Shown here: in pieces, positions 1 to 64,000 of the stretch
Position numbering within the stretch: position 1 is the first letter of the stretch
Layout: each line of letters opens with the position of its first letter
Assembly (NCBI GenBank): GCA_002869145.1
Contig: PKTM01000027.1
Span: forward strand, 134,243-198,242
Direction of reading: 5' to 3'
DNA length: 64,000 nt
Source of the DNA: Denitrovibrio sp.
GTDB lineage: Bacteria; Chrysiogenota; Deferribacteres; Deferribacterales; Geovibrionaceae
Made by a program: the position numbers and the translations under genes
The notes under the pieces: generated by a model
Told to the model about the DNA's origin: nothing
The model's database searches: none
The model's input: only the letters and a program-made list of their open reading frames with translations

Positions 1-2207
1 GTTTGAGGAGCGCCTTCGAGCTCTTTAGCATCGTAAGTCATTATTCTGATAGCAGCGTGCGGACATACAAATGAGCAGATAGCACACTGTATGCAAAGCT
101 CTGGCTCCCACTCAGGAATAGTTACAGCGATGTTACGTTTTTCGAATCTTGCAGTTGAAAGCGGGAAAGTTCCATCATCAGGAAGCTGAGAAACTTTTAC
201 TTCGTCCCCTCTCATAGCAACAAGCTTAGATGTTGTTGTTTTAACAAAATCAGTTGCTTTAGGGTCTGTAACACAGTTACCGAGAAGAGGGAATACTATA
301 GTGTCTTCAGAAACTTTCTGCCCTTCGCCAGGGTAGTTAACAGCTTCGAGCTTAGTAGCGCCTGCATCTGCTGCGTCATTGTTCATTTTAACAACTTTAT
401 CGCCGTATCTGCCGTATGATTTCTTGTTAGCATCTTTAATGGAGCCGAGTGCGTCCTCGAAAGGAACTATACCGGAAATTTTGAAAAATGCAGTCTGGAG
501 AACTACGTTGTATCTCTGACCAAGGCCTAGTTTCACAGCAACGTCTACAGCGTTTATAGTGTAAACTTTAGCCTGTTTGGCTACAATTTGCCTTTGAACT
601 ATCTCTGGGATGTGATTCCAGATATCATCAGCAGAGTACTGGCTGTTAATAAGGAACACGCCGCCTGGATTAAGATACTGAAGCATGTCGTATTTCTCGA
701 GGAATGAGAAGTTGTGGCAAGCTACAAAGTCGGCCTTCTGAACAAGGTAGGAAGACTTAATGTCTTTCTTACCGAATCTAAGGTGAGACGTTGTCATGGA
801 GCCTGCTTTCTTTGAGTCATATACGAAATAAGCCTGAATAGTGTTATCTGTCAGGTCGCCGATGATTTTAGCTGTGTTTTTGTTAGCGCCAACTGTACCG
901 TCAGAACCAAGTCCAAAGAACATAGCGTTGTATACGCCGTCCTGAGGTGTGAGCCAGTTAGGATCGTATTTGAGTGAAAGATTTGTTACATCATCTTCGA
1001 TACCAACTGTGAAACCGTTTATAGGGTTTTCTGCGTCAAGGTTGTCGAAAACAGCCTTAACATGAGCAGGTGTAAATTCTTTAGAACCAAGACCGTAGCG
1101 GCCGCCGAGAACTGTTGGCCAGCCTTTGCCTTTGTAAGTCTTTTTCTGCATAGCTTCGCCGATAGCTGTACGAACATCAAGGTACATTGGCTCACCAATA
1201 GAGCCAGGCTCTTTTGTTCTGTCGAGAACTACCAGTTTATTCGCAGTTGCAGGGAGAGCATCTATGAATGCATCAAGCGGGAACGGTCTGTAAAGTCTGA
1301 TCTTAATAAGACCGACTTTCTCGCCACATGCGTTCATGTATTCTACAGCTTCCTCAGCAACGTCTGCACAGGAACCCATAATAATGAGTACTTTTTCAGC
1401 ATCAGGTGCGCCAACATAGTCTACAAGGTTGTAAGAACGACCTGTCATTTCAGCAAATTTATCCATCTGCTTCTGCATGATGCCGTTGAAAGCCATGTAG
1501 TATTTGTTTATTGTCTCTTTCGCCTGAAAGAAAACGTCAGGGTTTTGAGATGTACCTTTTATAGTAGGACAGTCAGGGTTAAGAGCTCTTTTTCTGTGGT
1601 TTCTTACAAGCTCATCATCTATCATAGTCCTCATTTCTTCCATGGTCAGTTCAACAGTGGAGCGAAGCTCATGAGATGTTCTGAAACCATCGAAGTAGTG
1701 AAGAACAGGAATACGGCTTTCAAGAGAAGCTGCCTGAGCTATCAGTGCGAAGTCCATTGTTTCCTGTGGGTTGTTTGAGCAAAGCATAGACCAGCCGGTT
1801 TGGCGGCAGGCCATAACGTCGGAGTGATCACCGAAGATTGAAAGCGCATGTGTTGCAAGAGCACGGGCACTAACATGGAAAACGGTCGGTGTAAGCTCCC
1901 CTGCAATCTTATACATGTTAGGTATCATAAGCAGAAGACCCTGTGATGCTGTAAATGTTGTTGTGAGTGCACCTGCGGAGAGAGCACCGTGAACAGCACC
2001 TGAAGCACCGCCTTCTGATTGAAGCTCTACCACTTTAGGAATAGAACCCCATATGTTTGTTTCGCCCATAGCAGACTTTTCGTCTGATATTTCACCCATA
2101 ACAGATGAAGGGGTGATCGGATATATCGCTATGACCTCGTTCGTTGCGTGGGCAACGTGGGCGGCAGCGGTATTACCGTCAATGATTACTTTTTTGTTTT
2201 GAGACAT
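1..2207 (-). CDS. nifJ: pyruvate:ferredoxin (flavodoxin) oxidoreductase, N-terminal ~735 aa (C-terminus lies beyond window start)
   Basis: The minus-strand translation starts at 2207 with MSQNKKVIIDGNTAAAHVAHATNEV, the PFOR N-terminus. Near position 1 it reads WEPELCIQCAICSFVCPHAAIR, the PFOR 4Fe-4S ferredoxin-type Cys motifs. The reading frame runs uninterrupted to the window edge. It is absent from the ORF track because it has no stop in the window. Confidence 0.85.
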   Translation of the reverse strand, partial: MSQNKKVIIDGNTAAAHVAHATNEVIAIYPITPSSVMGEISDEKSAMGETNIWGSIPKVVELQSEGGASGAVHGALSAGALTTTFTASQGLLLMIPNMYKIAGELTPTVFHVSARALATHALSIFGDHSDVMACRQTGWSMLCSNNPQETMDFALIAQAASLESRIPVLHYFDGFRTSHELRSTVELTMEEMRTMIDDELVRNHRKRALNPDCPTIKGTSQNPDVFFQAKETINKYYMAFNGIMQKQMDKFAEMTGRSYNLVDYVGAPDAEKVLIIMGSCADVAEEAVEYMNACGEKVGLIKIRLYRPFPLDAFIDALPATANKLVVLDRTKEPGSIGEPMYLDVRTAIGEAMQKKTYKGKGWPTVLGGRYGLGSKEFTPAHVKAVFDNLDAENPINGFTVGIEDDVTNLSLKYDPNWLTPQDGVYNAMFFGLGSDGTVGANKNTAKIIGDLTDNTIQAYFVYDSKKAGSMTTSHLRFGKKDIKSSYLVQKADFVACHNFSFLEKYDMLQYLNPGGVFLINSQYSADDIWNHIPEIVQRQIVAKQAKVYTINAVDVAVKLGLGQRYNVVLQTAFFKISGIVPFEDALGSIKDANKKSYGRYGDKVVKMNNDAADAGATKLEAVNYPGEGQKVSEDTIVFPLLGNCVTDPKATDFVKTTTSKLVAMRGDEVKVSQLPDDGTFPLSTARFEKRNIAVTIPEWEPELCIQCAICSFVCPHAAIRIMTYDAKELEGAPQ

Positions 2208-2361
2208 ACCATCACTCCTTATTTAGATGACTAAAAATATGTTTTTAAGCTATATTTGTGTAATTGTGAGTTAATCGTGATGACTACTATACATTTTTCC
2301 TATATCTCCGTCAACAATATTTCTGTTTCTTTACTTGGCAAGTTAGGATATACTCTTTGCT

Positions 2362-3138
2362 ATGAAGCAAATAATACAAAAACTAGGTAGCTGGGCTATC
2401 GATACGTCATTGTTTTATTTTGGATACCTTAACTTTACCCTTAATTTCATTAAAGGGTGCTTCAACAGACACCTTCTGAACCCCTCTGTGAAGCTGGTTT
2501 TCTTTAGGCAGATATATTTCACCGGTGTACAGATTCTTCCAATGTTTTCAATTATATCAATCATTATGGGACTCGCTCTGGTTGGCGGTTTGACAAATTT
2601 TATGGTTCAGTTTGGAGCTCAGGACAGAGTGGGTGATGTTCTAGTTATACTGACCGTAAAACAGCTAGCTCCGCTTCTTACAGCGATACTTTTAACTCTT
2701 CGCACATCCACAGCTGTAACGGCTGAAATAGCACTTATGAAAATGAACAGAGAGGTAGAAACACTTAAGTCTCTTTCAATCAACCCTTTTGTCTATCTTT
2801 ACATCCCTAGAATACTCTCTGGGATAGTGTGTCTAGGGGCGTTGTCGACTATTTTTGTCTACATTGCTATACTGGGCGGATATATGATTCTAAGCTTTAA
2901 TCTGAACATATCATTCGATTTTCTAATACAGACTATTTTTGACGCATTTACTTTTAAAACTGTATTGGTATTTCTAATAAAGGTAGTTCTTCTTGGGTAT
3001 TTCATAATGTCAATTCCAATCTATAGTGCGCTCCAGGTGGACAATGCAGTCACAGAAATACCTATAGCACTTCTTAAGGGTATGGTTAGACTTTTCTATG
3101 CAATTATACTGGTAGAAGTGTTAGGGGTGTTAATATGA
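2362..3138 (+). CDS. mlaE: MlaE-family ABC transporter permease (phospholipid/MCE-type transport)
   Basis: Polytopic membrane protein with the MlaE/Ttg2B-like conserved core (LTLRTSTAVTAEIALMKMNREVETL). Sits in an operon with an MCE protein. Confidence 0.75.
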   Translation: MKQIIQKLGSWAIDTSLFYFGYLNFTLNFIKGCFNRHLLNPSVKLVFFRQIYFTGVQILPMFSIISIIMGLALVGGLTNFMVQFGAQDRVGDVLVILTVKQLAPLLTAILLTLRTSTAVTAEIALMKMNREVETLKSLSINPFVYLYIPRILSGIVCLGALSTIFVYIAILGGYMILSFNLNISFDFLIQTIFDAFTFKTVLVFLIKVVLLGYFIMSIPIYSALQVDNAVTEIPIALLKGMVRLFYAIILVEVLGVLI

Positions 3139-3563
3139 ATAATAAGTACCTCATATACTATCCTAAATCAACCGTACGTGATGAATGGTATGACACCCTT
3201 ATGACGTATGCAAATAGAACAAAAATCGGAATTGTTTCATATTTGACGCCAATAATCGGAAATCTATCTGTTTCAGAAAATATTCTTGTGGCGGCTTACT
3301 ACCATCACAGAACCTCTTATAAAGAAGGCCGGAAGATGGTTGAAGCCGATTTAAAGAAGTACAATATGGAGCATCATATTGATTCCAGAAGCAACCACCT
3401 TAATGGTTATGAGCGTTTTATTGTTAAATATCTTCAGGTAAAATATCTTGTGCCGGAGTGGATTGTTTTTTTAAGTTCCAGAAGTATGTACATTGCCGAG
3501 TATGAGTACCGGATTCATGAATTTTTACGTTGTGAAGATATAGATAAATCGGTTATTATTTAG
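3135..3563 (+). CDS. degenerate ABC ATPase (MlaF-like) fragment lacking Walker A, with altered signature and Walker B
   Basis: The start overlaps the mlaE stop (ATGA). The segment KIGIVSYLTPIIGNLSVSENI aligns to the post-Walker-A region of MlaF (RMSMLFQSGALFTDMNVFDNV). The signature LSGGM appears as LNGYE, and Walker B LIMFDEP appears as IVFLSSR. There is no GxxGxGKS/T and no H-loop. Confidence 0.55.
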   Translation: MNNKYLIYYPKSTVRDEWYDTLMTYANRTKIGIVSYLTPIIGNLSVSENILVAAYYHHRTSYKEGRKMVEADLKKYNMEHHIDSRSNHLNGYERFIVKYLQVKYLVPEWIVFLSSRSMYIAEYEYRIHEFLRCEDIDKSVII

Positions 3564-3625
3564 CATGAGTCTAATCGCGGACTCTTTAGTGATATGCCGG
3601 AGTATGAAGAGAGGGATTTTAACAA

Positions 3626-4645
3626 ATGGGTGACCCAAGATTTAAGAATCTAGAACTAAAAGTCGGATTTTTCATATTTACTGCCATATTAATGATACTT
3701 TTTATGGTGGTAGGCTTCCTTATTACTCAGGATGTTTTCACAAGTAAAGTGAAAGTTACTTTTATCGCTGACTCCGGTGAAGGACTATCCAAAAGCATGC
3801 CTGTTATGTATTCCGGATTTCAGATAGCCAAAGTTCATAAGATAGAGCTCCGAGATGATGGTCTTGTGGAATTGCGAGCTAATATACCTGAAAGATATAA
3901 TAAATGGGTAAAGGAAGATTCTGAGGCTAGGATACAGGCCCAGGGTGTAATAGGTGCTAACGCACTTGTTTTTCACGGCGGAACATCAGGCACTCCCGTT
4001 ATCAGCGACGGGCAGTCCTATAAGCTCAAACGTGACAAACCCGTAACAGATATCATACTTAAAGTAGAACCTATGATAGATGACATTAAACATATTCTGG
4101 AGAATGTAGACAAGGTTACTAAGTCAATTTCTGATAAACGCCCAAAGATAGAAAGCCTTCTTGATGGTGTTGGCGCTGTTGGCAGTGACCTCGAAAATAA
4201 AGAAGGTTCAGTTGGATACCTTGTAAGGTCGGACTATTTGAAAGACGAAATATCAAAGATAATATCAAAAGTTAAAATAATAGAAGATAACGTTGAAAAG
4301 ATTACGAAGGCTGTGAATGCAAGGGTTGATGAGGCAAAACCAGTTGTAAAGAGCTTTGATGAAGGGCTGATTGCCATTAAAGAGGGCTCAGAAAAGATAG
4401 GTAATTTTGCTGCAAACCTGGATAAAACTGTGGATACTACGGTAACAAAGATACAGCCCACACTTGAAAATACAAATAAGATCACTAGTTATATAGCTGG
4501 GAATACCGCTGATCTTGCTGATTTGCGCAAGCAGACAGATGAGATTCTCAACACTACAAATCGGATACTTCTTAATCTTGAAGAGAAGTGGCCTTTTGAT
4601 TCTGGCAAAGGCAGGAAGGCTGGTGAAAAGGTGGATCTGCCATGA
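3626..4645 (+). CDS. mlaD: MCE-domain protein (MlaD/PqiB-like) with C-terminal coiled-coil extension
   Basis: N-terminal TM helix followed by an MCE domain (VTFIADSGEGLSKSMPVMYSGFQIAKVHKIELRDDG...RANIPERY). Long helical C-terminus. Confidence 0.75.
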   Translation: MGDPRFKNLELKVGFFIFTAILMILFMVVGFLITQDVFTSKVKVTFIADSGEGLSKSMPVMYSGFQIAKVHKIELRDDGLVELRANIPERYNKWVKEDSEARIQAQGVIGANALVFHGGTSGTPVISDGQSYKLKRDKPVTDIILKVEPMIDDIKHILENVDKVTKSISDKRPKIESLLDGVGAVGSDLENKEGSVGYLVRSDYLKDEISKIISKVKIIEDNVEKITKAVNARVDEAKPVVKSFDEGLIAIKEGSEKIGNFAANLDKTVDTTVTKIQPTLENTNKITSYIAGNTADLADLRKQTDEILNTTNRILLNLEEKWPFDSGKGRKAGEKVDLP

Positions 4646-5250
4646 GACATTTTTGTATGATAACACTTATTATTTCTCTGATGGTAGTCTTTAGCTGTTG
4701 CAGCAAACCTGCCAAATCCCCTGATTTTTTATATGGCAGTAAGCTTTACAATAATTTTACGAATTATTATTTAAAAGGTGAACCTGAACTGGCAGAAATG
4801 GCCTTTGCCAAAGCAGAGTACCAGTTTCTGAAAATGGATGCCATGTGTAACCTTTCTCGCATTTATATTGGTAGATATGTGCTGGATGAAGATAACTCAG
4901 AGTATAATGTTTTAGCCAAGGCAAAAGAGTACGGTAAACTAGGGGATTGTTCTTCAGAACTTGAGGCTATACGGTATCTTTCCGGTGAAAAGTATGATAA
5001 AACATTATTGCCTGCCCCTTATAATATTTTGGCAGGGGCGGATAATGAAAAGCTTGTAAGTATTTCTGAAGACAAGGAAACATCGGATTATACTAAAACA
5101 AGACTTTTGCGTAAAGTCGCTATTGATTATTTAGTGACCGATCCTGAAAAATCTTTTGAGCTTGCAGGAAAGGCACTTGTAATAGATAAGTTTAACGGAT
5201 GGAGCCTTAACATACTGAGGGATCTCATTATTGTTAAGATAGCTCTTTAG
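4642..5250 (+). CDS. lipoprotein, probable ABC-transport auxiliary component (PqiC/YmbA, DUF330-like)
   Basis: Signal peptide with lipobox (VVFSCCS). About 200 aa. The start overlaps the MCE gene stop. Position after the MCE gene matches PqiC-like lipoproteins. Confidence 0.45.
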   Translation: MRHFCMITLIISLMVVFSCCSKPAKSPDFLYGSKLYNNFTNYYLKGEPELAEMAFAKAEYQFLKMDAMCNLSRIYIGRYVLDEDNSEYNVLAKAKEYGKLGDCSSELEAIRYLSGEKYDKTLLPAPYNILAGADNEKLVSISEDKETSDYTKTRLLRKVAIDYLVTDPEKSFELAGKALVIDKFNGWSLNILRDLIIVKIAL

Positions 5251-5370
5251 AAGCAAGGTAAAGAAACAGAAGAAATAATTAAGAGAATAGATCTTATAAA
5301 AGTCTCGCTGGGTAAAAAGTAATCAGTCTATGGTTAAATTTTAATCATTGACATGTGCAGAAAGCTTTGA

Positions 5371-5784
<414 letters not shown>

Positions 5785-5821
5785 GAATTAGCAATAAAAA
5801 ACAGGCTTTTTAGGAGGCAAA

Positions 5822-7228
5822 ATGACACCGACAAATGCAATCAAATTTATTGAAGATAACGGAGCTAAGCTCGTTGACTTCAGGTTTACTGACTTTCTTG
5901 GACAGTGGCAGCACACTACTGTTACAGCTCACGAAATTACAGAGGACATCTTTGAAGATGGTCTCGGTTTCGATGGCTCCTCTATAAGAGGCTGGCAGGC
6001 AATTAATAACTCTGACATGATTATGCTCCCAGATTCTGCAACAATCAAAATGGATCCTTATACAGAGATCCCTACAGCATACATGATCTGTAATATTTTT
6101 GACCCTATCAGCAAAGAGCGTTATTCAAAAGATCCTAGAAACATCGCTAACAAAGCTATCAAATATCTTCAGTCCACTGGACTTGCTGATACTGCTTACT
6201 TTGGACCAGAGGCTGAGTTCTTCTGCTTCGATAACGTACAGTACGATACAACTAAGAACACATCCTACGTATTTCTCGATTCTGAGGAAGGCGACTGGAA
6301 CACTGGAGCTGAAGGCCGCAACCTTGGCTACAAGATTAGACCAAAAGAGGGATACTTCCCAGTACCACCTCTTGACAGCCTTTTCAACATGCGTAACGAA
6401 ATGGTTATCACAATGGAAGAGCAGGGTCTTTATATTGAAAACTCACACCACGAAGTTTCTTCAGGTGGTCAGTGTGAAATCGATATGAGATTCAGTGACA
6501 TGGTAAGCATGTGTGATGATCTTCAGACATTCAAATACATAGTTAAAAATACAGCTTGTAAATACGGCAAGTCTGCTACATTTATGCCTAAGCCGCTCTT
6601 TAATGACAACGGCTCCGGTATGCACGTTCACCAGTCACTCTGGAAAGATGGTAAACCTCTTTTCGCAGGAGAAGAGTACGCAGGTCTTAGTGATATGGCT
6701 CTTTACTACATCGGTGGTGTAATAAAGCATGCTCACACAATAGCAGCTTTCACAAACCCAACAACAAACTCTTACAAGAGACTTGTTCCAGGTTTTGAGG
6801 CTCCTGTTTCTCTTGCTTATTCATCCAGAAACAGATCTGCTTCTATGCGTATCCCAATGTACAGCCCATCACCAAAGGCTAAACGTGTAGAGCTCAGATT
6901 CCCAGACCCAATGGCTAACCCATACCTTGCTTTTACAGTAATGTTGATGGCTGGTCTTGACGGAATCCAGAACAAGATCGATCCAGGTGAGCCAATGGAC
7001 AAGAACCTTTACGATCTTGATCCAATCGAACTTTCATCTATCCCACAGATGCCTTCTTCACTTGAGCAGTCAATTAATGCTCTTGAGAAAAATCACGACT
7101 TCCTTCTTAAAGGAGACGTTTTCACAGAAGATGCCATCGCTAGCTGGATTGAGTGGAAGAGAGATGAGATTGCTGGTCTTAACTCCAGACCTCATCCATA
7201 CGAATTCTTCATGTACTACGACAACTAA
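5822..7228 (+). CDS. glnA: glutamine synthetase type I
   Basis: 468 aa with GSI motifs (the NPY adenylylation-loop region, and the DMIMLPD, CEIDMRF and MHVHQSL regions). An AGGAGG RBS precedes the start. Confidence 0.9.
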
Positions 7229-7236
7229 GATCAAAA

Positions 7237-7267
7237 GGGCTGCTCAAGAGAGCAGCCCTTTTTTTTC
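7237..7267 (+). terminator. rho-independent terminator after glnA
   Basis: GGGCTGCTC-aagag-AGCAGCCC stem-loop followed by a T8 run. Confidence 0.8.
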
Positions 7268-7286
7268 GATTAAAACCTTCGGTTCT

Positions 7287-7313
7287 TTCCGTGAGGCACA
7301 TCCTGTGCCTTGA
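7287..7313 (-). repeat. REP-like hairpin element (core AAGGCACA-N-GATGTGCCTCACG), reversed copy
   Basis: cgtgaggcacatcCtgtgcctt matches the reverse complement of the hairpin core inside both 113-bp tandem repeats at 32111-32336 in 21 of 22 positions. It forms a 7-bp stem AGGCACA/TGTGCCT. Confidence 0.6.
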
Positions 7314-7353
7314 AATCCGTTGCTTAAATTATTTTTATTTATTAAAGTGCATT

Positions 7354-7575
7354 ATGGAAAATAACCCTAAAGACCGTTTACACGGAATCACACTCGAAAC
7401 AGTATTGACTAAGCTCGAAGCTCACTACGGATGGGAAAGGCTTGGCGAAAAGATAAAAATTAAATGTTTTACTGATAATCCCAGTATAAAATCCAGCCTT
7501 AAATTTCTACGCAAAACTCCCTGGGCAAGAGCCAAGGTAGAAGATCTTTACCTCATTACTAGATTCCGAGGGTAA
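7354..7575 (+). CDS. small conserved hypothetical protein (DUF2132/VF530-like, assignment uncertain)
   Basis: [39 protein letters not shown]... The upstream in-frame ATG (7291) adds an implausible Cys-rich leader, so the true start is probably 7354. Confidence 0.5.
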
Positions 7576-7581
7576 AACAGC

Positions 7582-8400
7582 ATGAAAATAACCATCATAG
7601 CGGACAACTATGTTGATACTGCCTGTCTGGTTGCTGAGCACGGTTTCTCCTGTTTGATCGAAACAGTCAACAAGAAGATTCTGTTTGATACTGGTCAGGG
7701 GAGTGTGCTGATCAATAACATACGTGCTCTTAATATTTTTGAAGATATCGATATGATAGTTTTGTCACATGGACACTACGACCATACAGGCGGCTTATCA
7801 GCACATCTGGATGAGCTTTCAGGGTACTGTTATGATATTTTTGCCAGTGAGTTCATTTTTGACAAACATTTAAAAAAATCCGGCGACAGCTTTGACAACA
7901 TAGGTTTCAAATCAGACAGAAGTTCTGTCGAGCAGAAATTTAAACTTCACCTTAATTCAGACCTTAAACAGATTTCAGAAAATATATTTTTATCAGGCTC
8001 AATAATCCGTACAGAAAAGTTTAATGCAGATAGCCTGCTTTATGCGAAAGTTGATGGTGAATATGTTAAAGATATATTTCGAGACGAACAATATATGGTG
8101 GTAAAAGAGGAAGAAGGTATTCATGTTATCACCGGATGTACCCATTGCGGTGTGGTTAATCTTTTAAATGATGTAAAATCAAAATTTATTGGTTATAAAA
8201 TATTATCATTAACCGGCGGACTGCATATGTTCCGATCAGCCCATTCTCAGATTGAACATGTGGTCAGTTTTATTGAGTCTGAGCAGATAAAAGTGATTAA
8301 TACCGGTCACTGCACTGGGCTTGAGGCATCAATGCTGATGAAACAAAAGCTTGGTGATAGGGTTAACATTACAAAATCAGGAGCAGTCTACGAGCTCTGA
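7582..8400 (+). CDS. MBL-fold metallo-hydrolase
   Basis: HGHYDHTGG metal-binding motif. 272 aa. Confidence 0.7.
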   Translation: MKITIIADNYVDTACLVAEHGFSCLIETVNKKILFDTGQGSVLINNIRALNIFEDIDMIVLSHGHYDHTGGLSAHLDELSGYCYDIFASEFIFDKHLKKSGDSFDNIGFKSDRSSVEQKFKLHLNSDLKQISENIFLSGSIIRTEKFNADSLLYAKVDGEYVKDIFRDEQYMVVKEEEGIHVITGCTHCGVVNLLNDVKSKFIGYKILSLTGGLHMFRSAHSQIEHVVSFIESEQIKVINTGHCTGLEASMLMKQKLGDRVNITKSGAVYEL

Positions 8401-8708
8401 TCTTTTTTTACGCTGTCCTCGTACTTTTTCATAATCTCTTCGGTTTCACTGAGGGGTTCTCGCTTCTCAAGGTCGCTTCCGCCGCATGTATTGCATATGT
8501 TTTTTGTCATAACAAACCAGACCACAGAAACCAGCATAGCAGGAATGCCTATAACAGTGCCAAAGAATGGTACAATAGAGAAAAATATGGCTGATATTGC
8601 CAAAGCAATTGCCGCATAATAGTTCTTTTTCGCCACATCAACAGTTTTGTTACAGTCCTTACACCATCTTTCACTCATATATTCTTCTATCAAATATACC
8701 GCCAACAT
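8388..8708 (-). CDS. small membrane protein with CxxC...CxxC zinc ribbon and 2 TM helices
   Basis: CKDCNK ... CNTCGG pairs flank two hydrophobic helices. No family recognised. Confidence 0.45.
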   Translation of the reverse strand: MLAVYLIEEYMSERWCKDCNKTVDVAKKNYYAAIALAISAIFFSIVPFFGTVIGIPAMLVSVVWFVMTKNICNTCGGSDLEKREPLSETEEIMKKYEDSVKKDQSS

Positions 8709-8867
8709 ATCAAGTTATTAATTCCTCATATTATACAACTGTCTTTATAACACACTTAAACATATTACTTTTTTTCGTTCTGTATAATTTGCTCTACGAA
8801 GAGAAACAGCCTCCTGAAAGGTATAGGGGCAGACATGCGCTGCCCCTCTCTTCAAATTGAGGTAAAT

Positions 8868-9326
8868 ATGCAAGAAACAGTCAGACGTATAAAAATTTTT
8901 GAGGGATACAGTGGTAAGCCCTATAGATGCTCAGCAGGTAAATGGACTGTTGGTTATGGATACAATTTCGAAGAACGCAGTTTTTCAACAGATGTACTGG
9001 TTCAGATACTTAACGAAGGTTTTACACAGGAACTAGCTGAAAAACTGCTGATTTTAGATGTTAAAGAGATCATCAGAACTTTATACAGGGAATTCCCATT
9101 TTACAAAAAACTAGATGAAGCTAGGCGATTTGTTGTCACAGATATGGTTTACCAGCTAGGTCTTAGTGGCTTTGGTGAATTCAAGAAGACCCTAAGAGCA
9201 TTGGAATCGGAGAATTTCACACTTGCATCACAAGAGATGAAAGACAGTCTTTGGTACAGACAGTCAGGGCGCAGAAGCAGAATAAACAAAGACCAGATGT
9301 TAACAGGCATCTGGCAGGAGATATAA
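8868..9326 (+). CDS. GH24 (T4-type) lysozyme/muramidase homolog
   Basis: IKIFEGYSGKPYRCSAGKWTVGYGYN aligns to T4L [29 protein letters not shown], and the C-terminus WYRQSGRRSRINKDQMLTGIW aligns to T4L [21 protein letters not shown]. A GAGGT RBS sits 5 nt before the ATG at 8868. Confidence 0.7.
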   Translation: MQETVRRIKIFEGYSGKPYRCSAGKWTVGYGYNFEERSFSTDVLVQILNEGFTQELAEKLLILDVKEIIRTLYREFPFYKKLDEARRFVVTDMVYQLGLSGFGEFKKTLRALESENFTLASQEMKDSLWYRQSGRRSRINKDQMLTGIWQEI

Positions 9327-9511
9327 ATGATAACAACACTTTCGAAGGTTTTTTTAGGTGTGCTTACAAAAGTCTTTTATGCTTTTTTTACGGAAAGGCT
9401 CATATCAAAACTTATTGTAGAGCTGCTCAGAATGCTTGCAAAGAAGACAACAAATACCATAGACGATAACATGGTTAGCGAGATAGCTTCAAATCTGAAG
9501 ATATAAAGAAA

Positions 9512-9538
9512 GGGCAGCCTTGCAAGCTGCCCTTTTTT
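9512..9538. terminator. bidirectional rho-independent terminator
   Basis: GGGCAGCcttgcaaGCTGCCC with T6 downstream and A-rich upstream. It lies between convergent genes. Confidence 0.7.
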
Positions 9539-9702
9539 AACTTAACTCTGATCACCAAGCTGACTTTTAGAGTTATCAACATTGTCGAAAATTGTTTCGT
9601 AAGGGTCAATGATTTCATGTGAGTAGGTTATGCCGTCTGAGTTGTAAGCATATGTAGTAATAGTGTATGGTTTGGCGGGTTAAACGTAATGCAATTAAAA
9701 AT

Positions 9703-10377
9703 TTAGGAAATAATTTCTGAATCCTTAATCCATTTAGTAATCATTCGGTATGATCTATTTATATCCATAAACTTATCTCTGTCTCCGTCATGATCCGGGT
9801 GATATTTTTTACAGAGTTCTCTGAAGCGAATCTTAATTGTTTTGATATTCTCATGTCCGGAAAGACCAAGTGTTGCATATGCATCATTTAGGCTGTACTC
9901 AGAGCTCAGCACTTCCCAAGCTCCAGATAAAAGACTTTCGGCACTTGCGCTATCCAGCTTGTCATAGTTTCTTGTATCGAGATAAAAGTATTTCTGAGAA
10001 AGGGACTCAAGCTTGTCGTCACCTAGCTGTTCAGTGTGAAGTTCGCAGTGTGATTGACCATCTGCAATCTCCTGGCAGCAGAATGACATAGTGTTTTCGT
10101 TAAAAAATGCACATGAATCTTCTGGATAGTTAAAGACTCCTGTGCGCATGAAATGAACATGCAGGTATTTTCCCTCTTTGATATATTCATTTTGAAGCAT
10201 ATATAGCTTATGAAAAAGTGCGAAGTGTATTCTGTAAAGATCAACAGCCTCCATCCCCATAATCTCTGTGCCGGGGAAGGCGGCTCTGAGCACCTTGCTT
10301 TCATAAACTGTATCGTTTTCTATAAGCTTTTTCAGTGCATCAATATCTAGTTTTTCTAATAGGTTTTCTAGGCTCAT
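9703..10377 (-). CDS. DnaJ-related protein with C-terminal J-domain
   Basis: The C-terminus DAYATLGLSGHENIKTIKIRFRELCKKYHPDHDGD is a J-domain with the HPD motif. The N-terminal region resembles the 'DNA-J related' domain. Confidence 0.65.
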   Translation of the reverse strand: MSLENLLEKLDIDALKKLIENDTVYESKVLRAAFPGTEIMGMEAVDLYRIHFALFHKLYMLQNEYIKEGKYLHVHFMRTGVFNYPEDSCAFFNENTMSFCCQEIADGQSHCELHTEQLGDDKLESLSQKYFYLDTRNYDKLDSASAESLLSGAWEVLSSEYSLNDAYATLGLSGHENIKTIKIRFRELCKKYHPDHDGDRDKFMDINRSYRMITKWIKDSEIIS

Positions 10378-10378
10378 T

Positions 10379-11035
10379 TCACTTATAGCAGGCCATTATT
10401 ACAAAATTAATATTCTTGTTGATGATATCTATTGAACGAAAACCTGCATCGTAAAGCATTACCATCTGTTCAGATATCTTATATGTAACATCTTTTTCTT
10501 TATGAAGAGGAATCCATTGATTATCAACGTCATCTGCCGGAATATTTGCCAGCATGTACTGTCGCCACATGTGCATATACAAAGATTCAGTGGTCTCGTT
10601 TTCACCTTTTACCATGTCAGCTGTGATGTAAACTCCAGGAGAATTTAGTGAGTTATATATTGTTTTATAAACGTTTTCCCGCTCCGGTCTTGTCTGTATG
10701 TTCTGCAAAGCCATAATAGATGTTATACAGTCGTAAGTTGTTTCAGGAGTAAAGTCTTCAGATCTGGACTGAATGAATTTTGCATCCACTTTGGTCTTTG
10801 CAATATTCAGCATTTTCTCTGATGAATCTACACATGTGATTTCTGCATCTTTGTGAAGCCTCCTTAAGGCAGCAGCAGTGTTTCCTGTTCCACAGCCTAC
10901 ATCCAGCAGTGTTTTTGGGTTGCCGGCCAGCACTGGTGATATGGTCATGAAAAAATCATACCCCGGCACAAGTTTTCTTATGAGTCCGTCATAATCTTCC
11001 GCATTAGAGTCGTACATACTGTTTATATCTGTCAT
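10379..11035 (-). CDS. class I SAM-dependent methyltransferase
   Basis: LLDVGCGTGN motif I. About 218 aa. In an operon with the J-domain protein and the tautomerase. Confidence 0.7.
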   Translation of the reverse strand: MTDINSMYDSNAEDYDGLIRKLVPGYDFFMTISPVLAGNPKTLLDVGCGTGNTAAALRRLHKDAEITCVDSSEKMLNIAKTKVDAKFIQSRSEDFTPETTYDCITSIMALQNIQTRPERENVYKTIYNSLNSPGVYITADMVKGENETTESLYMHMWRQYMLANIPADDVDNQWIPLHKEKDVTYKISEQMVMLYDAGFRSIDIINKNINFVIMACYK

Positions 11036-11235
11036 TTTTTCCTTATCTCCGTGATAGTTTTTCCGCCAATGCCATAGCTGTCTGTATCCACTTCTGTAAT
11101 GGTGACAACCATTGTTTTTTCTCCTCTACCGATAACATCTACAAAAACCTTTGTAAAGCCTTCTATAAGTTTAGCCTTTTGCTCTGGTGTTGCTCCTCCT
11201 TCTTCTTTTGTCATTGTCAGATTAAGTATTGGCAT
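11032..11235 (-). CDS. 4-oxalocrotonate tautomerase family protein
   Basis: 67 aa, begins MPI (Pro-1 catalytic residue). Typical tautomerase length. Confidence 0.65.
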   Translation of the reverse strand: MPILNLTMTKEEGGATPEQKAKLIEGFTKVFVDVIGRGEKTMVVTITEVDTDSYGIGGKTITEIRKK

Positions 11236-11259
11236 TACACTACTCCTTTTAAATTATTG

Positions 11260-12465
11260 TTATTCGTGGAAATTATGATTTCCTTTTTTTACTAAATATA
11301 TTAAAAATCCTCCGGCTGCCGCCGCAAAAGAGGCTATCATAACAGGTATTTGAAACCCTCCGGTAATATCAGCTGCATAACCTGCAACTAAAGGACCTAT
11401 AATCTGTCCTAAACTGAAAAAAACTGTCAGCACTGCTGTCGTTGTGCCCCCCGGACTGATCTGTCGGCCGTATGCAAGTGTCATGGAAACTATCCCGAGA
11501 AATGTGCCGCCATATCCCGCCGCACCCACCATAGTTATGAAAACTCCGTCAGATATTATAGGTGCTGCGATGGCAAATGTCTGCACTGCAAAAGCTGTGA
11601 TTATTGCATTTGCTATGCCTACTCTTCTGGCAAATACAGGCCATAGCGGAGTGATAAAAACAGCACCCAGTCCCGCTATTACCCATACATAGCCGGATAG
11701 CATAACAGAGCCTGTACCGCGAAGAACCATAACTGAAATGAATGTGCCTGTTATTATGTATGCAAACCCCTCCAGAAGATATGATGCGGAGAGTATATAA
11801 ATCAGTCTGTTTACGCTTTTGCTGACGGCAGGCGATGCTGTTTTAGCAACTGGTCTCGGAGTGAAATAGACAGCGAAAAAAGCGGGTATCAAGCTTAGTC
11901 CGGCAAGCCACAGCCATATCTCTGATGAATTGAAGTAATTAGACAATATAGGCACTGTAAGCCCTGAGAGCACCATACCTGCTCCTATACCGCTATATAT
12001 CATCCCCATCATCGAAGGCTTATTAACCCTTGCCAGATAATCCATTATAAACTCTGCGCTCATTACAAAAGCCACTGCGCTGAAAAAACCGGACAGAATC
12101 CTTGCCGCATACCACAAAGGGTACGAGGGGAAAAACATAAGAGCCACAAGTATTAGGTTAATTGGTATAGAGATTATAAAAAATCTGTAAGAGCTGTTAC
12201 TGCCGGAGAGGTATCTGGCATAGATTGCACCAAGCAGATAGCCCAGATAATTGATTGAAGCAAGTGCTCCTGACACAGTATCTGAAAACGAAAAATCTGT
12301 CTGCATAAGCGGCAGCACAGGGGTAAATGCAAATCTGGCAATCCCCATAGCTAAAAAGAGTGCGGAAGCTCCTCCGAGCAGTGCTAATAATATTTTCATA
12401 TTGATATTATAAGTTGCACTCAAACTAATAGAAACATAAATGATGAAATATTGACAATTTATCAT
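11260..12465 (-). CDS. MFS transporter (YbfB/YjiJ-like); true start possibly at internal Met (12399)
   Basis: About 12 TM helices with MFS glycine-rich loops. The N-terminal 22 aa of the track ORF are Cys/Tyr-rich and not signal-like. Confidence 0.65.
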   Translation of the reverse strand: MINCQYFIIYVSISLSATYNINMKILLALLGGASALFLAMGIARFAFTPVLPLMQTDFSFSDTVSGALASINYLGYLLGAIYARYLSGSNSSYRFFIISIPINLILVALMFFPSYPLWYAARILSGFFSAVAFVMSAEFIMDYLARVNKPSMMGMIYSGIGAGMVLSGLTVPILSNYFNSSEIWLWLAGLSLIPAFFAVYFTPRPVAKTASPAVSKSVNRLIYILSASYLLEGFAYIITGTFISVMVLRGTGSVMLSGYVWVIAGLGAVFITPLWPVFARRVGIANAIITAFAVQTFAIAAPIISDGVFITMVGAAGYGGTFLGIVSMTLAYGRQISPGGTTTAVLTVFFSLGQIIGPLVAGYAADITGGFQIPVMIASFAAAAGGFLIYLVKKGNHNFHE

Positions 12466-12608
12466 ATTAAGTATAATTATGGATAATTAAGGAGATTTTT
12501 TGAAAACCATATCTATGTTCCTAGCTATTGCTTCCGCCCTGTGATCTGCTTTTAGCATTTCACAGGCTTAATATCACTTTCAAAGTAATATTAGGAGGCA
12601 TCAAAATA

Positions 12609-13610
12609 ATGGAAAGATCTAACGGACGTATTACATTTGCGTCTTCAAACAGCTATACAGTTTTGTCTGAATGCGGTTCAGAGTATTTCTCTGTATTATC
12701 AGGCCGTTTCGATATTGATATCTATGGTTTGCCCGCAGTGGGAGACTATGTAGAATTTCAAATGAACGAATCGGGACAAAGCATAATAGAAGCTATACTC
12801 CCTAGAAGCGGGGTAGTTAGCAGGCGTTCAGCAGGACGAAAATCTTCAGAGAGCATTCTGGCAGCAAACGTGGATTATATGCTGATAGTGAACGCTCTGG
12901 ACAGTACTTTCAGCAAAAAACGCATCGAGCGTTTTCTTGTTCTTGCAAAGTCTGGTGGTGTGACGCCAGTCATTATTCTTTCAAAAGCTGACATCTGCGA
13001 CCCTATTAATCTTGCTATATATCTGTTAGAAGCCGAAGAGGCTGCGAAAGAAGTGCAGATAATAGAGCTCAGCTCTATAACAGGCTCAGGTATTGAAAAA
13101 GTAGAGGCGCTTTTGCAGAAAGGTGTTACAGCTTGTGCTGTTGGGCTCTCTGGTGCAGGCAAATCAACACTGCTGAACAGGATGATAGGCTCTGAGGTCA
13201 GGGGCGTATCTGAGGTTCGTGGTTTTGATAATAAAGGCAAACACTGCTCCACCAGCAGAGAGCTTTTTAAACTTAAGACCGGAGCCAGTTTTATAGACAC
13301 TCCAGGAATCAGAGAAGTAGGACTAACCGGTGATACAGAAGCTGTTGAGACAGTTTTTGATGATGTTACATCCTTCGGGGCTGATTGCTTCTTTGCGAAT
13401 TGCACCCATGCTCACGAGCCTTTGTGCGCTGTTATAGAGGCTGTAAGGTCTGGCAAATTAGATGAAGCCAGATATAACAGCTATCTGAAGCTGCGAAAAG
13501 AGAGCGAAAATTTTCGCCAAAGAACGGAAAGCCCTCAAGAGAAGAAGAGGGCAGATAAAAGGCTCAGCAGGCTTGTGAGGTCTGAGGGTAAAAGAAAGAA
13601 AAAGTTTTAG
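12609..13610 (+). CDS. rsgA: ribosome small-subunit-dependent GTPase A
   Basis: Circularly permuted GTPase (G4-like VIILSKADICD before the P-loop GLSGAGKSTLLN, followed by DTPGIRE) with a C-terminal Zn site CxHxxEPxC. A GGAGG RBS precedes the ATG at 12609. Confidence 0.85.
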   Translation: MERSNGRITFASSNSYTVLSECGSEYFSVLSGRFDIDIYGLPAVGDYVEFQMNESGQSIIEAILPRSGVVSRRSAGRKSSESILAANVDYMLIVNALDSTFSKKRIERFLVLAKSGGVTPVIILSKADICDPINLAIYLLEAEEAAKEVQIIELSSITGSGIEKVEALLQKGVTACAVGLSGAGKSTLLNRMIGSEVRGVSEVRGFDNKGKHCSTSRELFKLKTGASFIDTPGIREVGLTGDTEAVETVFDDVTSFGADCFFANCTHAHEPLCAVIEAVRSGKLDEARYNSYLKLRKESENFRQRTESPQEKKRADKRLSRLVRSEGKRKKKF

Positions 13611-13730
13611 AACTTACCAGTTGCAATTAAATAAGACTAGTCGTATCTTTTTATAATTATAGAGGAGATTTGTAGATAATTCGTTTGCAAATCTTCTCTG
13701 TTTGTGGCTTATTTATATAAGGAGATGCTT

Positions 13731-14378
13731 ATGACAGTAAAAGACCCTGTAAGCGGCTATTCGCATTTAGCTGGAGCTGTTCTCTCTATAGCTGCTCTTG
13801 TTACGCTTATTAATATTTCTGTGACTAACTCATCAGCATGGCACATAGTGTCGTTTTCTATATATGGCGTAAGCATGTTTCTGCTTTATCTCGCTAGCTC
13901 ATTGTATCACCTGATTCCTTTGCAAGAGAAGGGTACAAAGCGTTTGAAAAGATTCGATCATGTGATGATATTTATGATGATTGCCGGAACCTATACACCT
14001 TTTTGTCTTGTTCCTCTGCGTGGGGCTTGGGGTTGGAGCATATTTGGTGTTGTGTGGGGTATAGCTGCTTTGGGTATAGCTTTTAAGCTGTTTTTCATAC
14101 ATGCATCAAGATGGTATTCCACTGCTCTTTATGTGCTTATGGGGTGGATATGTATTGTTGCTATATACCCTATTGTACAGAAGGTTCCTGTAGGCGGCGT
14201 TTTTTGGTTAGCAGCCGGAGGTGTTAGCTACACAGTTGGCGCTGTCATATATGCTATGAAAAAGCCTAACCCTTTGCCGGGAGTCTTTGGTTTTCATGAG
14301 ATATGGCATTTTTTCGTTCTGGGCGGGAGTTTTTGCCACTTTATAGTTATGATAAAATATCTGGTCTGGATAAAATAA
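13731..14378 (+). CDS. hemolysin III / PAQR family membrane protein
   Basis: 7-TM protein with SGYSHLAG, FDHVMIF and HEIWHFFVL motifs. Confidence 0.75.
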   Translation: MTVKDPVSGYSHLAGAVLSIAALVTLINISVTNSSAWHIVSFSIYGVSMFLLYLASSLYHLIPLQEKGTKRLKRFDHVMIFMMIAGTYTPFCLVPLRGAWGWSIFGVVWGIAALGIAFKLFFIHASRWYSTALYVLMGWICIVAIYPIVQKVPVGGVFWLAAGGVSYTVGAVIYAMKKPNPLPGVFGFHEIWHFFVLGGSFCHFIVMIKYLVWIK

Positions 14379-14936
14379 TTATCTGCCGAGCATAGCTTCT
14401 TTGAGCTTTTTATCTGCCGGTCTTTCACCAAGCCAGACACTGAAAAGTGATTTTTTAAAATCCAAGCCTTTTACCGTCCCTCTTCGTTCACCGTTTATGA
14501 TAAGACTGGTTCCTTTTCCAGGTTCATATGAAATGTCGTATATGTCTCCAGATTTTGCTTCTTCTGTGAACCATGACGTGAGGGTGTTTATCCTTTCCTG
14601 AAGCGGCTGAATATCGGGTGTATTTGCCTGAAAGCCTTCTGTCCATGTTTCTTTCATTTTTTCTGGTGAGATGCCATTGTATATCATAACCATTCTGATA
14701 GTCATTGGTTCATCAGTTTCAATAATTTTGTGTTCATCGGTCTCTTTCTGGACAAGGTAAAGACCTGCGGCATAGACCTTTATTACGAATTTTTTTCTTA
14801 AGCCTGCGCCGTTAAGACGAAGCTCTGAACTTTCAGATTGGAAGGTGTCTTGAAATATGATGCCAGACGTGTTTGAGGACGCAAATACTGTTATAGCGAA
14901 GATAAAAAGGGATATTGCAGCAAGTAATTTATACAT
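14379..14936 (-). CDS. chalcone isomerase-like domain protein, secreted
   Basis: Signal peptide. KFVIKVYAAGLYL and other chalcone-isomerase-like fold motifs. Confidence 0.55.
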   Translation of the reverse strand: MYKLLAAISLFIFAITVFASSNTSGIIFQDTFQSESSELRLNGAGLRKKFVIKVYAAGLYLVQKETDEHKIIETDEPMTIRMVMIYNGISPEKMKETWTEGFQANTPDIQPLQERINTLTSWFTEEAKSGDIYDISYEPGKGTSLIINGERRGTVKGLDFKKSLFSVWLGERPADKKLKEAMLGR

Positions 14937-15223
14937 TATGCCTCCACTGCAATAGACTTGCCTTTAACAGAGGCTATCCTGAGCGGGGCGATTTTTTTAT
15001 ACTCATCAGACTCAAAACAATCATCAAAGGCTTTCATGTCTGGAAACTCTATAATTACTATCCTGTCCGGATTCCAGTCTCCGCTCATTGACCGGACTTT
15101 AGTAGAAGAGGCTAAATATTTACCGCCGTAAGAGGTAATGATCTCCTTCGCCTTCATCTTGTACTCAGTATAGATATCCTCATCTAAACACTCTAATGTT
15201 TCTATGATCATATAAACAGACAT
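14936..15223 (-). CDS. DUF1330-like small protein
   Basis: 95 aa, resembles the DUF1330 family. Stop/start overlaps the upstream gene. Confidence 0.45.
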   Translation of the reverse strand: MSVYMIIETLECLDEDIYTEYKMKAKEIITSYGGKYLASSTKVRSMSGDWNPDRIVIIEFPDMKAFDDCFESDEYKKIAPLRIASVKGKSIAVEA

Positions 15224-15356
15224 GACATCACCAAAATAAAAATAGTATTATCTTTTTATAAGTTAACTAGTAACTTTAGCATAAAATACTAAATATGTTT
15301 ACTACTAATTTATGTGGTGAGCCCGCATAGGGTAAAGACTCTCCTTTTAAACCGTT

Positions 15357-15773
15357 TTATTTGTACGGTTCAAAAGGGATTCCGTTTCTAGAGGCTTTTG
15401 TAACTCCGCCTTGTAGGTTTATAACGTTTTTGTATCCAATTTCTTTCAGCAATTTAGTTACAGTTGTTGTCCTGTTGCCTGTTCTGCAAATAAGCCCAAA
15501 GCGTTCCTGTGGGCTTACAATTTTATTTAATTTACTGAGGAAGTCCTTAACATCATAGTTACCTTTTTCGTCAAAGAAAGTAATGGTGTAAGACCCTTTT
15601 ACTATTCCTGTCTGTTTCCATTCGGGTTCGGTTCTGATGTCAATTATCTTTATGTCTGACTTGTAAAGGGATTTTGTAAGCTCTTTTTCTCCACCTTTGT
15701 TTGATGGCATGAAAGCGTATGCTGTTAAAGCGGCTATAATCACAACTATTAAATATATCAATTTGGTTCTCAT
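15357..15773 (-). CDS. rhodanese-domain sulfurtransferase, exported
   Basis: Signal peptide. Active-site loop CRTGNRT. Confidence 0.7.
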   Translation of the reverse strand: MRTKLIYLIVVIIAALTAYAFMPSNKGGEKELTKSLYKSDIKIIDIRTEPEWKQTGIVKGSYTITFFDEKGNYDVKDFLSKLNKIVSPQERFGLICRTGNRTTTVTKLLKEIGYKNVINLQGGVTKASRNGIPFEPYK

Positions 15774-15892
15774 TGTTATCTCCTTGATTTTTGTTATAAT
15801 ATACTAAATATCTGTGCAGTTATATTATTATGGTAGATATGTATATGATATCTTCAATAATATAAAGATAAAATTTTATCGCGAGGTTTTTC

Positions 15893-17155
15893 TTGTTAAA
15901 AAATCTTGATTTTCTCCGAAACACAAAAGTGCGTATATTAGTTATTGATACTTCACAAGAGAATTCTGAAGCTGTTAGTCAGCTTTTGACTGATAATGGT
16001 TTTTTTGTAAAAGTGTCAACCAATGGCGAAAACGGTATAGCTTCTGCCAGAAAATTATTGCCTGATATTATAATAATAAACATTGAGATGTCTGACATTG
16101 AAGGGTGCGAGGTTTGCAGCAGAATAAAAGATGACAGTAAAACAAAAGATATTCCAGTGATATTTATCACAGCTAAAACAGCCCGTCAGGATATTATGAA
16201 TATTTTTGAGGCCGGAGCTGTAGACTATGTTATCGAGCCTGTTGTTCAGGAAGAGCTTCTGATAAAAGTGAATAGGCACTCACAGCTTGCATCTGCATTT
16301 CGCAAAGAAAAGCAACTTTTAGACATTGTAGATAATTATGTTTTAGAATTAATAATTGATATTGAAGGCGACATACGGCAGGTTAGCTCAGTTTTTCTGA
16401 ATCTAACTGGTTATGAAGAAGAAGAGATTATAGGCAATAGTTTCAGAAGCCTGAAGCATCCTGATAATTTTCGTTCTGAGCTTTCAGATATGCTCGATTC
16501 TGTTAAAAACAATTATGCGTATTACAAAGAGATTATAATAGCTACAAAAGATAAACAAAAATGCTTTCTGAAGATGTATGTTGACCCTATCAAAAGTGTT
16601 GATGGTAAAGTGACTGGAGCTCACTGCTTTATGACTGATGTGACAAGTAAAAAGGAACTAGAGCATCTTTCCATTACAGATAAACTCACAGGTCTGAACA
16701 ATAGACAAAAGCTTGATCAGGTTTTGCAGTATGAATATTCACAATCCCAAAGATACGGATCAGTATTTTCTATTATCCTTCTTGACCTTGACGATTTCAA
16801 ACAGGTTAATAACAATCACGGTCACCTTGTGGGCGACAATGTTCTTATAAAACTTGCTGATATACTTAGAGCAAATGTTCGTGACAGCGATACTGTGGGC
16901 AGATGGGGCGGTGAGGAATTTCTTGTAGTAGTCACTAAAGCCTCAGAACAAGAGACAAAACTTGTGGCTGAGAAGCTGCGCTTAGAAATTGAAAGTGAAA
17001 ATTTTAACATAAGCACGCCTGTTACTGCAAGCATGGGTGTCTGCAGCAATAATGGAGATACGGCATTCAATGACATGCTTTCTTTAGCAGATAGGGCTCT
17101 CTATCAGTCCAAAAGAAAAGGTAAAAACAGAATCATATCTGCTTCTGAGCTGTAA
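15893..17155 (+). CDS. response regulator receiver-PAS-GGDEF diguanylate cyclase
   Basis: REC domain (RILVID ... D ... K), a PAS region, and a GGEEF active site with an RxxD I-site. Confidence 0.8.
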   Translation: MLKNLDFLRNTKVRILVIDTSQENSEAVSQLLTDNGFFVKVSTNGENGIASARKLLPDIIIINIEMSDIEGCEVCSRIKDDSKTKDIPVIFITAKTARQDIMNIFEAGAVDYVIEPVVQEELLIKVNRHSQLASAFRKEKQLLDIVDNYVLELIIDIEGDIRQVSSVFLNLTGYEEEEIIGNSFRSLKHPDNFRSELSDMLDSVKNNYAYYKEIIIATKDKQKCFLKMYVDPIKSVDGKVTGAHCFMTDVTSKKELEHLSITDKLTGLNNRQKLDQVLQYEYSQSQRYGSVFSIILLDLDDFKQVNNNHGHLVGDNVLIKLADILRANVRDSDTVGRWGGEEFLVVVTKASEQETKLVAEKLRLEIESENFNISTPVTASMGVCSNNGDTAFNDMLSLADRALYQSKRKGKNRIISASEL

Positions 17156-17322
17156 ATTTATAATATAGTTTTTGTCCGCAACAGCGAAGGCAAACGTTTT
17201 TTTACTGGAAATGCTCGCTCAAAAACAGTAAATAAATTGCTTCAAATAAATATTTTCCTTTTCAAACAGAAAAAGCCGTACTATAATAAGACATAATTAA
17301 TCTTTTAAAACAGGAGAGTTAA

Positions 17323-17817
17323 ATGGAAAGAAATGGTGCAGTTACAATGAAAGGTAATCCTTTGACACTGGTAGGTGCAGAGGTTAAGGTGGGCGATAAA
17401 GCTCCGGGCTTTACAGTGGTAAATCAGGCACTTCAGCCTGTTACACTTGCTGATTATGCAGGGAAAACAGTTGTTATAAGTGTGACTCCTTCGCTGGATA
17501 CACCTGTGTGTTACTTTCAGCTTAGAAAATTTAATGCAGATCTTGGCGGTAAGGATGTGGCTGTTTTAAACATCAGCATGGATTTGCCTTTTGCTATCAA
17601 AAGATTCTGCGCACTTGCAGAGATTGAGAATGCTGTTGGTCTCAGCGACCACAAGGACGCATCTTTTGGAGAAGCTTATGGAGTTCTCATCAAAGAACTC
17701 AGGCTTTTGGCTAGGGCTGTATTTGTTGTGCAAGACGGCGTGGTTACATATGCAGAAGTTGTTCCAGAGGCAACAGATGCTCCAAATTATGATAAGCTTC
17801 TCGCATTTATTGGATAA
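17323..17817 (+). CDS. tpx: thiol peroxidase (atypical 2-Cys peroxiredoxin)
   Basis: Full-length alignment to Tpx (GNPLTLVG..., peroxidatic Cys in SLDTPVC, resolving Cys in FCAL). Confidence 0.85.
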   Translation: MERNGAVTMKGNPLTLVGAEVKVGDKAPGFTVVNQALQPVTLADYAGKTVVISVTPSLDTPVCYFQLRKFNADLGGKDVAVLNISMDLPFAIKRFCALAEIENAVGLSDHKDASFGEAYGVLIKELRLLARAVFVVQDGVVTYAEVVPEATDAPNYDKLLAFIG

Positions 17818-17824
17818 TAAATAA

Positions 17825-17847
17825 AGGGGGTTCACGCCCCCTTTTTT
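17825..17847 (+). terminator. rho-independent terminator after tpx
   Basis: GGGGGttcacgCCCCC followed by T6. Confidence 0.7.
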
Positions 17848-18050
17848 AACTTGTAAGGTTTTATTTAGTTCACCAATTATCTTTTTTTCTTAAACACCTG
17901 TTAATGTATTTCAAAATAACAATTCTTGATTGTATCTATATATCCACAGAACTGCACTGGAAGAAATGAGTCAATTCATAAGCATATTTCTGGTACATAT
18001 GTAATATATATGATAATATTTGTATCTGAAAATGAAATATTGAGGGGTAT

Positions 18051-18818
18051 TTGATGATAAAAATAGGTATTATAGGTGGCTCAGGGCTGGATAATCCTGA
18101 TATCCTGAAAAATCCCAGTCATCTTGAAGTAAAAACACCTTACGGCGACCCATCTTCTCCGCTTACCTGCGGTGACATAAGCGGTGTTCCTGTAGCTATA
18201 CTTGCAAGACACGGCAAAAATCACTCGATATATCCTTCTGGTGTTAATTTCCGGGCAAATATCTCAGCACTCAAAGAGTATGGCTGCACACATATTCTTG
18301 CAGCTACTGCTGTTGGCTCACTTAGGGAAGAAATTGAACCGGGTCATCTTGTTTTCCCGTCTCAGTTTATTGATTTTACCAGAAAAAGAGAAGTAACTTT
18401 CCACGATAAAGGCGAGGTGGTGCACACTCCTATGGCTCACCCTTTCTGTCCTAACCTTAGAGCTTTATACGCTGAATCTGCAAAGTCTCTTGGGTTAGAT
18501 TATCACGATAACAAAACAGTCATAACCATAGAAGGCCCAAGGTTTTCCACTCAGGCTGAAAGTCATATGTTTAGAGGGTTCGGTGCAGATATTATAAATA
18601 TGAGCACTGTTCCAGAGGTAATACTTGCTCGTGAGCTAAACATGCACTACGCTTCTGTTGCCATGTCTACAGACTACGACTGCTGGCGTGAAGAGGAGGA
18701 GCCTGTTACATGGGAGATGATCCTCAACACTATGAAAAACAATGCCGATAAAGTCATAAATCTATTTACAAATGTTATACCTAAAGTCGCTGAATACAGC
18801 GATGTTTGTAAAGGTTAA
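18051..18818 (+). CDS. mtaP: S-methyl-5'-thioadenosine phosphorylase
   Basis: IGIIGGSGL ... MAHPFC ... NMS(T) regions typical of MTAP/PNP-family MTA phosphorylase. Confidence 0.8.
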   Translation: MMIKIGIIGGSGLDNPDILKNPSHLEVKTPYGDPSSPLTCGDISGVPVAILARHGKNHSIYPSGVNFRANISALKEYGCTHILAATAVGSLREEIEPGHLVFPSQFIDFTRKREVTFHDKGEVVHTPMAHPFCPNLRALYAESAKSLGLDYHDNKTVITIEGPRFSTQAESHMFRGFGADIINMSTVPEVILARELNMHYASVAMSTDYDCWREEEEPVTWEMILNTMKNNADKVINLFTNVIPKVAEYSDVCKG

Positions 18819-18830
18819 AAGGAGCTTATA

Positions 18831-19364
18831 ATGCCGATTAAAGGGATGATAAGAACTATAGTTGATTATCCGAAGAAAGGGATAATGTTCAGAGATATAA
18901 CCACACTGCTGAAAGACCCTCTGGGCTTTAAACTTGTTATTGATAGTTTTACAGAAAAATACAAAAACGCAGAAAGACCTTTTGATATTATAGTTGGTAT
19001 CGAAGCCAGAGGTTTTATCATAGGCGGTGCATTGTCGTATACTCTTGGTAAAGGTTTTATCCCTATTAGAAAGCCGGGAAAACTCCCTAGTGAGACAGTA
19101 TGTCAGGAGTACACTCTAGAGTATGGTGTGGACACTATGGAGATACATATAGATGCATTCGACAAAGGGGCCAGAGTGCTTATCGTTGATTATCTGCTGG
19201 CTACTGGAGGAACCGCCGCCGCCGCTGCTGCACTTGTAGAGAAGCTGGGCGGGATTGTTGCAGAGATGGCATTTATTGTGAACCTTCCAGATATAGGCGG
19301 AGAGAAAAAACTCAATGATCTCGGTTACGCCACTCATTCATTAACTGAGTTTGAAGGGGAGTAA
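18831..19364 (+). CDS. apt: adenine phosphoribosyltransferase
   Basis: PRPP-binding motif VLIVDYLLATGGT. Typical Apt length. Confidence 0.85.
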   Translation: MPIKGMIRTIVDYPKKGIMFRDITTLLKDPLGFKLVIDSFTEKYKNAERPFDIIVGIEARGFIIGGALSYTLGKGFIPIRKPGKLPSETVCQEYTLEYGVDTMEIHIDAFDKGARVLIVDYLLATGGTAAAAAALVEKLGGIVAEMAFIVNLPDIGGEKKLNDLGYATHSLTEFEGE

Positions 19365-19458
19365 GCCAGAGTTTTTAAAATATTACACGATATAGTGAAG
19401 TATATTTGTTATTTTATAGAATTTGTTTTTTTGCAAAGATAGTTTATAATTAATTATT

Positions 19459-20799
19459 ATGAATAACTTTCAAAATATTGAGATAGTCCGAAAATTGAAA
19501 CTGAGTTATCAAAGAAGTGCCGTTGTTTTTACTTCATTGGTGTTAATAGTTTTCTCTGTTTTTATGACATACATTTCATACAATGCAAATATCAGCACTT
19601 ATAAATCAGAATCACTCAAAGTTATCAATAATTTTATAGACCAGGAACTGCATTTCGACATTAATGAGATTTTTGACAACCCTGAAAAGCATAAAAATCT
19701 GACAGACAGAATCGATCTTTTTATGAAAATGAGCAATCTGATAGATTTTCGTATATGGAACAGTGACTTTAGAACTGTATATTCTTATTCAGATAAATTA
19801 TCTGTTGGTAAATATTTCAGAGATAATGACGATTTAAGACATGTTTATGAAACCGGGGAAGTAGAAGTCAACATAGAAGAACCAGAAGATGCTGAAACTG
19901 AAGAGTTGAAGAGCTATGGTACTCTTTTTGAAATGTATTCTCCCATACTGCTTAATGGTGACATCGTTGGCGTGTTGGAAGTATACAGACTTTGGCCACC
20001 GCTCAATTTTTTTGACAAAGATAACTTGATGATATGTGTTCTCTCTATGCTGGTTCCTTTATTGCTTTATCTACTTATAAATAAACACTTTAACAAAGCC
20101 GCAGAAACGATAATAGGCTATCACAAGCACCTACAGGCTTCTTTCGATAAAACTACGGTCTCTTATATTGATACCATTATAAGCCTTACTAAGGCTCTGG
20201 AAATGAGGGATATGGAGACTGAAGGGCATTCGGAAAGGGTTGTTAATATGGCTTTTTTTATTGGGAAAAAACTAGGTTTAAAAAATGAAGAGCAGGGGAA
20301 GCTGACCATAGGTTCTTACCTGCATGACATTGGCAAGATAGGAGTACCTGATTCTATACTTTTAAAACCCGCCAAACTTGACCCGGAGGAGAGGCTGATC
20401 ATAGAAAAGCATGTTACATTTGGTTATAATATTATCAAAGATGTAAAATTCCTCTCTCTGGCTAAAGAGGTTATTTTGTATCATCACGAGAAATGGGATG
20501 GCACGGGGTATCCTGAAGGGCTGAAGGGGGAGGATATTCCGCTGAATGCCAGAATATTTGCTATTGTTGATGTTTTTGATGCGCTGGTCAGCGAACGTCC
20601 TTATAAGTCAGCATTTTCTATAGAAAAAGCTTTGGAGATTATAAAAGAAGGAAGAGGAACACATTTTGACCCTCAGGTGGCGGATGTTATTTTGAACATG
20701 ACTGAGGAAGAAGTGAGAGACATTAACAAAAACCTCAATAAAGACCAAGTAATATCAATTGTTTATAACTCTGTGGTTGGGCTTCTGGAAACAGCTTAA
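19459..20799 (+). CDS. HD-GYP domain c-di-GMP phosphodiesterase with N-terminal membrane/sensor region
   Basis: HD...HHEKWDGTGYP motif. N-terminal TM segments flank a periplasmic-like region. Confidence 0.8.
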   Translation: MNNFQNIEIVRKLKLSYQRSAVVFTSLVLIVFSVFMTYISYNANISTYKSESLKVINNFIDQELHFDINEIFDNPEKHKNLTDRIDLFMKMSNLIDFRIWNSDFRTVYSYSDKLSVGKYFRDNDDLRHVYETGEVEVNIEEPEDAETEELKSYGTLFEMYSPILLNGDIVGVLEVYRLWPPLNFFDKDNLMICVLSMLVPLLLYLLINKHFNKAAETIIGYHKHLQASFDKTTVSYIDTIISLTKALEMRDMETEGHSERVVNMAFFIGKKLGLKNEEQGKLTIGSYLHDIGKIGVPDSILLKPAKLDPEERLIIEKHVTFGYNIIKDVKFLSLAKEVILYHHEKWDGTGYPEGLKGEDIPLNARIFAIVDVFDALVSERPYKSAFSIEKALEIIKEGRGTHFDPQVADVILNMTEEEVRDINKNLNKDQVISIVYNSVVGLLETA

Positions 20800-20893
20800 A
20801 CATTCCTATGCTCTTTTTGTGCGGTTTAGTTTAATAGTAAATATTTTGTTTTCACCTGTTTTAAATAGCTCTGGTATAGGTGTGTTCTGAATG

Positions 20894-21310
20894 TTAATCG
20901 GCAGCGTTAATGTTTGCAATCATCCATTTGTAGATAGGAGATATTTGGCTGTACCCATGTTCTGACATAAGCTCTCTAAGTGCTTCCTGCCATAGGCTAA
21001 GCTGAATAGTCCAGTATTCTTGTTTAAACCCTCTGTATGTGTATACCTTAAAGACCCAAGCGACAGTTGCAGGGAGAACTTTTGTGTCAAATTCTTTGAT
21101 AAAAGCGTTAATAAATAGAGCGTGGTTTTTATGATTCTCAAGCATGGTGGCTTTATTGCCGGCGCCGATAATTTCTTTCAGGTTAGGAAGTGCCAGCATT
21201 TTAGTATTCACAAAATCAAGCGCAGCATTCATTACATCTTCATATTCTTTACTAGCTTTTTCATCAGGTTTTGAAAAATTTATTGGTGTGAATGTTATTT
21301 CTTCAGTCAT
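20894..21310 (-). CDS. hypothetical protein (possible partner of the adjacent B12-binding protein)
   Basis: 138-aa ORF, co-directional with the B12-binding gene and 24 bp downstream of it. No family recognised. Confidence 0.4.
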   Translation of the reverse strand: MTEEITFTPINFSKPDEKASKEYEDVMNAALDFVNTKMLALPNLKEIIGAGNKATMLENHKNHALFINAFIKEFDTKVLPATVAWVFKVYTYRGFKQEYWTIQLSLWQEALRELMSEHGYSQISPIYKWMIANINAAD

Positions 21311-21334
21311 TTAAACTCTCTCCAAAAGAATCGT

Positions 21335-22003
21335 TTAAGAGACACTGGCATACTCAGATAGCTGCTGCTTAAGTTCCATCAGTGAATAAACTACACTAAC
21401 ATTACTAAAGTCGTTGACAACTCCATACCCTCCCCAATGGAAAGCTTGTCCTCCAACGATAACAGGGGTTTCAGGATAGTTGCTGTTAATCTCTTCTAAG
21501 CATGTTCTTAAGTGTATGATATTGTAGTACATAGTAACAGATAAACATATTATGTCTGGGTTATTAATTTCGATAAAGTTCATTAGGTCATTAACAGGAA
21601 CGTTTGAGCCGAGGAAACTAGTATGCCATCCTAATATATCCATATAATCTGCTACCAACCTTGAACCTAGCTGATGTCTTTCTGAAGTGATGCCGCAAAT
21701 CACAGCTTTTTTTCCGTTTTTAGTTTTTTTTACAAAATGCGGATACAGGTAGCTGAGCAGGCTTTCAGTGATAGCGGTAGCCATATGTTCTACAGCGACA
21801 GAGATTTTGTTTTTCTGCCAAAGTTCGCCTATTTCATAAAGAGACATTTGGATAAAGTGCGTATAGATATCTATAATGTCATCGCCTGATTCTATGCGCT
21901 TAATGAGAATTTCGTAGCATTTTCCTCTGTTACCAGCCATTAAAAACGCTAAATAAGACTTGTAGTCATTCATCATATCGTTCTGCATAATAAATATTAT
22001 CAA
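21335..22003 (-). CDS. standalone cobalamin (AdoCbl)-binding domain protein, CarH/LitR/AerR-type, no DNA-binding domain
   Basis: IGELWQKNKISVAVEH is the W-x9-E-H motif. ITSERHQLGSRLV is the E/D-x-H-x-x-G lower-ligand motif. A Rossmann-like B12-binding segment follows. The start could be the internal Met at 21988. Confidence 0.6.
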   Translation of the reverse strand: MIIFIMQNDMMNDYKSYLAFLMAGNRGKCYEILIKRIESGDDIIDIYTHFIQMSLYEIGELWQKNKISVAVEHMATAITESLLSYLYPHFVKKTKNGKKAVICGITSERHQLGSRLVADYMDILGWHTSFLGSNVPVNDLMNFIEINNPDIICLSVTMYYNIIHLRTCLEEINSNYPETPVIVGGQAFHWGGYGVVNDFSNVSVVYSLMELKQQLSEYASVS

Positions 22004-22199
22004 ATGTGTACTTGTCAGTCAAGCTGCCAGTGTGGTTCAGTCGTTATATATAAACACGAAAAGAAATTTATGGAAATAAAGTGGAAAGCAACTTTTAGTT
22101 ACCTTAGTGGGTCTTGTGTAACCCAATGAAACATTCTCAAAACCTATAATATGTTATTCTTTTATTTAAGAGTGAAATATAATTAAGTATTATGTCCCC

Positions 22200-22559
22200 T
22201 TAATTTTGTGTAAGAGCATACTGATATATTGACTCATGGCTAATACGAATATCCTTATTCAGATTAAGCCACCCACTAATCTGCTCTGGACTCCAGTCTT
22301 CTTTCAGGTATTTTTCTACAAGTATCCATGTGGACGTTGGGATCCTTGGAGACACTTTGCCTTTTCTACGGCAAAGAGCTTTCCGGTGAGCCTGACGGGG
22401 CTGATATCCATTGCCACCTGTGTTCCTTTTAAGTTCCCTGCTTACAGTTGATTTATGAACTCGTAAGAGGTTTGCTATCTCAATCTGCGAATGTCCCATT
22501 TGTTTCAAAGCAGAAATCTGGTATCTTTGACTCTGAGTCAAGTGCGCATAGATTCTCAT
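22200..22559 (-). mobile_element. IS30-family transposase, N-terminal 119-aa remnant (DDE catalytic domain missing)
   Basis: HTH region ...SQIEIANLLRVHKSTVSRELKRN... and WSPEQISGWL are IS30-like. The ORF stops after about 120 aa and no catalytic domain follows. Confidence 0.75.
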
Positions 22560-22727
22560 TGGTGCTCCTTTTATGTGGTAATGGAAGCCGTGCCAATGCT
22601 AGCGCACTGGCTCGTCTATTACCAACTATAAAAGTTGCACTTAATTATTGAATTCGGGTATTAATTATAGAAATTGACTGACATATTGTGTAGACTATTT
22701 TCTGGTAGGCATCTAAAGAGGTGATTA

Positions 22728-23594
22728 GTGGGAGAAGAGTTTAAAAAATGGTGGTATTGGATACTGCTTGTTGCATCTGCATCAATAGTTCTGAGTAATA
22801 TAGAAAAACTAGATGGCTTTGAAAAACTTAATTCTATCGAGTTAATTTTTATAGTGTCTATTCTTTTGTTTCTATTACCGCTATTTTCAGAGTTTGAAAT
22901 TTTGGGAATAAAACTAAAAAAAGAACTTGAGAAAACAAAATCTGAGCTTTCAGGACAAATAGATCGAGCTTTTTTAACTTTAGAAAGTAAAATTTCTAAC
23001 ACTAACAATAATTATAATATAAATGGTTTTAACCTTCCAATAGAGGTTTTAATTGAATTATTTCAAAATCACTTTAAAAATGCTTCTGGCGTTGGCTCTT
23101 CTGAAGTAGTAACAACTTCTGCTAAAGAAGAAGAGGATAGTATCCATAATTCTATAACTCAAAGCACTGATAGCAGTATTGATGATATAAAAGGTATAAG
23201 TGAAAGGGCTGTTTATTTCTTTAAAGTACGGTATTCAATAGAAAATCTATTAACAAAAATATCAAGTGGTTTTTTGGTTAATAGAGTTTGGAATGTTTCA
23301 AAAATATTAGAAACTCTTGTGACTTTTAAGATAATTAGTGTGGAACAAGCGAGATTGATAAGAGAGATATTTTCTATTGTAAACAGAGGTATTCATGGCG
23401 AAACAGTTAGTGATGAATATTATAATTTTATTAGAGACAATTATCCTGACATTGAAAAATACCTTGCGGGTTTATCTGAGTCGGTACCTAGTAAGTTTAA
23501 AGACATTAATGCATGTTCAAGATGTAATAGTGTTGGACCTACAGTAAGGGAAGGCTACTGTATGAAATGTGGTTTTAATAATGATGACTGGTAG
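22728..23594 (+). CDS. hypothetical membrane-anchored protein with C-terminal zinc ribbon
   Basis: Two N-terminal TM helices, a coiled-coil, then CSRCNSVGPTVREGYCMKCG (C4 zinc ribbon). No family recognised. Confidence 0.5.
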   Translation: MGEEFKKWWYWILLVASASIVLSNIEKLDGFEKLNSIELIFIVSILLFLLPLFSEFEILGIKLKKELEKTKSELSGQIDRAFLTLESKISNTNNNYNINGFNLPIEVLIELFQNHFKNASGVGSSEVVTTSAKEEEDSIHNSITQSTDSSIDDIKGISERAVYFFKVRYSIENLLTKISSGFLVNRVWNVSKILETLVTFKIISVEQARLIREIFSIVNRGIHGETVSDEYYNFIRDNYPDIEKYLAGLSESVPSKFKDINACSRCNSVGPTVREGYCMKCGFNNDDW

Positions 23595-23595
23595 A

Positions 23596-24402
23596 CTATT
23601 CAGCAGGGTCGAAAGTGTCTTCAGGGTAATAATCTAGAATTTTATATAAGATAGGCTCTTGATCACTGAATTGTATTTCTAAATCCACTATATACGCAAG
23701 CTCATGCCAAGGTTTTTCAAATCTATCATCTCTGGAAGTTAACGATTTTTTTATTGTTTCATTTGCAAATATTATTTTTTTGGGCTTTTTGCTAATTGAT
23801 TCGACAATTGCTTTGTCTCCTGTGGTAGCTTTTAAATCGAATTTTGTTTGGTACCACTTTAACATTTGTTTATACATATAACCGTTTTCAGTATTGTCTT
23901 CTTGAATAGAAGGTGTTTTTGAGATAATTGAACTTGCGTCATCATGATTTATGTTGAAATTGTATGTAACATTAGCACCATTGTAAGCATTAAAGAATAG
24001 TTGCAGTGATTTATCTTGGGCTATTGGAGACACAATGTTCTTTATGTATTTTTCTTCTCTTTTATCAAAAAATTCAGGTATTTTTGAGCATGTTTTAATA
24101 AAATCAATTGTGGTTTTTAAAGTAGTTGCCCAATTAACTAAAATACCATGTTCATATACAATATGTAATAAGGGAAGAGCATATGCAACTAAATCGAGTT
24201 CCACAGAGCCAGCTCTAACTTCTTTAATGAATAGTTGACTGTTTATATTAACTTGCTTCAATTCTTTTGAAACATGGTATTGGAAGCTATTGGAAATGTC
24301 TCTAATTGAATTTGCAAATGAAATGATCTCAATTGGTTTCGAAGTTTTATATACGATTTCAATTTTATTATTGTAGTCAATTTCATATTCAATTTTATTC
24401 AT
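23596..24402 (-). CDS. hypothetical protein (268 aa)
   Basis: Convergent with the previous gene, stop codons 1 bp apart. Cytoplasmic, no recognisable motif. Confidence 0.45.
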   Translation of the reverse strand: MNKIEYEIDYNNKIEIVYKTSKPIEIISFANSIRDISNSFQYHVSKELKQVNINSQLFIKEVRAGSVELDLVAYALPLLHIVYEHGILVNWATTLKTTIDFIKTCSKIPEFFDKREEKYIKNIVSPIAQDKSLQLFFNAYNGANVTYNFNINHDDASSIISKTPSIQEDNTENGYMYKQMLKWYQTKFDLKATTGDKAIVESISKKPKKIIFANETIKKSLTSRDDRFEKPWHELAYIVDLEIQFSDQEPILYKILDYYPEDTFDPAE

Positions 24403-24565
24403 TTTGAATCCTTGTGAAGATTTTATTATTTATGTGAATGATAACTTGAGTTTAGATTCATATCAACAAAATCTACAAAGTAGAATTACAACAAAACTAC
24501 AACAATTAATATGCTTGAATTCGTATGGTCTTTCGAGTGCGGTTCTAAGTTGCTGATAATAAAAG

Positions 24566-24650
24566 TGCCGAAGGCGGGAATCGAACCCGCACGCCGTTAT
24601 CCAGCAACGGATTTTGAGTCCGTCGTGTCTACCAATTCCACCACTTCGGC
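24566..24650 (-). tRNA. tRNA-Leu (anticodon CAA)
   Basis: Minus-strand sequence GCCGAAGTGGTGGAATTGGTAGACACGACGGACTCAAAATCCGTTGCTGGATAACGGCGTGCGGGTTCGATTCCCGCCTTCGGCA. Anticodon loop CTCAAAA, long variable arm (class II), T-loop GGTTCGATTCC. Confidence 0.85.
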
Positions 24651-24813
24651 CAAGTGATTCAAAAGAAATGTAATATTAAGCAAACATCAGTGTGTTGTCA
24701 ATATAAACAAAAGATGATAATTATATATAATATTCACCTGTTAAAAGTTGTCTTATTGTCTTTTTAGTTGTTCTTTGATACTATGATATTCAGCAAAAAA
24801 CATATGGATATAA

Positions 24814-26964
24814 ATGAGAAATTTATTTGTAGTATTATTATTCATTTTAGTGCTCATTCCTTCCGCTTTTGCCGCTCATATGCAGGTGAAAGTGGGCGTA
24901 TACCAGAATTATCCACTAATGTTTCAGGCAAAAAACGGCGAACCCGACGGATTCGGATATGATATACTCACCCAGTTAGCCGAAAGGGAAGGGTGGGATC
25001 TTGAGTTTGTGTATGGTTCTTGGTCAGAAATATTCAACATGGTTCAGGAAGGCCGGGTTGACATAGTCTTTCCTGTGGCTTTCACTTTAGAGCGTACAAA
25101 TATTATCCAATATAATTCCGAAAATGTCGTCAGCAACTGGGGGCAGATATACCTTAGCAAAGGTGCCACAGCTAATTCAATCCTCGATTTAGATGGCATG
25201 ACTGTTGCAGTCTTAAAAGACGATGTTTACAATACAAGCAAATATGGCATGCAGTATCTTGCATCAGCTTTTAATATCTCGGTTGATTTTTATGTTTTAG
25301 ACTCTTACGCACAGGTTTTGGATTCTCTTCAAAATGGAAGTGCCGACGCGGGGCTGGTAAACAGGTTTTACGGCGAAGCAAACGCTTCCAAATACAATAT
25401 CGAAAAAAGTACAATACTCATACACCCTGTAGAGGTACGTTTTGCGATGCCGCTTACTGATGATGAAAAGAACATAAAGCTAATAGAAGCAATTGACCCA
25501 TACATCAAAGCCATGCGACATCAGGAAGACTCTGAATATTTGAAATCTTACAATAAATGGTTTGGGTCTGGCACAACTCAGAATTTACACAAGACTATAA
25601 AATATACCGCAGCGATACTTATTATCCCTTCACTTCTGGCAATTATTATCTTCTTTTTTATGCGTTCAGAGATCAGAAGAAAAACTAAAGAGCTTCGTGG
25701 CAAAAACACAGAACTTCAGAAAGAGATAGAAGAAAGACGAAAAATTCAGGAAGAACTTCGTGAAAATCAGGAAAAATACAGCAACCTTTTCAATACCTCC
25801 TATAACCCAATAGCAATTATCTCCGAAGATGGAAGCATAGTCGATGTGAACGGTGAGATGATAGGGCAGTTTGGATATGAGCGTGATGAGCTTCTTAATA
25901 TGTTTCTTGAAATGCTGGTGGCGGAAGACAGCATTTACCATGTTCAGGATATTTTGAATAAGATGAGTAAGACCAAAAAATGGTCATTTGAGCTGGATTT
26001 CTTAAAGTCATGGGGGGACACTTTCAACGCAGAGATATCCGCCAGCCGACTTGAAATATCCGGTAAAACCTTTATTCAGCTTGTTATTATGGATGTAACA
26101 TCCCGAAAGAAAGCGAGTGAACTGCTGAACCGCAGACAAGAATATCTGGAGAAGAAGGTTGAACAGGAAGTGCACCGCAGAAGACAAAACGAAAGACTCA
26201 TGATGCAGCAGTCAAAAATGGCCGCCATGGGTCAGATGATGAGTGCAATAGCCCACCAGTGGCGACAGCCTTTGAACACCATCGCAATCTACATTCAGGA
26301 CTTTGAAGATTCATTCAAGCACAACGAACTGGATGAGAAATACCTGCAAGAACTCGTGGGACTCTCTATGCATCAGATAAATTTTATGTCAAAAACCATA
26401 GATGACTTTAAAAACTTCTTTAAACCAGATAAAGACGAGATAGTTTTCGAGGTCTGCCGTGAGACACTCAACGCAATTTCACTTTTGGGAGTACAGCTTG
26501 TTAGAAACAATATAAAGCTAGAGATGAACTGTCATGGAGAAGTTATACCTTTTGGCGACAGTGATGTTTTGAAATGCAGCAATGAAGGATGTACTTTTAT
26601 TAAAGGCTTCCCTAACGAATACAAACAGGTGCTGCTGAACCTTGTGCAAAACGCTAGAGACGCTATAGAAGATGACATAGACGCAATAGGTGATACTGGT
26701 AAGATTGTGGTTGGTGTGGAAGAGGATGCAAACACCGTTCGTATATATGTTAAAGACAATGGCCCCGGCATACCAGATGATGTTGCCGAGCGTATTTTTG
26801 AGCCTTATTTCACAACAAAAGCAGAAGGACGAGGTACAGGTGTGGGGCTTTACATGTCAAAGATTATCATAGAACAAAACATGAAAGGCAGACTATACTT
26901 TGAAAAGCTTAACCCTGGAACAAAATTTATAATAGAGATGAACAAGTATTCAGAGCCTACCTAA
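24814..26964 (+). CDS. sensor histidine kinase with N-terminal periplasmic solute-binding (PBPb-like) domain, TM, PAS, HisKA, HATPase
   Basis: Signal peptide, a PBP type-2 domain and a TM helix, then a PAS region, an H-box (SAIAHQWRQPLN), and N/G1/G2 boxes (DNGPGIP, GTGVGL). Confidence 0.75.
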   Translation: MRNLFVVLLFILVLIPSAFAAHMQVKVGVYQNYPLMFQAKNGEPDGFGYDILTQLAEREGWDLEFVYGSWSEIFNMVQEGRVDIVFPVAFTLERTNIIQYNSENVVSNWGQIYLSKGATANSILDLDGMTVAVLKDDVYNTSKYGMQYLASAFNISVDFYVLDSYAQVLDSLQNGSADAGLVNRFYGEANASKYNIEKSTILIHPVEVRFAMPLTDDEKNIKLIEAIDPYIKAMRHQEDSEYLKSYNKWFGSGTTQNLHKTIKYTAAILIIPSLLAIIIFFFMRSEIRRKTKELRGKNTELQKEIEERRKIQEELRENQEKYSNLFNTSYNPIAIISEDGSIVDVNGEMIGQFGYERDELLNMFLEMLVAEDSIYHVQDILNKMSKTKKWSFELDFLKSWGDTFNAEISASRLEISGKTFIQLVIMDVTSRKKASELLNRRQEYLEKKVEQEVHRRRQNERLMMQQSKMAAMGQMMSAIAHQWRQPLNTIAIYIQDFEDSFKHNELDEKYLQELVGLSMHQINFMSKTIDDFKNFFKPDKDEIVFEVCRETLNAISLLGVQLVRNNIKLEMNCHGEVIPFGDSDVLKCSNEGCTFIKGFPNEYKQVLLNLVQNARDAIEDDIDAIGDTGKIVVGVEEDANTVRIYVKDNGPGIPDDVAERIFEPYFTTKAEGRGTGVGLYMSKIIIEQNMKGRLYFEKLNPGTKFIIEMNKYSEPT

Positions 26965-28457
26965 AAAAAATATATAATACCGCTTTGCACTGCGCCGAAC
27001 AGAAAACCAATAACAAAACCCAGAATATTTATCCACCTGAAGCTGTCTTTCATAAATGCAAAGAGCAGATTTTCTACCTCATAGAGATTTAGCGAGTTAA
27101 TCCTGTCTTCTGTTATTTTAGGAAAGTTAATAGCACTAAGCATCTTTGGTGTGTTTTTTTCTACAATCTTATTGATCTCTTTCAGAAGTGCAATTTTAAT
27201 GCTGTAGAAGAGCTTTTTCGGTATAACAGAGTAAATATTGCGAATGTGAAGCCCGTTTGCAAGCTTGCCAAGATATGCTGATATCTCGTGAATATCAGTG
27301 CGGAAGCCTGAATTTATCTTTTGGGAAAGCATGTTTTTCAGCTCAAAATCATCAAGCACTTCGCCTAGTGTCTTTGATGAGTTTTTTTGTATCATCTCGT
27401 TTATCATTGCAGATATCTTTTCAGAAAACTGATCAGAATCCAGAGTTTTCTGTGTGGCAGATATTATTGATCCCCGCATCTGAAAGAGTGATTCAAACCC
27501 TATAGCATCAGCATGCTGAAACAGAGGTTTGCTGATAAGCCCGTCAATGTACTGACTGATGGTTAGAGAAATCTTCTCCTTAACATCATCACTCTCTTTT
27601 ATAGAGCTGATAAGGTTCGGCAGATATTTATCCACAAGTTCGACAATAGTGTCCTCGTTCATTAACATGTTAAGAACACCAAGCTTCATCTGGTCGGTTA
27701 CCTTGTCAGAGAAATGGTTGTCTTTGATGGTTATGAGTTTTTTGCTCACTTTTTGTCTGGTTTCTGGGTCAGACATAGCCTTGTCCAGCGATGTGAGTAT
27801 CTTTTCAGTAATAAAGGCTGATAGCTGTCCGGTTTTTGATTTGAGATTTTCGGGGAGGATGTCTCCCAGCGATTTACCTGACATTACAAAATTATTTATC
27901 GCAGAAGAGATACTGTTTGTTGCCTCAGCCTGAATACGCCCTGTTTTAAGCACAGCATCAACAGCACCTTTCAAGCTGTCAGAATACTGTTCCAACTCGC
28001 CTATCTTTATTTTAAAAATCTTATCCGTAATGCTCTCTTTTGCGTTTTCCAGTGCACTGTCTATAAGCCCGTCGCTGTTTAGTGCTTCCAGAAAAGCAGA
28101 GATAACCACTGAATTTTTCATCCCGGTTTTTTCTATTATATCAGAAAGAGTTCCGAAGTCTTTTTCTAAGAATATCCTAAGCTCAGTCTCCACAGCTTTT
28201 TCAAGCTTTTCCTGTACGTCTTCGGTAAAAAATGCCGCCTGAACTTCATCCTGCCTCAGCAGTTTGTCGCCAACCAAAACACCTATTTCGTTAGCTAATT
28301 TTCCTCTGTTTTTAGGGATAACGCCCTGCCATCCGAAAGACATTAAGCTTTTTTTATGGGGGCGGAAAAGCATTTTTATTGCGAGCCAGTTTGTGCAGTA
28401 ACCCACTAGCCCCGTTACAAAAGGTGTAGCTATAAGGCTATACATTTGCGATTGCAA
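26961..28457 (-). CDS. DUF445-family membrane-associated protein
   Basis: N-terminal GYCTNWLAIKMLFRP is characteristic of DUF445. Confidence 0.55.
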   Translation of the reverse strand: MQSQMYSLIATPFVTGLVGYCTNWLAIKMLFRPHKKSLMSFGWQGVIPKNRGKLANEIGVLVGDKLLRQDEVQAAFFTEDVQEKLEKAVETELRIFLEKDFGTLSDIIEKTGMKNSVVISAFLEALNSDGLIDSALENAKESITDKIFKIKIGELEQYSDSLKGAVDAVLKTGRIQAEATNSISSAINNFVMSGKSLGDILPENLKSKTGQLSAFITEKILTSLDKAMSDPETRQKVSKKLITIKDNHFSDKVTDQMKLGVLNMLMNEDTIVELVDKYLPNLISSIKESDDVKEKISLTISQYIDGLISKPLFQHADAIGFESLFQMRGSIISATQKTLDSDQFSEKISAMINEMIQKNSSKTLGEVLDDFELKNMLSQKINSGFRTDIHEISAYLGKLANGLHIRNIYSVIPKKLFYSIKIALLKEINKIVEKNTPKMLSAINFPKITEDRINSLNLYEVENLLFAFMKDSFRWINILGFVIGFLFGAVQSGIIYFF

Positions 28458-29352
28458 TTGCGAGACCCTCCCTTAAACCATAATCAGAAACTGTCATGTC
28501 ATAAACTCCGAGCATATTCATCAACTCACCTGTGATGAGAATACCTGGCATAATGACTTCTTCTCGTCCGTCTTCCATTCCGGGGATATTTATTCGTTCA
28601 GAAGCCGGCAGTTCTGCCAACTTATCGAAATGTTTTTTTATGTTTTCTATAGGCAGAACATATCCGTTCACCTTTTCCTGATCGTACTCTGTCATCTCCA
28701 TGTCCATGGCTGCAAGTGTTGTAGGTGTGCCTGCTGAGCCTATGAGCATTTCAGGTTCACAGTCAAGGGTCTTTATTACCTGATCCATCACACTGAAAAG
28801 CGGGATACGCATTCTGTCCATGTGCTCCAAGTCCAGCTTATCCTTAAAACTGTACATCTCTGCCATCTTCACAACACCCATGGGAACACTGATTCCCTTG
28901 CGGCCTTTATCCGGATCGGAGTATATGAACTCTGTAGATCCCCCGCCAATGTCAAACACAAGTACTTTTTTATCTTTCGTTTCTATGCCGGAAGTTACTC
29001 CGTCAAAGATAAGCCCTGCTTCTGTATCGCCATCTATTATCTCAATAATGATTCCCAGCTCTTTTGCCTTATCCACAAGATCCTGCCCGTTAAGAGCTTC
29101 CCTTACAGCACTAGTAGCAACAGCGTGAACCCGCTGTACCATCTGTTCGTTTATGATAACAACAAAGTCCTGAAGAGCTTTCATGGTTCTTTCTATGGAC
29201 GCTTCACTGAGAACTTGTTTGCTGTTTAACACTTCTGCAAGCTTTGTTATGTGTCTTTTACGTTGGTAAATCTTTGTGATCTGCCTGTCTTCAACTTCTG
29301 CTATGAGGAGCCTGACAGCGTTGGAACCTATGTCTATAGCCGCTACTTTCAT
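28438..29352 (-). CDS. Ppx/GppA family phosphatase (exopolyphosphatase / pppGpp phosphohydrolase)
   Basis: Actin-fold N-terminus VAAIDIGSNAVRLLIAEV and DIGGGSTE motifs. Confidence 0.8.
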   Translation of the reverse strand: MKVAAIDIGSNAVRLLIAEVEDRQITKIYQRKRHITKLAEVLNSKQVLSEASIERTMKALQDFVVIINEQMVQRVHAVATSAVREALNGQDLVDKAKELGIIIEIIDGDTEAGLIFDGVTSGIETKDKKVLVFDIGGGSTEFIYSDPDKGRKGISVPMGVVKMAEMYSFKDKLDLEHMDRMRIPLFSVMDQVIKTLDCEPEMLIGSAGTPTTLAAMDMEMTEYDQEKVNGYVLPIENIKKHFDKLAELPASERINIPGMEDGREEVIMPGILITGELMNMLGVYDMTVSDYGLREGLAIAIANV

Positions 29353-29433
29353 TAAATAATCCTTGTCATTGGTCTTAACCGACAGAGTACATCAGAGCCG
29401 GATGTTCTTCAAGTCCCGATGTTAAACTGCTTA

Positions 29434-30435
29434 TTAGCGCCTGCGCTTCTGGTGACGGTTCACCTCATTGATATGGTCTTTGTAGTTAGTAGAGAATATA
29501 TGCTTCCTGTCGCGATCGGCTACAAAATAAAGGTATTTAGTGTCCGCAGGGTTTACGGCTGCATCAAGTGCCACAACCGAAGGGTTGCATATAGGTGTTG
29601 GCGGGAGTCCGTTTATTTTATATGTGTTGTATGGGTTACTTTTGTCACGAAGATCGCTCTTTGTAATATTTCCATCAAAGTCGGGGTAAAGACCGTATAT
29701 AATAGTTGGGTCTGCCTGAAGGCGCATGTTATATCCAAGTCTGTTGTGAAAAACTGATGAAATTACAGGAGCTTCCGCCGGGTCGTATGTCTCCTTTTGA
29801 ATGATAGAGGCGAGAATCACAGCTTCATACCTTGTAAGTCCAAGCTTTTCTGCTTTCTCATCAAAGTTTTCAGGCATTAGCTTTAGAAATGCCTGATACA
29901 TGGATGATGCAACAAACTCAGGGGTTGAGTTGTGTGGAAAAAAGTATGTGTCAGTGTACAGAAAACCTTCTAAGGTGGCGTAGTTTTCACCTGTGAGTTG
30001 TTTTATATATTTTTTATCTTTTACAGTTTTAAGAAACATAGCAGGGCTTTCGACAATCCTTTCTGACATTCGGTTTGAAACATCATAAATGTTGTACCCT
30101 TCAGGTATTGTGACCTTCATGGTGGACTGTCTGCCTTTCATTATGGCATCTATAAGCCTTCTGACTGGCAAATCGTCTGCACGGTAATAGCCGAATTTCA
30201 TATTACGATCCAGCTTTACCTTATGTATCAGATATTCGCGGAAAAATGGGGGGGTGTCCATGTATTGAAATAGCTGTTTGTAAAGAGTGTCGAAAGTGGC
30301 ATTGCGTTCTACGTTAAGTTCTAAGGTTACAAGTGTATTGTCGAGAAATTTCTCACACTTTACAACCCATAGGCCAGCAATTGAAGTTAAAATAAAAGCC
30401 GCTAAAATAACGACTATTGCAAATATTCTTAACAT
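29434..30435 (-). CDS. mltG: endolytic murein transglycosylase MltG (YceG-like)
   Basis: N-terminal TM helix and YceG domain. Conserved ASIIQKET catalytic-Glu region. Confidence 0.75.
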   Translation of the reverse strand: MLRIFAIVVILAAFILTSIAGLWVVKCEKFLDNTLVTLELNVERNATFDTLYKQLFQYMDTPPFFREYLIHKVKLDRNMKFGYYRADDLPVRRLIDAIMKGRQSTMKVTIPEGYNIYDVSNRMSERIVESPAMFLKTVKDKKYIKQLTGENYATLEGFLYTDTYFFPHNSTPEFVASSMYQAFLKLMPENFDEKAEKLGLTRYEAVILASIIQKETYDPAEAPVISSVFHNRLGYNMRLQADPTIIYGLYPDFDGNITKSDLRDKSNPYNTYKINGLPPTPICNPSVVALDAAVNPADTKYLYFVADRDRKHIFSTNYKDHINEVNRHQKRRR

Positions 30436-30440
30436 TGCTG

Positions 30441-31559
30441 TTAACTTCTCACATCCACCATTTCGATAAATCTTTCGAAAAGATAAGTTGCATCCTGCGG
30501 GCCGGGGCCGTTTTCAGGATGGTACTGAACAGAGAACATAGGTAGAGTTTTGTGTTTCAGCCCTTCTACTGTCTGGTCATTCAGGTTTATATGCGTCACC
30601 TCAACCTGATCGCCGAGTGAATCCACATCCACAGCAAAGCAGTGGTTTTGAGGAGTTATTTCGACCTTTCCGGTTTCAAGGTCTTTCACGGGCTGGTTCC
30701 CGCCGTGGTGACCAAATTTTAGTTTATAAGTTTTTCCGCCCATGGCTAGCCCAAGTATCTGGTTGCCCAGACAAATACCGAAAGTGGGATATTTTTCTAT
30801 TATTTTTTTTGCAAGATCAATTCCGTAAACTACTGGTTCCGGGTCTCCGGGGCCGTTGGAGAGAAAAACTCCGTCAGGCTTTAGTGCTTCTATCTCGCTG
30901 AAAGACGTGGTGGCAGGCACAACAGTAACCTTGCATCCCTGATCTGCAAAATAGCGGAGGATATTTTTCTTTATACCAAAATCCACAGCAACTATGTGTC
31001 TTTTTACGTCAGTGCACTCTGTGTAGCCGTCATCAAGTGTCCATGTTTTCTGTGTCCACTCATAAGCTTTATCGCAGGTCACTTCTTTCACATAGTCCTT
31101 ACCTTCTATGCTTGGCATTTCTGCAGCCATCTTTTTAAGTTTTTCTATATCGTTTATCTCTGTGCTTATCACTGCGTTCATAGAGCCTTGCTCACGGATG
31201 TGGCGCACAAGCATTCTTGTATCAATACCTTCTATCCCGATGGTTCCCTGCTGTTTCAGAAAATCACCCAGCGACATATCAGCTCTGTAGTTGCTGTAAA
31301 TCTGGCTGTATTCTTTTACTATGAAAGCTCCAAGCCAAACCTTATCAGATTCAAAATCATCTGCGTTTATTCCATAGTTCCCTATAAGAGGGTATGTCAT
31401 GGCAACCATCTGCCCAAAATAAGAAGGATCAGTCAGTATCTCCTGATAACCTGACATAGATGTGTTGAAAACAACCTCACCCATTTTTGTTCCCTCTGCT
31501 CCGAAGCTTTCCCCTTCGAAAACAGTACCGTCTGAAAGTACAAGATAAGCTTTATTCAT
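30441..31559 (-). CDS. carA: carbamoyl-phosphate synthase small (glutamine amidotransferase) subunit
   Basis: Full-length CarA similarity. GATase catalytic Cys in GICLGNQ, and an H...E pair near the C-terminus. Confidence 0.9.
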   Translation of the reverse strand: MNKAYLVLSDGTVFEGESFGAEGTKMGEVVFNTSMSGYQEILTDPSYFGQMVAMTYPLIGNYGINADDFESDKVWLGAFIVKEYSQIYSNYRADMSLGDFLKQQGTIGIEGIDTRMLVRHIREQGSMNAVISTEINDIEKLKKMAAEMPSIEGKDYVKEVTCDKAYEWTQKTWTLDDGYTECTDVKRHIVAVDFGIKKNILRYFADQGCKVTVVPATTSFSEIEALKPDGVFLSNGPGDPEPVVYGIDLAKKIIEKYPTFGICLGNQILGLAMGGKTYKLKFGHHGGNQPVKDLETGKVEITPQNHCFAVDVDSLGDQVEVTHINLNDQTVEGLKHKTLPMFSVQYHPENGPGPQDATYLFERFIEMVDVRS

Positions 31560-31770
31560 TTATGAAACCTCAACCCTGTTGCGGGATATTATCATTCAGA
31601 AACTAACATACAATATTGCAGGTCAAACAGAAAGGATTTTAAGGATTTTTTTGATTAAATCAAGAGATGATTACAAAAAATAGTTATTAAGCTGAAATAT
31701 GTGCTGTGTAGACTAATGCTGGAAGGTATATAATGATTTATAATCAAATAGCAGCAATAAGGAGGAGAAG

Positions 31771-32067
31771 ATGAACAGTAGTGCGCCAATTCCGGATATT
31801 AACAGACTCTTCATCGGAGCAAGGATGGAGTTTGAAGTTGAGACGGTATTTGCAGAAGAGGGGGCTGTTTCGCCTGATGAAGCTCATGATTTTGACGAAA
31901 TACTTGTGCTGCTTGAGGGGTCTATTGATTTGCAGTTAGGGGAAGATAGAGAAATCTTCAAAGGTTTGGTTACGAAAGAGATTCCGGCAGGTACAAGGCA
32001 CATAATAAGAGCTCTGGAAACACCTACAAAGCTTGTGATAATACACCCAGACAGGCTTAAAAAGTGA
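31771..32067 (+). CDS. cupin-domain small protein
   Basis: 98 aa with a cupin-like beta pattern. Low information. Confidence 0.45.
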   Translation: MNSSAPIPDINRLFIGARMEFEVETVFAEEGAVSPDEAHDFDEILVLLEGSIDLQLGEDREIFKGLVTKEIPAGTRHIIRALETPTKLVIIHPDRLKK

Positions 32068-32110
32068 TAAAAAAAGGGCTGATTTTTCAGCCCTTTGTAT
32101 TTTAAAGTTT

Positions 32111-32357
32111 GTATGTTTTATGTCTGTTTATTAAAGGCACACGATGTGCCTCACGCAGCGTAGCGTAGTGTGAACCAGACTGATACTTGTACAGGCTAGT
32201 TCTTAACATAAAACTACATGGATGTATGTTTTATGTCTGTTTATTAAAGGCACACGATGTGCCTCACGCAGCGTAGCGTAGTGTGAACCAGACTGATACT
32301 TGTACAGGCTGGTTCTTAACATAAAACTACATGGATGTATGTTTTATGTCTGTTTAT
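32111..32357. repeat. 113-bp direct tandem repeat, 2 full copies plus a 21-bp partial third copy, each with two hairpins
   Basis: Unit gtatgttttatgtctgtttattaaaggcacacgatgtgcctcacgcagcgtagcgtagtgtgaacc...cataaaactacatggat starts at 32111, 32224 and 32337. One A/G difference between the full copies. The partial third copy reaches the stop codon of the minus-strand gap gene. Confidence 0.85.
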
Positions 32358-33805
32358 CAGACTCTTTCCGGATAGGTTTTCAGGCGAAGACCGCAAAGGT
32401 GTTCCGCTATTCTGTTTACCTGACGGCTGTATCCATATTCATTATCGTACCATACATAAACTACAGCTCTGTTCTTATCAACAATAGTTGCAACACCATC
32501 CACTATCCCTGAGAATTTAACTCCGACAAAATCAGTTGAAACGACTTCCGGTGAGTTAGAGTAGCCTATCTGGTCAGACAGTGATGAATCTAGAGACATG
32601 TCTCTGAGATATCTGTTCAGCTCCTCAACAGTTGTCTCTTTCTCCAGAGTAAGGTTCAGTATAGCCAGAGAAACATTTGGTGTAGGAACACGTATAGCGT
32701 TTCCAGTGAGCTTTCCAGCAAGTTCGGGAAGAGCTTTTGCAACAGCTTTCGCTGCACCTGTTTCAGTTATAACCATGTTAAGAGGCGCGCTGCGTCCTCT
32801 TCTGTCGCTTTTATGGTAGTTATCAATAAGGTTCTGGTCGTTTGTGAATGAGTGGCACGTTTCAACATGTCCGTTTACAATGCCGAAGCCGTCATTAATA
32901 ACTTTCAGGGCGGGGGCTATTGCATTTGTTGTACAGCTGGCAGCAGTTATGATGCGCTGCTCTGGTTTAATAGATGTCTGGTTTATACCGTATACGATAT
33001 TTGGCAAGTCGCCTTTTCCGGGAGCTGTGAGGACAACCTTATCCACACCTTTTGAATTCAGGTGGAGTGAAAGTCCGGCCTCGTCACGCCAGCTTCCTGT
33101 GTTGTCTATAACGATGGCTCTGTCTATGCCAAATTCAGTGTAGTCTATTTTATCAGGGCCGTCAGCGAAGATGAACTTTATGTAGTTGCCATTTACAATG
33201 ATAGCATCTTCCTCTTCGTTTACTATGATAGTTCCTTCGAAAGCGCCGTGAACAGAATCTCTGCGAAGCAGTGACGCACGTTTAGCAAGGTCTTTTTTTG
33301 CTGTGCTGCGAACTACAATAGCTTTCAGCCTGAGCCCTTTGGAAACCCCAGAGCGGTTCACAAGTATTCTTGCAAGAAGTCTTCCAATGCGTCCGAAACC
33401 GTAAAGGACAACATCTCTGTCCTCTCTTTCGTCTAAAACACCAGTGTTTACACCTGCGAGTTCTTCCTGAACAAAAATTCCGATAGGTTTTGATTTATCA
33501 GTTTTTTCATATTTTGCATAAAGTCTGCCTATGTCTATGGTGCAAGTGCAAAGCTCCATGTCAGACACAGCTTTAAGCACAGGGGATGTCTCCCTGACAG
33601 ATAGCTCGTGGTCTATGATAAGTCTGGAAAACCTGTGCGCTTTTACTATACTGACAGGGTCTTTACGTACAAGAGACTGGCTGAAAAGTCTTATAACAAC
33701 TCCGCGTTCTCTGTAGAGTTTAGTTATAAGAGGCACCATTGTTGATGCGATATCCTCTCGCTCTTTCCAGTCCTGCAAATATACGTCAGTGTTTATATTG
33801 TTCAT
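32357..33805 (-). CDS. gap: glyceraldehyde-3-phosphate dehydrogenase, long form (482 aa) with ~130-aa N-terminal extension
   Basis: NAD-binding GFGRIGR and catalytic SCTTN motifs, C-terminal WYDNEYGYS. The N-terminal 130 aa has no GAPDH counterpart. Confidence 0.8.
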   Translation of the reverse strand: MNNINTDVYLQDWKEREDIASTMVPLITKLYRERGVVIRLFSQSLVRKDPVSIVKAHRFSRLIIDHELSVRETSPVLKAVSDMELCTCTIDIGRLYAKYEKTDKSKPIGIFVQEELAGVNTGVLDEREDRDVVLYGFGRIGRLLARILVNRSGVSKGLRLKAIVVRSTAKKDLAKRASLLRRDSVHGAFEGTIIVNEEEDAIIVNGNYIKFIFADGPDKIDYTEFGIDRAIVIDNTGSWRDEAGLSLHLNSKGVDKVVLTAPGKGDLPNIVYGINQTSIKPEQRIITAASCTTNAIAPALKVINDGFGIVNGHVETCHSFTNDQNLIDNYHKSDRRGRSAPLNMVITETGAAKAVAKALPELAGKLTGNAIRVPTPNVSLAILNLTLEKETTVEELNRYLRDMSLDSSLSDQIGYSNSPEVVSTDFVGVKFSGIVDGVATIVDKNRAVVYVWYDNEYGYSRQVNRIAEHLCGLRLKTYPERV

Positions 33806-33933
33806 TTGTGAGGCTCCTGAATATTATAATATATAAGTTTTTTGTGGTATATACATACACAGATTTGCCAAAAAGGTGAAGTGGAAAATCTCACATTTGG
33901 TCAAATAATATATCTAAGGTCTTATTTTACAGC

Positions 33934-34734
33934 TTATACTTTTTTAAGCATCTCTTTAACCCCGTCTATATTAAATGGGAATACTATAGTATTTGTTCTG
34001 TCAGATGCTATCTGATTAAGCGTTTGCAGATATCTAAGCTGTATTGTGACAGGGCTCTGAGCCATTATAACAGATGCTTCGTGGAGTTTGTGTGAAGCCT
34101 GAAGTTCGCCTTCTGCGGCTATAACTTTCGCTCTTCTTTCCCTCTCTGCATCAGCTTGTTTTGCCATGGCCTTCTGCATTTCCTGTGGAAGGTCGATGTG
34201 TTTAATCTCTACAGCGCTTATTTTAACGCCCCAAGGATCTGTTTGTGAGTCTATAACGCCCTGAAGCCTTTGGTTTATCGTTTCTCTCTCGCTCAGCAGA
34301 TCGTCCAGTTCAAACTGTCCCAGAATGCTCCTGAGAGTTGTTTGTGATAGCTGACTTGTGGCATATATATAGTCGTCCACCTCAAGCACGGTTTTTTCCG
34401 GTTCAATTGCACGGAAATAAAGAACAGCGTTCACCTTGACAGAAACGTTATCTTTTGTGATTACATCCTGCGGCGGAACATCCATTACAATAGTTCTGAG
34501 GTTTACCTTCACCATCTTTTCTATCAATGGTATGAGGATGATAAGGCCAGGTCCTCTTACACTGACATAACGCCCAAGCCTAAAAACTACTCCACGCTCG
34601 TACTCTTTCAGGATTTTTATTGTATTAACAATAAGTATGAGAACTAGTGGTATCAGCACAAATGTCGGATGAAACATATTGACCTCCAACGGCATATTCG
34701 TTATTATTTTAAACCCAAAAAGGCTTATCAGCAA
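33934..34734 (-). CDS. SPFH/band-7 (stomatin-like) family protein
   Basis: N-terminal TM helix and an SPFH domain, with an Ala/Glu-rich coiled C-terminus ([22 protein letters not shown]). Confidence 0.75.
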
Positions 34735-34806
34735 TTTATATTAATTTGTTGCCTTTGTAACAAAAAAGAAATAGTTTTAGTAAAAAATTTAAAATGGATG
34801 GTAAAT

Positions 34807-35676
34807 ATGCCCGCCAAAAGCATGACCGGTTACGGGAAACTGATAACCGGAAACGATCTCTGCGACATCAAAGTAGAGATGAAAGCTGTAAACAGCAGAT
34901 ACTTCGATTGTAATGTTAGAATGCCAAGACTTTTCAACTTCATCGAGATAAACATTAAAAATACCGCAAAAGATATACTTGCCAGAGGTAAGGTCGATAT
35001 TAATATCGATGTGAAGCTCAAAAAACAGCAGTTCAAACCTGTTCTCAGGGAAGATGCAGTATCCAGCTATTTAAGTGTTTTTGAGCAGATCAAAGATAAT
35101 TTTAAGATTGAGGGTAATGTCAGACTTGAACATTTACTCAATTTTAACGATATTCTAGAATCCGAAGAGACTGACGACATGGGAGAACAACTTGGCGAGT
35201 TTGTTGTAAACGCAGTAAAAGAGTGTGCGCTTAGCCTTGACGGTATGCGGGCAAAAGAGGGTGCAAACCTTCAGGCTGACATCACAGACAGACTTAGCAT
35301 ACTTACAGAGATAGCAGCAGAGATAGACAGCAACAGAGAGGGCGTTCTGGAACACTGGAAAGAGCGTTTTGCTAAGCGTATCAGCGAATTCGGTGTAGAT
35401 GACGAAGAACGAATTGTTCAAGAAGCAGCAATAATGGCTGAAAAAGCTGATATTCAGGAAGAGGTCACACGGATTGATTCACACGTGGAGCAGTTTCTGA
35501 AGATAATGAATAATGAAGAGAACTCCGGGAAGAAACTTGACTTCATGTGTCAGGAGCTGAACCGTGAGTTTAACACTATAGGCTCTAAAAGCGGAAAGAC
35601 TGCTATTATAAATAATGTGGTTCAGGCTAAAAGCGAGATTGAAAAAATACGCGAACAGGTGCAGAATCTGGTATGA
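34807..35676 (+). CDS. yicC: YicC-family stress-induced protein
   Basis: MPAKSMTGYG N-terminus and ELNREFNTIGSKS C-terminal motif. The track ORF extends upstream, but MPAK is the likely start. Confidence 0.8.
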   Translation: MPAKSMTGYGKLITGNDLCDIKVEMKAVNSRYFDCNVRMPRLFNFIEINIKNTAKDILARGKVDINIDVKLKKQQFKPVLREDAVSSYLSVFEQIKDNFKIEGNVRLEHLLNFNDILESEETDDMGEQLGEFVVNAVKECALSLDGMRAKEGANLQADITDRLSILTEIAAEIDSNREGVLEHWKERFAKRISEFGVDDEERIVQEAAIMAEKADIQEEVTRIDSHVEQFLKIMNNEENSGKKLDFMCQELNREFNTIGSKSGKTAIINNVVQAKSEIEKIREQVQNLV

Positions 35677-36284
35677 GGTTTACTAAAGGCAAGCTATTTG
35701 TCGTCAGCGCACCCAGCGGTGCCGGAAAAACAACTCTTTGTTCGAGGCTTCTTGGCAGGTTTGAAACCATAGGTTACTCAATATCTTATACAACAAGAAC
35801 ACCACGACACGATGAAACAGATACAGAAGACTACTATTTTGTTTCAGAAGAAGAATTTAAGAGTATGCTGGAAAACGATGAGCTTCTTGAATGGGCATGT
35901 GTGCACGGCAACTATTATGGAACATCAAAAAAACGTGTTGAAGAGATACTTGAAACCGGCCGTGATGTGCTGCTTGACATAGACCCTAAAGGCGCCCGCC
36001 AGCTAAGAGAAAAGCTAGACTACGGAATATATATTTTCATCACTGCTCCGTCTATGGAAGATCTTCGTAAAAGACTTATAAATAGAAGAACAGAAAGCGA
36101 AGAGATAATGAATGTAAGGCTTACTAACGCCAGAGAAGAAATAATGCACTACGGCGAGTATGATTATGTTATAGTGAACAGAGAGATTAACAAGGCCACT
36201 AACGAGCTTGAGTCGATATATATCGCTGAGCATCTGAGGTCTGACAATATAAAATCGTTAGAAGACATTATGGAGGTAGATTAA
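35673..36284 (+). CDS. gmk: guanylate kinase
   Basis: P-loop GAGKTTL. YTTRTPR and GMP-binding motifs. Confidence 0.9.
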   Translation: MRFTKGKLFVVSAPSGAGKTTLCSRLLGRFETIGYSISYTTRTPRHDETDTEDYYFVSEEEFKSMLENDELLEWACVHGNYYGTSKKRVEEILETGRDVLLDIDPKGARQLREKLDYGIYIFITAPSMEDLRKRLINRRTESEEIMNVRLTNAREEIMHYGEYDYVIVNREINKATNELESIYIAEHLRSDNIKSLEDIMEVD

Positions 36285-36539
36285 GTGCCGTTACTTGATA
36301 TTGAACATGTAATCAAACAAGACAATGTAAAAAGCCGTTTCAAGCTGGTTCACATCGCAGGACTCAGAGCCCGCGAACTGAACGCTCCCAAAGAAGACTC
36401 TATGAGAAGGCAGAACGAAGAATACACAAAAGTTACAACAACTGCTCTCAGTGAGATTATCGAAGGTCAGATTGCTTTTGAAAGAACAATGACCGCAGAA
36501 GAGATAGCCGAAGAAGCTGCTGATGAGGCAAATGAGTAA
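36285..36539 (+). CDS. rpoZ: DNA-directed RNA polymerase subunit omega
   Basis: GTG start. RFKLVHIAGLRARELN matches the RpoZ core. Conserved yicC-gmk-rpoZ order. Confidence 0.8.
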   Translation: MPLLDIEHVIKQDNVKSRFKLVHIAGLRARELNAPKEDSMRRQNEEYTKVTTTALSEIIEGQIAFERTMTAEEIAEEAADEANE

Positions 36540-37713
36540 TTACCTGATAGGTGTCTCAGGCGGTATAGCCTGTTACAAGACACTTACCCTTTGCAGACTG
36601 CTTATGAAAGCAGGTCATGATGTTCGTGTTGTCATGACAGAAAACGCTTGTAAATTTGTAACCCCTCTTGCCTTTGAAACTATCACTAGAAACAGGGCAT
36701 ATGTTGGGGAATTTGATGCCGGGCTCGACCCTGCTACAATAGAGCATATAGATCTTGCGGGCTGGGCAGACGAATTTGTCATAGCCCCAGCCACCGCAAA
36801 CACTATAGCGAAAATAGCACACGGCATAGCGGATAATCTGCTCACCTCCACCATACTCCCTTATAAAAAAAGGCTTCTTATAGCTCCCGCTATGAATGTT
36901 GATATGTATGCAAACCCTATAACTCAGGAAAACCTGAAAAAGGTCGAAGCAATGGGGCATATGATAATAGACCCGGGTACGGGTGAGATGGCCTGTGACG
37001 CAGAAGGCAAAGGAAGAATGGCTGAACCTGAGGATATCTTTCAGATATTAACTGCTGAGATGCCTCTTAAAGGAGTTAAGGTACTTGTGACCGCTGGTCC
37101 TACAGCAGAACCTATAGACCCTGTGCGTTACATAACAAACCGCTCCAGTGGAAAGATGGGGGCTGCCATAGCCAGAAAGGCATCAGAGATGGGTGCCGAA
37201 GTTAAGCTTATTGCAGGACCTGTAAGCATAAACCTTAACGGGCTTAATGTAACTTCCGTTACTACTGCAGAAGAAATGCTGAATGCTGTGAGAGAGAATC
37301 TCGCAGATACCGACATGTTAATAATGGCTGCCGCTGTAGCAGACTATAAGCCTGCTCAATACTCTGAAAAGAAGATTAAAAAGAACAACGAAGAGATGAA
37401 CGTTCCTCTTACTAGAAATCCTGATATTCTAAAGACAATCTCTGCTGAAAAACTTGAAAAGCAGGTCTTTGTTGGATTTGCTGCTGAGAGTAATGATGTT
37501 AAAGAGAACGCATTAGCCAAACTTCAATCAAAGAAACTCGATCTAATAGTAGCAAATGATATCTCCAGAGGGGACATAGGTTTTGAATCCGACGAGAACG
37601 AAGTCTCTTTATATTTTGCAGATGGAACAAATCTCGAATCCGGTAAAATGCATAAATCAGAAGTAGCAAAGCTTATTATCAACAGAGCATTTGATATTTT
37701 CAGAGGGAAATAA
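36523..37713 (+). CDS. coaBC: bifunctional phosphopantothenoylcysteine decarboxylase / phosphopantothenate-cysteine ligase
   Basis: N-terminal flavoprotein domain (GVSGGIACYK) and a C-terminal CoaB domain. 396 aa. Confidence 0.9.
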   Translation: MRQMSNYLIGVSGGIACYKTLTLCRLLMKAGHDVRVVMTENACKFVTPLAFETITRNRAYVGEFDAGLDPATIEHIDLAGWADEFVIAPATANTIAKIAHGIADNLLTSTILPYKKRLLIAPAMNVDMYANPITQENLKKVEAMGHMIIDPGTGEMACDAEGKGRMAEPEDIFQILTAEMPLKGVKVLVTAGPTAEPIDPVRYITNRSSGKMGAAIARKASEMGAEVKLIAGPVSINLNGLNVTSVTTAEEMLNAVRENLADTDMLIMAAAVADYKPAQYSEKKIKKNNEEMNVPLTRNPDILKTISAEKLEKQVFVGFAAESNDVKENALAKLQSKKLDLIVANDISRGDIGFESDENEVSLYFADGTNLESGKMHKSEVAKLIINRAFDIFRGK

Positions 37714-38345
37714 TGGATCTGTTTAATAAGAACAGCATAAAAGAAGTTTACGGTATAGAAGATGTCTTAGCTGAAAGATGCGAGCCTGATGGCGGCGACC
37801 CTTTTGAGGCACTCAGAGACGAGACTATAAAGTGTAAAAAATGCCGTTTACATCAAACCAGAAACAATGTCGTTTTCGGCGTTGGGAATCCAGCCGCTGA
37901 TCTTATGTTTGTAGGAGAAGGCCCCGGAGCAGAAGAGGACAAGCAGGGAGTACCTTTTGTAGGCCGTGCAGGAAACCTCCTTACAAAGATGATAGAAGCT
38001 ATGGGTTACAGCAGAGAGACTGTTTACATAGCAAACATAGTAAAGTGCAGACCCCCTGAAAACAGAAACCCTTTCGAAGACGAATCAAACACCTGCATTC
38101 CATACCTATATAGACAGATAGAATATATTAAGCCGAAAGTTATTGTATGCCTCGGAAGTGTGGCATCACAGAATCTTTTGAAGACTACTCTTGGTATTTC
38201 GAAAATCCGCGGTGAATTTGTCGATTTAAACGGCGTCAAAGTGATGCCGACTTTTCATCCTGCATATCTTCTGCGTAATGCAAAAATGAAAAAACCTTGC
38301 TGGGAAGACCTTCAAAAAGTGATGTGTGAAATTTCCCCTGATTAA
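37713..38345 (+). CDS. uracil-DNA glycosylase, family 4
   Basis: [24 protein letters not shown] and the FVGRAGNLL motif. Cys ligands for a 4Fe-4S cluster. Confidence 0.85.
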
Positions 38346-38416
38346 CAATTAATCAGTTTGTATTTTTTTAGATTTTATGGTTAAATTCATTTATTAAAAT
38401 ACATGGAGGTTGCGAG

Positions 38417-39619
38417 ATGAGGAAATTCTCCCTTTTCGGACTATTATTAGTATTATCTATTTCAATTTCTGCCTGCGTTGGCGCTCCAAAGGTAGACCCT
38501 ATGGCGTTCCAGATAACCCCTGCAGACGTGGAAAAGATCATTATCCCAGGAACTTGTCAGGCTTCTTACAAATCAGAAACACCACGCATTGCTGTTACTG
38601 CTTTCCTGAACAACACTACATATGGAAAGATGACGGCTCAAAACACTAAAACATCCGGTGAAAGTACTACAACTAAAAAGTCAGCTGCTGTTGCTGGTAT
38701 AGTTGCATCTCCGATCGGAATTGGTGTAGGTGGAGCAAGTGTATCAAAAACAGATACGAAATATTCTCAGAATGTAGACACTTTCCTTAGAGAAATTGCT
38801 CCTAATATTGGCGAATATGCTCAGTCAGCAGTTGAAAACACAATGGCTAATGTCGGTGGAGCAGACATATACGACCGCAACAACCTCCAGCAGATTATGT
38901 CTGAGCAGAAATTCCAGATGACTATTGGCGACCCTACTACTGCTGTAGAGCTTGGTAAAATGGCCGGAGTTTCTTACATTATTACTGGGACAGTTGACAA
39001 CATCACCACCAAGTATAAAGAAAAAATGAAAAACGATAGTGGTGCCACAGGCTGGCTTGCAGTTGCTGCAAGTGCTGCTACAGCTGCTGCTAACACTCAT
39101 GCAGGCTGGAATGTTGACGTAGAGGTTACTGTTAAACTTCTTGATGTTGCTACTGGCAAAATGCTCGTGAACAAAAAAGTTAAAGGTCATGAAGTTGCAG
39201 GAATGCAGAAAGACTTCAACCAAGAGATGGCTATAACCGCTGCAAAAAAAGCAATGGGAGAGGCTGTTGATGATCTGAGACCTATTTTTTCTGAAAGATT
39301 TGCTCAGAAAGGCTACATCCTTCAGCTTAAAGGTAACAAAAAAGTTGCCCTTATCAACCTAGGTACAGAGAAAGGTCTGAAATCAGGTCAGGTTATTGAA
39401 GCCTACGATTTCATGGAGATTATCGACCCTCTTACAAATGTTGCTACGTGTAACATGTCTAAGATCCCTGTTGTACTTAAAGTTTCTAACCAAATCCAGC
39501 CAAAACAGGCATGGTTAGAGGTTGACGGTAAACCAGAACTTGCTTCCAGACTTAAGCTTGGTGTTATTGTTAAGCCTGCCAAACAAAAAGGTCAGAGTTT
39601 AATGAAAAAGCTTTTTTAA
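38417..39619 (+). CDS. CsgG/HfaB-family outer-membrane lipoprotein with ~130-aa C-terminal beta-rich extension
   Basis: Lipobox LSISISAC. Alignable to E. coli CsgG segment by segment: IAVTAF~IFVSVYN, IYDRNNLQQIMSEQKF~LERQGLQNLLNERKI, AGVSYIITGTVDN~TAANIMVEGSIIG, NVDVEVTVKLLDVATGKML~QIAVNLRVVNVSTGEIL. An amphipathic Ala/Gly segment sits where the CsgG TM hairpin lies. Confidence 0.6.
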   Translation: MRKFSLFGLLLVLSISISACVGAPKVDPMAFQITPADVEKIIIPGTCQASYKSETPRIAVTAFLNNTTYGKMTAQNTKTSGESTTTKKSAAVAGIVASPIGIGVGGASVSKTDTKYSQNVDTFLREIAPNIGEYAQSAVENTMANVGGADIYDRNNLQQIMSEQKFQMTIGDPTTAVELGKMAGVSYIITGTVDNITTKYKEKMKNDSGATGWLAVAASAATAAANTHAGWNVDVEVTVKLLDVATGKMLVNKKVKGHEVAGMQKDFNQEMAITAAKKAMGEAVDDLRPIFSERFAQKGYILQLKGNKKVALINLGTEKGLKSGQVIEAYDFMEIIDPLTNVATCNMSKIPVVLKVSNQIQPKQAWLEVDGKPELASRLKLGVIVKPAKQKGQSLMKKLF

Positions 39620-39640
39620 GCTGGTTAATTATAATTTCAT

Positions 39641-39662
39641 ACGGGCGGAAATTTCCGCCCGT
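39641..39662 (+). other. stem-loop between the CsgG-like gene and the next gene (no U-tract)
   Basis: ACGGGCGGAaatTTCCGCCCGT, a perfect 9-bp stem. Possible attenuating or processing structure. Confidence 0.4.
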
Positions 39663-39731
39663 AGTTAATTCTACCTTGTATCTGAACTCATCTACTTATA
39701 TTATTAAAAAAACATTATTCGAAGGAAACAT

Positions 39732-40730
39732 ATGCGTAATATATCCATTTTAATAGTTTTTGTGTTAATTGTTATCTCTTTTGGTGCCCATGCACAAAAC
39801 CAGGAAACAAATGTGAATGTAGTTCTTGAGATAGAGGGTGAGTATAAGATCGAGGCTTTTAAAGAGCCTTCAGAGGGGCTTGGCGGGCTTGTGAACACAG
39901 GAACACTAAGAGTTATCCGAGAATCAGAAGCGGGTCTTCCAAAATACACAGCCTTAAATGATGCCATGCAGAAAGCCAGAAGACACGTTTTGAGTGTCAT
40001 ACAGGACAGCTACATAACAAACGAGCTTACTGTTGGGGCTGCAGTGAAAAATGCTCCTGCCTATTTCGAGTACAAAGAGAAAGACGAAGAAGATAAAGCG
40101 AAACTTGCCGCAATGACTCAGGAGGAGCGCAAAGCGTTCATTGAGAAGAATGGTAAAGAGAAGAAGTATGACTATGACAAGTTTCTGGACATTGTGAAAG
40201 AGTGCGGACAATACAAGAAATCAGGACGTTTTTATGATGCTGTTGAAGAAAAAGGCTACGTATGTCTTCGTGTAGAACTGAAGGATTTCTTCGCCGCAGT
40301 TCAAAATGATAAGATAAACATCTTTAAAGAGCTTAACTTCGGAGAAAGATACAGACCCATGGACAATGTACAGGTACCTTATGATGGCATAATAATAAAC
40401 GCCTCAGATATCGATTATGTTCCGTCATTTTATGTAAAAGTTCTCTCTCCTACAGAAGAAACTGTATACGCAGGACTTGCTGGTAAAAGGAAGGTGTTTT
40501 TCGCAAAAGATATCGAAGAAGCTAAGCATCTGCTTGGTGAAAATGGAGCAAAAAGAGTCTATAACACACCAGCCATAGGCGAAACAGGCAAAACAGGCAT
40601 CAGGGTAAATTTACCCGCCGCAGATAGAATATATTCTGCTGTTTCTAAGGATAAAAACATACCGTTTGTTATAATATATAAAACAGAACAGCCAGAGGAA
40701 GAAGATACAATACCCGCTGCTGGAGAATAA
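39732..40730 (+). CDS. secreted hypothetical protein (332 aa), CsgG-cluster member
   Basis: Signal peptide ending ...GAHAQ. A Lys/Glu-rich middle region. No family recognised. Confidence 0.5.
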   Translation: MRNISILIVFVLIVISFGAHAQNQETNVNVVLEIEGEYKIEAFKEPSEGLGGLVNTGTLRVIRESEAGLPKYTALNDAMQKARRHVLSVIQDSYITNELTVGAAVKNAPAYFEYKEKDEEDKAKLAAMTQEERKAFIEKNGKEKKYDYDKFLDIVKECGQYKKSGRFYDAVEEKGYVCLRVELKDFFAAVQNDKINIFKELNFGERYRPMDNVQVPYDGIIINASDIDYVPSFYVKVLSPTEETVYAGLAGKRKVFFAKDIEEAKHLLGENGAKRVYNTPAIGETGKTGIRVNLPAADRIYSAVSKDKNIPFVIIYKTEQPEEEDTIPAAGE

Positions 40731-40733
40731 ATT

Positions 40734-41840
40734 ATGAAAAAATTACTAATCGTATTTACTATGTTGATATTTTCCGCCATCGCATTTGCAGCTCCTATTA
40801 CAGTAACAGCAATAGGCGAGGCAGATATTATTAACGGTGACAAGTCTAGTGCTAAGATGCAGGCAGTTGCCAGAGCAAAATGGTCAGCCATGGAAGAAGC
40901 TTCAGGTGTCCGAGTAAAATCAGATACTATTGTTCAAAACGCTGTGCTTGTTGATGAAGCTATTAAAAATGAGGTTTCAGGCGTTATCCAAAACTACTCT
41001 GTGACCGGTGAAGAAGAGGACGGCTCGCTTTATAGGGTTATGATAAGTGCTACTATAGTACCGGAAAAAGCTAAAGATGCCGTTGGACTGCTTGCCAAAA
41101 ACACATCTATCTCTGTGATGGTTCCTGTGGTTTTTCCTGACAAACACGTAGAGGAGACAAACATCCTCACAGAGACTGTAATAAATGAATTAACAATGCA
41201 GCAGATGGAGGTCATAGACATAGTCTCCACTGACGGTACTAATTTGGCAGAGCTCGACAAAGCTATGCGTACAAACAATTACATGGCCATGAGAAACATC
41301 GCTGCAAAACACCTTTCCGGGACTATACTTGTAGGGAAGGTTGCAACAACAGCCACAGCAAAAGAAGGCTCAGATGTGGGTTACGGCGTTTCACTCCCTT
41401 TTAATGTTGTTACAGGGAGACTTACATACAGGCTGCTTACACAGCAGGGTCAGAGCGTAAAGATACTTTCCAGCGGATTTTTGGCTGCAAGAGGCATGGG
41501 CGCTACGCTGGATGATGCTACAAACCAGATGATGGAAAATATGAATCGTGAGGTCTCACAGAAATTAGTGAGCATCGTCATGGAAAAACTGAAAGGTGAA
41601 AACAGTAAGTCTATTTCTGTTCAGTTAGCAGGGAAGCCAAGCCTCAGTGACCTTATGGAGCTTAAGCAGATTCTTTCATACACTGCTTGGGTTTTAGAGG
41701 TTAAGGAGCGGGGAACTGATATGTTAGCTGTGCAATATCCGGAAAAGTCGCTTTATCTGGCTACTGCCATAAACAGCAAGCCTAATTATAAAGTGATAAA
41801 ACTCACTGACTATTCTGTACTGGTTGAAAAACTATACTAA
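40734..41840 (+). CDS. secreted protein with N-terminal LPP20/FlgP-like domain (368 aa), CsgG-cluster member
   Basis: Signal peptide ...AFAAP. Then ITVTAIGEADIINGDKSSAKMQAVARAKWSAMEEASGVRV...GSLYRVMISATIV, the LPP20-type pattern (A.G.G ... A..A..A ... ASGV ... Y.V). Confidence 0.5.
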   Translation: MKKLLIVFTMLIFSAIAFAAPITVTAIGEADIINGDKSSAKMQAVARAKWSAMEEASGVRVKSDTIVQNAVLVDEAIKNEVSGVIQNYSVTGEEEDGSLYRVMISATIVPEKAKDAVGLLAKNTSISVMVPVVFPDKHVEETNILTETVINELTMQQMEVIDIVSTDGTNLAELDKAMRTNNYMAMRNIAAKHLSGTILVGKVATTATAKEGSDVGYGVSLPFNVVTGRLTYRLLTQQGQSVKILSSGFLAARGMGATLDDATNQMMENMNREVSQKLVSIVMEKLKGENSKSISVQLAGKPSLSDLMELKQILSYTAWVLEVKERGTDMLAVQYPEKSLYLATAINSKPNYKVIKLTDYSVLVEKLY

Positions 41841-41849
41841 TTAACTAAG

Positions 41850-41878
41850 GGGAGCTGATGCTCCCCATTTTTTTTGTT
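41850..41878 (+). terminator. rho-independent terminator after the CsgG cluster
   Basis: GGGGAGCtgatGCTCCCC followed by a T9 run. Confidence 0.8.
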
Positions 41879-41949
41879 TTTTCGAAATATTTAAAAACAG
41901 ATTTCACTAAGCCTGTTATAATATAATTATTATGTTTTAGTAGGTTATT

Positions 41950-44034
41950 ATGAATTCAGCAAAATCATTTATCAAAAACTACAGACTGCTAAGTTTTATT
42001 TTCATATCAGTACTTGCAATTGCAGGCTATTACAACCAGCCAGCAGGTATTGAGAAGTTTTCACTTGGCTTTGAAGACCTTAAATTTAATGCTCGCTCAG
42101 CTCTTGGGCTTGCACCAAAGCCAAACGAGAATATTGTCATAATAGAGGTTGACGAGCACAGCGTAAACATCGTCGGCAGGTGGCCCTGGAACAGGGACGT
42201 TATGGCATCGCTTTTTGAAAAACTTTATGAGGCGAGGATTGTAGGGCTTGATATCGTTTTTTCAGAAACTTCTGATGAGGAGCATGACCAGCTTCTTGCA
42301 GATTCCATTTACGACACAGGAAATATCATTCTCGGCTATTTCTTTCGTGATATTGCCACCCAGGAAACAACTGACGAGGACATAGACTACCTTCAGGACT
42401 GTGCCTACCAAAGGTTTGATCTTCTCAGTGAGACCATAGGGGTAAAAGAGTTTCCTTATGCTGAGGTAAACATACCTGTAATAGCTGAATCAGGTCTTAC
42501 ATGTGCGTATTTTTCCACAGAGCCTGACACTGACGGGCTTTACAGAAGGTATCCGTTAACTTACATTCACAAAGGATATATACTTCCGCCAATAGCAGTG
42601 CAGATGCTCAGATATTATAAAAACAAAGAAGTTGAGCTGAAGCTTGATGAACATGGTGTAAAATCCTTTGAAATAGATGACTTGATTATCAAAGACAGAA
42701 CATATGTCAGGCTTAATTATTATGACGAAGTAAATTATGTTTCTGCTTATAAGGTTATTAACGGAGAGATTCCGCCGGAGTTTTTCAAAGATAAGATGGT
42801 CATCGTTGGTGTTACTGAAGTAGGGGTTTACGATATGCGGCCAACCCCTGTTAACTCTATTACACCCGTAGTGTCACTTCACTACGTGGCCCTGAGCAAC
42901 CTTTTACAGGATGAACTCCTTAGAACTTCCAAAACCGCTGACTATGTAAGCATCTTCTTAACACTCTTTGTAGTGTTAGCTATCAGCTTTATAAGGAAGC
43001 AGGGTCAGAGAATTATATTGTATATGCTAGCTATTTCAGTGTCCGGTGCAACATCCTACTGTATGTTTTTCTTTGGAAATTTCTGGCAGCATGAATTCTA
43101 CACTCTAGCGCCTTCTATTTTGTTTGTTGCAAGCCTTGAGTCTTTCGCCTTTTTCACAGTGGAAAGGAAAGCGAAAGAAGTCAAAAAAGCTTTTGGATCA
43201 TATGTTTCCCCAGCACTTGTGGAAAAGATTCAGCAAAACCCAGATGCCCTTAAACTCGGTGGTGAAGAGAGATGCATCTCTGTGCTTTTTTCAGATATTC
43301 GTGGCTTTACTTCACTTTCGGAGAGTTTATCCGCACCTGAACTTGTTTCCATGCTGAACAAAATACATGACCCAATGACCAAGGTGGTGCTTAACAACAA
43401 CGGTATGCTTGATAAATATATCGGCGATGCAATGATGGTTCTTTTTAATACTCCATTAGATTTGGATGACCACGCAGACATGTCTGTTTTGTCTGCTTTA
43501 CAGCTTATAAGAACCCTGCATGAGATAAACATAAGGTTTACAGAGGCCGGACTCCCTAATATTGATGTAGGTGTGGGAGTAAACTCCGGAAATGCAGTTT
43601 GCGGTAATATGGGTTCTGATGTGAGGTTTGAGTACACAGCCATAGGCGACAGTGTTAACCTTGCTTCCCGTTTGGAAGGGCTTTGCAAAGCCTATAAAAC
43701 AAGGATTGTTATCAGTGAGTATACTAAAGATATGTGCAAGATGGATTTCCTTATGAGGAAGCTGGACAATGTGCGTGTGAAAGGTAAGAATAAGCCGGTT
43801 GCCATTTTTGAGGTTATGGAGGACACTGAAGAAAGAAGACATGTTAAAGAGGAATTTGACAAGGCTATGGAACTTTATTTCGGTACAAAATTCGAAGAAG
43901 CACTGGCACTTTTTCAAAAACTTGTGGAAGAGGGGGATCCTACCTCTGAAGTTTTTGTTGAGCGTTGCCAAATATATATAGAAACACCGCCACCACAAGA
44001 CTGGGATGGTGCTTTCACAATGACAAGTAAATAA
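41950..44034 (+). CDS. CHASE2-sensor class III adenylate/guanylate cyclase
   Basis: Extracytoplasmic CHASE2-like domain (VIIEVDEHSVNIVGRWPWNRD), TM helices, and a cyclase domain (SVLFSDIRGFTSLSE ... DKYIGDAMMV ... IGDSVNLASRLE). Confidence 0.8.
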   Translation: MNSAKSFIKNYRLLSFIFISVLAIAGYYNQPAGIEKFSLGFEDLKFNARSALGLAPKPNENIVIIEVDEHSVNIVGRWPWNRDVMASLFEKLYEARIVGLDIVFSETSDEEHDQLLADSIYDTGNIILGYFFRDIATQETTDEDIDYLQDCAYQRFDLLSETIGVKEFPYAEVNIPVIAESGLTCAYFSTEPDTDGLYRRYPLTYIHKGYILPPIAVQMLRYYKNKEVELKLDEHGVKSFEIDDLIIKDRTYVRLNYYDEVNYVSAYKVINGEIPPEFFKDKMVIVGVTEVGVYDMRPTPVNSITPVVSLHYVALSNLLQDELLRTSKTADYVSIFLTLFVVLAISFIRKQGQRIILYMLAISVSGATSYCMFFFGNFWQHEFYTLAPSILFVASLESFAFFTVERKAKEVKKAFGSYVSPALVEKIQQNPDALKLGGEERCISVLFSDIRGFTSLSESLSAPELVSMLNKIHDPMTKVVLNNNGMLDKYIGDAMMVLFNTPLDLDDHADMSVLSALQLIRTLHEINIRFTEAGLPNIDVGVGVNSGNAVCGNMGSDVRFEYTAIGDSVNLASRLEGLCKAYKTRIVISEYTKDMCKMDFLMRKLDNVRVKGKNKPVAIFEVMEDTEERRHVKEEFDKAMELYFGTKFEEALALFQKLVEEGDPTSEVFVERCQIYIETPPPQDWDGAFTMTSK

Positions 44035-44053
44035 TGAGTATGGAGATACGTTA

Positions 44054-45016
44054 ATGAAAAAAGTAGCAGTAATGACAAGCGGCGGTGACTGCCCCGGCAT
44101 GAATGCAGCCATCAGAAGTATTGTTAGATCAGGTTTAGCAAACGGAATAGAGGTTTATGGTATAGAACAGGGATATAAAGGACTTATGGAAGGTAAAATT
44201 AACCTTCTTACCAGCAGAGAGGTTTCCAACACTATACAGCGTGGAGGAACATTTCTAAGGAGTGCCAGAAGCCTTGAGTTTAAAACAGAACAAGGACAGA
44301 GTAAAGCTGTTGATATACTCGAAAAAAATGGCATAGAAGGTCTTATTGTTATAGGCGGAGACGGCTCTCTTACCGGAGCTAAAATACTTCATGAAAATTA
44401 CGGTATAAATGTAATAGGGCTTCCCGGCTCAATAGATAACGACATTTATGGAACAAATATATCCATTGGTGTGGACACAGCGCTGAACACAATAGCCCAC
44501 GCAATAGATATGATAAATGAAACAGCCAGCTCCCATGACCGTACTTTTATCATAGAGGTAATGGGTCGCAACTGCGGCTATCTGGCGCTTATGTCTGCCA
44601 TAGCTACCGGAGCAGAGGCTGTTATCATCCCAGAGATAAAATATAATCTTGAAAAAATCATAGATAAAATAAAAATAAGATACGAAGAGGGGAAATCCAG
44701 AAGCATAGTGGTGGTGGCTGAAGGTGCTGGAAGTGCTACTGATATTGGCAAAGCCTTTCAGCTTATAGGCGGTTTTGAAACCCGAATAACTGTTCTTGGT
44801 CACCTTCAGCGTGGAGGCGGCCCTACTGTTTTTGACAGGATACTTGCTACACGTATGGGGTCTGCTGCTATAGATGGTCTTATTGCAGGTCACTCAGGAG
44901 TCATGACAGCTCTTGCCGGCAGAGAGATATCTTATGTTGATCTGGACGTAGTTCTGTCAAATACCAGACAGCTTGACCCAAAACTTATGGAAATAGCGGA
45001 GGATCTGAGTCTGTAA
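44054..45016 (+). CDS. pfkA: ATP-dependent 6-phosphofructokinase
   Basis: MTSGGDCPGMNAAIR, GGDGS and MGRNCGYLAL motifs. Confidence 0.9.
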   Translation: MKKVAVMTSGGDCPGMNAAIRSIVRSGLANGIEVYGIEQGYKGLMEGKINLLTSREVSNTIQRGGTFLRSARSLEFKTEQGQSKAVDILEKNGIEGLIVIGGDGSLTGAKILHENYGINVIGLPGSIDNDIYGTNISIGVDTALNTIAHAIDMINETASSHDRTFIIEVMGRNCGYLALMSAIATGAEAVIIPEIKYNLEKIIDKIKIRYEEGKSRSIVVVAEGAGSATDIGKAFQLIGGFETRITVLGHLQRGGGPTVFDRILATRMGSAAIDGLIAGHSGVMTALAGREISYVDLDVVLSNTRQLDPKLMEIAEDLSL

Positions 45017-45513
45017 TGAGTGTAACAACAAAAGGCGGCGATAAGGGGCAGACATCTCTTTACAGCGGCCAGAGAGTATCAAAGGATGATATAAGGATCG
45101 AAACAGTTGGTACTGGCGATGAGTTTGTGTCCAATCTGGGCGAATTGAAATATATTGTACCAGACTACAGAGACATCATTGAACGTGTTCAGAAAAATAT
45201 ATTTATCGTTAATGCTCACTGCGCTGATGTGGACGGAAGCAAATTCGATATTGCTCAAAAAGAGTTGGATTTTATTGAATCATTCGTGACAGAAGGTGAA
45301 AAACTGCTGGATATGAAAGGCTTCACAATCCCTTCTGAAAACAGGCCTGCGGCCAGAGTTGATATTTGCAGAACTGTCTGCCGGAGGTTTGAAAGAAGAT
45401 TGATAAGTCTATCCTCTTGTGCTAATCTTAGCCCTGCTGTTTTAAAATATATTAACAGGCTGTCTGATTTCCTTTATATTATGGCAAGGCTTGTAGGTAA
45501 GGAGAATTTATAA
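45016..45513 (+). CDS. ATP:cob(I)alamin adenosyltransferase, PduO-type
   Basis: TKGGDKGQTSLYSGQRVSKDDIRIETVGTGDE is the PduO/MMAB N-terminal signature. Confidence 0.75.
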   Translation: MSVTTKGGDKGQTSLYSGQRVSKDDIRIETVGTGDEFVSNLGELKYIVPDYRDIIERVQKNIFIVNAHCADVDGSKFDIAQKELDFIESFVTEGEKLLDMKGFTIPSENRPAARVDICRTVCRRFERRLISLSSCANLSPAVLKYINRLSDFLYIMARLVGKENL

Positions 45514-45962
45514 TGTCGCTTAAAGATCAAATTACAGAAGATATGAAGACATATATGAGAGCCAAGAATACAGTAGCACTTAGCACTGTGCGGATGCTGA
45601 AATCAGAGATAAAAAATGTTGAAATAGATTCTGGAGAGCTTGACGATGCTGCTGTTCAGAAGGTTATTGCAACAGCCATAAAGAAGCGCAAAGATGCTGC
45701 AGATCAATACAGTAATGCCAATAGACCAGAGCTTGCCGCAAAGGAGCTTGAAGAGGCGGATTACCTGATGAAGTATATGCCTCAGCAGCTTAGTGAAGAG
45801 GAAGTGAAGGCTATTGTTGATGAGGCCTGTGTGGGTGTTGACACATCTGATAAAAAAATGTTCGGAAAAGTTATGCAGACTGTCATGGCAAAGGCTCAGG
45901 GCCGTGCCGATGGCAAAATAGTTAACAAACTTGTAAAGGATGCGTTTGATGGGAATAATTGA
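45513..45962 (+). CDS. yqeY: GatB/YqeY domain protein
   Basis: LKDQITEDMKTYMRAKNTVALSTVRMLKSEIKN matches the YqeY family. Confidence 0.75.
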   Translation: MSLKDQITEDMKTYMRAKNTVALSTVRMLKSEIKNVEIDSGELDDAAVQKVIATAIKKRKDAADQYSNANRPELAAKELEEADYLMKYMPQQLSEEEVKAIVDEACVGVDTSDKKMFGKVMQTVMAKAQGRADGKIVNKLVKDAFDGNN

Positions 45963-46674
45963 TATTATATTGCTGATACTGATCGGCGTATTTGCTATTA
46001 AAGGTCTTTTTAAAGGGCTTGTAATGGAGATATTTGGAATTCTCGCTCTTATCGCAGGCTACATCACAGGTTTTAAATATTCACATGTTTTTTCAAAGCC
46101 TGTAGCTGCTCTTGGGTTAGATGAGAAGGCGTCTGCTGCTATTGGGTATGTTATAGGATTTCTTGTTGCATACATTATCGTAGTAATAATAGGTTCTGTA
46201 CTCAGCAAGGCGTTTAAAGAGGTAAAGCTCAGCTCTTTGAACCGTGGTGGCGGTTTTTTCTTTGGCGGCATAAAGGCAGCTATTATTCTGGGGCTTATCC
46301 TCAGTGCTGTTATTACTGTTGCTCCGAAAAACGGTGAGTTCAGCAAAAACCTTCAGGACGGTATGGTTTCAGGAAAATTGGCAAAGATATCCCCATTTGT
46401 TTATAAAGCTATGAATCACATTCCTGATGTGAAAAAGATAAATCCATTTGACATTCCACAGGTTAAAAAGGCAAAAGATGCACTGGAAAAGCTGGAAGAT
46501 GATGCAGTACAGGATGCTCTGAAGTCTGTAAAAGATTCCGAAGTAATGAAAGAAGCTACTGAAATGAAGGACAAAGCTTTAGAATCTGCCGAGGAAATGA
46601 TGAAGAAAAAACCTGCTATAGAGCCAAACGAAGAACCGCTTGAAGATCCTCTTAAGGATATGCAGAAAGAATAA
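45940..46674 (+). CDS. CvpA-family membrane protein with acidic C-terminal tail
   Basis: IIDIILLILIGVFAIKGLFKG and 4 TM helices are typical of CvpA. Long Glu/Lys/Asp-rich tail. Confidence 0.6.
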   Translation: MRLMGIIDIILLILIGVFAIKGLFKGLVMEIFGILALIAGYITGFKYSHVFSKPVAALGLDEKASAAIGYVIGFLVAYIIVVIIGSVLSKAFKEVKLSSLNRGGGFFFGGIKAAIILGLILSAVITVAPKNGEFSKNLQDGMVSGKLAKISPFVYKAMNHIPDVKKINPFDIPQVKKAKDALEKLEDDAVQDALKSVKDSEVMKEATEMKDKALESAEEMMKKKPAIEPNEEPLEDPLKDMQKE

Positions 46675-48945
46675 ATGATACATCTTGAAACTCTAGAGTT
46701 TAGCCTTTTCAAAGGGTATATGATAAAGGGTTTTTCGTCCTCTTTTGCAAAGAGCAGACTGAAGGCGCTTAAGCCTTACTATAATCTGGAAAAGATAGAA
46801 AAATACAAAAACGAACTTTCAGAAGCTCTGGAGTATTTACGCCAGTGGGATATCTCTATACCTAATGACGAAGAGTTTGCCAGCCTAGTGGTAAAGCTCG
46901 ATGATCCGCTCCTTTTTCTAGAACCAGATGAACTCATTACATTCAGCTCATTCTTCAAAAATATCAAAGAGATAAAGAAAAGCCTCATCGAAGGCGGAGT
47001 AAACAGCCTTAAAGTATATTTGTCTGAGATGCACACACTGTCTGACATAACAGACGACATTGATGACACTGTTAATTCCAAAGGCGAGATAAAAGATTCT
47101 GCATCGGCTAAGCTTCTGGATGTTCGAACAGAGCTAAAGGCAGTCCGAAAGCAGATACAGAAAGAGCTCGCAGGAGTTTTTGCACACAGTTCATCATCAA
47201 AATTCATTCAGGAACAGGTGATAACAGAGCGCAACGGCAGGTTTACCATTCAGTGCAAGACAAACTTCAAACAATACATTCAAGGGATAGTCCACGACCG
47301 CTCTGCAAGTGGTCAGACACTTTATGTGGAACCCTCATCTACTGTTGGAATGAACAATACCCAGCAGGAGCTTATGGCACAAGAGCGTGAGGAATCAGTG
47401 AGCATACTTAAAGAACTGTCTGTAAGGATATTTGATGCTCATTTTAATATTCAGACAACTTGCGAAGCATACACCGAGCTTGTTTTTCATCTGGAGACCG
47501 CACTTTTTTATAAGGCTAAACCTTATGTATTCCCGGAGTTTAAAGATTACATTCGTTTCAGTGATATACACCACCCTGTAATATTTCTTGAAAAAGGGAA
47601 GGAGTCAGTCCCTCTTGATTTTGAAATAGCAGACTCAGAGCTTACTGCTGTTGTTACCGGACCCAATACTGGGGGAAAAACTGCTGCGCTGAAGTCCATT
47701 GGTCTGAACCACATACTCGGCAAATGCGGACTTCCTCTTATAGGAAAATATGCTTCTATTATAAACTTCAAAAACATACTGGCTGATATTGGTGACAAAC
47801 AGTCTCTTGTGATGGATTTATCCACTTTTAGCTCCCATATGGTAAATATCAGAGATATTCTAAAAAAAGCGGATTCCGATACACTTGTTCTTATGGACGA
47901 GGCAGGCACAGGGACAGAACCCGCAGAAGGTGCTGCGCTTGCTGTTGCTGTTTGCAGAACGCTGGCAGAGAAAAAAGCGAAATCTGTTGTCACCACACAT
48001 TTTTCTGAGATGAAAAAGTATGCACTAACAGAAAGTTCCTCTGTTATATATGCAGTAGATTTTGACTACAAAGATTTTTCACCTAAATACAGACTTCTCA
48101 AAGGTGTCACAGGTAAATCAGACCCGCTTGTGATAGCGAGAAGGCTTAATTTTCCTGAAGATGTTGTAAAGCTGGCATCAAGTCTTATAGATGAAAAAAA
48201 GAGTATGTCAGAACTTACTATGGAAGAGATAAGCCGCACACAGGCTGATCTGGAAGGGCGTGTTAAAGATTACGAGAGCCGTATGGCTGAGCTTATAGAG
48301 AAAGAAAAACGTATAAGTGAGAAGGAAGCTGCACTCAGAGAAAGGCTTGCTAAAAAAGAATCTGAACTGCTGGAGGAAACCGTAAGGCTTTATAACAGAG
48401 CAAAAAGGCTTTCAGAAAAACCACGCAAAGCAGATAAGGTTGATGAGGAGATAGACAAAGCAGCAAAGAAACTTAAAGCAGTTAAAAAGAAGATAAAACC
48501 GATAGATAGTGTTCAGGTGGGCGATGTGATTCGACTTGATAAATATAGCAAAACCGGAAAGGTGCTGGCTATAGATGGGAATACTGCAAAAATGGATCTT
48601 GGCGGTCTGAAGATATCTATGAAACTGGTGGATATAGTCGGAGAAAAGGTCAGAGATGAAGAGAAGGTAAACGATGTTAGTGTTAGCAGAGATGTTGTTG
48701 CAGGCGGGAAAAGTGAGTTGGTGCTCATAGGCAAAAGAGTTGAAGAGGCTCTGGAGATGGTAGATAAACAACTTGATGATTCAATCCTTTCAGGCTCTTC
48801 AAAGCTTTACGTTGTTCACGGTAGAGGCTCAGGTCAGCTTCGTAAAGCGATACATGAGTTTTTGCGCACAGACCCCAGAGTACAGTCATATGCTCTTGCT
48901 CCCAGAGAAGAGGGGGGAGAGGCTGTCACTGCTGTAGAAATCTAG
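46675..48945 (+). CDS. mutS2: endonuclease MutS2 (with C-terminal Smr domain)
   Basis: MutS ATPase domain (Walker A GPNTGGKT; LVLMDEAGTGTEP). Smr domain C-terminus VVHGRGSGQLRKAIHEFL. Confidence 0.9.
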   Translation: MIHLETLEFSLFKGYMIKGFSSSFAKSRLKALKPYYNLEKIEKYKNELSEALEYLRQWDISIPNDEEFASLVVKLDDPLLFLEPDELITFSSFFKNIKEIKKSLIEGGVNSLKVYLSEMHTLSDITDDIDDTVNSKGEIKDSASAKLLDVRTELKAVRKQIQKELAGVFAHSSSSKFIQEQVITERNGRFTIQCKTNFKQYIQGIVHDRSASGQTLYVEPSSTVGMNNTQQELMAQEREESVSILKELSVRIFDAHFNIQTTCEAYTELVFHLETALFYKAKPYVFPEFKDYIRFSDIHHPVIFLEKGKESVPLDFEIADSELTAVVTGPNTGGKTAALKSIGLNHILGKCGLPLIGKYASIINFKNILADIGDKQSLVMDLSTFSSHMVNIRDILKKADSDTLVLMDEAGTGTEPAEGAALAVAVCRTLAEKKAKSVVTTHFSEMKKYALTESSSVIYAVDFDYKDFSPKYRLLKGVTGKSDPLVIARRLNFPEDVVKLASSLIDEKKSMSELTMEEISRTQADLEGRVKDYESRMAELIEKEKRISEKEAALRERLAKKESELLEETVRLYNRAKRLSEKPRKADKVDEEIDKAAKKLKAVKKKIKPIDSVQVGDVIRLDKYSKTGKVLAIDGNTAKMDLGGLKISMKLVDIVGEKVRDEEKVNDVSVSRDVVAGGKSELVLIGKRVEEALEMVDKQLDDSILSGSSKLYVVHGRGSGQLRKAIHEFLRTDPRVQSYALAPREEGGEAVTAVEI

Positions 48946-49013
48946 CATTGACAAAATCTTGTTTTTTAGCGATACTTAACAATGTTTATTGTTATTAATA
49001 TTGCGAGGCTAAG

Positions 49014-49604
49014 ATGGAAAGTATAGAAGTAAAAATCGGTGAACGTGTCAGGAAAATCAGGAACGAAAGAGGTTTGACACTTCAGGATGTAGCAAACTTT
49101 ACAGGTTTTTCAAAAGCTCTTATCTCGCAGATAGAAAACAATATTGTTATGCCTCCTATCAATACACTGGCGAAAATTGCTAAGGTTCTTAATGTAAAAA
49201 TGACCTATTTTTTCGAAGAGGAGATAAACCACAACGACTATTATGTGGTGAAAGCCGACCAGAAAAAATTCATCTTCCGCGAAGGTGTCAAGCACGGCTA
49301 TATGTATGAAGAACTCGCCAAAGTAAAATCATTTGACTATCTCGACTGGCTTCTGGTAACCATCAAACCTGACAAGTGTGACGACAAACTTTTCAGTCAC
49401 GAAGGATATGAATATATGTACATCGTCTCAGGCGGGATAAGGATGAAGATGGGTAACGAAGAGATGGAGCTTCTTGCGGGTGATTCTATAGCTTTCAACT
49501 CTAAGATCCCTCATGCGGCAGTCCCTCTGGAAGGTCAGACAGCTACAGTTTTAAGTGCACATCTCAAAATAGAAGCTCTAAGGGAGTTTATTCAAAACAA
49601 TTAG
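49014..49604 (+). CDS. XRE-family HTH transcriptional regulator with C-terminal cupin domain
   Basis: HTH RNERGLTLQDVANFTGFSKALISQIEN, followed by a cupin fold. Confidence 0.75.
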   Translation: MESIEVKIGERVRKIRNERGLTLQDVANFTGFSKALISQIENNIVMPPINTLAKIAKVLNVKMTYFFEEEINHNDYYVVKADQKKFIFREGVKHGYMYEELAKVKSFDYLDWLLVTIKPDKCDDKLFSHEGYEYMYIVSGGIRMKMGNEEMELLAGDSIAFNSKIPHAAVPLEGQTATVLSAHLKIEALREFIQNN

Positions 49605-49720
49605 GTATTATTTTTCTGACGTCCTGTCAGAAAAATTCGTTCGTTCGCCTTGTTAAAAGCAAGCCTCACTTACGCTTCGCAAACATGCTTCCAACATTAT
49701 ACGTGCAAATTTTTTAATGT

Positions 49721-50794
49721 TTAATCTTTGAAAAATACGGCAAGTTCATCCAGACGTGATAGACATCTCAGAAGCTTCTTCTCGAAACTGGATTCAAGAA
49801 GCTCAGGCGGGAAAAGATCTGTTAGTTCACAGTTGCCTTTTAAAAATATTTTCGTGTTATAATAATAACATACATCTATCAGTTGGTTAAACCTAAGAGC
49901 GTTGTTAAGGTGTATGAAAGGTCTTAATCCATCTATAAATATGGCCTCAACTGTATCTGGTATCTTGAAATATTTGAAAGGATGGTTTTTTTCAAGGTAC
50001 TTGTTCATAACTTCGAAATTTATCTTCGATTTAGATTTTTCAACAGCGGTGTATGCTCCGAATGCATCAAGAAAATTATCCTGAGAAACTTTCTGACGAA
50101 TTATCTTGTTCTTTTTTCTGTAGTCTTCACCGTTAACCAGAACAGCTTCAAAGTTATCAACGATATTGCCCATTTGTTTTCCGAAATTTTCAATATTGTC
50201 TACACGTCCTTTCCCCAGATCGCTCGGAAGTGTGTTTGAAGTAGTTATAACGAGTGTTTTCTTATTAATCTCTCTGAAAAATTTTGCCATAATATGAACC
50301 ATTGCAGGGTCGTCAAGCTCGAATTCGTCTATGAGCAGCAGGTTCAGCTTTGAGAAATGTTTTATACAGTTTTCTACACCAAGATAATGAAAGAAGTAAT
50401 TCAGCTCACCAAAGCTTAGAAAAGCTTTTTGTCTTTCGCATTTGTTATAGCATGCACTCAGAAGGTGGGTTTTGCCTATACCGTAACTGCCGTCAATATA
50501 TAGGTTGTCTGGTTTTGCAGAAGTGGTTTTCTGAACATCTTTTTTACCGCCGAAAAGCGAGAAACGTTTTTTGGGAGCCTCAGAAGCAGGGCCATTGAAA
50601 TCTTTCATCATGCTGAGGGTTTCTATTAGCCTCTGTTTAATCATTGACTGAGTGGGGAAATTTTCGTCAGGGATATAGTTTTCAAAAGTACAGTGGGAAA
50701 ACTTAGGATGAGGCCGCATATTGTTGAGGCAGTCCTCAACAGATATATCAAAATTAATGTCATGCAGGTCCGTATACTTTTCCACTGAGCTCAT
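49721..50794 (-). CDS. zapE: AFG1/ZapE-family ATPase
   Basis: Walker A GSYGIGKTHLL. Walker B plus downstream LLLIDEFELDDPAMVHIMAKFF...LVITTSNTLPSDL, as in the AFG1 family. Confidence 0.7.
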   Translation of the reverse strand: MSSVEKYTDLHDINFDISVEDCLNNMRPHPKFSHCTFENYIPDENFPTQSMIKQRLIETLSMMKDFNGPASEAPKKRFSLFGGKKDVQKTTSAKPDNLYIDGSYGIGKTHLLSACYNKCERQKAFLSFGELNYFFHYLGVENCIKHFSKLNLLLIDEFELDDPAMVHIMAKFFREINKKTLVITTSNTLPSDLGKGRVDNIENFGKQMGNIVDNFEAVLVNGEDYRKKNKIIRQKVSQDNFLDAFGAYTAVEKSKSKINFEVMNKYLEKNHPFKYFKIPDTVEAIFIDGLRPFIHLNNALRFNQLIDVCYYYNTKIFLKGNCELTDLFPPELLESSFEKKLLRCLSRLDELAVFFKD

Positions 50795-50871
50795 ATATAA
50801 TTACCCCAAAACGAATTATTATTGAAAATTGAGATGAATAAAAAATATATAGTAATACATGGAGAAAAGCA

Positions 50872-51642
50872 ATGGTTACAAAAATTCAAAGTGCTGTTTT
50901 AAAGGCAGGAGAGCATCTTTTAAAGGGTTTTAACAGTGTTAAGTCTGTTTCATACAAAGGCAAGGTAGATCTTGTTACACAGTATGATGTCGAGGTAGAA
51001 AAGATACTTCTGAACGAGCTCTCGTTTATGGCAGGGGAATACGGCTTTGTTGCCGAAGAGACAGCTACAGAGAAAACAGATAAAAACAAAGCGTTATATA
51101 TAGACCCTATTGACGGAACGACAAATTTTGTACACGGGTTTCCTTTCTGCTGTATATCGCTTGGTGTGTACGAAGATGGGGAAGGTGTATATGGAATAGT
51201 GTATAACCCTGTAATGAACGAACTTTATACCGCTGTGAAAGGTGAAGGGGCTTTTTTAAATGGCGAACGGATATTTGGCTCAGAAAAAACAAACATCGAA
51301 GAGTGTCTGGTTGCGACAGGTTTTCCTTACAGCATTGTAGAGCAGCAGCCCGAAGAGATACTTAGGGTGTTGCAAAGAGTACTTCAGTCCACCAGAGGGA
51401 TAAGAAGGGCAGGATCTGCCGCGCTTGACCTTTGCTACAGTGCAAGAGGCATCTTTGATATATATTACGAATTTAACCTGAACCCTTGGGATATTGCCGC
51501 AGGAGCTATCGTTGCAAGAGAGGCAGGTCTGATGGTGTGCGGCAAAGAGATAGATAAGCCTCATGACCTGTATGAAAGATTTATAGTTTCGTCAAATCCA
51601 CATTTATGCAAAAATGTTAACAAATTAATATTTAATTATTGA
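50872..51642 (+). CDS. suhB: inositol monophosphatase family protein
   Basis: IDPIDGTTNFVHG and WD.AAG motifs. Confidence 0.85.
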   Translation: MVTKIQSAVLKAGEHLLKGFNSVKSVSYKGKVDLVTQYDVEVEKILLNELSFMAGEYGFVAEETATEKTDKNKALYIDPIDGTTNFVHGFPFCCISLGVYEDGEGVYGIVYNPVMNELYTAVKGEGAFLNGERIFGSEKTNIEECLVATGFPYSIVEQQPEEILRVLQRVLQSTRGIRRAGSAALDLCYSARGIFDIYYEFNLNPWDIAAGAIVAREAGLMVCGKEIDKPHDLYERFIVSSNPHLCKNVNKLIFNY

Positions 51643-51811
51643 TATTGTTAAAAAAATACATTTTTGTTTTTAAAACAAGCATAAAGTATTATTGATTATT
51701 GATAAATATTATTATTTCTTTAAAATAAGTAATAACCATAAAACATTCAAAATACATAAATAGCTGTATTTACAGATTTTATCAAAAGAGATAAAGTTTC
51801 AATATGTTCAG

Positions 51812-52414
51812 TTGCAGGTGTATAAACATATGAGTGCCGTACTTATTTATAGTAAAAATACTCTTTACAGAGAATGTCTTAAAGAAACAGTCAATGCCCA
51901 TAGCAACGTTAGTGCTGTATACTGTGTTGACGATAAGAATAATATTGATGAAGTTTTGTCCAATGTAACACCGGAATATGCCCTAATCGACCTTTACTCA
52001 AGGAATTTTGATGAAGATATTTTATTAGAGATAAATAAACATTTTCCCAGTTTGTTATTAATATTACTGACAACAATAGAAAACAAATATATAAATTACT
52101 ATAGTAACCTATACGGCATTAAACACTTTGTCTATGCAGAGGCATCTTCTGAGGAAATTGTTGAAGAAATTCATGATATTTTATCTGGTAAAAATCAAAA
52201 CGGAAAGAATAATCATAGTTCAACCATACTGACTGCAAGAGAGTGTCAGATACTAAAGCTGATATCCACCGGAATGACCAGTAAAGAAATCGCTGATTGT
52301 TTATGCATTAGCAAAAACACAGTGGACACACACCGGAACAAAATGCTTCAGAAGCTTAGTCTCGCGAATTCAGCTTCGTTAGTTCATTATGCATATAAGT
52401 CTGGTCTCTTTTAA
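51812..52414 (+). CDS. LuxR-family transcriptional regulator with atypical receiver-like N-terminal domain
   Basis: C-terminal HTH LTARECQILKLISTGMTSKEIADCLCISKNTVDTHRNKMLQKL. The N-terminal domain lacks the acidic DD pair. Confidence 0.7.
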   Translation: MQVYKHMSAVLIYSKNTLYRECLKETVNAHSNVSAVYCVDDKNNIDEVLSNVTPEYALIDLYSRNFDEDILLEINKHFPSLLLILLTTIENKYINYYSNLYGIKHFVYAEASSEEIVEEIHDILSGKNQNGKNNHSSTILTARECQILKLISTGMTSKEIADCLCISKNTVDTHRNKMLQKLSLANSASLVHYAYKSGLF

Positions 52415-52459
52415 ACCTTCCATTAATTTAACAATTCAAATTTACGCCTGAAAACCTGA

Positions 52460-53422
52460 TCAAAGCCATTGATTATTTATTAAAAAGTACCTGAAAGGGT
52501 ACAAAACTGACAAAAACATAAACAATATTCCAAAAATAATAGCTGTAAAATGAAGTTTGCGAGAATATGCTCCTGTTATAGTTTTGTAAAAAAATAAATT
52601 TAGTCCGCTGGATGCAGATAGAAAAAGAGAAATATAAAATAGGTATCCGATATAATAATACTCTTTTTGCAGAATACAGAACGGGCATTTGTGACTTGGC
52701 AGCTGATATATATATGTACTGGTGAAAAGAATCAGGTTTGCTATTCCTGTCATGAAAAATACTACTGCAAGGCTAGCTGTTGCTTTTGGGTTTCGCATTA
52801 ACAGAGAGGTTATATAAAGCACTGAAAACATGATAAAAACCAAGAAAGCTGTAAAAGGTTTTATAGACATTAAAAACGAACCGCCTTCTGTGGTTGAACT
52901 ATAAATACTGCTGCAGCAGCTTACTACTGCTGTTGGGTCTAAATTAGCAAAATTAAGAAGTCCCGCTCCGCCCTCTATTATACTCAGCAGTGTTATAAAA
53001 AGCAGAAGTGAGTATTGTTTCTTTGCAGCAGGAAGTTTTTCGCTGGTGTTACTGCTTTGGTATATTGTTAGCCACACTGACATAAGGAATATGTTTACTA
53101 TCTTTAGCAAAAGCAGAGACATTCCATAAGGTGTAGCGTTAAGTGAACCTGTGGCACACATAGCACCTGTGAGGACGTTTGAAAGTTTGTCGTTGGTGTA
53201 TATGAAAAATAAGAATAATGGAATTTTCAGCAGAAAAATAAACTTCACTATAACAGAGGTCAGTAACCGCTTCTTTTCAAGCTCATACTGCAGAGGGGAT
53301 GATGAATCGATGTCCCACATGCGCAATATCTTATAAGCGGCTGGAGCAGTATATAAAAGAAGAAGAATCCCAAGCAGGTCAGTGAGAAGTATAATGAACA
53401 CTTCAGGTATAAGCAGCCCCAT
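52460..53422 (-). CDS. polytopic membrane protein (about 8 TM), function unknown, last gene of the nosL-like/ABC operon
   Basis: Hydrophobic throughout. Carries HKCPFC and VSCCSS Cys motifs. The start abuts the ABC ATPase stop. Confidence 0.5.
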   Translation of the reverse strand: MGLLIPEVFIILLTDLLGILLLLYTAPAAYKILRMWDIDSSSPLQYELEKKRLLTSVIVKFIFLLKIPLFLFFIYTNDKLSNVLTGAMCATGSLNATPYGMSLLLLKIVNIFLMSVWLTIYQSSNTSEKLPAAKKQYSLLLFITLLSIIEGGAGLLNFANLDPTAVVSCCSSIYSSTTEGGSFLMSIKPFTAFLVFIMFSVLYITSLLMRNPKATASLAVVFFMTGIANLILFTSTYIYQLPSHKCPFCILQKEYYYIGYLFYISLFLSASSGLNLFFYKTITGAYSRKLHFTAIIFGILFMFLSVLYPFRYFLINNQWL

Positions 53423-53423
53423 G

Positions 53424-54083
53424 TCAGACCTCTTTGTTTAAATGAATAATTTTATCAGCTATGTCGGAACCGCTTATCACAGGGTCATGTGTGGCTATTA
53501 TTATGGTTTTCCCTTCGCTTTTTAGTGATCTGAAAATATTTAGAAGTTCTTCGGTGAGTGTGCCGTCAAGGTTTGCTGTTGGCTCATCTGCAAGAATAAT
53601 TGACGGTGAGTTTACCAATGCTCTGGCTATGGCTGTTCTCTGCATCTCTCCGCCGGAAAGTTTGCCGGCAGGTACATCAATTATATTTTTAATCAGAAGC
53701 TTCTCTGTAAGCATGTTCACTCTATCAGATATTTCCTGTCTGCTCAGGCTTGAAGGAGCCAGAGGCAGGGCTATATTTTCACCGGCAGTTAGTTCTTCTA
53801 TCAGATGAAACTGCTGAAAAATCATCCCCGCTGTCTCTCTGCGGAACTCTGCTGCAAAATGTTCCGGCAGTTTTGATACATTTCTACCTGCAACCTCAAC
53901 AGACCCTTCAGTCGGTTTTATCAGCCCCGCAATCATATTTAGAAGAGTGGTTTTGCCGCTTCCGCTTGATCCTTGCAAAATGACTGTTTCCCCTTCATTA
54001 ACCCGTAGGTTGAAGTTTTTTATTGGGGTTATCTTATCAGTACCTGTGGTGTAAGTCTTAGTGACGCTGACGACTTTTATCAT
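53424..54083 (-). CDS. ABC transporter ATP-binding protein (LolD/MacB-type)
   Basis: Walker A GSSGSGKTT, signature LSGGEMQR, Walker B ILADEP, H-loop ATHD. Confidence 0.9.
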   Translation of the reverse strand: MIKVVSVTKTYTTGTDKITPIKNFNLRVNEGETVILQGSSGSGKTTLLNMIAGLIKPTEGSVEVAGRNVSKLPEHFAAEFRRETAGMIFQQFHLIEELTAGENIALPLAPSSLSRQEISDRVNMLTEKLLIKNIIDVPAGKLSGGEMQRTAIARALVNSPSIILADEPTANLDGTLTEELLNIFRSLKSEGKTIIIATHDPVISGSDIADKIIHLNKEV

Positions 54084-55246
54084 CTGATCACCTCTGCACT
54101 TGTTGATGCTGCACGCCAGGCAGGTATTATAACTGCCGAGCCGTAGACTGGAACAGTAATTAAAAAGACAGTGACAACAACACGTATATCAAAGACAAAT
54201 GGCAGACTAAATGATGGTTTAAGGTATGAGTAACCCATAAAAACATCTTTGAGACCTGGTGCATGCAAAACATAAACATATATAAGAGATAAGCAAATTG
54301 CAGTTAGGTAAGAGAAGAGACCTATTACCGATGCCTCATAAAGCTTTACCTTCAAAATATCAGAAGTGCCCCAGCCGAGGGCTTTTAATATTGCTATCTC
54401 TTTCAGCTCGCCCCCTGATGGGCCGTTCAGCCTGTCGAAGATTATCATAAAAAACGTGAAAAGCGATGTTATGAAGAAAAGAAGAAATATGCCTCCTTTA
54501 TAGTCAAACATGTTCTGGTAGGAAGCTTTTATGAAATCTTTTGTTACCACTTTCAAAGATGGGCTTATGTTTAATATCTTTTCGGCTATGGTAGATATCT
54601 CCTGCGAATTTGCACTATTCACTGCGATATCTGTTGAAAATCCGGCTGGTATCCCCAGTATCTCAGCGGCTGATAGCATGTCTGTGATGACGGTATCTGT
54701 GGAGATCATTTGCGAGCTGGTTTGAAAAGTCCCTGCTATTTCTAAGGTTTTATATGTGCCGTCAGGCATCTGAAAGCTGAATTCATCCTTGTTATAAATC
54801 TGCCTGATTATTTCGTGCAGTTTTTCACCTAAAAAAATATTTCGATTAAATTTTAAAGGTGAGATGTCTTTTGTGATCTTAGCGAGAGTTTCTGTAACAT
54901 AAGGGTCATAAATGTCTACCCCTACTATAGTTAGATTGGTGTTCAGATATTCGAATGGATAAAATCCCCAAATTCGAGGTACAGCGGATATAACACCCGG
55001 GAGCATAATAATATCTTCTGCTAATTGTTTTTTTATGTACTGCTGTCTGCCACCGGATATTTTCTGCACAATAATGTCTGGAAGGTTATTCAGAGAATAT
55101 TGTGCTTCTTGTTTCAGGGCACCTGTTATGGTGAATATAGAGAGACTGACTGCAATAAGTAATGTAAATGTAATATATATAAAGGGATATCTACCTTTTC
55201 TTCTCACCAGTGAGTGCAGTGCAAAGTCCAGTAATTTAAAGTTCAT
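54080..55246 (-). CDS. ABC transporter permease, FtsX/MacB-like
   Basis: An N-terminal TM helix, a large periplasmic domain, then 3 C-terminal TM helices (FtsX topology). Confidence 0.75.
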   Translation of the reverse strand: MNFKLLDFALHSLVRRKGRYPFIYITFTLLIAVSLSIFTITGALKQEAQYSLNNLPDIIVQKISGGRQQYIKKQLAEDIIMLPGVISAVPRIWGFYPFEYLNTNLTIVGVDIYDPYVTETLAKITKDISPLKFNRNIFLGEKLHEIIRQIYNKDEFSFQMPDGTYKTLEIAGTFQTSSQMISTDTVITDMLSAAEILGIPAGFSTDIAVNSANSQEISTIAEKILNISPSLKVVTKDFIKASYQNMFDYKGGIFLLFFITSLFTFFMIIFDRLNGPSGGELKEIAILKALGWGTSDILKVKLYEASVIGLFSYLTAICLSLIYVYVLHAPGLKDVFMGYSYLKPSFSLPFVFDIRVVVTVFLITVPVYGSAVIIPAWRAASTSAEVIR

Positions 55247-55539
55247 TTTGGGTGTTCGACCTTTTTGTATATTATAGCCGAAAAATCTGTATCCGGCGCA
55301 AAAGGGTCAACACTGAAAACAGAGCCTATGTCTGTGAGTGTTCGATATCGTTCAGATGGGGATTCTGTATATACGGAAATATCTGACAGACCTGTCAGTT
55401 TCGTGAAGGCCTGCCTGATTATTATATCCTCTGCTGATGGTAAGGCTAGCTTATAAGAGTAAGCAAAAATACCGCATGTCAGCAGCAATAGTATCATAAA
55501 ATATGCAGCAGCTCTGGATGATCTATTTATCCAGACCAT
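55243..55539 (-). CDS. small exported protein (98 aa), part of the nosL-like/ABC operon
   Basis: Signal/TM helix, then a soluble domain. Overlaps both neighbouring genes. Confidence 0.45.
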   Translation of the reverse strand: MVWINRSSRAAAYFMILLLLTCGIFAYSYKLALPSAEDIIIRQAFTKLTGLSDISVYTESPSERYRTLTDIGSVFSVDPFAPDTDFSAIIYKKVEHPK

Positions 55540-56638
55540 ATACTACATCTTTGGTTATTTCATCAAAAAGCAATATTTTACCCCCAGAGTGGTCGCTCAT
55601 AAATGTTTCTGCGTTTTTCATAGTGGAGAAAGGGATAAGTTCACGCCCCATAGGTCCGTATACTTCAGAACATTTTACATAAAAAGCCTTCTCAGCTTTC
55701 AAGGCTTTATTAGAGTAATAGTCAGTGACTAGAATCTCAGACACACGTATATTGTCAAAACCCCATTTTGAAGGCTTCAGATAAAACTTCATCATATCTT
55801 TGACACCATCAAAAGCTGCATGATTTTTCTGACCATTTTTTGTGTAATATATCTTTGATGCCCATTTAGGATATTTATGAACAAACATACCGCAAACGGG
55901 GCACTTTTCACCTTCTTTAATTGTTATGAATGATTCTGACTTATTATTATACCTTACAATATCCCACAGGTATAGTGCTACAGCCTGAAGCTCTGATTCG
56001 CTTAAAAATCCGCATCTGTTGTTAGATTTTATGTCTGCTTTAAGCTCGTTTATACGGTCAAAAAGTGTAGGGTCAACATTTTTATCACATACACTGTTAA
56101 ATATCTTTTCCCCTTTCGGGTACATCATCTTCTGTCTTTTCATGCTTATCATTGAGGTGTCTTTTGCTATAGATTTTTGTGTATATTCAAAAGCATAAGA
56201 ATAGGTTACAATATCACCGCCCATTTTTGCCTGAAAAGCCTCAGCATCATTAATATCCGCAAAAGCGATTTTACTCACTTTGCTCATTGTACCCGGAACT
56301 TTGCTGCCTAGCACATAGTTGGCAGAATAAGCAGGTATAAGCTTCTCAGTGGATGCATCAACAACAAGTATTTCTTTAACTATATCTTGCAGACCTTCAT
56401 TATCGTGAACCATGCAGCTCATTGAGCAGTACTGATTGTTGTGACCGCCTGATAATTTAAGGGCATGGTTTGTTTTATAAAACATTTTCAAACTCATACC
56501 GCATACAGGACACCACGCTTTTTGTTCGCCTTTTTGAATAATTTCAGGTTTTACTGATGCTTTTTTAGAAAAATCCATGTCAGTCGCAAACAAATTAAAA
56601 GAAAACAAAAGTGTTAAAAAAACTAAGATTAACCGCAT
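55523..56638 (-). CDS. exported protein with two tandem NosL/YHS(TRASH)-like metal-binding domains
   Basis: Two CPVCGM motifs (WCPVCGMSLKMFYK ... YCSMSCM and KCPVCGMFVHKY...). Signal peptide. GGAGG RBS before the Met at 56638, so the track's upstream Met is unlikely. Confidence 0.6.
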   Translation of the reverse strand: MRLILVFLTLLFSFNLFATDMDFSKKASVKPEIIQKGEQKAWCPVCGMSLKMFYKTNHALKLSGGHNNQYCSMSCMVHDNEGLQDIVKEILVVDASTEKLIPAYSANYVLGSKVPGTMSKVSKIAFADINDAEAFQAKMGGDIVTYSYAFEYTQKSIAKDTSMISMKRQKMMYPKGEKIFNSVCDKNVDPTLFDRINELKADIKSNNRCGFLSESELQAVALYLWDIVRYNNKSESFITIKEGEKCPVCGMFVHKYPKWASKIYYTKNGQKNHAAFDGVKDMMKFYLKPSKWGFDNIRVSEILVTDYYSNKALKAEKAFYVKCSEVYGPMGRELIPFSTMKNAETFMSDHSGGKILLFDEITKDVVYGLDK

Positions 56639-56814
56639 ATTAACCTCCAAAATCATAATATATGCATGATACAATAAATACAGCAATTGTTCAATGTATA
56701 ATGAGAATGATTTAGTATGATTTTAAAACATATGAAACCAAGTAAATTGACTAAAACTATTTAACCAAAATTAAACGTTGCAAGTAGTTAACCCGCAAAG
56801 TAAAATATCTTATT

Positions 56815-57384
56815 ATGGAGGCAAAGGTGGAACTAACTAGAGAAAATGCTTATGCACTGCTTACAGAATATACAAAAAGTGATTCACTAATCAAACATGC
56901 TCTCAGTGTTGAACAAGCCATGAAGGCTTATGCTGAAAAATTTGGTGAAGATAAGATTCGCTGGCAGATTGCTGGTCTTTTGCACGATTTCGATTACGAA
57001 ATGTACCCTTCACTGGAGGACCATCCATTCAAAGGCATCGAGATACTCAAAGAGAAAGGATACCCAAAGGATATTATCGACGCTGTGGCAGGACATGCTG
57101 AGCATACTGGGGTAAAAAGGGAAACCCTGATGGCTAAGACACTTTTTGCTGTGGACGAGCTTTGTGGTTTTCTGCTTGCCTGTGCATATGTTCGTCCTGA
57201 CAGATACATTGCAAATGTACAGGTGAAAAGCGTTAAAAAGAAACTAAAGGACAAATCATTTGCCAGAGCTGTTAACCGTGATGACATAATTCAGGGTATC
57301 GATGAGCTGGGTGTAGACACAGGAGAGCATATTCAGTTTGTAATAGATGCTCTGGCTGAAATATCTGATGAACTGGGTGTATGA
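56815..57384 (+). CDS. HD-domain (HDIG-type) phosphohydrolase
   Basis: H...HD...H...D metal ligands: IKHALSV ... LLHDFDYE ... HAEHTG ... D. A GTG start at 56827 with a GGAGG RBS is an alternative. Confidence 0.7.
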   Translation: MEAKVELTRENAYALLTEYTKSDSLIKHALSVEQAMKAYAEKFGEDKIRWQIAGLLHDFDYEMYPSLEDHPFKGIEILKEKGYPKDIIDAVAGHAEHTGVKRETLMAKTLFAVDELCGFLLACAYVRPDRYIANVQVKSVKKKLKDKSFARAVNRDDIIQGIDELGVDTGEHIQFVIDALAEISDELGV

Positions 57385-58154
57385 CAAAAAATATAGTCAG
57401 ACAGCTAAAACTGCCTGAAGGCTGCTCTGTAGAATCAGTGTTTTACGGCAGCGGCACTCTTTGTATATCTACTCAGGCTGGCTGCCATATGGCATGCCCT
57501 TTCTGCGCATCGGGCAGGGCAGGGCTTATGAGAAACCTATCTGTGCAAGAACTGGAAGCACAGGTCGAGCTTTATCCAGACATAGAAATAAAGAGGATCA
57601 CACTATCCGGCATTGGCGAACCACTGAGTAATCTTGAGAATGTGGAGCACTTTATATCAGAATCTAAATATCCAGTATCGTTAACCACATCTGTACCAGA
57701 TGCTAGCCTATTAAAAAAAATCATAAAACTTAAACATAATGGAGTAATGCTCTCCCTCCATGCCGGCAGTTTCGAAACACATAAAAAACTCATCCCTAAA
57801 TCAGATAGTTTGAACTTAATATTCGAAGCTATGACAGATATATGGGGAGAGATCTCAGGGAACAGGAAACGCAAAATAGGTTTTAATTATCTTCTTTTTG
57901 ATGGTATTAATGATACTGATGAAGAGATATCTGCTTTTATCGGGAAAATGCTGCAGTTTAAAGAGGCAACAGTACATCTTTTGCTTTGCAACCATGTGGA
58001 ACGAAGCAGGTTCAGATCGCCTGATATTGATCTGTTTCAGGAGATTTACGAAAAGATGCGTGATGCCGGACTGAATGTTCGCCGTGCTAACAATTGGCGA
58101 AAAGAAGCAGAAGGCGGATGCGGCACTCTTTTTCTTAAAACTTTGCAAAAATAA
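57381..58154 (+). CDS. RlmN/Cfr-family radical-SAM methyltransferase lacking the N-terminal ~100-aa domain
   Basis: Aligns to E. coli RlmN residues ~105-365. The resolving Cys is in GTLCISTQ, the cluster ligands CxxxCxxC in AGCHMACPFC, GIGEPL, and the methyl-carrier Cys in GGCGTL. Only ~20 aa precede the core. The start overlaps the HD gene stop. Confidence 0.7.
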   Translation: MTKNIVRQLKLPEGCSVESVFYGSGTLCISTQAGCHMACPFCASGRAGLMRNLSVQELEAQVELYPDIEIKRITLSGIGEPLSNLENVEHFISESKYPVSLTTSVPDASLLKKIIKLKHNGVMLSLHAGSFETHKKLIPKSDSLNLIFEAMTDIWGEISGNRKRKIGFNYLLFDGINDTDEEISAFIGKMLQFKEATVHLLLCNHVERSRFRSPDIDLFQEIYEKMRDAGLNVRRANNWRKEAEGGCGTLFLKTLQK

Positions 58155-58192
58155 ATATTGACACATGTGCGTTTATATAGGATTATCTCGTT

Positions 58193-58255
58193 ATGAAAAT
58201 TGCAGTTAATAATACTAACGTAAAAAACTGGTGGTGGCGTTCAACTTCTTTATAG
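58193..58255 (+). CDS. trpL: trp operon leader peptide MKIAVNNTNVKNWWWRSTSL
   Basis: 20-codon ORF with three consecutive TGG codons. It lies about 35 bp upstream of an intrinsic terminator and ~160 bp upstream of trpE. Confidence 0.75.
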   Translation: MKIAVNNTNVKNWWWRSTSL

Positions 58256-58287
58256 TAGGTTTTCGCCCATATTTAACAGATTATAAC

Positions 58288-58321
58288 GGCTGTGTGGTGA
58301 GAACCGCACAGCCTTTTTTTA
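58288..58321 (+). terminator. trp attenuator intrinsic terminator 1
   Basis: GGCTGTGtggtgagaaccgCACAGCC followed by T8. Confidence 0.8.
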
Positions 58322-58336
58322 TACCCAAAATCACAA

Positions 58337-58369
58337 GGGCTGTGTTTAAAAACGCAGCCCTTTTTTTTT
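58337..58369 (+). terminator. second tandem intrinsic terminator in the trp leader
   Basis: GGGCTGtgtttaaaaacgCAGCCC followed by T9. Confidence 0.75.
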
Positions 58370-58416
58370 GTTTAAACAAAAAAATGAAATTAATATAAAA
58401 GGAACAAGGAGACAAA

Positions 58417-59898
58417 ATGAACCTCACTCAGCAGATTTACCCTTCACAGGAAGAATTTATGGAGCTGGCAGAAGAATTCGACAGGGTGACTATTTACCGG
58501 GAGATAGTGGGTGATACCTTCACTCCCATAACCCTTCTTCGAAATTTTTCTAACGAAGAGAATGTGTTTTTGCTTGAGAGTGCAAATCTGGACAAAACTT
58601 TTTCCATATATTCATTCTTCGGCAACAACCCCAAACGTGTCATCACCTTTAAAAATGGGGAAGTTATAGAGAAAAAAGGTGGAAAAACGCAGAAATTCTC
58701 TATGAATCCAATGGACTACATGAGCCAGCAGTTTTATGCAGAAAAAGGCTACAACGATGGTAAGTTTGGTGATTTTTCAGGTGGTTTTGCCGGTTACTTT
58801 TCATATGAAGCAGTTAATTACATGGATATTCTCCGAACTCCCCTTAAAGTAGATAAAAACACACGCCTTGTGGGCTTTATGGAGGTTGATGAGTTTTACG
58901 CTTTCGACAACCATCTGGGTAAATTGTTTGCCGCTGTGAGCGTTAAAACAAAAGAAGGTGAAGTTGCTTATGACAGAGCTGTAAAGCGCACTATGAAGAT
59001 GAGTTCAGAGGTTCATAGGTTCAATTTTGATAACTATGAATCAGAGTTGGATTGTGAAGTTGTCATGGATATGGAACAGGAAGAGTTCACGGAAAAAGTC
59101 GAGGCGCTCAAAGAAGAGATTACCAACGGCGAAGCCATACAGATTGTCCTTTCTAATGCATACAGACTGAAAGGGAAGGTTAATCCGCTTAGCTTATACA
59201 GGGCACTGCGTAATGTAAATCCATCACCATATATGTTTTACCTGAAATTTGGCTCAGAAGTTCTGCTTGGTGCATCACCTGAGATTCACTTGAAGATAAG
59301 AGAAGGCGTTGCCACTCTTAAGCCTATTGCAGGCACATACCCGATAACCGAAGATATAGAAGCGGCAAAATCAGCACTGCTTGCAGACCCGAAAGAACGT
59401 GCAGAGCATCTTATGCTTCTTGACCTTGCGAGAAATGACCTTTACACATGCTGCGAGCCCGAATCAGTTAAGGTTACACAGCAGTTCGAGCCTGAAGTAT
59501 ATTCTCACGTCATACACATTGTGTCTGAGGTGGTTGGTAAAATAGAGAAGGGTTACAACCCTCTTCATCTTTTTATGCGGTCTTTCCCTGCGGGCACAGT
59601 CTCAGGCGCTCCGAAAGTGCGGGCGATGGAGCTCATTGATCAGTACGAAGTATCAGAAAGAGGCTTTTATGCCGGTTGTGTAGGATATTTCGGGTATAGC
59701 GGAAACATGGATACATGTATAACAATCCGATCAGCATTTGTAACAGAAGAGGAGACAGTTCTAAGAGCGGGCGCAGGTATAGTTTATGATTCTGTACCGG
59801 AGAATGAATTCAAAGAAGTTGGCAACAAATTGGGCGCACTTTTCGCCGCTTACCGCAATGTTGCTATGACGGAGGGCAGAGATGTTTCTAATGGTTGA
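58417..59898 (+). CDS. trpE: anthranilate synthase component I
   Basis: Chorismate-binding family with the LLESA Trp-feedback motif. 493 aa. An AAGGAG RBS precedes the start. Confidence 0.9.
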   Translation: MNLTQQIYPSQEEFMELAEEFDRVTIYREIVGDTFTPITLLRNFSNEENVFLLESANLDKTFSIYSFFGNNPKRVITFKNGEVIEKKGGKTQKFSMNPMDYMSQQFYAEKGYNDGKFGDFSGGFAGYFSYEAVNYMDILRTPLKVDKNTRLVGFMEVDEFYAFDNHLGKLFAAVSVKTKEGEVAYDRAVKRTMKMSSEVHRFNFDNYESELDCEVVMDMEQEEFTEKVEALKEEITNGEAIQIVLSNAYRLKGKVNPLSLYRALRNVNPSPYMFYLKFGSEVLLGASPEIHLKIREGVATLKPIAGTYPITEDIEAAKSALLADPKERAEHLMLLDLARNDLYTCCEPESVKVTQQFEPEVYSHVIHIVSEVVGKIEKGYNPLHLFMRSFPAGTVSGAPKVRAMELIDQYEVSERGFYAGCVGYFGYSGNMDTCITIRSAFVTEEETVLRAGAGIVYDSVPENEFKEVGNKLGALFAAYRNVAMTEGRDVSNG

Positions 59899-60442
59899 TA
59901 ATTACGACTCTTTTACATATAACCTTGTGGCTTTGTTCAGGCTTAATGGCGCGAAGGTTGATGTTATCAGAAACACACAGTACAAAGACGCAAACGAGTA
60001 CAAAGGGATAATACTTTCCCCCGGACCTTCGAACCCTACAAACTCAGGCTCCACTTTGGATTATCTTGATAAATACACAGGCCGCACGCCAATATTTGGT
60101 GTATGTCTCGGTATGCAGTCCATAGGTCACTATCTGGGGTATGAAGTGCGCAAAGCGAAATCTGTTATGCATGGAAAGGCTGACCAGATAAAACTTACCC
60201 GTGACTCAAAAATATTAGAAGGTGTAACAGACGGCTTTACATCGGTTCGTTACCATTCTCTGGCTGTAACTGCACCGGAAGAGATGATAATAGCCAAAGC
60301 GGGCGCAGACGGCGAATGTATGGCTATAGAGGATGACAGCAGGCTTCTTTACGGAGTACAGTTTCACCCTGAATCCATTCTGAGTGAGTGCGGGGACATT
60401 ATGGTTAAAAACTTCATGAGAATATGTGGAGAAGACGTATGA
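59882..60442 (+). CDS. trpG: anthranilate synthase component II (glutamine amidotransferase)
   Basis: GATase class I (GVCLGMQ catalytic Cys, HPES). The start may be the Met at 59891. Confidence 0.9.
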   Translation: MFLMVDNYDSFTYNLVALFRLNGAKVDVIRNTQYKDANEYKGIILSPGPSNPTNSGSTLDYLDKYTGRTPIFGVCLGMQSIGHYLGYEVRKAKSVMHGKADQIKLTRDSKILEGVTDGFTSVRYHSLAVTAPEEMIIAKAGADGECMAIEDDSRLLYGVQFHPESILSECGDIMVKNFMRICGEDV

Positions 60443-61419
60443 GCAAAGAATTAATAAAAAGAGTTGGCTTAGGAGAGGAACTTCAGATGAATGAATCTTA
60501 TGAGCTTTTTCTCTCTATGATGAATGGCGAAATGAACGAAGCGGAGATAGCTGCTGTTCTTGTGGGGATGCGGCTTAGAGGTGAAACACCTGAAGAGATA
60601 GCTGGCGCATCAAAAGCCATGAACGATAAAAAAGTAAAATTTGTAACATCAGTAAACGCTTATGATACATGTGGTACAGGCGGCAGCGGTAAATCAACAA
60701 TGAATATATCATCCGCTGTAGCACTGCTGCTTTCAGCTCTTGGTCTGGCTGTGGTAAAGCACGGAAACAGAGCTATGAGCGGAACGGTTGGCTCTGCTGA
60801 TGTTTACGAGCTTGCAGGTGTACCTATAGATGCTGATATTGAGGTTATGCAGGAATACTATGAAAAGAATAATTTCGCATTCCTGTTTGCACCCCTTTAC
60901 CATCCGGCAATGAAACATGCAGGACCAGTGCGCAGAGCTGTTATGGTTCCAACTATATTCAACTTTCTGGGGCCGCTTGCAAATCCTGCTGAGCTGACTG
61001 GTCAGATAATTGGCATATCAAAGCGTGAGCGGCTTGCAGACATATCTTCTGCTCTGCTTATGCTTGACAGATCAGGCGTTGCTATTTATTCATCTATGGA
61101 TGGATATGATGAGGTTTCATCAAACGCCATGACAGAAGTTCACGAAGTCTCAGACGGACAAATAACTAAGTATTTCATAAACCCTGAAGACTATTTTACC
61201 CCTTTTGCTATGCCTGTAGTGAAAACGAAAGAGGAAGGTCTCGAAATGTTTATGAAAGCTATCAGCCCTGATGGCGGCGACCTGAACAAACTGATAGCTC
61301 TGAATGCAGGGCTTGCTCTAAAAGTTTTTGGCAGTGCACAGAGCTTAAAAGCAGGGTATGATAAAGCACTTGAAACCTTATTGGCAGGTAAGGTAATGGA
61401 AAAATTCAGGAGTCTCTAA
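60439..61419 (+). CDS. trpD: anthranilate phosphoribosyltransferase
   Basis: CGTGGSG PRPP-binding motif and KHGNRA. The track's upstream extension MWRRR is unlikely; MSKELIK fits TrpD. Confidence 0.9.
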   Translation: MSKELIKRVGLGEELQMNESYELFLSMMNGEMNEAEIAAVLVGMRLRGETPEEIAGASKAMNDKKVKFVTSVNAYDTCGTGGSGKSTMNISSAVALLLSALGLAVVKHGNRAMSGTVGSADVYELAGVPIDADIEVMQEYYEKNNFAFLFAPLYHPAMKHAGPVRRAVMVPTIFNFLGPLANPAELTGQIIGISKRERLADISSALLMLDRSGVAIYSSMDGYDEVSSNAMTEVHEVSDGQITKYFINPEDYFTPFAMPVVKTKEEGLEMFMKAISPDGGDLNKLIALNAGLALKVFGSAQSLKAGYDKALETLLAGKVMEKFRSL

Positions 61420-62181
61420 ATGGGCGGATCAGATGTATTAGGTAGGATTTTAGCTAACAAAAAAAGAGAGATAGAATCTCTAACAGTACCTGTGCGTGAA
61501 AGGGAAAAACCAATCCTTGATTTTCGTCAGGCTATAATAGATAGAAATTTTATATGCGAAGTGAAGAAGTCGTCTCCAACCTTAGGTGAAATAAACCCCG
61601 GAGCTGATGTGGAAGAGACAGCTGCATTATATGAGTCGCTGGGTGCGGCTTGTGTAAGTGTGCTGACAGACAGAGATTTTTTCGGCGGTAGTTTTAAAGA
61701 CTTGCGCATGGTTTCGTCAAAGGTAAATATTCCTGTTATCTGTAAGGACTTTATAATAAGCGAAAAGCAGATAGATGTTGCTTATAAAAACGGCGCAGAT
61801 GCCGTACTTCTCATGGCAACATCACTTCAAAAGGATGAATACAACAGGCTTTTCGCATATGCAAATTCGCTTGGTCTTCATGTTTTGTGTGAGATACATG
61901 AACTTTCAGAGTTGGAGGTGGTATCAGATATGCCTCCGCGGATTTTGGGAGTTAATTCCAGAAACCTGAAAAACCTTGAAATAGATATTGAAAAAGGTGC
62001 AGAGATCATAAAGTCTCTGCCTCAGTATGATGTAAAAATCGCAGAAAGCGGCATGAAAACCGAGGCGGATATACGTATAATGGCAGAAGCAGGAGCTGTG
62101 GGCTTTCTTGTTGGCTCGTCGCTGATGGGTGCAGAAAACCCTGCGGAAGTTTTCGCTTCACTTAAGGCGGGTCTGATATAA
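61420..62181 (+). CDS. trpC: indole-3-glycerol phosphate synthase
   Basis: TIM-barrel IGPS motifs (ICEVKKSSPT; NSRNL). Confidence 0.9.
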   Translation: MGGSDVLGRILANKKREIESLTVPVREREKPILDFRQAIIDRNFICEVKKSSPTLGEINPGADVEETAALYESLGAACVSVLTDRDFFGGSFKDLRMVSSKVNIPVICKDFIISEKQIDVAYKNGADAVLLMATSLQKDEYNRLFAYANSLGLHVLCEIHELSELEVVSDMPPRILGVNSRNLKNLEIDIEKGAEIIKSLPQYDVKIAESGMKTEADIRIMAEAGAVGFLVGSSLMGAENPAEVFASLKAGLI

Positions 62182-62703
62182 ATGTTTGTGAAGATCTGCG
62201 GCATCAAAACACCCGAAATGGCTAAGCTTGCTGAAGAGGCTGGTGCAGACATGATAGGTGTTGTTGCTTACGCTAAAAGCAAAAGATATGTAACCCCTGC
62301 ACAGGCAAAGAACATAAAAAATGCAGTAAATATTCCGCTGGTGGCTGTCTCAGTTAAGATATCCGACTGCAAAGAATATGAAGCTGACTATGTTCAGGCA
62401 GAAGATGCACACGGAAGCAAATGTATTTTGTCTGGTTCAGAAAAACCACAGGGTGAGTTTGCATATTTTTTGTATGATGCAAGCCGGGGTGCAGGTGTTA
62501 GAGCGGATTATCCTGAATGGGTCAGCAAACACCGTGACAAGTTAATACTGGCTGGTGGACTTAATCCTTCTAATGTGGCAGAAGTTATTAGAACTTACGA
62601 ACCATTCGGAGTTGACGTTTCAAGCGGGGTTGAGACAGATGGCGAGAAAAATATTGATAAGATAGTCGAATTTATAAATAATGCAAAACATCGAGCGAAG
62701 TGA
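62182..62703 (+). CDS. trpF: phosphoribosylanthranilate isomerase (short, 173 aa)
   Basis: MFVKICGI N-terminus and its position in the operon. Shorter than typical TrpF. Confidence 0.75.
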
Positions 62704-62710
62704 GGATAAA

Positions 62711-63871
62711 ATGGACAAAATGTTTTTCGGCAGATACGGAGGCCAGTTTGCACCGGAGACCCTTATTCCGGCACTGGACGATCTTGAGGTTCAGTTTGAA
62801 AAGCTAAAGAATGACAGTCAGTTCAACAAAGAACTTCAAAAACTTTTCACAGACTATGCGGGAAGACCGACACCTCTATATAAAGCAGAGAATCTTTCAG
62901 AAAAATACGGATGCGAGATATACCTTAAAAGGGAAGATCTGCTGCACACCGGAGCACACAAACTGAACAACACCCTTGGTCAGGGACTTATGACCAAGTA
63001 TATGGGTAAAAAACGTGTTATTGCTGAAACTGGTGCTGGTCAGCACGGTGTTGCCACTGCAACTGTTGCCGCACTTTTCGGTATGGAATGCACTGTATAT
63101 ATGGGCGCTGTGGACGTTAAAAGGCAAGAGCCAAATGTTAAACGGATGGAGCTTCTGGGTGCCGAGGTTGTTCCTGTCACAGAGGGGCAGGGGACTTTGA
63201 AAGAGGCCACTAATGCCGCATTGCGCGAGTGGGTTTCTTCTGTTGAAACAACACACTATATTATTGGCTCCATTGTTGGGCCTTACCCTTTCCCAAAGAT
63301 AGTATCTTATTTTCAGACAGTGATTGGCGAAGAGTCTAAAGCTCAGTGCGCAGAGCAGGGGTTCACTCCTGACTGTGTTGTAGCATGCGTGGGCGGCGGC
63401 AGTAACGCTATAGGTATTTTTAATGGATTTCTTGATCAGAAAGTTGAGATTTTTGGTGTAGAGGCTGGAGGCACATCAGACGATGACGGTTGCCACGCCA
63501 GAACACTTGGTAAAGGCAAACCCGGAGTGCTGCACGGTTCATACACTTATCTTGTTCAGACACCTGAGCATCAGATAGCTGATGTTCACTCCATATCAGC
63601 AGGGCTTGATTACCCTGGGATAGGCCCGGTTCACTCTATGCTTCATGATGTTTGCAGGGTAAAATACGGCTTTGTACGAGACAATGAAGCACTGAACGCT
63701 TTTAAGGAACTCTCCAGAAATGAAGGGATCATTCCTGCTTTGGAGTCGAGCCATGCTCTTGCATATGTTCTTGAAAACAAAGAAAAGTTCAAAGGAAAAA
63801 AGGTTCTTGTAAACCTCTCTGGAAGGGGAGACAAAGACATGGCTTCTATACTTGAAAGGGGGCTGATATGA
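62711..63871 (+). CDS. trpB: tryptophan synthase beta chain
   Basis: [20 protein letters not shown] (PLP Lys) and GGGSNA motifs. A GAGG RBS precedes the Met at 62711. Confidence 0.9.
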
Positions 63872-64000
63872 AAGGTTTTTATATAGTAGGCGGCTACCCT
63901 GACAGACAAAAATTCAGGGAGTGCCTTTTTGCTGTGGCAGAGAAAGGATTCGAATTCGTAGAGATAGGTATACCTTTCAGTGAACCTGTTGCTGATGGCC
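63868..64000 (+). CDS. trpA: tryptophan synthase alpha chain, N-terminal fragment (continues beyond window)
   Basis: [16 protein letters not shown]...[13 protein letters not shown] matches the TrpA N-terminus (EIGIPFSDPVADG). Overlaps the trpB stop. Confidence 0.8.

Follow-up and report, generated by a model that had tools for sequence, protein, structure and literature searches.

In Denitrovibrio sp., the segment on the 3' side of tRNA-Leu(CAA), positions 22146-24564 of the window (the whole 64,000-nucleotide stretch of contig PKTM01000027.1 analysed here), is probably the worn remainder of a small integrative element whose entry point was the 3' end of this tRNA gene. It would carry two genes, referred to here as A and B, as independent cargo, and gene A would encode a membrane HEPN-like protein. 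As a case of mobile-element decay beside a tRNA, the islet itself is textbook and brings nothing new. The comparison with sister genomes shows tRNA-Leu(CAA) to be a hotspot of integration and rearrangement in Deferribacterales. The family of protein A, in which a membrane anchor is joined to a HEPN-like domain, is large, has no Pfam or PADLOC model, and occupies cargo slots of prophages and integrative and conjugative elements (ICEs) across phyla.

Layout and composition of the islet

The features of the islet and its borders are given in Table 1. The source contig belongs to a metagenome-assembled genome, and a local mis-assembly is formally conceivable. ARAGORN and Rfam agree on the tRNA-Leu(CAA) gene, whose 3' end, from the strand of the ARAGORN prediction, points into the segment of about 2.4 kb as described in the initial annotation. 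The two genes of the segment are convergent, again as first described, with the single base 23595 between their stop codons. No terminator or hairpin was found at this junction (z=-0.01), the sole match of the terminator scan falling within the tRNA gene, and an Rfam scan of the whole window returned nothing besides the tRNA. The spacer preceding ORF A holds a sigma-70-like site, TTGACT-16-TATTTT at 22674-22701 (a consensus match only), in addition to the ribosome-binding site of ORF A. At the other border, three-frame translation and tblastn of 22004-22145 gave no recognisable coding remnant, and a 41-aa ORF at 22004-22129 is without support.

Table 1. Features of the tRNA-Leu(CAA) islet and its borders (window coordinates).
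Feature	Position	Strand	Evidence
tRNA-Leu(CAA) gene	24565-24650	-	ARAGORN; Rfam RF00005, 63.3 bits
tRNA-proximal arm, non-coding, includes ORF B promoter region	24475-24564	.	global alignment with BM704 element
ORF B, 268 aa	23596-24402	-	phrog_9226 match
ORF A, 288 aa	22728-23594	+	GTG start, AGAGGTGA ribosome-binding site
AT-rich spacer, IS30 end to ORF A	22659-22727	+	promoter scan and sequence
IS30-family remnant	22146-22658	-	Pfam, NCBIfam, PHROG, tblastn, inverted-repeat comparison
Probable deletion junction and upstream region of B12-binding-domain gene, AT-rich	22004-22145	.	three-frame translation, tblastn
B12-binding-domain gene	21335-22003	-	

The local composition, for which a comparison with the flanks had been proposed, singles out A and B as the most extreme GC and GC3 outliers among the 62 ORFs of the window. 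ORF A has a GC of 0.300 (z -3.1) and a GC3 of 0.194 (z -4.25), and ORF B a GC of 0.296 (z -3.2) and a GC3 of 0.238 (z -3.2), versus ORF means of 0.40 for GC and 0.37 (+/- 0.04) for GC3 in the window.

The tRNA-Leu(CAA) site in related genomes

The gene order tRNA-Leu/histidine kinase/DUF gene is kept in eight Deferribacterales loci. A and B are absent beside tRNA-Leu in all seven related Deferribacterales genomes that keep this order, in agreement with the initial view of the segment as an acquired one. In no relative do the genes of the left flank (B12-binding, 138-aa, HD-GYP and APRT) lie less than 10 kb from tRNA-Leu. The 3' flank of tRNA-Leu is a rearrangement breakpoint order-wide, with different genes there in every lineage.

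The closest relative, Denitrovibrio sp. BM704 (PKTN01000001.1, locus L015), carries at tRNA-Leu(CAA) a 6.4-kb element with integrase, Rep and GGDEF genes. On both sides of this element the 3' half of the tRNA is repeated perfectly over 58 bp, and the tRNA gene is demonstrably an att site in BM704. The 90 nt closest to the tRNA in the window resemble the proximal end of the BM704 element, with a global alignment score of 16 versus -6.8 +/- 4.7 for shuffled sequences, none of 2000 shuffles reaching 16. This similarity is short, AT-rich and of about 60% identity, and its significance is limited to the first 90 nt aligned globally, local alignment of the full 162-nt spacer between the tRNA and ORF B with the BM704 arm being not significant. 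The 90 nt showed no similarity to the distal flank of the BM704 element or to the six other relatives. They contain a tandem TGTTGTA-n5-TGTTGTAAT (24485-24504, read on the minus strand) whose distance to the tRNA end is 60 nt, versus 62 nt in BM704. From the alignment, we consider the arm to be homologous to the tRNA-proximal end of the BM704 integrative element, and its tandem TGTTGTA motif could be an integrase arm-site.

A direct repeat of the tRNA 3' end, which the initial annotation proposed to look for, is absent: no att repeat was detected in the whole window with 22-mers (up to 3 mismatches), exact 11-mers or blastn-short of the tRNA +/-30 nt, and the repeats within 21300-25000 are chance-level AT-rich ones only. 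No integrase or recombinase gene is present between 19.4 and 24.6 kb, and no homologs of the BM704 element's integrases were found in the window. The interpretation as a decayed integrative element is nonetheless supported, by the tRNA att site in the relative, the similar 90 nt, and an IS30 remnant located where the integrase or att repeat would be. What stands of the initial proposal is that a tRNA integration site with an IS scar harbours strain-specific DNA of foreign origin, as indicated by the seven relatives, the composition, the BM704 att site and the arm; the att repeat and the integrase that would complete it are missing.

According to the scenario that we favour, a small integrative element would have entered the chromosome at the tRNA-Leu(CAA) 3' end, and an IS30 copy would have inserted at the inner border of its cargo. 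The parts remaining today would be the tRNA-proximal arm, a 1.9-kb AT-rich cargo block with A and B acquired independently, and the 5' third of IS30. The distal att repeat and the integrase, along with a replication gene if the element had one, would have been lost, most probably together with the IS30 DDE domain in one IS-adjacent deletion, which would have joined the scar to the sequence preceding the B12-binding-domain gene. This integration route is reconstructed and not observed, since the window has no integrase, att repeat or second IS end.

One could also imagine that the segment was not acquired horizontally as an islet and instead belongs to the lineage as an ancient variable region, AT-rich and evolving fast. 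The order-wide breakpoint at the tRNA 3' flank, with different genes per lineage, would fit such an origin, as would the fact that none of the mobility genes is intact. However, the GC3 of 0.19-0.24 versus 0.37 +/- 0.04, the occurrence of the sole relatives of A and B on phages, ICEs and islands of unrelated phyla, the IS scar, and the att-bracketed element at the same tRNA in BM704 all argue for acquisition and make this explanation very improbable.

The IS30 remnant

The 119-aa ORF at 22200-22559 (minus strand) corresponds to the N-terminal part of an IS30 transposase (Pfam HTH_38, 6.4e-13; NCBIfam transpos_IS30, 5.5e-17, model positions 1-81 of 267), also matched in PHROG. It had been described as a transposase cut to its N-terminal 119 aa without the DDE domain, and indeed the Pfam and NCBIfam matches cover the HTH end only. 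No match to the DDE (rve) domain was obtained, IS30 homology ending at about aa 139 / nt 22146. The stretch of about 200 bp of AT-rich non-coding DNA that was thought to take the place of this domain is shorter than proposed: similarity continues past the in-frame stop to about 22146, residues 1-139 of longer IS30 proteins aligning to 22559-22146 with tblastn, and about 140 bp are left up to the start of the next gene at 22003. The remnant is thus made up of the left inverted repeat, the 5' UTR, the 119-codon HTH ORF to an in-frame stop, and about 20 further decayed codons. The left inverted repeat is retained at about 22629-22658, and the distance from its motif GATTCAAyNNNNtAAGTGCAACT to the ATG is equal in the remnant and in three independent IS30 copies (L203-L205). 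Neither a right inverted repeat nor a second IS30 copy was found in the window. This IS30 copy is dead. A 49-nt block shared between the window (22604-22651) and the BM704 locus (6791-6839) was considered as element backbone and rejected, as unrelated IS30 copies identify it as the IS30 left inverted repeat; the flanks beyond this repeat are not significantly similar between the two loci.

The left inverted repeat abuts the cargo, 70 nt before the start of ORF A, and in BM704 an IS30 inverted-repeat scrap lies directly upstream of the GGDEF cargo gene in the same orientation. With a window devoid of att repeat and integrase, this could mean that the cargo was brought or exchanged by IS30 activity, through one-ended or composite transposition or IS-mediated recombination, and not by a tRNA-targeting integrase, the proximity of the tRNA being incidental. 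We consider this quite unlikely. There is only a single IS end, the transposase gene points away from the cargo, and the 90-nt tRNA-proximal arm matches an integrase element bracketed by att sites. Moreover, the sequence past the inverted repeat is not shared with BM704, so the inverted repeats may be independent insertions of related IS. Entry by integration at the tRNA, with IS30 as a later insertion, remains our preferred explanation.

A and B are unrelated genes

The initial annotation paired the membrane zinc-ribbon protein with its soluble neighbour. The co-occurrence of the two families was evaluated at 123 other loci, i.e. 96 for A and 27 for B, with tblastn and profile HMM searches over +/-5-8 kb. 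A B-family gene was found at none of the 96 A-family loci, and an A-family gene at none of the 27 B-family loci. Clustering of the +/-3 neighbours at the same loci revealed no conserved partner for either gene, the largest neighbour cluster covering 10 of the 96 A loci and 4 of the 27 B loci. The pairing therefore finds no support: A and B are two unrelated genes, not a system.

A two-gene defence or toxin module, in which a membrane zinc-ribbon effector and a soluble sensor or partner would be co-regulated via convergent overlapping transcripts, could have been suspected from the adjacency of the genes, with 1 bp between stops and no terminator hairpin, from their shared unusual GC of about 0.30, and from the residence of both families on mobile elements. 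The co-occurrence test (0/96 and 0/27) largely refutes such a module. It is also at odds with the lack of a conserved partner for either gene, with the convergent orientation, which is not that of an operon, and with the different sources of the genes, A having its closest relatives in Firmicute elements and B in Burkholderiales prophages. We give it hardly any credence.

Protein B

The product of ORF B is soluble, in accordance with its first description as a 268-aa soluble protein, and gives a full-length match to phrog_9226 (E=4.5e-32, residues 2-257 against positions 2-253 of the 261-position profile). An N-terminal alpha/beta domain is followed by a C-terminal part (aa 175-258, nt 23629-23880) that is predicted to form an OB-like five-stranded barrel, and a C-terminal motif, EDTFDP, is conserved. 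The predicted barrel superposes on the OB folds of SSB, RPA and PriB, which suggests that protein B may bind single-stranded nucleic acid. A profile search of the PDB gave chance matches only, and the BFVD search retrieved only uncharacterised phage proteins and one DUF6575 protein. Homologs of B are found in the early region of a lambdoid prophage, in an integrase/primase islet where they neighbour a pP_pnuc nuclease, adjoining the BrnT toxin in Bordetella phage PHB09, beside an integrase (L092), and within a tail module. There was one weak match for B among GenBank phages, and three weak ones among plasmids. Protein B is a stand-alone phage accessory ("moron") protein.

Architecture of protein A

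The two N-terminal hydrophobic helices, coiled coil and C-terminal C4 zinc ribbon noted initially for ORF A are all recovered. The first helix (aa 8-23) is weak and the second (aa 37-55) strong, with a long helix continuing from it. A conserved juxtamembrane motif, PLFSE-E--GIKLKKE, precedes the coiled coil and is the best-conserved part of the family, P51 being invariant and E55, G60 and K64 reaching at least 90% in 117 sequences. A disordered linker (aa 93-153) leads to a HEPN-like four-helix domain (aa 159-256, nt 23202-23495) with an invariant E172 and the motif N219-R-G-I-H223-G-E. The C4 zinc ribbon (aa 263-281, nt 23514-23570) follows, with its CxxC pairs at aa 263 and 278. The family comprises at least 1,185 cluster representatives (50%-identity clusters) and is uncharacterised.

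Protein A has the four-helix up-and-down bundle of about 100-120 aa expected of HEPN domains. Glu172 and His223 are invariant in an alignment of 30 sequences, and Glu172, His223 and Gly224 are conserved at 90% or more across 117 representatives. The invariant Glu lies in the first helix, and His223 where helix 3 gives way to the loop leading to helix 4; these positions coincide with the location of the HEPN active site reported by Anantharaman et al. in 2013 (PMC3710099). The conserved R220 stands two residues before His223 (Rx2H), versus the canonical Rx4-6H, with Asn219 at the -4 position. DUF4145 is the only fold-type Pfam family recurring among A-family members, with matches for 13 of 30 at E<=1 (best 5.4e-4) and for 14 of 117 at E<=0.01 (best 6.3e-5), all below the Pfam curated threshold; the protein of the window has no DUF4145 match in Pfam. 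Profile searches of the PDB with protein A or its HEPN-like domain returned no HEPN protein, the matches being to a zinc ribbon (L37e) or by chance. NCBIfam gave noise only for A and B, and neither had a match in PADLOC-DB v2 at E<=1, in keeping with the initial remark that no known defence family is recognisable. On these sequence features, protein A is a putative membrane-anchored, RNase-like protein with a predicted DUF4145-like HEPN fold.

Genomic contexts and possible role of protein A

Members of the A family are located in prophages and conjugative elements. Homologs sit in the interval that separates tail genes from the holin/endolysin cassette, immediately precede serine recombinases or C5 methylases in some loci, and also occur within a Firmicute ICE and beside DpnII-MboI/RT and T5orf172/HD-CE-HATPase genes. 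Searches with A gave no match among GenBank phages and one weak match among plasmids. Gene A is carried by prophages and conjugative elements as stand-alone cargo, and is a reasonable candidate for a single-gene anti-phage defence.

The mode of action that seems most likely to us, with a confidence that falls a little below even, is that of a single-protein exclusion or abortive-infection factor acting by HEPN RNA cleavage, or by a Csx28-like membrane perturbation. An N-in/C-in helical hairpin would anchor the protein in the membrane, and the coiled coil would join this hairpin to a cytoplasmic DUF4145-like HEPN domain capped by the zinc ribbon. A membrane or envelope event at phage or plasmid entry or exit could alter the oligomeric state of the coiled coil and juxtapose the HEPN domains, whose conserved His223/Glu172/Arg220 site would then cleave RNA. 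Alternatively, assembly could perturb the membrane, as with Csx28. The abortive-infection-type effector suggested at first is partly supported as a putative role, but protein A has no PADLOC match and shows a non-canonical Arg-His spacing. A bolder proposal, which we regard as rather doubtful, is that the family represents a previously unnamed, self-contained immunity protein that would couple a membrane or envelope signal to HEPN RNA cleavage or depolarisation through the non-canonical N-R-G-I-H-G-E site. Such signals may be DNA injection, holin action or T4SS contact.

The gene neighbourhoods could also be read without any defence function. In about 17 of the 96 loci (18%), A is directly upstream of the lysis genes, holin and amidase/endolysin, and in seven loci it directly precedes an NlpC/P60 hydrolase in an ICE transfer operon, co-directional with these downstream genes. 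Together with the non-canonical Arg spacing and the fact that conservation peaks in the TM-proximal motif, this could mean that A is an envelope-associated accessory of mobile elements that, for example, regulates or assists lysis or the breaching of the cell wall during conjugation, and whose HEPN-like bundle is non-catalytic. However, most A loci have no adjoining lysis or hydrolase gene; recombinase, methylase, DpnII/RT and T5orf172/HD-CE genes are among the other neighbours, and nothing related is present in the window. The slot between tail and lysis genes is moreover the classic moron slot, and the strong conservation of His223/Gly224 and Glu172 argues for a functional site. We judge this accessory role unlikely, and keep the exclusion or abortive-infection factor as the preferred mode for A.

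Comparison with known systems

The islet resembles the BM704 element in its tRNA, 3' side and orientation, in the proximal arm of 90 nt, in the cargo slot beside the tRNA, and in the IS30 left-inverted-repeat remnant that borders the cargo in both. It differs by the lack of an integrase, a Rep gene and the 58-bp distal att copy, and by its cargo, A and B instead of a GGDEF protein. The IS remnant has the N-terminal HTH_38/HTH_32 region of the IS30 family and a left inverted repeat whose GATTCAA...AAGTGCAAC motif is spaced from the ATG as is typical of the family; unlike complete members, it lacks both the DDE domain and the right inverted repeat, and its ORF stops prematurely. Protein B is similar to phrog_9226 over its own full length, and its predicted barrel to the OB folds of the ssDNA-binding proteins SSB, RPA and PriB.

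Protein A shares with DUF4145-like HEPN proteins (PF13643; PMC3710099) the predicted four-helix fold, the fusion to TM and zinc ribbon, for which DUF4145 is listed there with "Zinc Ribbon, TM", and the residence on mobile elements and beside R-M genes. It is distinguished from them by the Rx2H motif N-R-G-I-H-G-E in place of Rx4-6H, and by family members that are all under the Pfam threshold. The order of TM hairpin, coiled coil, HEPN and zinc ribbon is none of the three membrane HEPN groups described in PMC3710099, namely the WP-type with a single TM then HEPN, the helical domain, TM and Abi2/Swt1 HEPN, and the HEPN, 2 TM and zinc ribbon.

For a TM-HEPN protein that acts on the membrane instead of as an RNase, Csx28 provides a precedent, and it carries a divergent HEPN-like domain. 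This small membrane protein, an accessory of type VI-B2 CRISPR, is described as an antiviral effector that forms an oligomeric pore and causes membrane depolarisation (bioRxiv 10.1101/2021.11.02.466367). HepS of prophage Gifsy-1 is a single-gene HEPN abortive-infection protein, soluble and tetrameric, that senses the tail-tip protein J and cleaves tRNA anticodon loops (PMC13043305); protein A differs in its membrane anchor and zinc ribbon, and has no sequence similarity to HepS. The "Ishtar" anti-plasmid proteins have DUF4145 domains (2026 preprint, 10.64898/2026.07.06.735840). Single-protein HEPN defences have been shown only recently, with HepS and "Ishtar" both dating from 2026, and a membrane-tethered HEPN defence such as that proposed for A would add a different sensing mode.

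Gene content and foreign origin of the tRNA-Leu(CAA) flank

The window originates from a metagenome-assembled genome of Denitrovibrio sp., and the products of the two genes next to the tRNA, ORF A and ORF B, are deposited as hypothetical proteins C0602_12435 and C0602_12440 (198-kb contig). The features reported in the initial annotation, i.e. the tRNA, the convergent A and B genes and the N-terminal part of an IS30 transposase, were all found in the window (see the table). tRNA-Leu(CAA) is the sole tRNA that ARAGORN and Rfam detect in these 64 kb. A single base (23595) separates the stop codons of A and B, and a terminator-like hairpin is absent from their junction (fold z=-0.01), so antisense overlap of the two transcripts is expected when both promoters are active. 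A 138-aa ORF located nearby has a host-like GC content; it was unmatched in Pfam, PHROG, NCBIfam and PADLOC, and no homolog was found near tRNA-Leu in relatives.

Positions of features in the window and in the sister-genome locus L015 (Denitrovibrio sp. BM704, PKTN01000001.1)
Feature	Position	Strand	Remarks
Window
tRNA-Leu(CAA)	24565-24650	minus	ARAGORN and Rfam
ORF B	23596-24402	minus	268 aa, 3' side of tRNA
ORF A	22728-23594	plus	288 aa, 3' side of tRNA
IS30 transposase, N-terminal HTH part	22200-22559	minus	119-codon ORF, beyond ORF A
B12-binding-domain protein gene	21335-22003		next gene past IS30 scar
138-aa ORF	20894-21310	minus	between HD-GYP and B12-binding-domain protein genes
L015
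P4-type integrase	1934-3172	minus	directly outside distal repeat
58-bp repeat, distal copy	3281-3338
Tyrosine integrase	3493-4575		inside element
327-aa ORF			inside element, listed between integrase and Rep
Rep (REP_ORF2-G2P) protein	5842-6558		inside element
IS30 left-repeat scrap	6775-6845		inside element
GGDEF protein	6948-9302		inside element
58-bp repeat, tRNA 3' part	9714-9771

When the 62 non-overlapping window ORFs are compared, A (GC 0.300, GC3 0.194) and B (GC 0.296, GC3 0.238) deviate most in composition, with z from -3.1 to -4.25; the GC of the IS30 fragment, 0.417, is host-like. Relatives were scanned, one genome per species, with the histidine kinase adjoining the tRNA as query. 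The tRNA-Leu(CAA)/kinase/DUF order is kept in eight Deferribacterales loci, and A, B and IS30 are each missing from all seven that have sequence on the tRNA 3' side. The genes on this side vary between lineages; those of Seleniivibrio-like genomes are the inverted counterpart of window 33.9-41.8 kb. Given these lineage-specific genes and the inverted block, the tRNA-Leu 3' flank is a hotspot for rearrangement and insertion. In both the window and L015, the inverted genes (window 33940-41837, against 1-7000 of the Seleniivibrio-like loci L011, L012 and L016) are found 9-17 kb from the tRNA, on its kinase side. Their position on opposite sides of the tRNA points to an inversion that has the tRNA-Leu 3' flank as one of its breakpoints.

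A related element in the sister genome

The proposal that the segment is a decayed integrative element at a tRNA is supported, and L015, whose kinase is 75% identical to that of the window, provides a concrete relative. There, the 3' part of the tRNA has a perfect 58-bp copy, and the two repeats flank a 6.4-kb element. The second, P4-type integrase just beyond the distal repeat suggests tandem accretion of islands at tRNA-Leu(CAA) (L015 1-9803), the newer one having displaced the older. The first 90 nt past the tRNA in the window (24475-24564), here called the arm, align with the tRNA-proximal end of the L015 element with a score of 16, versus -6.8 +/- 4.7 in shuffles and reached by 0 of 2000 of these; no alignment was found with the distal flank of that element or with the flanks of six other relatives. 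Both arms contain TGTTGTA-n5-TGTTGTAAT at 60-62 nt from the tRNA end, which we infer to be possibly integrase arm sites. An integrase, a Rep homolog and an att repeat are all absent from the window.

Similarity to longer IS30 proteins extends from the ATG at 22559 to about 22146, across an in-frame stop (22200-22202), with no further IS30-like sequence past this point. The scar lacks the DDE domain (about 600 bp) and lies only about 140 bp from the start of the B12-binding-domain gene. At the other end, a 23-nt string (22629-22651) belonging to the left inverted repeat of IS30 has an exact match in L015, and GATTCAAyNNNNtAAGTGCAACT is found in three unrelated metagenome IS30 copies about 95 nt upstream of the transposase ATG, the same distance as in the window. 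On the basis of the alignment limit and this motif, the scar spans about 22146-22658, its left repeat intact and its right part deleted. A second IS30 copy was not found in the window. The left-end remnants of L015 and the window (22583-22658), 84% identical over 49 nt, have the same orientation directly upstream of the tRNA-proximal cargo, and the cargoes differ; this could reflect shared ancestry of the scar or an IS30 target preference. In the closest relatives of the fragment (66% identity; L203 1400-2359, L204 107-1066) the transposase is divided between an HTH and an rve ORF, and may be frameshifted or subject to programmed frameshifting. Many database homologs are also short (81-207 aa).

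In the simplest history, an element related to that of L015 would have integrated at tRNA-Leu, and an IS30 copy would then have inserted at the inner border of the cargo. The subsequent, inferred deletion would have begun in the IS and taken the catalytic domain of the transposase, the element backbone and the distal att with it. As a case of a known kind, the islet is ordinary.

A and B are independent cargo genes

The initial annotation had considered A a plausible membrane zinc-ribbon effector, with B as its soluble partner. This pairing is rejected: with tblastn and profile HMMs, the B family was found in none of 96 other A loci (6 from assemblies, 10 viral contigs, 80 metagenome contigs) and the A family in none of 27 other B loci (3 assemblies, 23 viral contigs, one GenBank phage). 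Clustering of three genes on each side revealed no conserved neighbour, the largest clusters covering 10/96 A loci and 4/27 B loci. The relatives also come from different sources: the closest for A (30-38% identity) are mostly in elements of Firmicutes and in metagenomes from gut or fermenters, those for B (33-39%) in Burkholderiales prophages and islands.

Protein B is matched along its entire length by phrog_9226 (E=4.5e-32), a family of unknown function; Pfam, NCBIfam and PADLOC gave no match. In the predicted model (pLDDT 83) the C-terminal part has an OB topology (three strands, helix, two strands); no structural relatives were found for the N-terminal alpha/beta part. Nucleic acid binding would be our guess for a candidate role from this fold. 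The conserved acidic C-terminus, EDTFDP, resembles SSB tails, a speculative likeness. B-family genes occur on the opposite strand beside the RecT/exonuclease module of a lambdoid prophage, at the early-right operon end of Bordetella phage PHB09 beside a BrnT toxin, between tail chaperone and tape-measure genes (L095), between integrase and tail-fibre genes (L092), and in an integrase/primase islet adjoining a pP_pnuc nuclease. Such variable phage positions are typical of morons. In Polynucleobacter sp. AP-Reno-20A-A9 (L005 8001-9667), a B-family gene is followed after 5 bp by a pP_pnuc_1/pP_pnuc_2 gene, a predicted pPIWI-associated nuclease, within a small integrase and PriCT/AAA_25 primase islet; in this single instance the two look like a cargo unit.

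Protein A, a probable membrane-anchored HEPN-type protein

Two alignments, one with 30 homologs and one with 117 cluster representatives, gave the layout of protein A. A weak (aa 8-23) and a strong (aa 37-55) hydrophobic helix, flanked by Lys-rich segments, precede a highly conserved juxtamembrane motif (PLFSE-E--GIKLKKE), a long helix, a disordered linker and a confidently predicted four-helix domain (aa 159-256, pLDDT >90); the C4 zinc ribbon is optional in the family. Listed for protein A are TTHA0636 (9.4), YutE (9.1), HepN toxin SO_3166 (9.1), an AMPylated HEPN toxin (9.0), AF0298 (8.8), HEPN toxin 7ae2 (8.6) and HI0074 (8.4), with MtlR, Csm6, HepS, sacsin HEPN, AbiA and Cas13bt3 lower. 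DUF4145 (Pfam, HEPN clan) is the only recurrent fold-type family among the members (13/30 and 14/117, all below threshold), and the window protein itself has no DUF4145 match in Pfam. The HEPN active-site motif lies where helix 3 ends and the loop to helix 4 begins, and a conserved acidic residue precedes it (Anantharaman et al., PMC3710099). Protein A has an invariant Glu172, and its conserved N219-R-G-I-H223-G-E falls exactly where helix 205-222 ends; the Arg-His spacing is Rx2H, versus Rx4-6H in HEPN. We interpret protein A as a stand-alone HEPN-type protein anchored in the membrane.

This is a large family: in a library clustered at 50%, it counts 1,185 representatives at E<=1e-3 and 608 at <=1e-10. 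Its members occupy cargo slots: separating tail genes from the holin/endolysin cassette (about 17 loci), immediately upstream of a serine recombinase (7), in ICEs with a VirB4-like ATPase on one side and an NlpC/P60 hydrolase on the other (7), adjoining a C5 methylase (5), beside DpnII-MboI and a reverse transcriptase, and at a prophage end between T5orf172 and an HD-CE/HATPase protein. In three independent contigs (L002, a Lutisporaceae MAG, and metagenome contigs L003 and L004), the same unknown ORF of 233 aa and an RVT_1 reverse transcriptase come after the A-family gene, with a DpnII-MboI gene alongside, a defence-island-like neighbourhood. PADLOC has no model for protein A. Since the gene often stands in front of cell-wall-breaching genes, a role as lysis or transfer accessory is a less probable rival; exclusion or abortive infection is the most likely candidate role. 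The A family, an unnamed membrane-HEPN candidate defence gene, is the sole item here that might repay work. For Firmicutes, fusions of DUF4145 to 'Zinc Ribbon, TM' are already on record, as are three membrane HEPN groups, none of which has the domain order of protein A (Anantharaman et al., PMC3710099). Precedents for protein A are HepS, a single-gene HEPN defence (PMC13043305), and Csx28, a small membrane-pore antiviral effector (10.1101/2021.11.02.466367).

Follow-up and report, generated by a model that had tools for sequence, protein, structure and literature searches.

A three-gene operon of Denitrovibrio sp. encoding relatives of flagellar ring proteins, possibly parts of an outer-membrane-anchored periplasmic scaffold

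The question raised by this locus is whether its first gene, which encodes a lipoprotein related to the curli channel CsgG, works with the two genes that follow it as a secretion module, as the preliminary description had proposed, or whether the three products build another kind of envelope structure. The window, that is, the whole 64-kb stretch of DNA that was analysed, belongs to a Denitrovibrio MAG and was confirmed to carry the three genes (P1, P2 and P3) on the same strand (+), together with an intercistronic hairpin and a strong terminator. Good Shine-Dalgarno sequences precede all three genes, and their homologues are under clear constraint, which identifies them as genes and not chance ORFs. 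As anticipated, the module appears to be undescribed: no published characterisation of P1-P2-P3 was found in the literature, and its core (P1-P3) is conserved across phyla. The features, in window coordinates, are as follows.

38417 to 39619, + strand: P1, 400-aa outer-membrane lipoprotein combining a TolB-N/CsgG/LpoB/PelC/FlgT-M-type alpha/beta core with a six-stranded, FlgT-C-like beta domain at its C-terminus
38417 to 38476, + strand: P1 signal peptide and lipobox (ISA-C20), protein start MRKFSLFGLLLVLSISISAC, read from the sequence
38621 to 38770, + strand: expanded beta1-alpha1 loop of P1 (residues 69-118), located where CsgG has its constriction loop, with pLDDT <50 in the AF2 monomer
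39302 to 39586, + strand: C-terminal beta domain of P1 (residues ~296-390), from the AF2 model
39640 to 39663, + strand: intercistronic GC-rich hairpin directly 3' of the P1 stop codon, palindrome TACGGGCGGAAATTTCCGCCCGTA, terminator-like with a degenerate T-tract
39732 to 40730, + strand: P2, 332-aa exported protein whose N-terminal domain is FlgP/LPP20-like (SHS2) and whose conserved C-terminal domain lacks annotation
40059 to 40181, + strand: Lys/Glu-rich insertion of ~40 aa in the FlgP-like domain of P2, lineage-specific, found in the window and L004 sequences only (P2-family alignment)
40734 to 41840, + strand: P3, 368-aa exported protein with three domains
40908 to 40982, + strand: hairpin insert of P3 (residues 59-83), placed after the SHS2 helix and before strand 2, a homologue of the beta-hairpin through which FlgP forms rings
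41849 to 41875, + strand: intrinsic terminator closing the operon, GGGGAGCTGATGCTCCCC (hairpin 41849-41866) followed by a T-run

P1 belongs to the CsgG/LpoB superfamily of lipoproteins. Its lipobox cysteine is present in 18 of 18 aligned orthologues from three phyla, and NCBI labels its relatives 'CsgG/HfaB family'. The Pfam CsgG profile (PF03783) matches residues 116-259 (E 8.6e-10, 38.7 bits for a cut-off of 20.8) and is matched by all 55 members of the P1 family. The likeness to CsgG described earlier thus holds at the level of the superfamily, but the match covers only profile positions 24-152 of 210, an alpha/beta core that CsgG has in common with LpoB, PelC, LptE and FlgT-M. Using the AF2 model, the best structural match of P1 in the PDB was FlgT, the H-ring protein of Vibrio. 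The P1 family shows sequence signals of FlgT_M and FlgT_C, the scores of P1 itself lying below both Pfam cut-offs (16.8 bits for 31.2 and 17.3 for 27, respectively). The extra C-terminal domain, first estimated at ~130 aa, is indeed all-beta and additional to CsgG, but measures ~100 aa in the AF2 model. The monomer models are of moderate quality (pLDDT 68 for P1 and 73 for P3), with key loops at low confidence.

At the position where CsgG carries a constriction loop with stacked Tyr, Asn and Phe rings (PMC4594475), P1 displays instead a Gly/Ala-rich loop of ~65 aa, which is not alignable with that of CsgG (PDB 4UV3/4UV2). This loop harbors a conserved hydrophobic segment of ~24 aa, rich in Gly, Ala and Val, with a central Pro-Gly and flanking Lys residues (..AVGVAPGAAGVVWG.., kept across phyla), in which no glycine-zipper Pfam was matched. 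The segment may dip into the membrane, act as a gasket of the lumen or form a small barrel.

P3 is the best conserved of the three proteins, with 84% identity where P1 shows 70-77% and P2 56-66% in the same genomes. It includes an N-terminal FlgT_N/FlgP-like domain (residues 21-110), a middle alpha/beta domain of the TolB-N/CsgG type (~124-288) and a small alpha/beta C-terminal domain (~292-368). The LPP20/FlgP-like opening of this protein, already suspected, was recovered: residues 23-109 match FlgT_N (1.4e-6; 29.2 bits, just above the cut-off of 28.8) and Campylobacter jejuni FlgP (PDB 9HMF chain C; 2.2e-6 with the P3 profile), while no match to the FlgT M or C families was obtained. FlgT_N is matched by 101 of the 105 P3-family members. 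The top Foldseek match of P3 was also FlgT (3w1e, 2e-8, 323 columns). Since neither the P1 nor the P3 sequence profile reached FlgT or CsgG in the PDB, the relation to FlgT rests on the fold and on weak Pfam matches. In the N-domain, the insert GVxVKxxxxVQNAxLVDEAIKxEVxGV was aligned with GVKVNGKDTVKDAMLRSSTITAQVNGL of FlgP (profile alignment to 9hmf_C); its pLDDT is <50 in the monomer model. Ring oligomerisation is reported to correlate with this insert (Drobnic et al. 2025, PMC12222027).

Searched as a single sequence, P2 gave no match in Pfam, NCBIfam or the PDB, and its close homologues number only 13. The P2-family profile, in turn, matches C. jejuni FlgP (9HMF chain C, 1.7e-15) and Vibrio FlgP (3.4e-8), and Pfam LPP20 was detected in 6 of 20 family members. 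Comparison by hhalign related P2 to the Deferribacter gene at the same operon position (99.4%, E 4e-21) and, over the C-terminal half only, to the Nitrospirota counterpart (96.6%). By these profile comparisons P2 is a diverged member of the FlgP/LPP20 (SHS2) family, the assignment resting on the 99.4% hhalign match to orthologues. P2-like proteins of other lineages contain an alignable FlgP-type beta-hairpin insert; in the window protein, this region is 6 aa shorter and is followed by the 40-aa insertion (P2-family alignment). The window protein is unlike curlin, as noted before, and has no Q/N repeats; N-terminal Q/P/Y-rich repeats are borne by the Deferribacter orthologues. Both P2 and P3 carry type I signal peptides, read from the sequence, with predicted cleavage after AHA and before Q in P2, and after AFA and before A in P3, in agreement with their proposed export.

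The hairpin between P1 and P2, first given as 9 bp, is perfect but longer, forming a 24-nt palindrome with a 10-bp stem and a 4-nt loop. The P1-P2 intergenic region as a whole folds at -22.2 kcal/mol (z -2.5). Related loci L004 and L005 keep the hairpin at the same place, with changes on both arms, and a hairpin is also found at the P1-P2 position in L006-L011 and L021, with a T-rich tail in L006-L010. This conserved element could uncouple P1 expression from that of P2 and P3. The terminator after P3 is as strong as had been stated (dG -16.8, z -4.0).

The exact P1-P2-P3 triad is confined to one genus-level clade of Denitrovibrio-like genomes. Conservation of the triad as neighbours, one of the checks initially suggested, is narrow, whereas P1 and P3 form a conserved pair throughout Deferribacterota, Desulfobacterota and Nitrospirota. 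Among the 46 loci of these three phyla with >=4.5 kb on both sides of P3, a CsgG-family gene is present in 43, within 300 nt in 29. The order of P1 and P3 is inverted between phyla, and the two also pair in lineages without P2. Frequent companions of the pair are a P2-like gene and an SLH+TPR lipoprotein, and OmpA- or FlgO-like genes are sometimes present as well. Peptidoglycan-related partners recur, namely the SLH lipoprotein (12 of 46 loci), OmpA-domain proteins and SpoIID, a SpoIID-TPR gene following the module in Deferribacter. The window operon has no peptidoglycan-binding partner. When 38 flagellar and chemotaxis proteins of E. coli were used as phmmer queries, neither the 84 loci (searched over +-7 kb) nor the 64-kb window yielded a Flg, Fli or Flh gene; the module is surrounded by housekeeping genes (coaBC, udg, mnmE, yidC).

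Taken together, these data lead us to propose, tentatively and at somewhat less than even probability, that the gene products are components of a ring- or disk-shaped scaffold, which would sit in the periplasm attached to the outer membrane, rather than of a secretion pore. P1 would be lipidated at Cys20 and hang under the outer membrane, where its CsgG/PelC/FlgT-M-type core would assemble into a homo-oligomeric ring, as this fold typically does in homologues, with the Gly/Ala-rich loop directed toward the ring lumen or the membrane. By analogy with its homologues, P3 would use the FlgP-type beta-hairpin insert in the N-domain to oligomerise and would dock on P1, like FlgT, FlgP and FlgO stacked in the concentric rings of Vibrio; P2 may oligomerise too, though its hairpin region is altered. 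The SLH+TPR lipoprotein, OmpA-domain or SpoIID-TPR partners of sister lineages suggest that the assembly could bridge the outer membrane and the peptidoglycan. Evidence for such a scaffold comes from FlgT as top PDB match of P1 and P3, the FlgP match of the P2 family, the ring-linked insert of P3, the linkage of P1 and P3 in three phyla, the peptidoglycan-related partners and the non-flagellar surroundings. The reach of the profiles, the moderate models and the lack of a peptidoglycan-binding partner in the window speak against it, and no function other than a flagellar one is known for FlgT, FlgP and FlgO.

This last point bears on a possible but rather doubtful alternative, in which P1, P2 and P3 would be a flagellar motor accessory, surrounding the LP-rings of the polar flagellum in the manner of an H-ring or basal disk in Deferribacterota and in flagellated Desulfobacterota and Nitrospirota. 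All three families with solved relatives are indeed flagellar ring proteins (FlgT, FlgP), and L071 has a FlgO-Pfam match above cut-off within the same cluster. The TPR and peptidoglycan-binding OmpA/SLH proteins of sister lineages would then take the place of MotX and MotY, the T-ring components described in the V. cholerae in-situ structure, whose domain set they parallel. Denitrovibrio is motile, which fits a motor role and counts against a flagellum-independent one. Against a motor role, the P1-P3 pair also occurs in a MAG that carries the label of Flexistipes sinusarabici, for which a non-motile lifestyle has been described. Promoter motifs point both ways: L047 (Geomesophilobacter) has a perfect sigma-28-like motif (TAAA-N16-GCCGATAA) 140 nt upstream of P3 (chance expectation for the whole set of scanned upstream regions, ~0.004 such matches), and a Smithella locus has a good sigma-54-like motif upstream of P3; however, the L047 motif is not conserved in two other Geobacterales loci, and Deferribacter loci carry extended -10 promoters of the sigma-70 type. 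P2 lacks lipidation, unlike the FlgP of Vibrio and C. jejuni, and LipL46, a relative from Leptospira, is reported to be a very abundant, host-binding outer-membrane protein. The missing flagellar synteny also argues against a motor accessory. This absence is weak evidence, given that other bacteria often have their flagellar accessory genes dispersed. A flagellum-independent envelope role of the scaffold, in mechanical tethering or spacing, is favoured only narrowly over the motor accessory.

The initial proposal, that P1 forms a CsgG-like oligomeric outer-membrane channel with P2 and P3 as secreted substrates or CsgE/CsgF-like accessories, now appears improbable. In addition to the family-wide Pfam match and the NCBI label, it could draw on the ~24-aa hydrophobic segment, which recalls the composition of CsgG TM1 and could form a membrane-inserting hairpin, and on the co-directional, tightly linked genes. 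CsgG, however, contributes two transmembrane beta-hairpins (TM1 and TM2) per protomer to a 36-stranded barrel. An anchor alignment made by eye between E. coli CsgG and the P1-family alignment leaves P1 only ~11 aa at the TM2 position, where CsgG has ~30, so that P1 appears to be without the second hairpin, and the AF2 model predicts an amphipathic helix (residues 213-226) at the TM1 position. The hydrophobic segment occupies the place of the constriction loop instead, and it lacks the alternating pattern of a beta-barrel. Neither CsgE, CsgF nor curlin was found among P2 and P3 (Pfam, NCBIfam) or in related loci. Finally, P3 is more conserved than P1, is globular with three domains and pairs with P1 where P2 is absent.

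A role of P1 as an LpoB-like regulator of peptidoglycan synthases, through which the operon would tune cell-wall synthesis, is very improbable. A weak Pfam LpoB match (0.0065 for the window P1; 44 of 55 members at E<0.01) and the SpoIID-TPR gene of Deferribacter point toward it, but the scores are far below the NCBIfam cut-off (TIGR02722, 14.6 bits for 110.6) and below that of Pfam (PF13036, 16.8 for 22.3), and the CsgG profile scores higher in every P1-family member. The NCBIfam score rules out P1 as an LpoB orthologue, the outcome named beforehand as refuting the channel. LpoB contains a long disordered linker and is not known to carry a beta domain at its C-terminus, and this reading leaves the obligate pairing with a FlgT_N protein unexplained.

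Returning to the scaffold, a bolder version of it, which we consider unlikely, is that P1 and P3, with an ancestral FlgP-like P2 and an SLH+TPR lipoprotein, constitute an autonomous and abundant tether or spacer between outer membrane and peptidoglycan in three phyla, the non-flagellar stock of FlgT, FlgP and FlgO. If so, the H-ring and basal-disk proteins would have been recruited from such a system, and FlgT would be the equivalent of a P3-type N-domain fused to a P1-type M+C body.

The module was also compared with several known systems. Amyloid-type repeats, to begin with the curli system, are absent from the window proteins. The holdfast anchor HfaB/HfaA/HfaD of Caulobacter may offer an analogous logic, a CsgG-family lipoprotein encoded with exported partners, although no HfaA/curlin-like or HfaD-like partner was detected (Pfam, NCBIfam). 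PelC (PDB 5T10, 9H80) forms a dodecameric lipoprotein ring under the PelB porin; unlike P1, it is a single domain of ~150 aa, and it functions together with PelB and the pel polysaccharide genes, which are all missing here. LipL46 is an envelope protein and a distant, full-length homologue of P3-type proteins (P3 against NCBIfam NF033164: 1.6e-8 over residues 23-330, at 33.6 bits for a cut-off of 400; the second FlgT_N protein of L003: 1.7e-19), but is a lipoprotein, whereas P3 has no lipobox.

The closest sequence relative in the PDB of both the P2 family and the P3 N-domain, beta-hairpin insert included, is the basal-disk FlgP of C. jejuni. It is a 171-aa single-domain lipoprotein, whereas P2 and P3 bear further domains and have no Cys at the cleavage site. 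A lipid anchor is not universal in FlgP, since some Helicobacter FlgP have no lipobox. FlgT (PDB 3W1E), whose fold both P1 and P3 appear to share in the models, forms a flagellar ring that encircles the LP-rings and contacts FlgH and MotY, in contrast to the non-flagellar genomic context of the module. P3 matches FlgT in length and in the arrangement of three domains, reported for Vibrio FlgT as N 24-109, M 121-287 and C 292-377, but the C-domain of P3 is alpha/beta, unlike FlgT_C. The FlgT-type domains are split over two genes here, N in P3 and M+C in P1. P1 is predicted to be lipidated, whereas the FlgT model begins at residue 24 and its paper names no lipid anchor. [quoted passage not shown]

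The operon of the Denitrovibrio sp. MAG (Deferribacterota) comprises three open reading frames in one direction, exactly where the preliminary description had placed them; its signal peptides on both downstream proteins and its strong terminator after the third gene were likewise found.

38417-39619, + strand: P1 ORF, 400 aa
39640-39663: perfect 24-nt palindrome between P1 and P2
39664-39731: post-hairpin stretch TTCTACCTTGTATC ... CTTATATTATT, conserved in the homologous loci L004, L005 and L007
39732-40730, + strand: P2 ORF, 332 aa
40734-41840, + strand: P3 ORF, 368 aa
41849-41875: strong intrinsic terminator ending the operon

P1 and P3 are 100% identical to C0602_12515 and C0602_12525, respectively, and a Shine-Dalgarno sequence precedes each of the three genes. 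P1 carries a lipobox (ISA-C20), and P2 and P3 carry type I signal peptides (AHA/Q and AFA/A). The flanks consist of housekeeping genes: yicC, gmk, rpoZ, coaBC and udg upstream and, on the downstream side, a CHASE2-cyclase gene and pfkA, among others. The 64-kb window yielded no flagellar gene. The product of the cyclase gene (41950-44034), which adjoins the operon on its 3' side, fuses a CHASE2 sensor to an adenylate/guanylate cyclase; a homologue of ~694 aa lies 3' of the module in 13 Deferribacteraceae loci, a proximity that may be lineage synteny alone. As listed, the YicC-like ORF (34669-35676) has ~45 codons ahead of the region matched by Pfam and overlaps with the convergent Band-7 gene (33934-34734, - strand); its translation probably begins at the internal Met around residue 46.

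Analysis of P1 confirmed part of the CsgG likeness initially proposed for the first gene: Pfam CsgG matched with 38.7 bits (cut-off 20.8), but over profile positions 24-152 of 210 only. The AF2 model (pLDDT 67.8) displays an alpha/beta core, a disordered region at residues 69-118, a helix (213-226) capping a long hairpin, and a C-terminal beta domain of six strands, in agreement with the beta-rich domain described earlier. A manual alignment with the true E. coli CsgG sequence, anchored on conserved motifs, revealed ~11 residues at the TM2 position versus ~30 in CsgG, an amphipathic helix at the TM1 position, and a ~65-aa loop where CsgG has its constriction loop. This loop contains a conserved Gly/Ala/Val-rich segment (..AVGVAPGAAGVVWG..) with Lys on both flanks, the sole P1 feature that could still enter a membrane; no Pfam glycine zipper family matched it. 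With 55 of 1.84 billion representatives matching at E ≤ 1e-30, the P1 family is a small one; across phyla its members share the lipobox and a pair of invariant Cys (47 and 345). All 55 members match CsgG, 44 match LpoB, 27 FlgT_M and 22 FlgT_C, these last three profiles also giving lesser matches on P1 itself. When the family was compared with the single E. coli CsgG sequence by hhalign, 16 columns were aligned with a probability of 5.7%. P1 belongs to the CsgG superfamily without resembling the CsgG pore. Given the partly matched profile, the short TM2 and the helical TM1 position, a CsgG-like channel appears improbable; an LpoB-like regulator, to which the weaker LpoB matches on P1 and in most of its family point, is more improbable still. 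The P1 result also calls for caution with the database label 'CsgG/HfaB family', which need not denote a secretion pore.

Among the three genes, P3 is conserved best. Its Pfam FlgT_N match barely exceeds the cut-off (29.2 versus 28.8 bits), and 101 of the 105 family members match the same profile. The P3 family profile also aligned with C. jejuni FlgP (9hmf_C, 2.2e-6), which upholds the LPP20/FlgP-type start suggested for the third protein. This alignment includes residues 59-83, which are inserted after the SHS2 helix and before the second strand and are modelled with low AF2 confidence in the monomer; Drobnic et al. (PMC12222027) tied this insert to the ring oligomerisation of FlgP and FlgT. 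Neither FlgT nor CsgG came up when the PDB was searched with the P1 and P3 sequence profiles. The best PDB match of the P3 model (pLDDT 73) was FlgT (2e-8 over 323 columns), and the sizes of its three domains correspond to those reported for the N, M and C domains of FlgT. P3 is FlgT-like and carries a FlgP-type ring-forming insert. A distant full-length relative, far under the family cut-off, is leptospiral LipL46 (1.6e-8). In Leptospira interrogans the LipL46 gene LIC11885 lies five locus tags from the flagellin gene LIC11890 (PMC8659334). A literature search on LipL46 neighbours and on DUF799/LPP20/CsgG clusters returned nothing relevant.

Taken alone, P2 had no matches in Pfam, NCBIfam or PDB and only 13 close homologues. 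Its alignment nevertheless matched by hhalign the genes at the equivalent operon position in Deferribacter (99.4%, E 4e-21) and in a Nitrospirota MAG (96.6%). The resulting wider family of 20 members matched FlgP of both C. jejuni (1.7e-15) and Vibrio (3.4e-8), with LPP20 matched in six of the 20. It is on this wider profile that the relationship to FlgP is based, and not on the weak hhalign match to the P3 N-domain (33-49% probability). Judged by sequence, P2 is a diverged FlgP-like protein. The family also shares a strongly conserved, unannotated C-terminal domain (YDGLIIDA..FRPALINRI..). In the window protein, the hairpin region is six residues shorter, a ~40-aa Lys/Glu-rich insertion has been gained, and the C-terminal tail is altered. 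Long Q/P/Y-rich N-terminal repeats (QPYNPGYQQPY...), absent from the window P2, occur in orthologues from Deferribacter (L001:6925-7962) and some other MAGs (P2-like genes of L013, L015, L028, L033 and L040); these low-complexity tails are possibly self-associating.

The GC-rich hairpin follows the P1 stop directly. L004 and L005 retain it with changes in both stem arms, and it persists across the Denitrovibrio/Seleniivibrio clade. Several clade copies have a T-rich tail, so those hairpins are ordinary intrinsic terminators; the T-tract of the window copy is degenerate. Within the conserved stretch that follows (TACCTTGTATC...TATATTATT), TTGTAT-N17-TATTAT falls under the threshold of the consensus scan, and the stretch may be an internal promoter for P2 and P3. 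We infer this promoter, because a generic sigma-70 scan was not above shuffled background. With a conserved hairpin, a degenerate T-tract and a candidate promoter, the earlier idea that the hairpin sets the stoichiometry of P1 to P2/P3 is therefore reasonable.

When each GTDB species was represented by one genome, a scan retrieved at least 243 P3 relatives, the best 80 belonging to Deferribacterota, Desulfobacterota (Syntrophales/Smithella, Geobacterales) and Nitrospirota. Synteny was counted in the 46 loci that had 4.5 kb or more on each side of P3. A CsgG-family gene lies near P3 in 43 of them; it is a full-length P1 orthologue in 29, and in 29 lies within 300 nt of P3. In Deferribacterota P1 comes before P3 (P1..P3); in the other phyla the order is reversed (P3-P1). 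As neighbours, the first and third genes are thus widely conserved, but the exact triad, with P2 retained and the SLH gene lost, is confined to Denitrovibrio-like genomes (window, L004, L005); the P2 position of L011 is taken by a P2-like ORF that is truncated and matches weakly, and P1 stands directly beside P3 in most other Deferribacteraceae. Several partners and signals were found in other loci:

L001:5695-6909 and L003:1704-2918: SLH+TPR lipoprotein, ~404 aa, with N-terminal TPR-like and C-terminal SLH repeats
L040:5766-6983 and L033:2230-3414: coiled-coil OmpA-family protein (Pfam OmpA 7e-22) between P2-like gene and P3
L071:10070-11020: FlgO-type CsgG-like protein, 316 aa (Pfam FlgO 36.8 versus 22.6 bits, whole profile)
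L003:5178-7166: TPR-CsgG fusion lipoprotein, 662 aa (sub-threshold TraC match, 2.6e-16)
L003:7192-9408: TolB_N-fn3 protein, 738 aa; multiple fibronectin type III repeats and, at the N-terminus, a weak TolB_N match below threshold
L047:6843-6870: perfect sigma-28-like motif TAAAGGTTGACAATGGGGCTGCCGATAA (TAAA-N16-GCCGATAA), 140 nt upstream of the P3 orthologue

The SLH+TPR lipoprotein, absent from the window, is encoded inside the module in lineages that include Deferribacter, Geobacterales and Nitrospirota; paired with a P2-like gene, it accompanies the P1-P3 core in 12 of the 46 loci. It could be an outer membrane-cell wall tether of a type unlike OmpM or SlpA, and a literature search on SLH-lipoprotein tethers found OmpM/SlpA-type tethers only and nothing like this module. 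The OmpA-family protein comes from two 'Proteobacteria/bacterium' MAGs. In L071, a Thermodesulfovibrionales MAG, the FlgO-type gene is flanked by P1 and the SLH lipoprotein, and FlgT-, FlgP- and FlgO-type genes therefore occur together in one cluster. A TPR-SpoIID protein is added in L001, and two adjoining genes, TPR-CsgG and TolB_N-fn3, enlarge the Nitrospirota cluster L003; the TraC that the former resembles below threshold is the Myxococcus outer-membrane-exchange lipoprotein.

All characterised relatives of these proteins are flagellar and Denitrovibrio is motile, which argues for a flagellar motor accessory, as do the TPR and OmpA or SLH partners, reminiscent of MotX and MotY. Promoter motifs point the same way in single loci: the sigma-28-like motif of L047 (Geomesophilobacter sediminis) is perfect but not kept in two other Geobacterales loci, and the sigma-54 promoter-like motif YGGCAAGTAATTTGAA, conserved upstream of P3 in L036 (4391-4406) and at the equivalent site in ~15 Smithella/Syntrophales loci, has the canonical GC at -12 in L036 only (TGGCAAGTAATTTGCT). 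Overall, the sigma-28 and sigma-54 scans gave isolated matches and no conserved signal, and in Deferribacter the promoters are sigma-70-like with an extended -10. Across 84 loci, the 7 kb on either side contain no flagellar structural gene, the neighbours being lineage-dependent housekeeping genes (udg/coaBC or rnpA-yidC-jag-mnmE). The pair is moreover kept in a MAG that carries the name of Flexistipes sinusarabici, which has been described as a non-motile species, and LipL46 is among the most abundant proteins of Leptospira fractions. In papers on Flexistipes and Smithella/Syntrophus we found no statement on the presence of flagellar genes. We consider a motor accessory rather unlikely and tentatively, by a narrow margin, favor a flagellum-independent envelope scaffold.

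To our knowledge, FlgT, FlgP and FlgO have been described solely as accessory parts of high-torque flagellar motors, those of Gammaproteobacteria and Campylobacterota. Here, a conserved pair built of the same modules resides in housekeeping neighbourhoods of three other phyla, often with an SLH lipoprotein or OmpA. If it is flagellar, periplasmic motor disks are far commoner than known; if not, it is a candidate for a new way of linking outer membrane to peptidoglycan, and motor rings may plausibly have evolved from it. Both readings can be tested in Denitrovibrio acetiphilus, which is cultured and sequenced and whose P1 orthologue is Dacet_1556. The module was rightly called undescribed, since our literature search found no paper describing it; databases name its proteins hypothetical, 'CsgG/HfaB family' or 'FlgT N-terminal domain-containing'.

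The module shares building blocks with the Vibrio H-ring (FlgT, FlgP, FlgO) and the Campylobacter basal disk (FlgP), and its lipoprotein core fold forms rings in CsgG, PelC and TraT, which is why we read it as a ring or disk. This assembly would be periplasmic and anchored at the outer membrane, with P1 tethered by its lipid. P3 would polymerise via its hairpin insert, as would the P2-type protein where the insert is intact, and the peptidoglycan-binding partners of sister lineages would connect the assembly to the wall. Rather than the secretion module first proposed, from whose CsgG pore P1 departs, we rate it a variant of the outer-membrane-associated FlgT/FlgP/FlgO-type rings and not a new kind of secretion system.

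Follow-up and report, generated by a model that had tools for sequence, protein, structure and literature searches.

What does an RlmN/Cfr-like radical-SAM methylase act on when the domain that docks RNA is missing? The question is raised by a two-gene unit in a Denitrovibrio genome, in which a gene for a 257-aa protein of this kind follows, with a short overlap, a gene for an HD-domain phosphohydrolase. To our knowledge, RlmN and Cfr are the only class A radical-SAM methyl synthases with characterised activities, and both dock structured RNA through their N-terminal domain. We analysed the locus within a 64-kb stretch of DNA (64,000 nucleotides, hereafter the window). The short protein is an uncharacterised variant of the class A radical-SAM methyl synthases, and its gene belongs to a conserved, uncharacterised branch of the RlmN/Cfr class that naturally lacks the RNA-docking domain.

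Both open reading frames described in an earlier note on this DNA are present (Table 1), and the stop/start overlap between them is real. It is kept in related Deferribacterales, with 4 nt shared in loci L004, L084 and L085 and a 3-nt gap in Seleniivibrio (L086). The longest HD frame encodes 189 aa, as the note had it; the protein itself is most likely 185 aa long and starts at the GTG rather than the upstream ATG, because GGAGG lies at 56819–56823 and all homologues are 183–185 aa with a MELTRENAY-like beginning. The upstream neighbour is NosL (Pfam, 5e-49), and for its divergent gene ATG 56638, with a GGAGG ahead of it, is the likelier start. With these two starts, the intergenic gap, previously put at 128 bp, is nearer 188 bp. 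The candidate promoter ahead of the HD gene is a weak pattern match: a scan of the region returned 10 sites against 6.0 expected from shuffles, and this site alone is not significant.

Table 1 Features of the HD/radical-SAM unit and the adjoining trp leader region (window positions)
Feature	Position	Strand	Basis or remark
Candidate sigma-70-like promoter of the HD/radical-SAM unit, TTGCAA-17-TAAAAT	56778..56806	+	9/12 consensus matches
Longest HD-gene ORF	56815..57384	+	ATG start 56815, 189 aa
HD/HDIG-domain metal-dependent phosphohydrolase gene	56827..57384	+	Likely GTG start, 185 aa
ATGA stop/start overlap, HD gene/radical-SAM gene	57381..57384	+	Direct sequence reading
Class A (RlmN/Cfr-type) radical-SAM methyl synthase gene, 257 aa, without N-terminal domain	57381..58154	+	
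Codon of Cys28, counterpart of E. coli RlmN Cys118 and Cfr Cys105 (resolving/base cysteine)	57462..57464	+	Alignment
CxxxCxxC [4Fe-4S]/SAM cluster motif, Cys35/Cys39/Cys42	57483..57506	+	Alignment
Codon of Cys247, motif GGCGTL, counterpart of RlmN Cys355 and Cfr Cys338 (methyl-carrying)	58119..58121	+	Alignment
Promoter-like site of the trp operon, TTGACA-17-GATTAT	58158..58186	+	Best promoter match of the region, 10/12
trp leader peptide MKIAVNNTNVKNWWWRSTSL, three consecutive Trp codons	58193..58255	+	Translation; belongs to the trp operon
trp attenuator, two terminator-like hairpins, each followed by a T-run (58288-58313, 58335-58362)	58288..58362	+	Fold z-score -5.3

The 257-aa protein matched the Pfam family Radical_SAM (PF04055, 5.4e-15, 56.4 bits against a gathering score of 29.5). 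Its only other Pfam match was PF13353; the N-terminal HhH2 domain of canonical members (PF21016) was absent from these matches. The best NCBIfam matches were both RlmN-type models, PRK14464 (8.9e-34) and TIGR00048 (7e-29), with the alignment covering model positions ~81–345 and the first ~80–90 model positions missing from the protein. Scores were below every curated RlmN/Cfr cut-off tested: 100.9 bits against 290 for TIGR00048 (the RlmN equivalog, EC 2.1.1.192), 57.4 against 633 for PRK11194, 71.3 and 77.3 against 550 and 530 for the Cfr models TIGR04432 and NF000424, and 116.8 against 422 for PRK14464 (NF011034), although this was the best-scoring curated model. Among PDB sequences, Cfr (9p0p) ranked first (8.7e-18), followed by RlmN (6fz6 and 3rf9). 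Of the full-length relatives seen, the nearest (35% identity) was encoded by the rlmN-like gene on plasmid pEJ03 of Rhodobacter xanthinilyticus; it and the PRK14464-type RNA methyltransferases differ from the window protein in their length (~336–348 aa), in the N-terminal sequence before the core and in a canonical AACGQL motif.

Alignment with E. coli RlmN and S. aureus Cfr paired C28, C35, C39, C42 and C247 of the window protein with E. coli C118, C125, C129, C132 and C355, and E18 with E105; all six residues were invariant across 119 family members. The marks of class A are therefore in the protein itself: the CxxxCxxC motif, a methyl-carrying cysteine in the C-terminal loop and a resolving cysteine 7 residues ahead of the cluster motif. 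The five aligned, invariant cysteines bear out the earlier reading of an RlmN/Cfr-like protein with the full two-cysteine methyl-synthase apparatus. With RlmN (E. coli YfgB; 23S m2A2503 and tRNA m2A37), the protein also shares a partial TIM-barrel core, the β′ extension and the GxGEP SAM motif. It differs in its low identity (21–31%), in lacking the HhH2 domain (~75–90 aa) and the α1/β2 loop extension, and in a C-terminal GGCGTL motif where RlmN has D(I)xAACGQL. With Cfr (23S m8A2503) it has the same five cysteines and, as predicted here from the genes, class A chemistry in common, whereas the window gene is unlinked to any resistance element.

The predicted structure agrees with this assignment. 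In the AF2 model (pLDDT 93.2), the predicted fold matches the RlmN core: RlmN structures were its best structural matches (TMq 0.83–0.85), and Foldseek placed 6fz6 and the RlmN entries 3rfa and 5hr7 on top (E 1.9e-20 to 1e-15), with PFL-AE as the next family (2e-10). Strands 5–10, 15–21 and 26–29 of the model precede the cluster loop and would form the β′ sheet extension. Cys247 sits in a lower-confidence C-terminal segment, where pLDDT drops from 75 to 62, as would fit a mobile loop.

Upstream of this core there is almost no protein. The alignment with E. coli RlmN begins at residue ~90 of the E. coli enzyme, and family members carry at most 29 residues ahead of the core, compared with 73–190 in canonical enzymes. 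An HMM of the N-terminal domain found no match in the window or in 104 family loci and recovered its positive controls, confirming the earlier note's claim that the accessory domain is truly absent. The same note had called the protein truncated, a label that does not hold: the short form is native to a conserved clade whose proteins are 250–300 aa long. We found >100 short homologues, in Deferribacterota, Desulfuromonadota and Myxococcota, and the best 120 matches listed were all 236–323 aa long. When placed in a phylogeny with RlmN and Cfr (a neighbour-joining tree without support values), the short family formed its own clade, apart from both canonical groups. The clade spans several phyla and is wrongly annotated as RlmN in some databases. 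Our literature search found no description of an RlmN-like family without the N-terminal domain. A second-tier short GGCGTL protein, P0256, behaved like a near-singleton in a homology search.

Loss of the docking domain is accompanied by changes in the substrate pocket. In Cfr, the N-terminal domain anchors H91/H92 of 23S rRNA (PMC13001441). We took substrate-contact positions from the Cfr–rRNA structure reported there and mapped them onto the family by a sequence alignment that runs at 25–30% identity and has its weakest part in the C-terminal loop. On this alignment, near-invariant canonical RNA-contact sites are replaced in the family (E. coli R114 by S/G, R206 by L/Y, N307 by H, R344 by A/S/P and R347 by W). 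The replacements are conserved within the short family, which does not carry the RlmN set of contact residues. In the alignment Cfr Y97 and S182 are deleted from the short family, and the Cfr contact residues Y97, W101, R184, R327 and F330 are not conserved in the window protein. New invariant residues are found at R72, T74, HNG119–121 and R234. Ribose/phosphate-contact positions are retained at T26, S100 and a basic R163/R164/K165 stretch, and basic residues are kept in the short family (median core pI 8.7).

That the family has exchanged several canonical RNA-contact residues for others, and conserves these, suggests a changed substrate or target site. With the docking domain missing as well, the target or its recognition is probably unlike A2503/A37. 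The earlier suggestion of a different substrate thereby gains support of an indirect kind, from the systematic replacement of near-invariant RNA-contact residues. With the full catalytic apparatus, no docking domain and a remodelled substrate pocket, the clade stands out as a defined candidate for a substrate specificity that would be new to this chemistry. RlmN/Cfr-like paralogues without A2503 methylation provide a precedent for functional divergence within class A (PMC5062987). Among them, the clostridial Cfr-like clade (e.g. C. sporogenes and C. phytofermentans ClCp) likewise consists of RlmN/Cfr-family paralogues with intact catalytic apparatus (PMC5062987); it differs, as far as described, in being full length, in belonging to another clade and in its occurrence in Firmicutes.

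Taken as a whole, the explanation that we favour, and hold to be fairly probable, is that of a distinct RlmN/Cfr-like clade with a probable RNA adenine substrate and an altered target, whose linkage to the HD gene is lineage-specific. The conserved catalytic residues suggest an RlmN/Cfr-like mechanism. SAM would bind at the CxxxCxxC cluster, and a first SAM would serve to methylate Cys247. Cleavage of a second SAM would yield the 5′-deoxyadenosyl radical, which would activate the Cys247 methyl group for addition to an sp2 carbon of the substrate, and Cys28 would resolve the covalent enzyme–substrate adduct. The likeliest substrate would be an adenine base in RNA, presumably reached at another target or by another mode of recognition than A2503/A37. 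The HD gene would be a very conserved stand-alone phosphohydrolase gene, its linkage being a lineage-specific operon in Denitrovibrio/Seleniivibrio-type Deferribacterales.

The short protein might instead be the organism's only RlmN orthologue, still making m2A2503 and/or m2A37, with the N-terminal domain lost and recognition left to the core. JGI annotates several members as 23S rRNA (adenine2503-C2)-methyltransferase, and the retained catalytic residues, together with T26, S100 and R163/R164/K165, would be compatible with such a role, as would a variable gene context like that of a housekeeping RNA-modification gene. Canonical rlmN is absent from the window, where tblastn with E. coli RlmN returned the short gene as the sole match. 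We judge this reading unlikely, however, given a score below the RlmN equivalog cut-off (100.9 against 290 bits), a separate clade that is patchy over three phyla and not inside the RlmN tree, and the replacement of R344, R347, R206 and N307, which are invariant in canonical RlmN. Nearly all bacteria are reported to have RlmN, and one RlmN branch is mostly from Deltaproteobacteria (PMC4119055; PMC2836569); a canonical copy is therefore expected alongside the short gene, whose product would most likely be a paralogue. The cluster members of the ten best full-length representatives carried Arthromitus and Spirochaetota names and none from Deferribacterota.

The first gene of the unit encodes a genuine HD-domain protein, as judged by Pfam HD (PF01966, 5.5e-11, 43.2 against 22 bits) and by the HDIG model TIGR00277 (39.6 against 27.6 bits). 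Its homologues are 65–88% identical, the metal ligands H24, H53-D54, H90 and D110 (185-aa numbering) are invariant in 30 of them, and the family has an invariant basic motif, KSVKKKLKDKxFAR. The AF2 model had a pLDDT of 96.7, and a Foldseek structure search with it returned no close solved relative, the best being the PgpH HD domain (TM 0.57). YqeK (an Ap4A hydrolase) and the PgpH HD domain (a c-di-AMP phosphodiesterase) are the nearest characterised relatives. They have in common with it the HD fold, the H...HD...H...D ligands and the character of stand-alone nucleotide phosphohydrolases of ~190 aa; the relationship is remote (Foldseek TM at most 0.57), and the basic motif belongs to the HD family alone. 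The YqeK equivalog model TIGR00488 aligned with the N-terminal 39 residues only (21.6 bits against 70.15), and YqeK entries in the PDB matched at E 0.008–0.06.

From the overlap of the two genes, a two-enzyme pathway had been proposed. Such a pathway would comprise C-methylation of a nucleotide or small adenine metabolite, with the HD protein preparing the substrate or dephosphorylating the product. The absent RNA-docking domain and the replaced RNA-contact arginines would suit it, as would the conservation of the overlap across the Denitrovibrio/Seleniivibrio-type lineage. There the pairing, mostly with the 4-nt overlap, has been kept although the radical-SAM proteins of these relatives share no more than 48% identity, and a functional link within the lineage gains some support from this. 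The radical-SAM gene of Desulfuromonadales is coupled to EI24/CysZ and an Inositol_P-family phosphatase (7–8 loci), an independent association with a phosphohydrolase; yet the HD and Inositol_P phosphohydrolases are unrelated in fold, and the combination of CysZ and a CysQ-like protein is more simply read as a sulfate-assimilation pair.

In our co-occurrence survey of 103 family loci, the HD gene stood upstream of the radical-SAM gene in no more than 7, every one of them from a close Deferribacterales relative. The 323 neighbouring ORFs fell into 218 clusters whose largest blocks were lineage-specific synteny, ruling out a partner gene common to the whole family or shared across its phyla. The HD family stays conserved (65–88% identity) across phyla where the radical-SAM gene was not seen. 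In Deferribacter, the HD gene shows this kind of overlap with the unrelated genes lgt and ruvB; its Desulfurella neighbours are DUF2250 and rplU. The HD gene is thus a highly conserved, widespread stand-alone gene, and the pairing is a local operon arrangement, not a family-wide module; the linkage alone is not strong evidence of a pathway, and we consider the two-enzyme proposal improbable. We know of no class A enzyme with a small-molecule substrate.

A bolder form of the idea, to which we give a rather slim chance, is that the clade represents the first class A methyl synthase acting beyond 23S A2503 and tRNA A37. Its substrate could be another RNA site, a free adenine nucleotide or a cofactor precursor (for example, for the supply of C-methylated adenine), and the HD protein in Deferribacterales and the Inositol_P phosphatase in Desulfuromonadales would process the same nucleotide. 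If true, this would take RlmN/Cfr chemistry outside the modification of ribosomes and tRNA.

That the gene is instead an artefact or in decay, either a 5′-truncated rlmN pseudogene or a sequencing frameshift masking the N-terminal domain, is favoured by the short length alone and is already refuted, with next to no probability left to it: just upstream, in a different frame, lies a complete and highly conserved HD gene; >100 homologues agree with the protein in length and start; motifs invariant within the family are a sign of purifying selection; the model is confident (pLDDT 93); and the N-terminal-domain HMM, which had no match in the window and the 104 loci, rules out recovery of the domain in trans as well as by frameshift.

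A defence-system origin was rejected, as PADLOC returned only marginal, generic radical-SAM/HD matches (E ≥1e-3). A phage origin was rejected likewise: the best PHROGs family matched marginally (1.6e-4), and tblastn matches in a phage collection were at most 31% identical.

Downstream of the unit lies a trp operon, with its attenuator upstream of trpE (58417) and with trpE, trpG and trpD confirmed by Pfam. An Rfam scan of positions 55000–59000 found nothing above gathering scores, the best match being nqrA-II (34.2 against 55 bits), over the trp attenuator. The promoter-like site ahead of the trp leader marks the 3′ boundary of the HD/radical-SAM unit. Leader peptides with WWW are conserved in L004, L084, L085 and L086, and this conserved leader peptide, together with the attenuator, marks the end of the HD/radical-SAM operon.

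The two ORFs reported in the earlier note, of 189 and 257 aa, lie on one strand where it had placed them and share an ATGA stop/start overlap (see table). The 257-aa product is a radical-SAM protein (Pfam PF04055, 5.4e-15) whose best hits among curated models are all of RlmN/Cfr type (PRK14464, 8.9e-34; TIGR00048 RlmN, 7e-29), with Cfr models at ~1e-20; a PDB sequence search returned Cfr 9p0p (8.7e-18) and RlmN 6fz6/3rf9. Aligned with E. coli RlmN and S. aureus Cfr, its E18, C28, C35, C39, C42 and C247 correspond to E105, C118, C125, C129, C132 and C355 of E. coli RlmN. The full RlmN/Cfr catalytic set described earlier (cluster ligands, both catalytic cysteines and E18) is therefore present, and it is invariant in the family alignment. 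The curated-model alignments begin at model position ~81–99 and run to the end, leaving the first ~80–90 positions unmatched.

Features of the HD/radical-SAM region, with positions counted within the window
Feature	Position	Strand	Details
NosL gene	55523–56686	−	two-domain; Pfam NosL 5e-49 in two stretches; CPVCGM motifs
Weak promoter-like site	56778–56806		upstream of HD
HD/HDIG ORF	56815–57384	same as radical-SAM ORF	189 aa
Stop/start overlap (ATGA)	57381–57384		four bases common to both ORFs
Radical-SAM ORF	57381–58154	same as HD ORF	257 aa
Promoter-like site	58158–58186		region's best match; directly after radical-SAM stop codon
Leader peptide ORF, MKIAVNNTNVKNWWWRSTSL	58193–58255		20 codons; three consecutive Trp codons
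Hairpin/T-run terminators	58288–58313 and 58335–58362		fold z = −5.3
trpE	start 58417		Pfam

The protein had been called N-terminally truncated. Its N-terminal domain is indeed absent, but homologues in three phyla are equally short, and the short form is native rather than a truncation. The best 120 homologues are all 236–323 aa and include members from Deferribacterota (Denitrovibrio acetiphilus, Seleniivibrio woodruffii) and Desulfuromonadota (Desulfuromonas, Geothermobacter, Trichloromonas, Syntrophotaleaceae); a genome scan added Myxococcota carriers, including Enhygromyxa salina and Polyangia. An identical protein occurs in a Denitrovibrio sp. MAG (P0001). Fetched loci split cleanly into two groups: where identity to the window protein is 37% or more, no more than 29 residues precede the core, whereas canonical RlmN proteins (27–32% identity) have 77–200 there. 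The phylogenetic placement suggested in the earlier note was made with a neighbour-joining tree of the core common to all, without support values: the short proteins group in a single clade, with subclusters of Deferribacterota, Desulfuromonadota and Myxococcota, and this clade stands apart from canonical RlmN, from Cfr and from a plasmid rlmN-like gene. A lost N terminus recoverable by frameshift correction upstream of 57381 can be dismissed: that DNA encodes a complete HD protein in a different frame, and an HMM of the canonical N-terminal domain, which recovers its positive controls, had no match when all frames of the 64-kb window and of 104 short-family loci were searched.

An AlphaFold2 model built with 119 family sequences (pLDDT 93.2, pTM 0.90) has three N-terminal strands ahead of the cluster loop and a less ordered C-terminal segment bearing Cys247. 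Its nearest structures in Foldseek were those of RlmN (6fz6, 3rfa and 5hr7; TMq 0.83–0.85), which far outscored other radical-SAM families. In an exhaustive representative search, full-length short-family representatives scored 223–384 bits, followed by a gap to all others, with canonical 340–360 aa proteins beginning at ~156 bits. Below the gap, at ~160–170 bits, was a second tier of short GGCGTL proteins (P0256, P0259, P0260, P0264, P0276 and P0294; 262–288 aa, mostly AT-rich) with a GGCGT C-terminal motif and a (T/S)TS motif; P0256 was a near-singleton in a word-indexed search. As these proteins also lack the N-terminal domain, the architecture may extend beyond the clade described above.

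Measured against curated cut-offs, the window protein falls short of each related family, with 100.9 bits versus 290 for RlmN, 116.8 versus 422 for PRK14464 and 71–77 versus 530–550 for the Cfr models. We mapped contact residues from the Cfr–rRNA cryo-EM complex (PMC13001441) onto 18 canonical sequences and 27 of the short family. Neither set varies at the catalytic and SAM-related positions. At the ~25–30% identity of this alignment, several RNA-contact positions near-invariant in canonical enzymes carry other residues that are conserved in the short family: E. coli R206 (Cfr R184, H90 stem) is L/Y, R347 is W, N307 (Cfr N288, phosphate of A2503) is H, R114 is S/G, and R344 (Cfr R327, ribose of A2503) is A/S/P; the mapping is least secure in the C-terminal loop. 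Cfr Y97 and S182 are deleted. Newly invariant in the short family are R72, T74, H119-N120-G121, R234 and the GGCGTL motif, and the core is basic (median pI 8.7). Such a pattern would be expected if the chemistry were kept but the substrate, or its holding, had changed.

The protein thus retains an RlmN-like core fold, without the accessory domain that defines RlmN and Cfr and several of their conserved contact residues, and with a remodelled contact surface. From the established mechanism we infer that it works like RlmN/Cfr; by curated definitions it belongs to neither family. On that mechanism, one SAM would methylate Cys247 and a second would be cleaved reductively at the [4Fe-4S] cluster; the 5′-deoxyadenosyl radical would take a hydrogen from the S-methyl group, leaving a methylene radical to add to a substrate sp2 carbon, and Cys28 would resolve the enzyme–substrate adduct. 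The substrate is most likely an adenine in RNA, recognized without a structure-sensing N-terminal domain, and, judging from sequence, the modified site is probably other than A2503/A37. In a clostridial Cfr-like clade, paralogues with an intact catalytic set do not methylate A2503 (PMC5062987). The short enzyme is probably a paralogue beside a canonical RlmN, because nearly all bacteria are reported to have RlmN (PMC4119055) and its lineage has a branch of mostly Deltaproteobacteria (PMC2836569); tblastn with E. coli RlmN found no other RlmN homologue in the 64-kb window. Members of the short family are named 'radical SAM protein' in databases, or RlmN in JGI. A literature search found no description of a clade without the N-terminal domain; Kaminska et al. 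mention only a small, unnamed third subfamily (PMC2836569). As a candidate for a new class A substrate the short clade is well defined, and a C28A variant is an obvious trapping handle.

The 189-aa ORF matches Pfam PF01966 (5.5e-11) and TIGR00277 (39.6 bits; cut-off 27.6). Its start is most likely not ATG 56815 but GTG 56827 (185 aa), since GGAGG at 56819–56823 precedes the GTG and the 120 listed homologues are all about 183–185 aa, starting at the equivalent of MELTRENAY. The HD family is very large and very conserved (>8000 matches scored), with 65–88% identity across Deferribacterota, Calditrichota and Desulfurella. The nearest solved structures to its predicted structure (pLDDT 96.7) are remote: the PgpH HD domain (TM 0.57), then dNTPase and YqeK. 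The divergent NosL gene probably starts at ATG 56638, not TTG 56686, with GGAGG upstream and the signal-peptide-like MRLILVFLTLLF after it; from that start the HD/NosL gap, earlier given as 128 bp, is ~188 bp. After the NosL gene comes a small ORF, and genes for an FtsX-like permease and an ABC ATPase lie beyond it.

Downstream, the 58158–58416 interval between the radical-SAM gene and trpE is a classical trp attenuator, and WWW leader peptides are conserved in this position in four further loci from Deferribacterales (L004, L084, L085 and L086). The attenuator marks the trp operon as separately regulated, and HD with radical-SAM as a two-gene unit. A sub-threshold Rfam nqrA-II match over the attenuator hairpins (58237–58398; 34.2 bits, gathering score 55, E = 0.006) most likely arose by chance, through the paired terminators.

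The order HD, short radical-SAM, gap, trpEGDCFB is kept in the closest relatives (L001, a D. acetiphilus-type fragment; L004; L084; L085; L086 from Seleniivibrio; and metagenome loci L123 and L124), most with the 4-nt overlap and Seleniivibrio with a 3-nt gap instead. Surveyed across the family, the pairing is confined to these relatives: HD adjoins radical-SAM in 7 of 103 loci (7/81 with sufficient upstream sequence), and none of the 103 has it outside the Denitrovibrio/Seleniivibrio-type lineage. HD coupling is lineage-specific. In Deferribacter desulfuricans the order is lgt, HD, ruvB, with HD overlapping both, and in Desulfurella it is cydAB, HD, DUF2250, rplU. Stop/start overlap is therefore routine for the HD gene and does not by itself signal a pathway common to HD and radical-SAM. 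Of the earlier proposal of a two-enzyme pathway, what stands is the overlap in close relatives; the pathway does not follow from a partner so rarely present and elsewhere overlapping unrelated genes. We retain a functional link as a minority hypothesis, given that the pairing persists with radical-SAM identity down to 48%, and that an operon in Desulfuromonadales holds another, different phosphohydrolase.

The 323 neighbouring ORFs fell into 218 clusters, the largest recurring blocks being the Deferribacterales HD/trp block and a Desulfuromonadales synteny of P-II/Amt/Gcw_chp, radical SAM, EI24(CysZ-like) and Inositol_P (7–12 loci). The latter was seen at L002/L003 6001–8377, L091 5001–7482 and L089; in L002 both junctions have overlapping stop and start codons. 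The Inositol_P phosphatase, of a fold unrelated to HD, is a second, independent phosphohydrolase association of the short radical-SAM. In L084–L086, a large PAS/HisKA hybrid kinase and an HD-GYP-type (HD_5) response regulator lie upstream of the HD/radical-SAM/trp block, a place taken in the window by the divergent NosL/ABC cluster, so the conserved block's upstream boundary is the HD gene itself. At Geopsychrobacteraceae-type loci (L005 4583–5875, L088 3649–4959), the short radical-SAM is preceded by a 272-aa class I SAM methyltransferase and a small protein (120–125 aa) whose match to OprD-like sequences is faint; L088 has one more radical-SAM gene and further methyltransferase genes upstream.

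The closest full-length relative found is a gene annotated rlmN on Rhodobacter xanthinilyticus pEJ03 (35% identity, 336 aa). It lies at 3797–4807 of L095, this 24.8-kb plasmid, beside TetR and LysR regulators, an IS1380-family transposase, floR and tet(G); as an RlmN/Cfr-family gene in a resistance island, it could be a Cfr-like resistance determinant.
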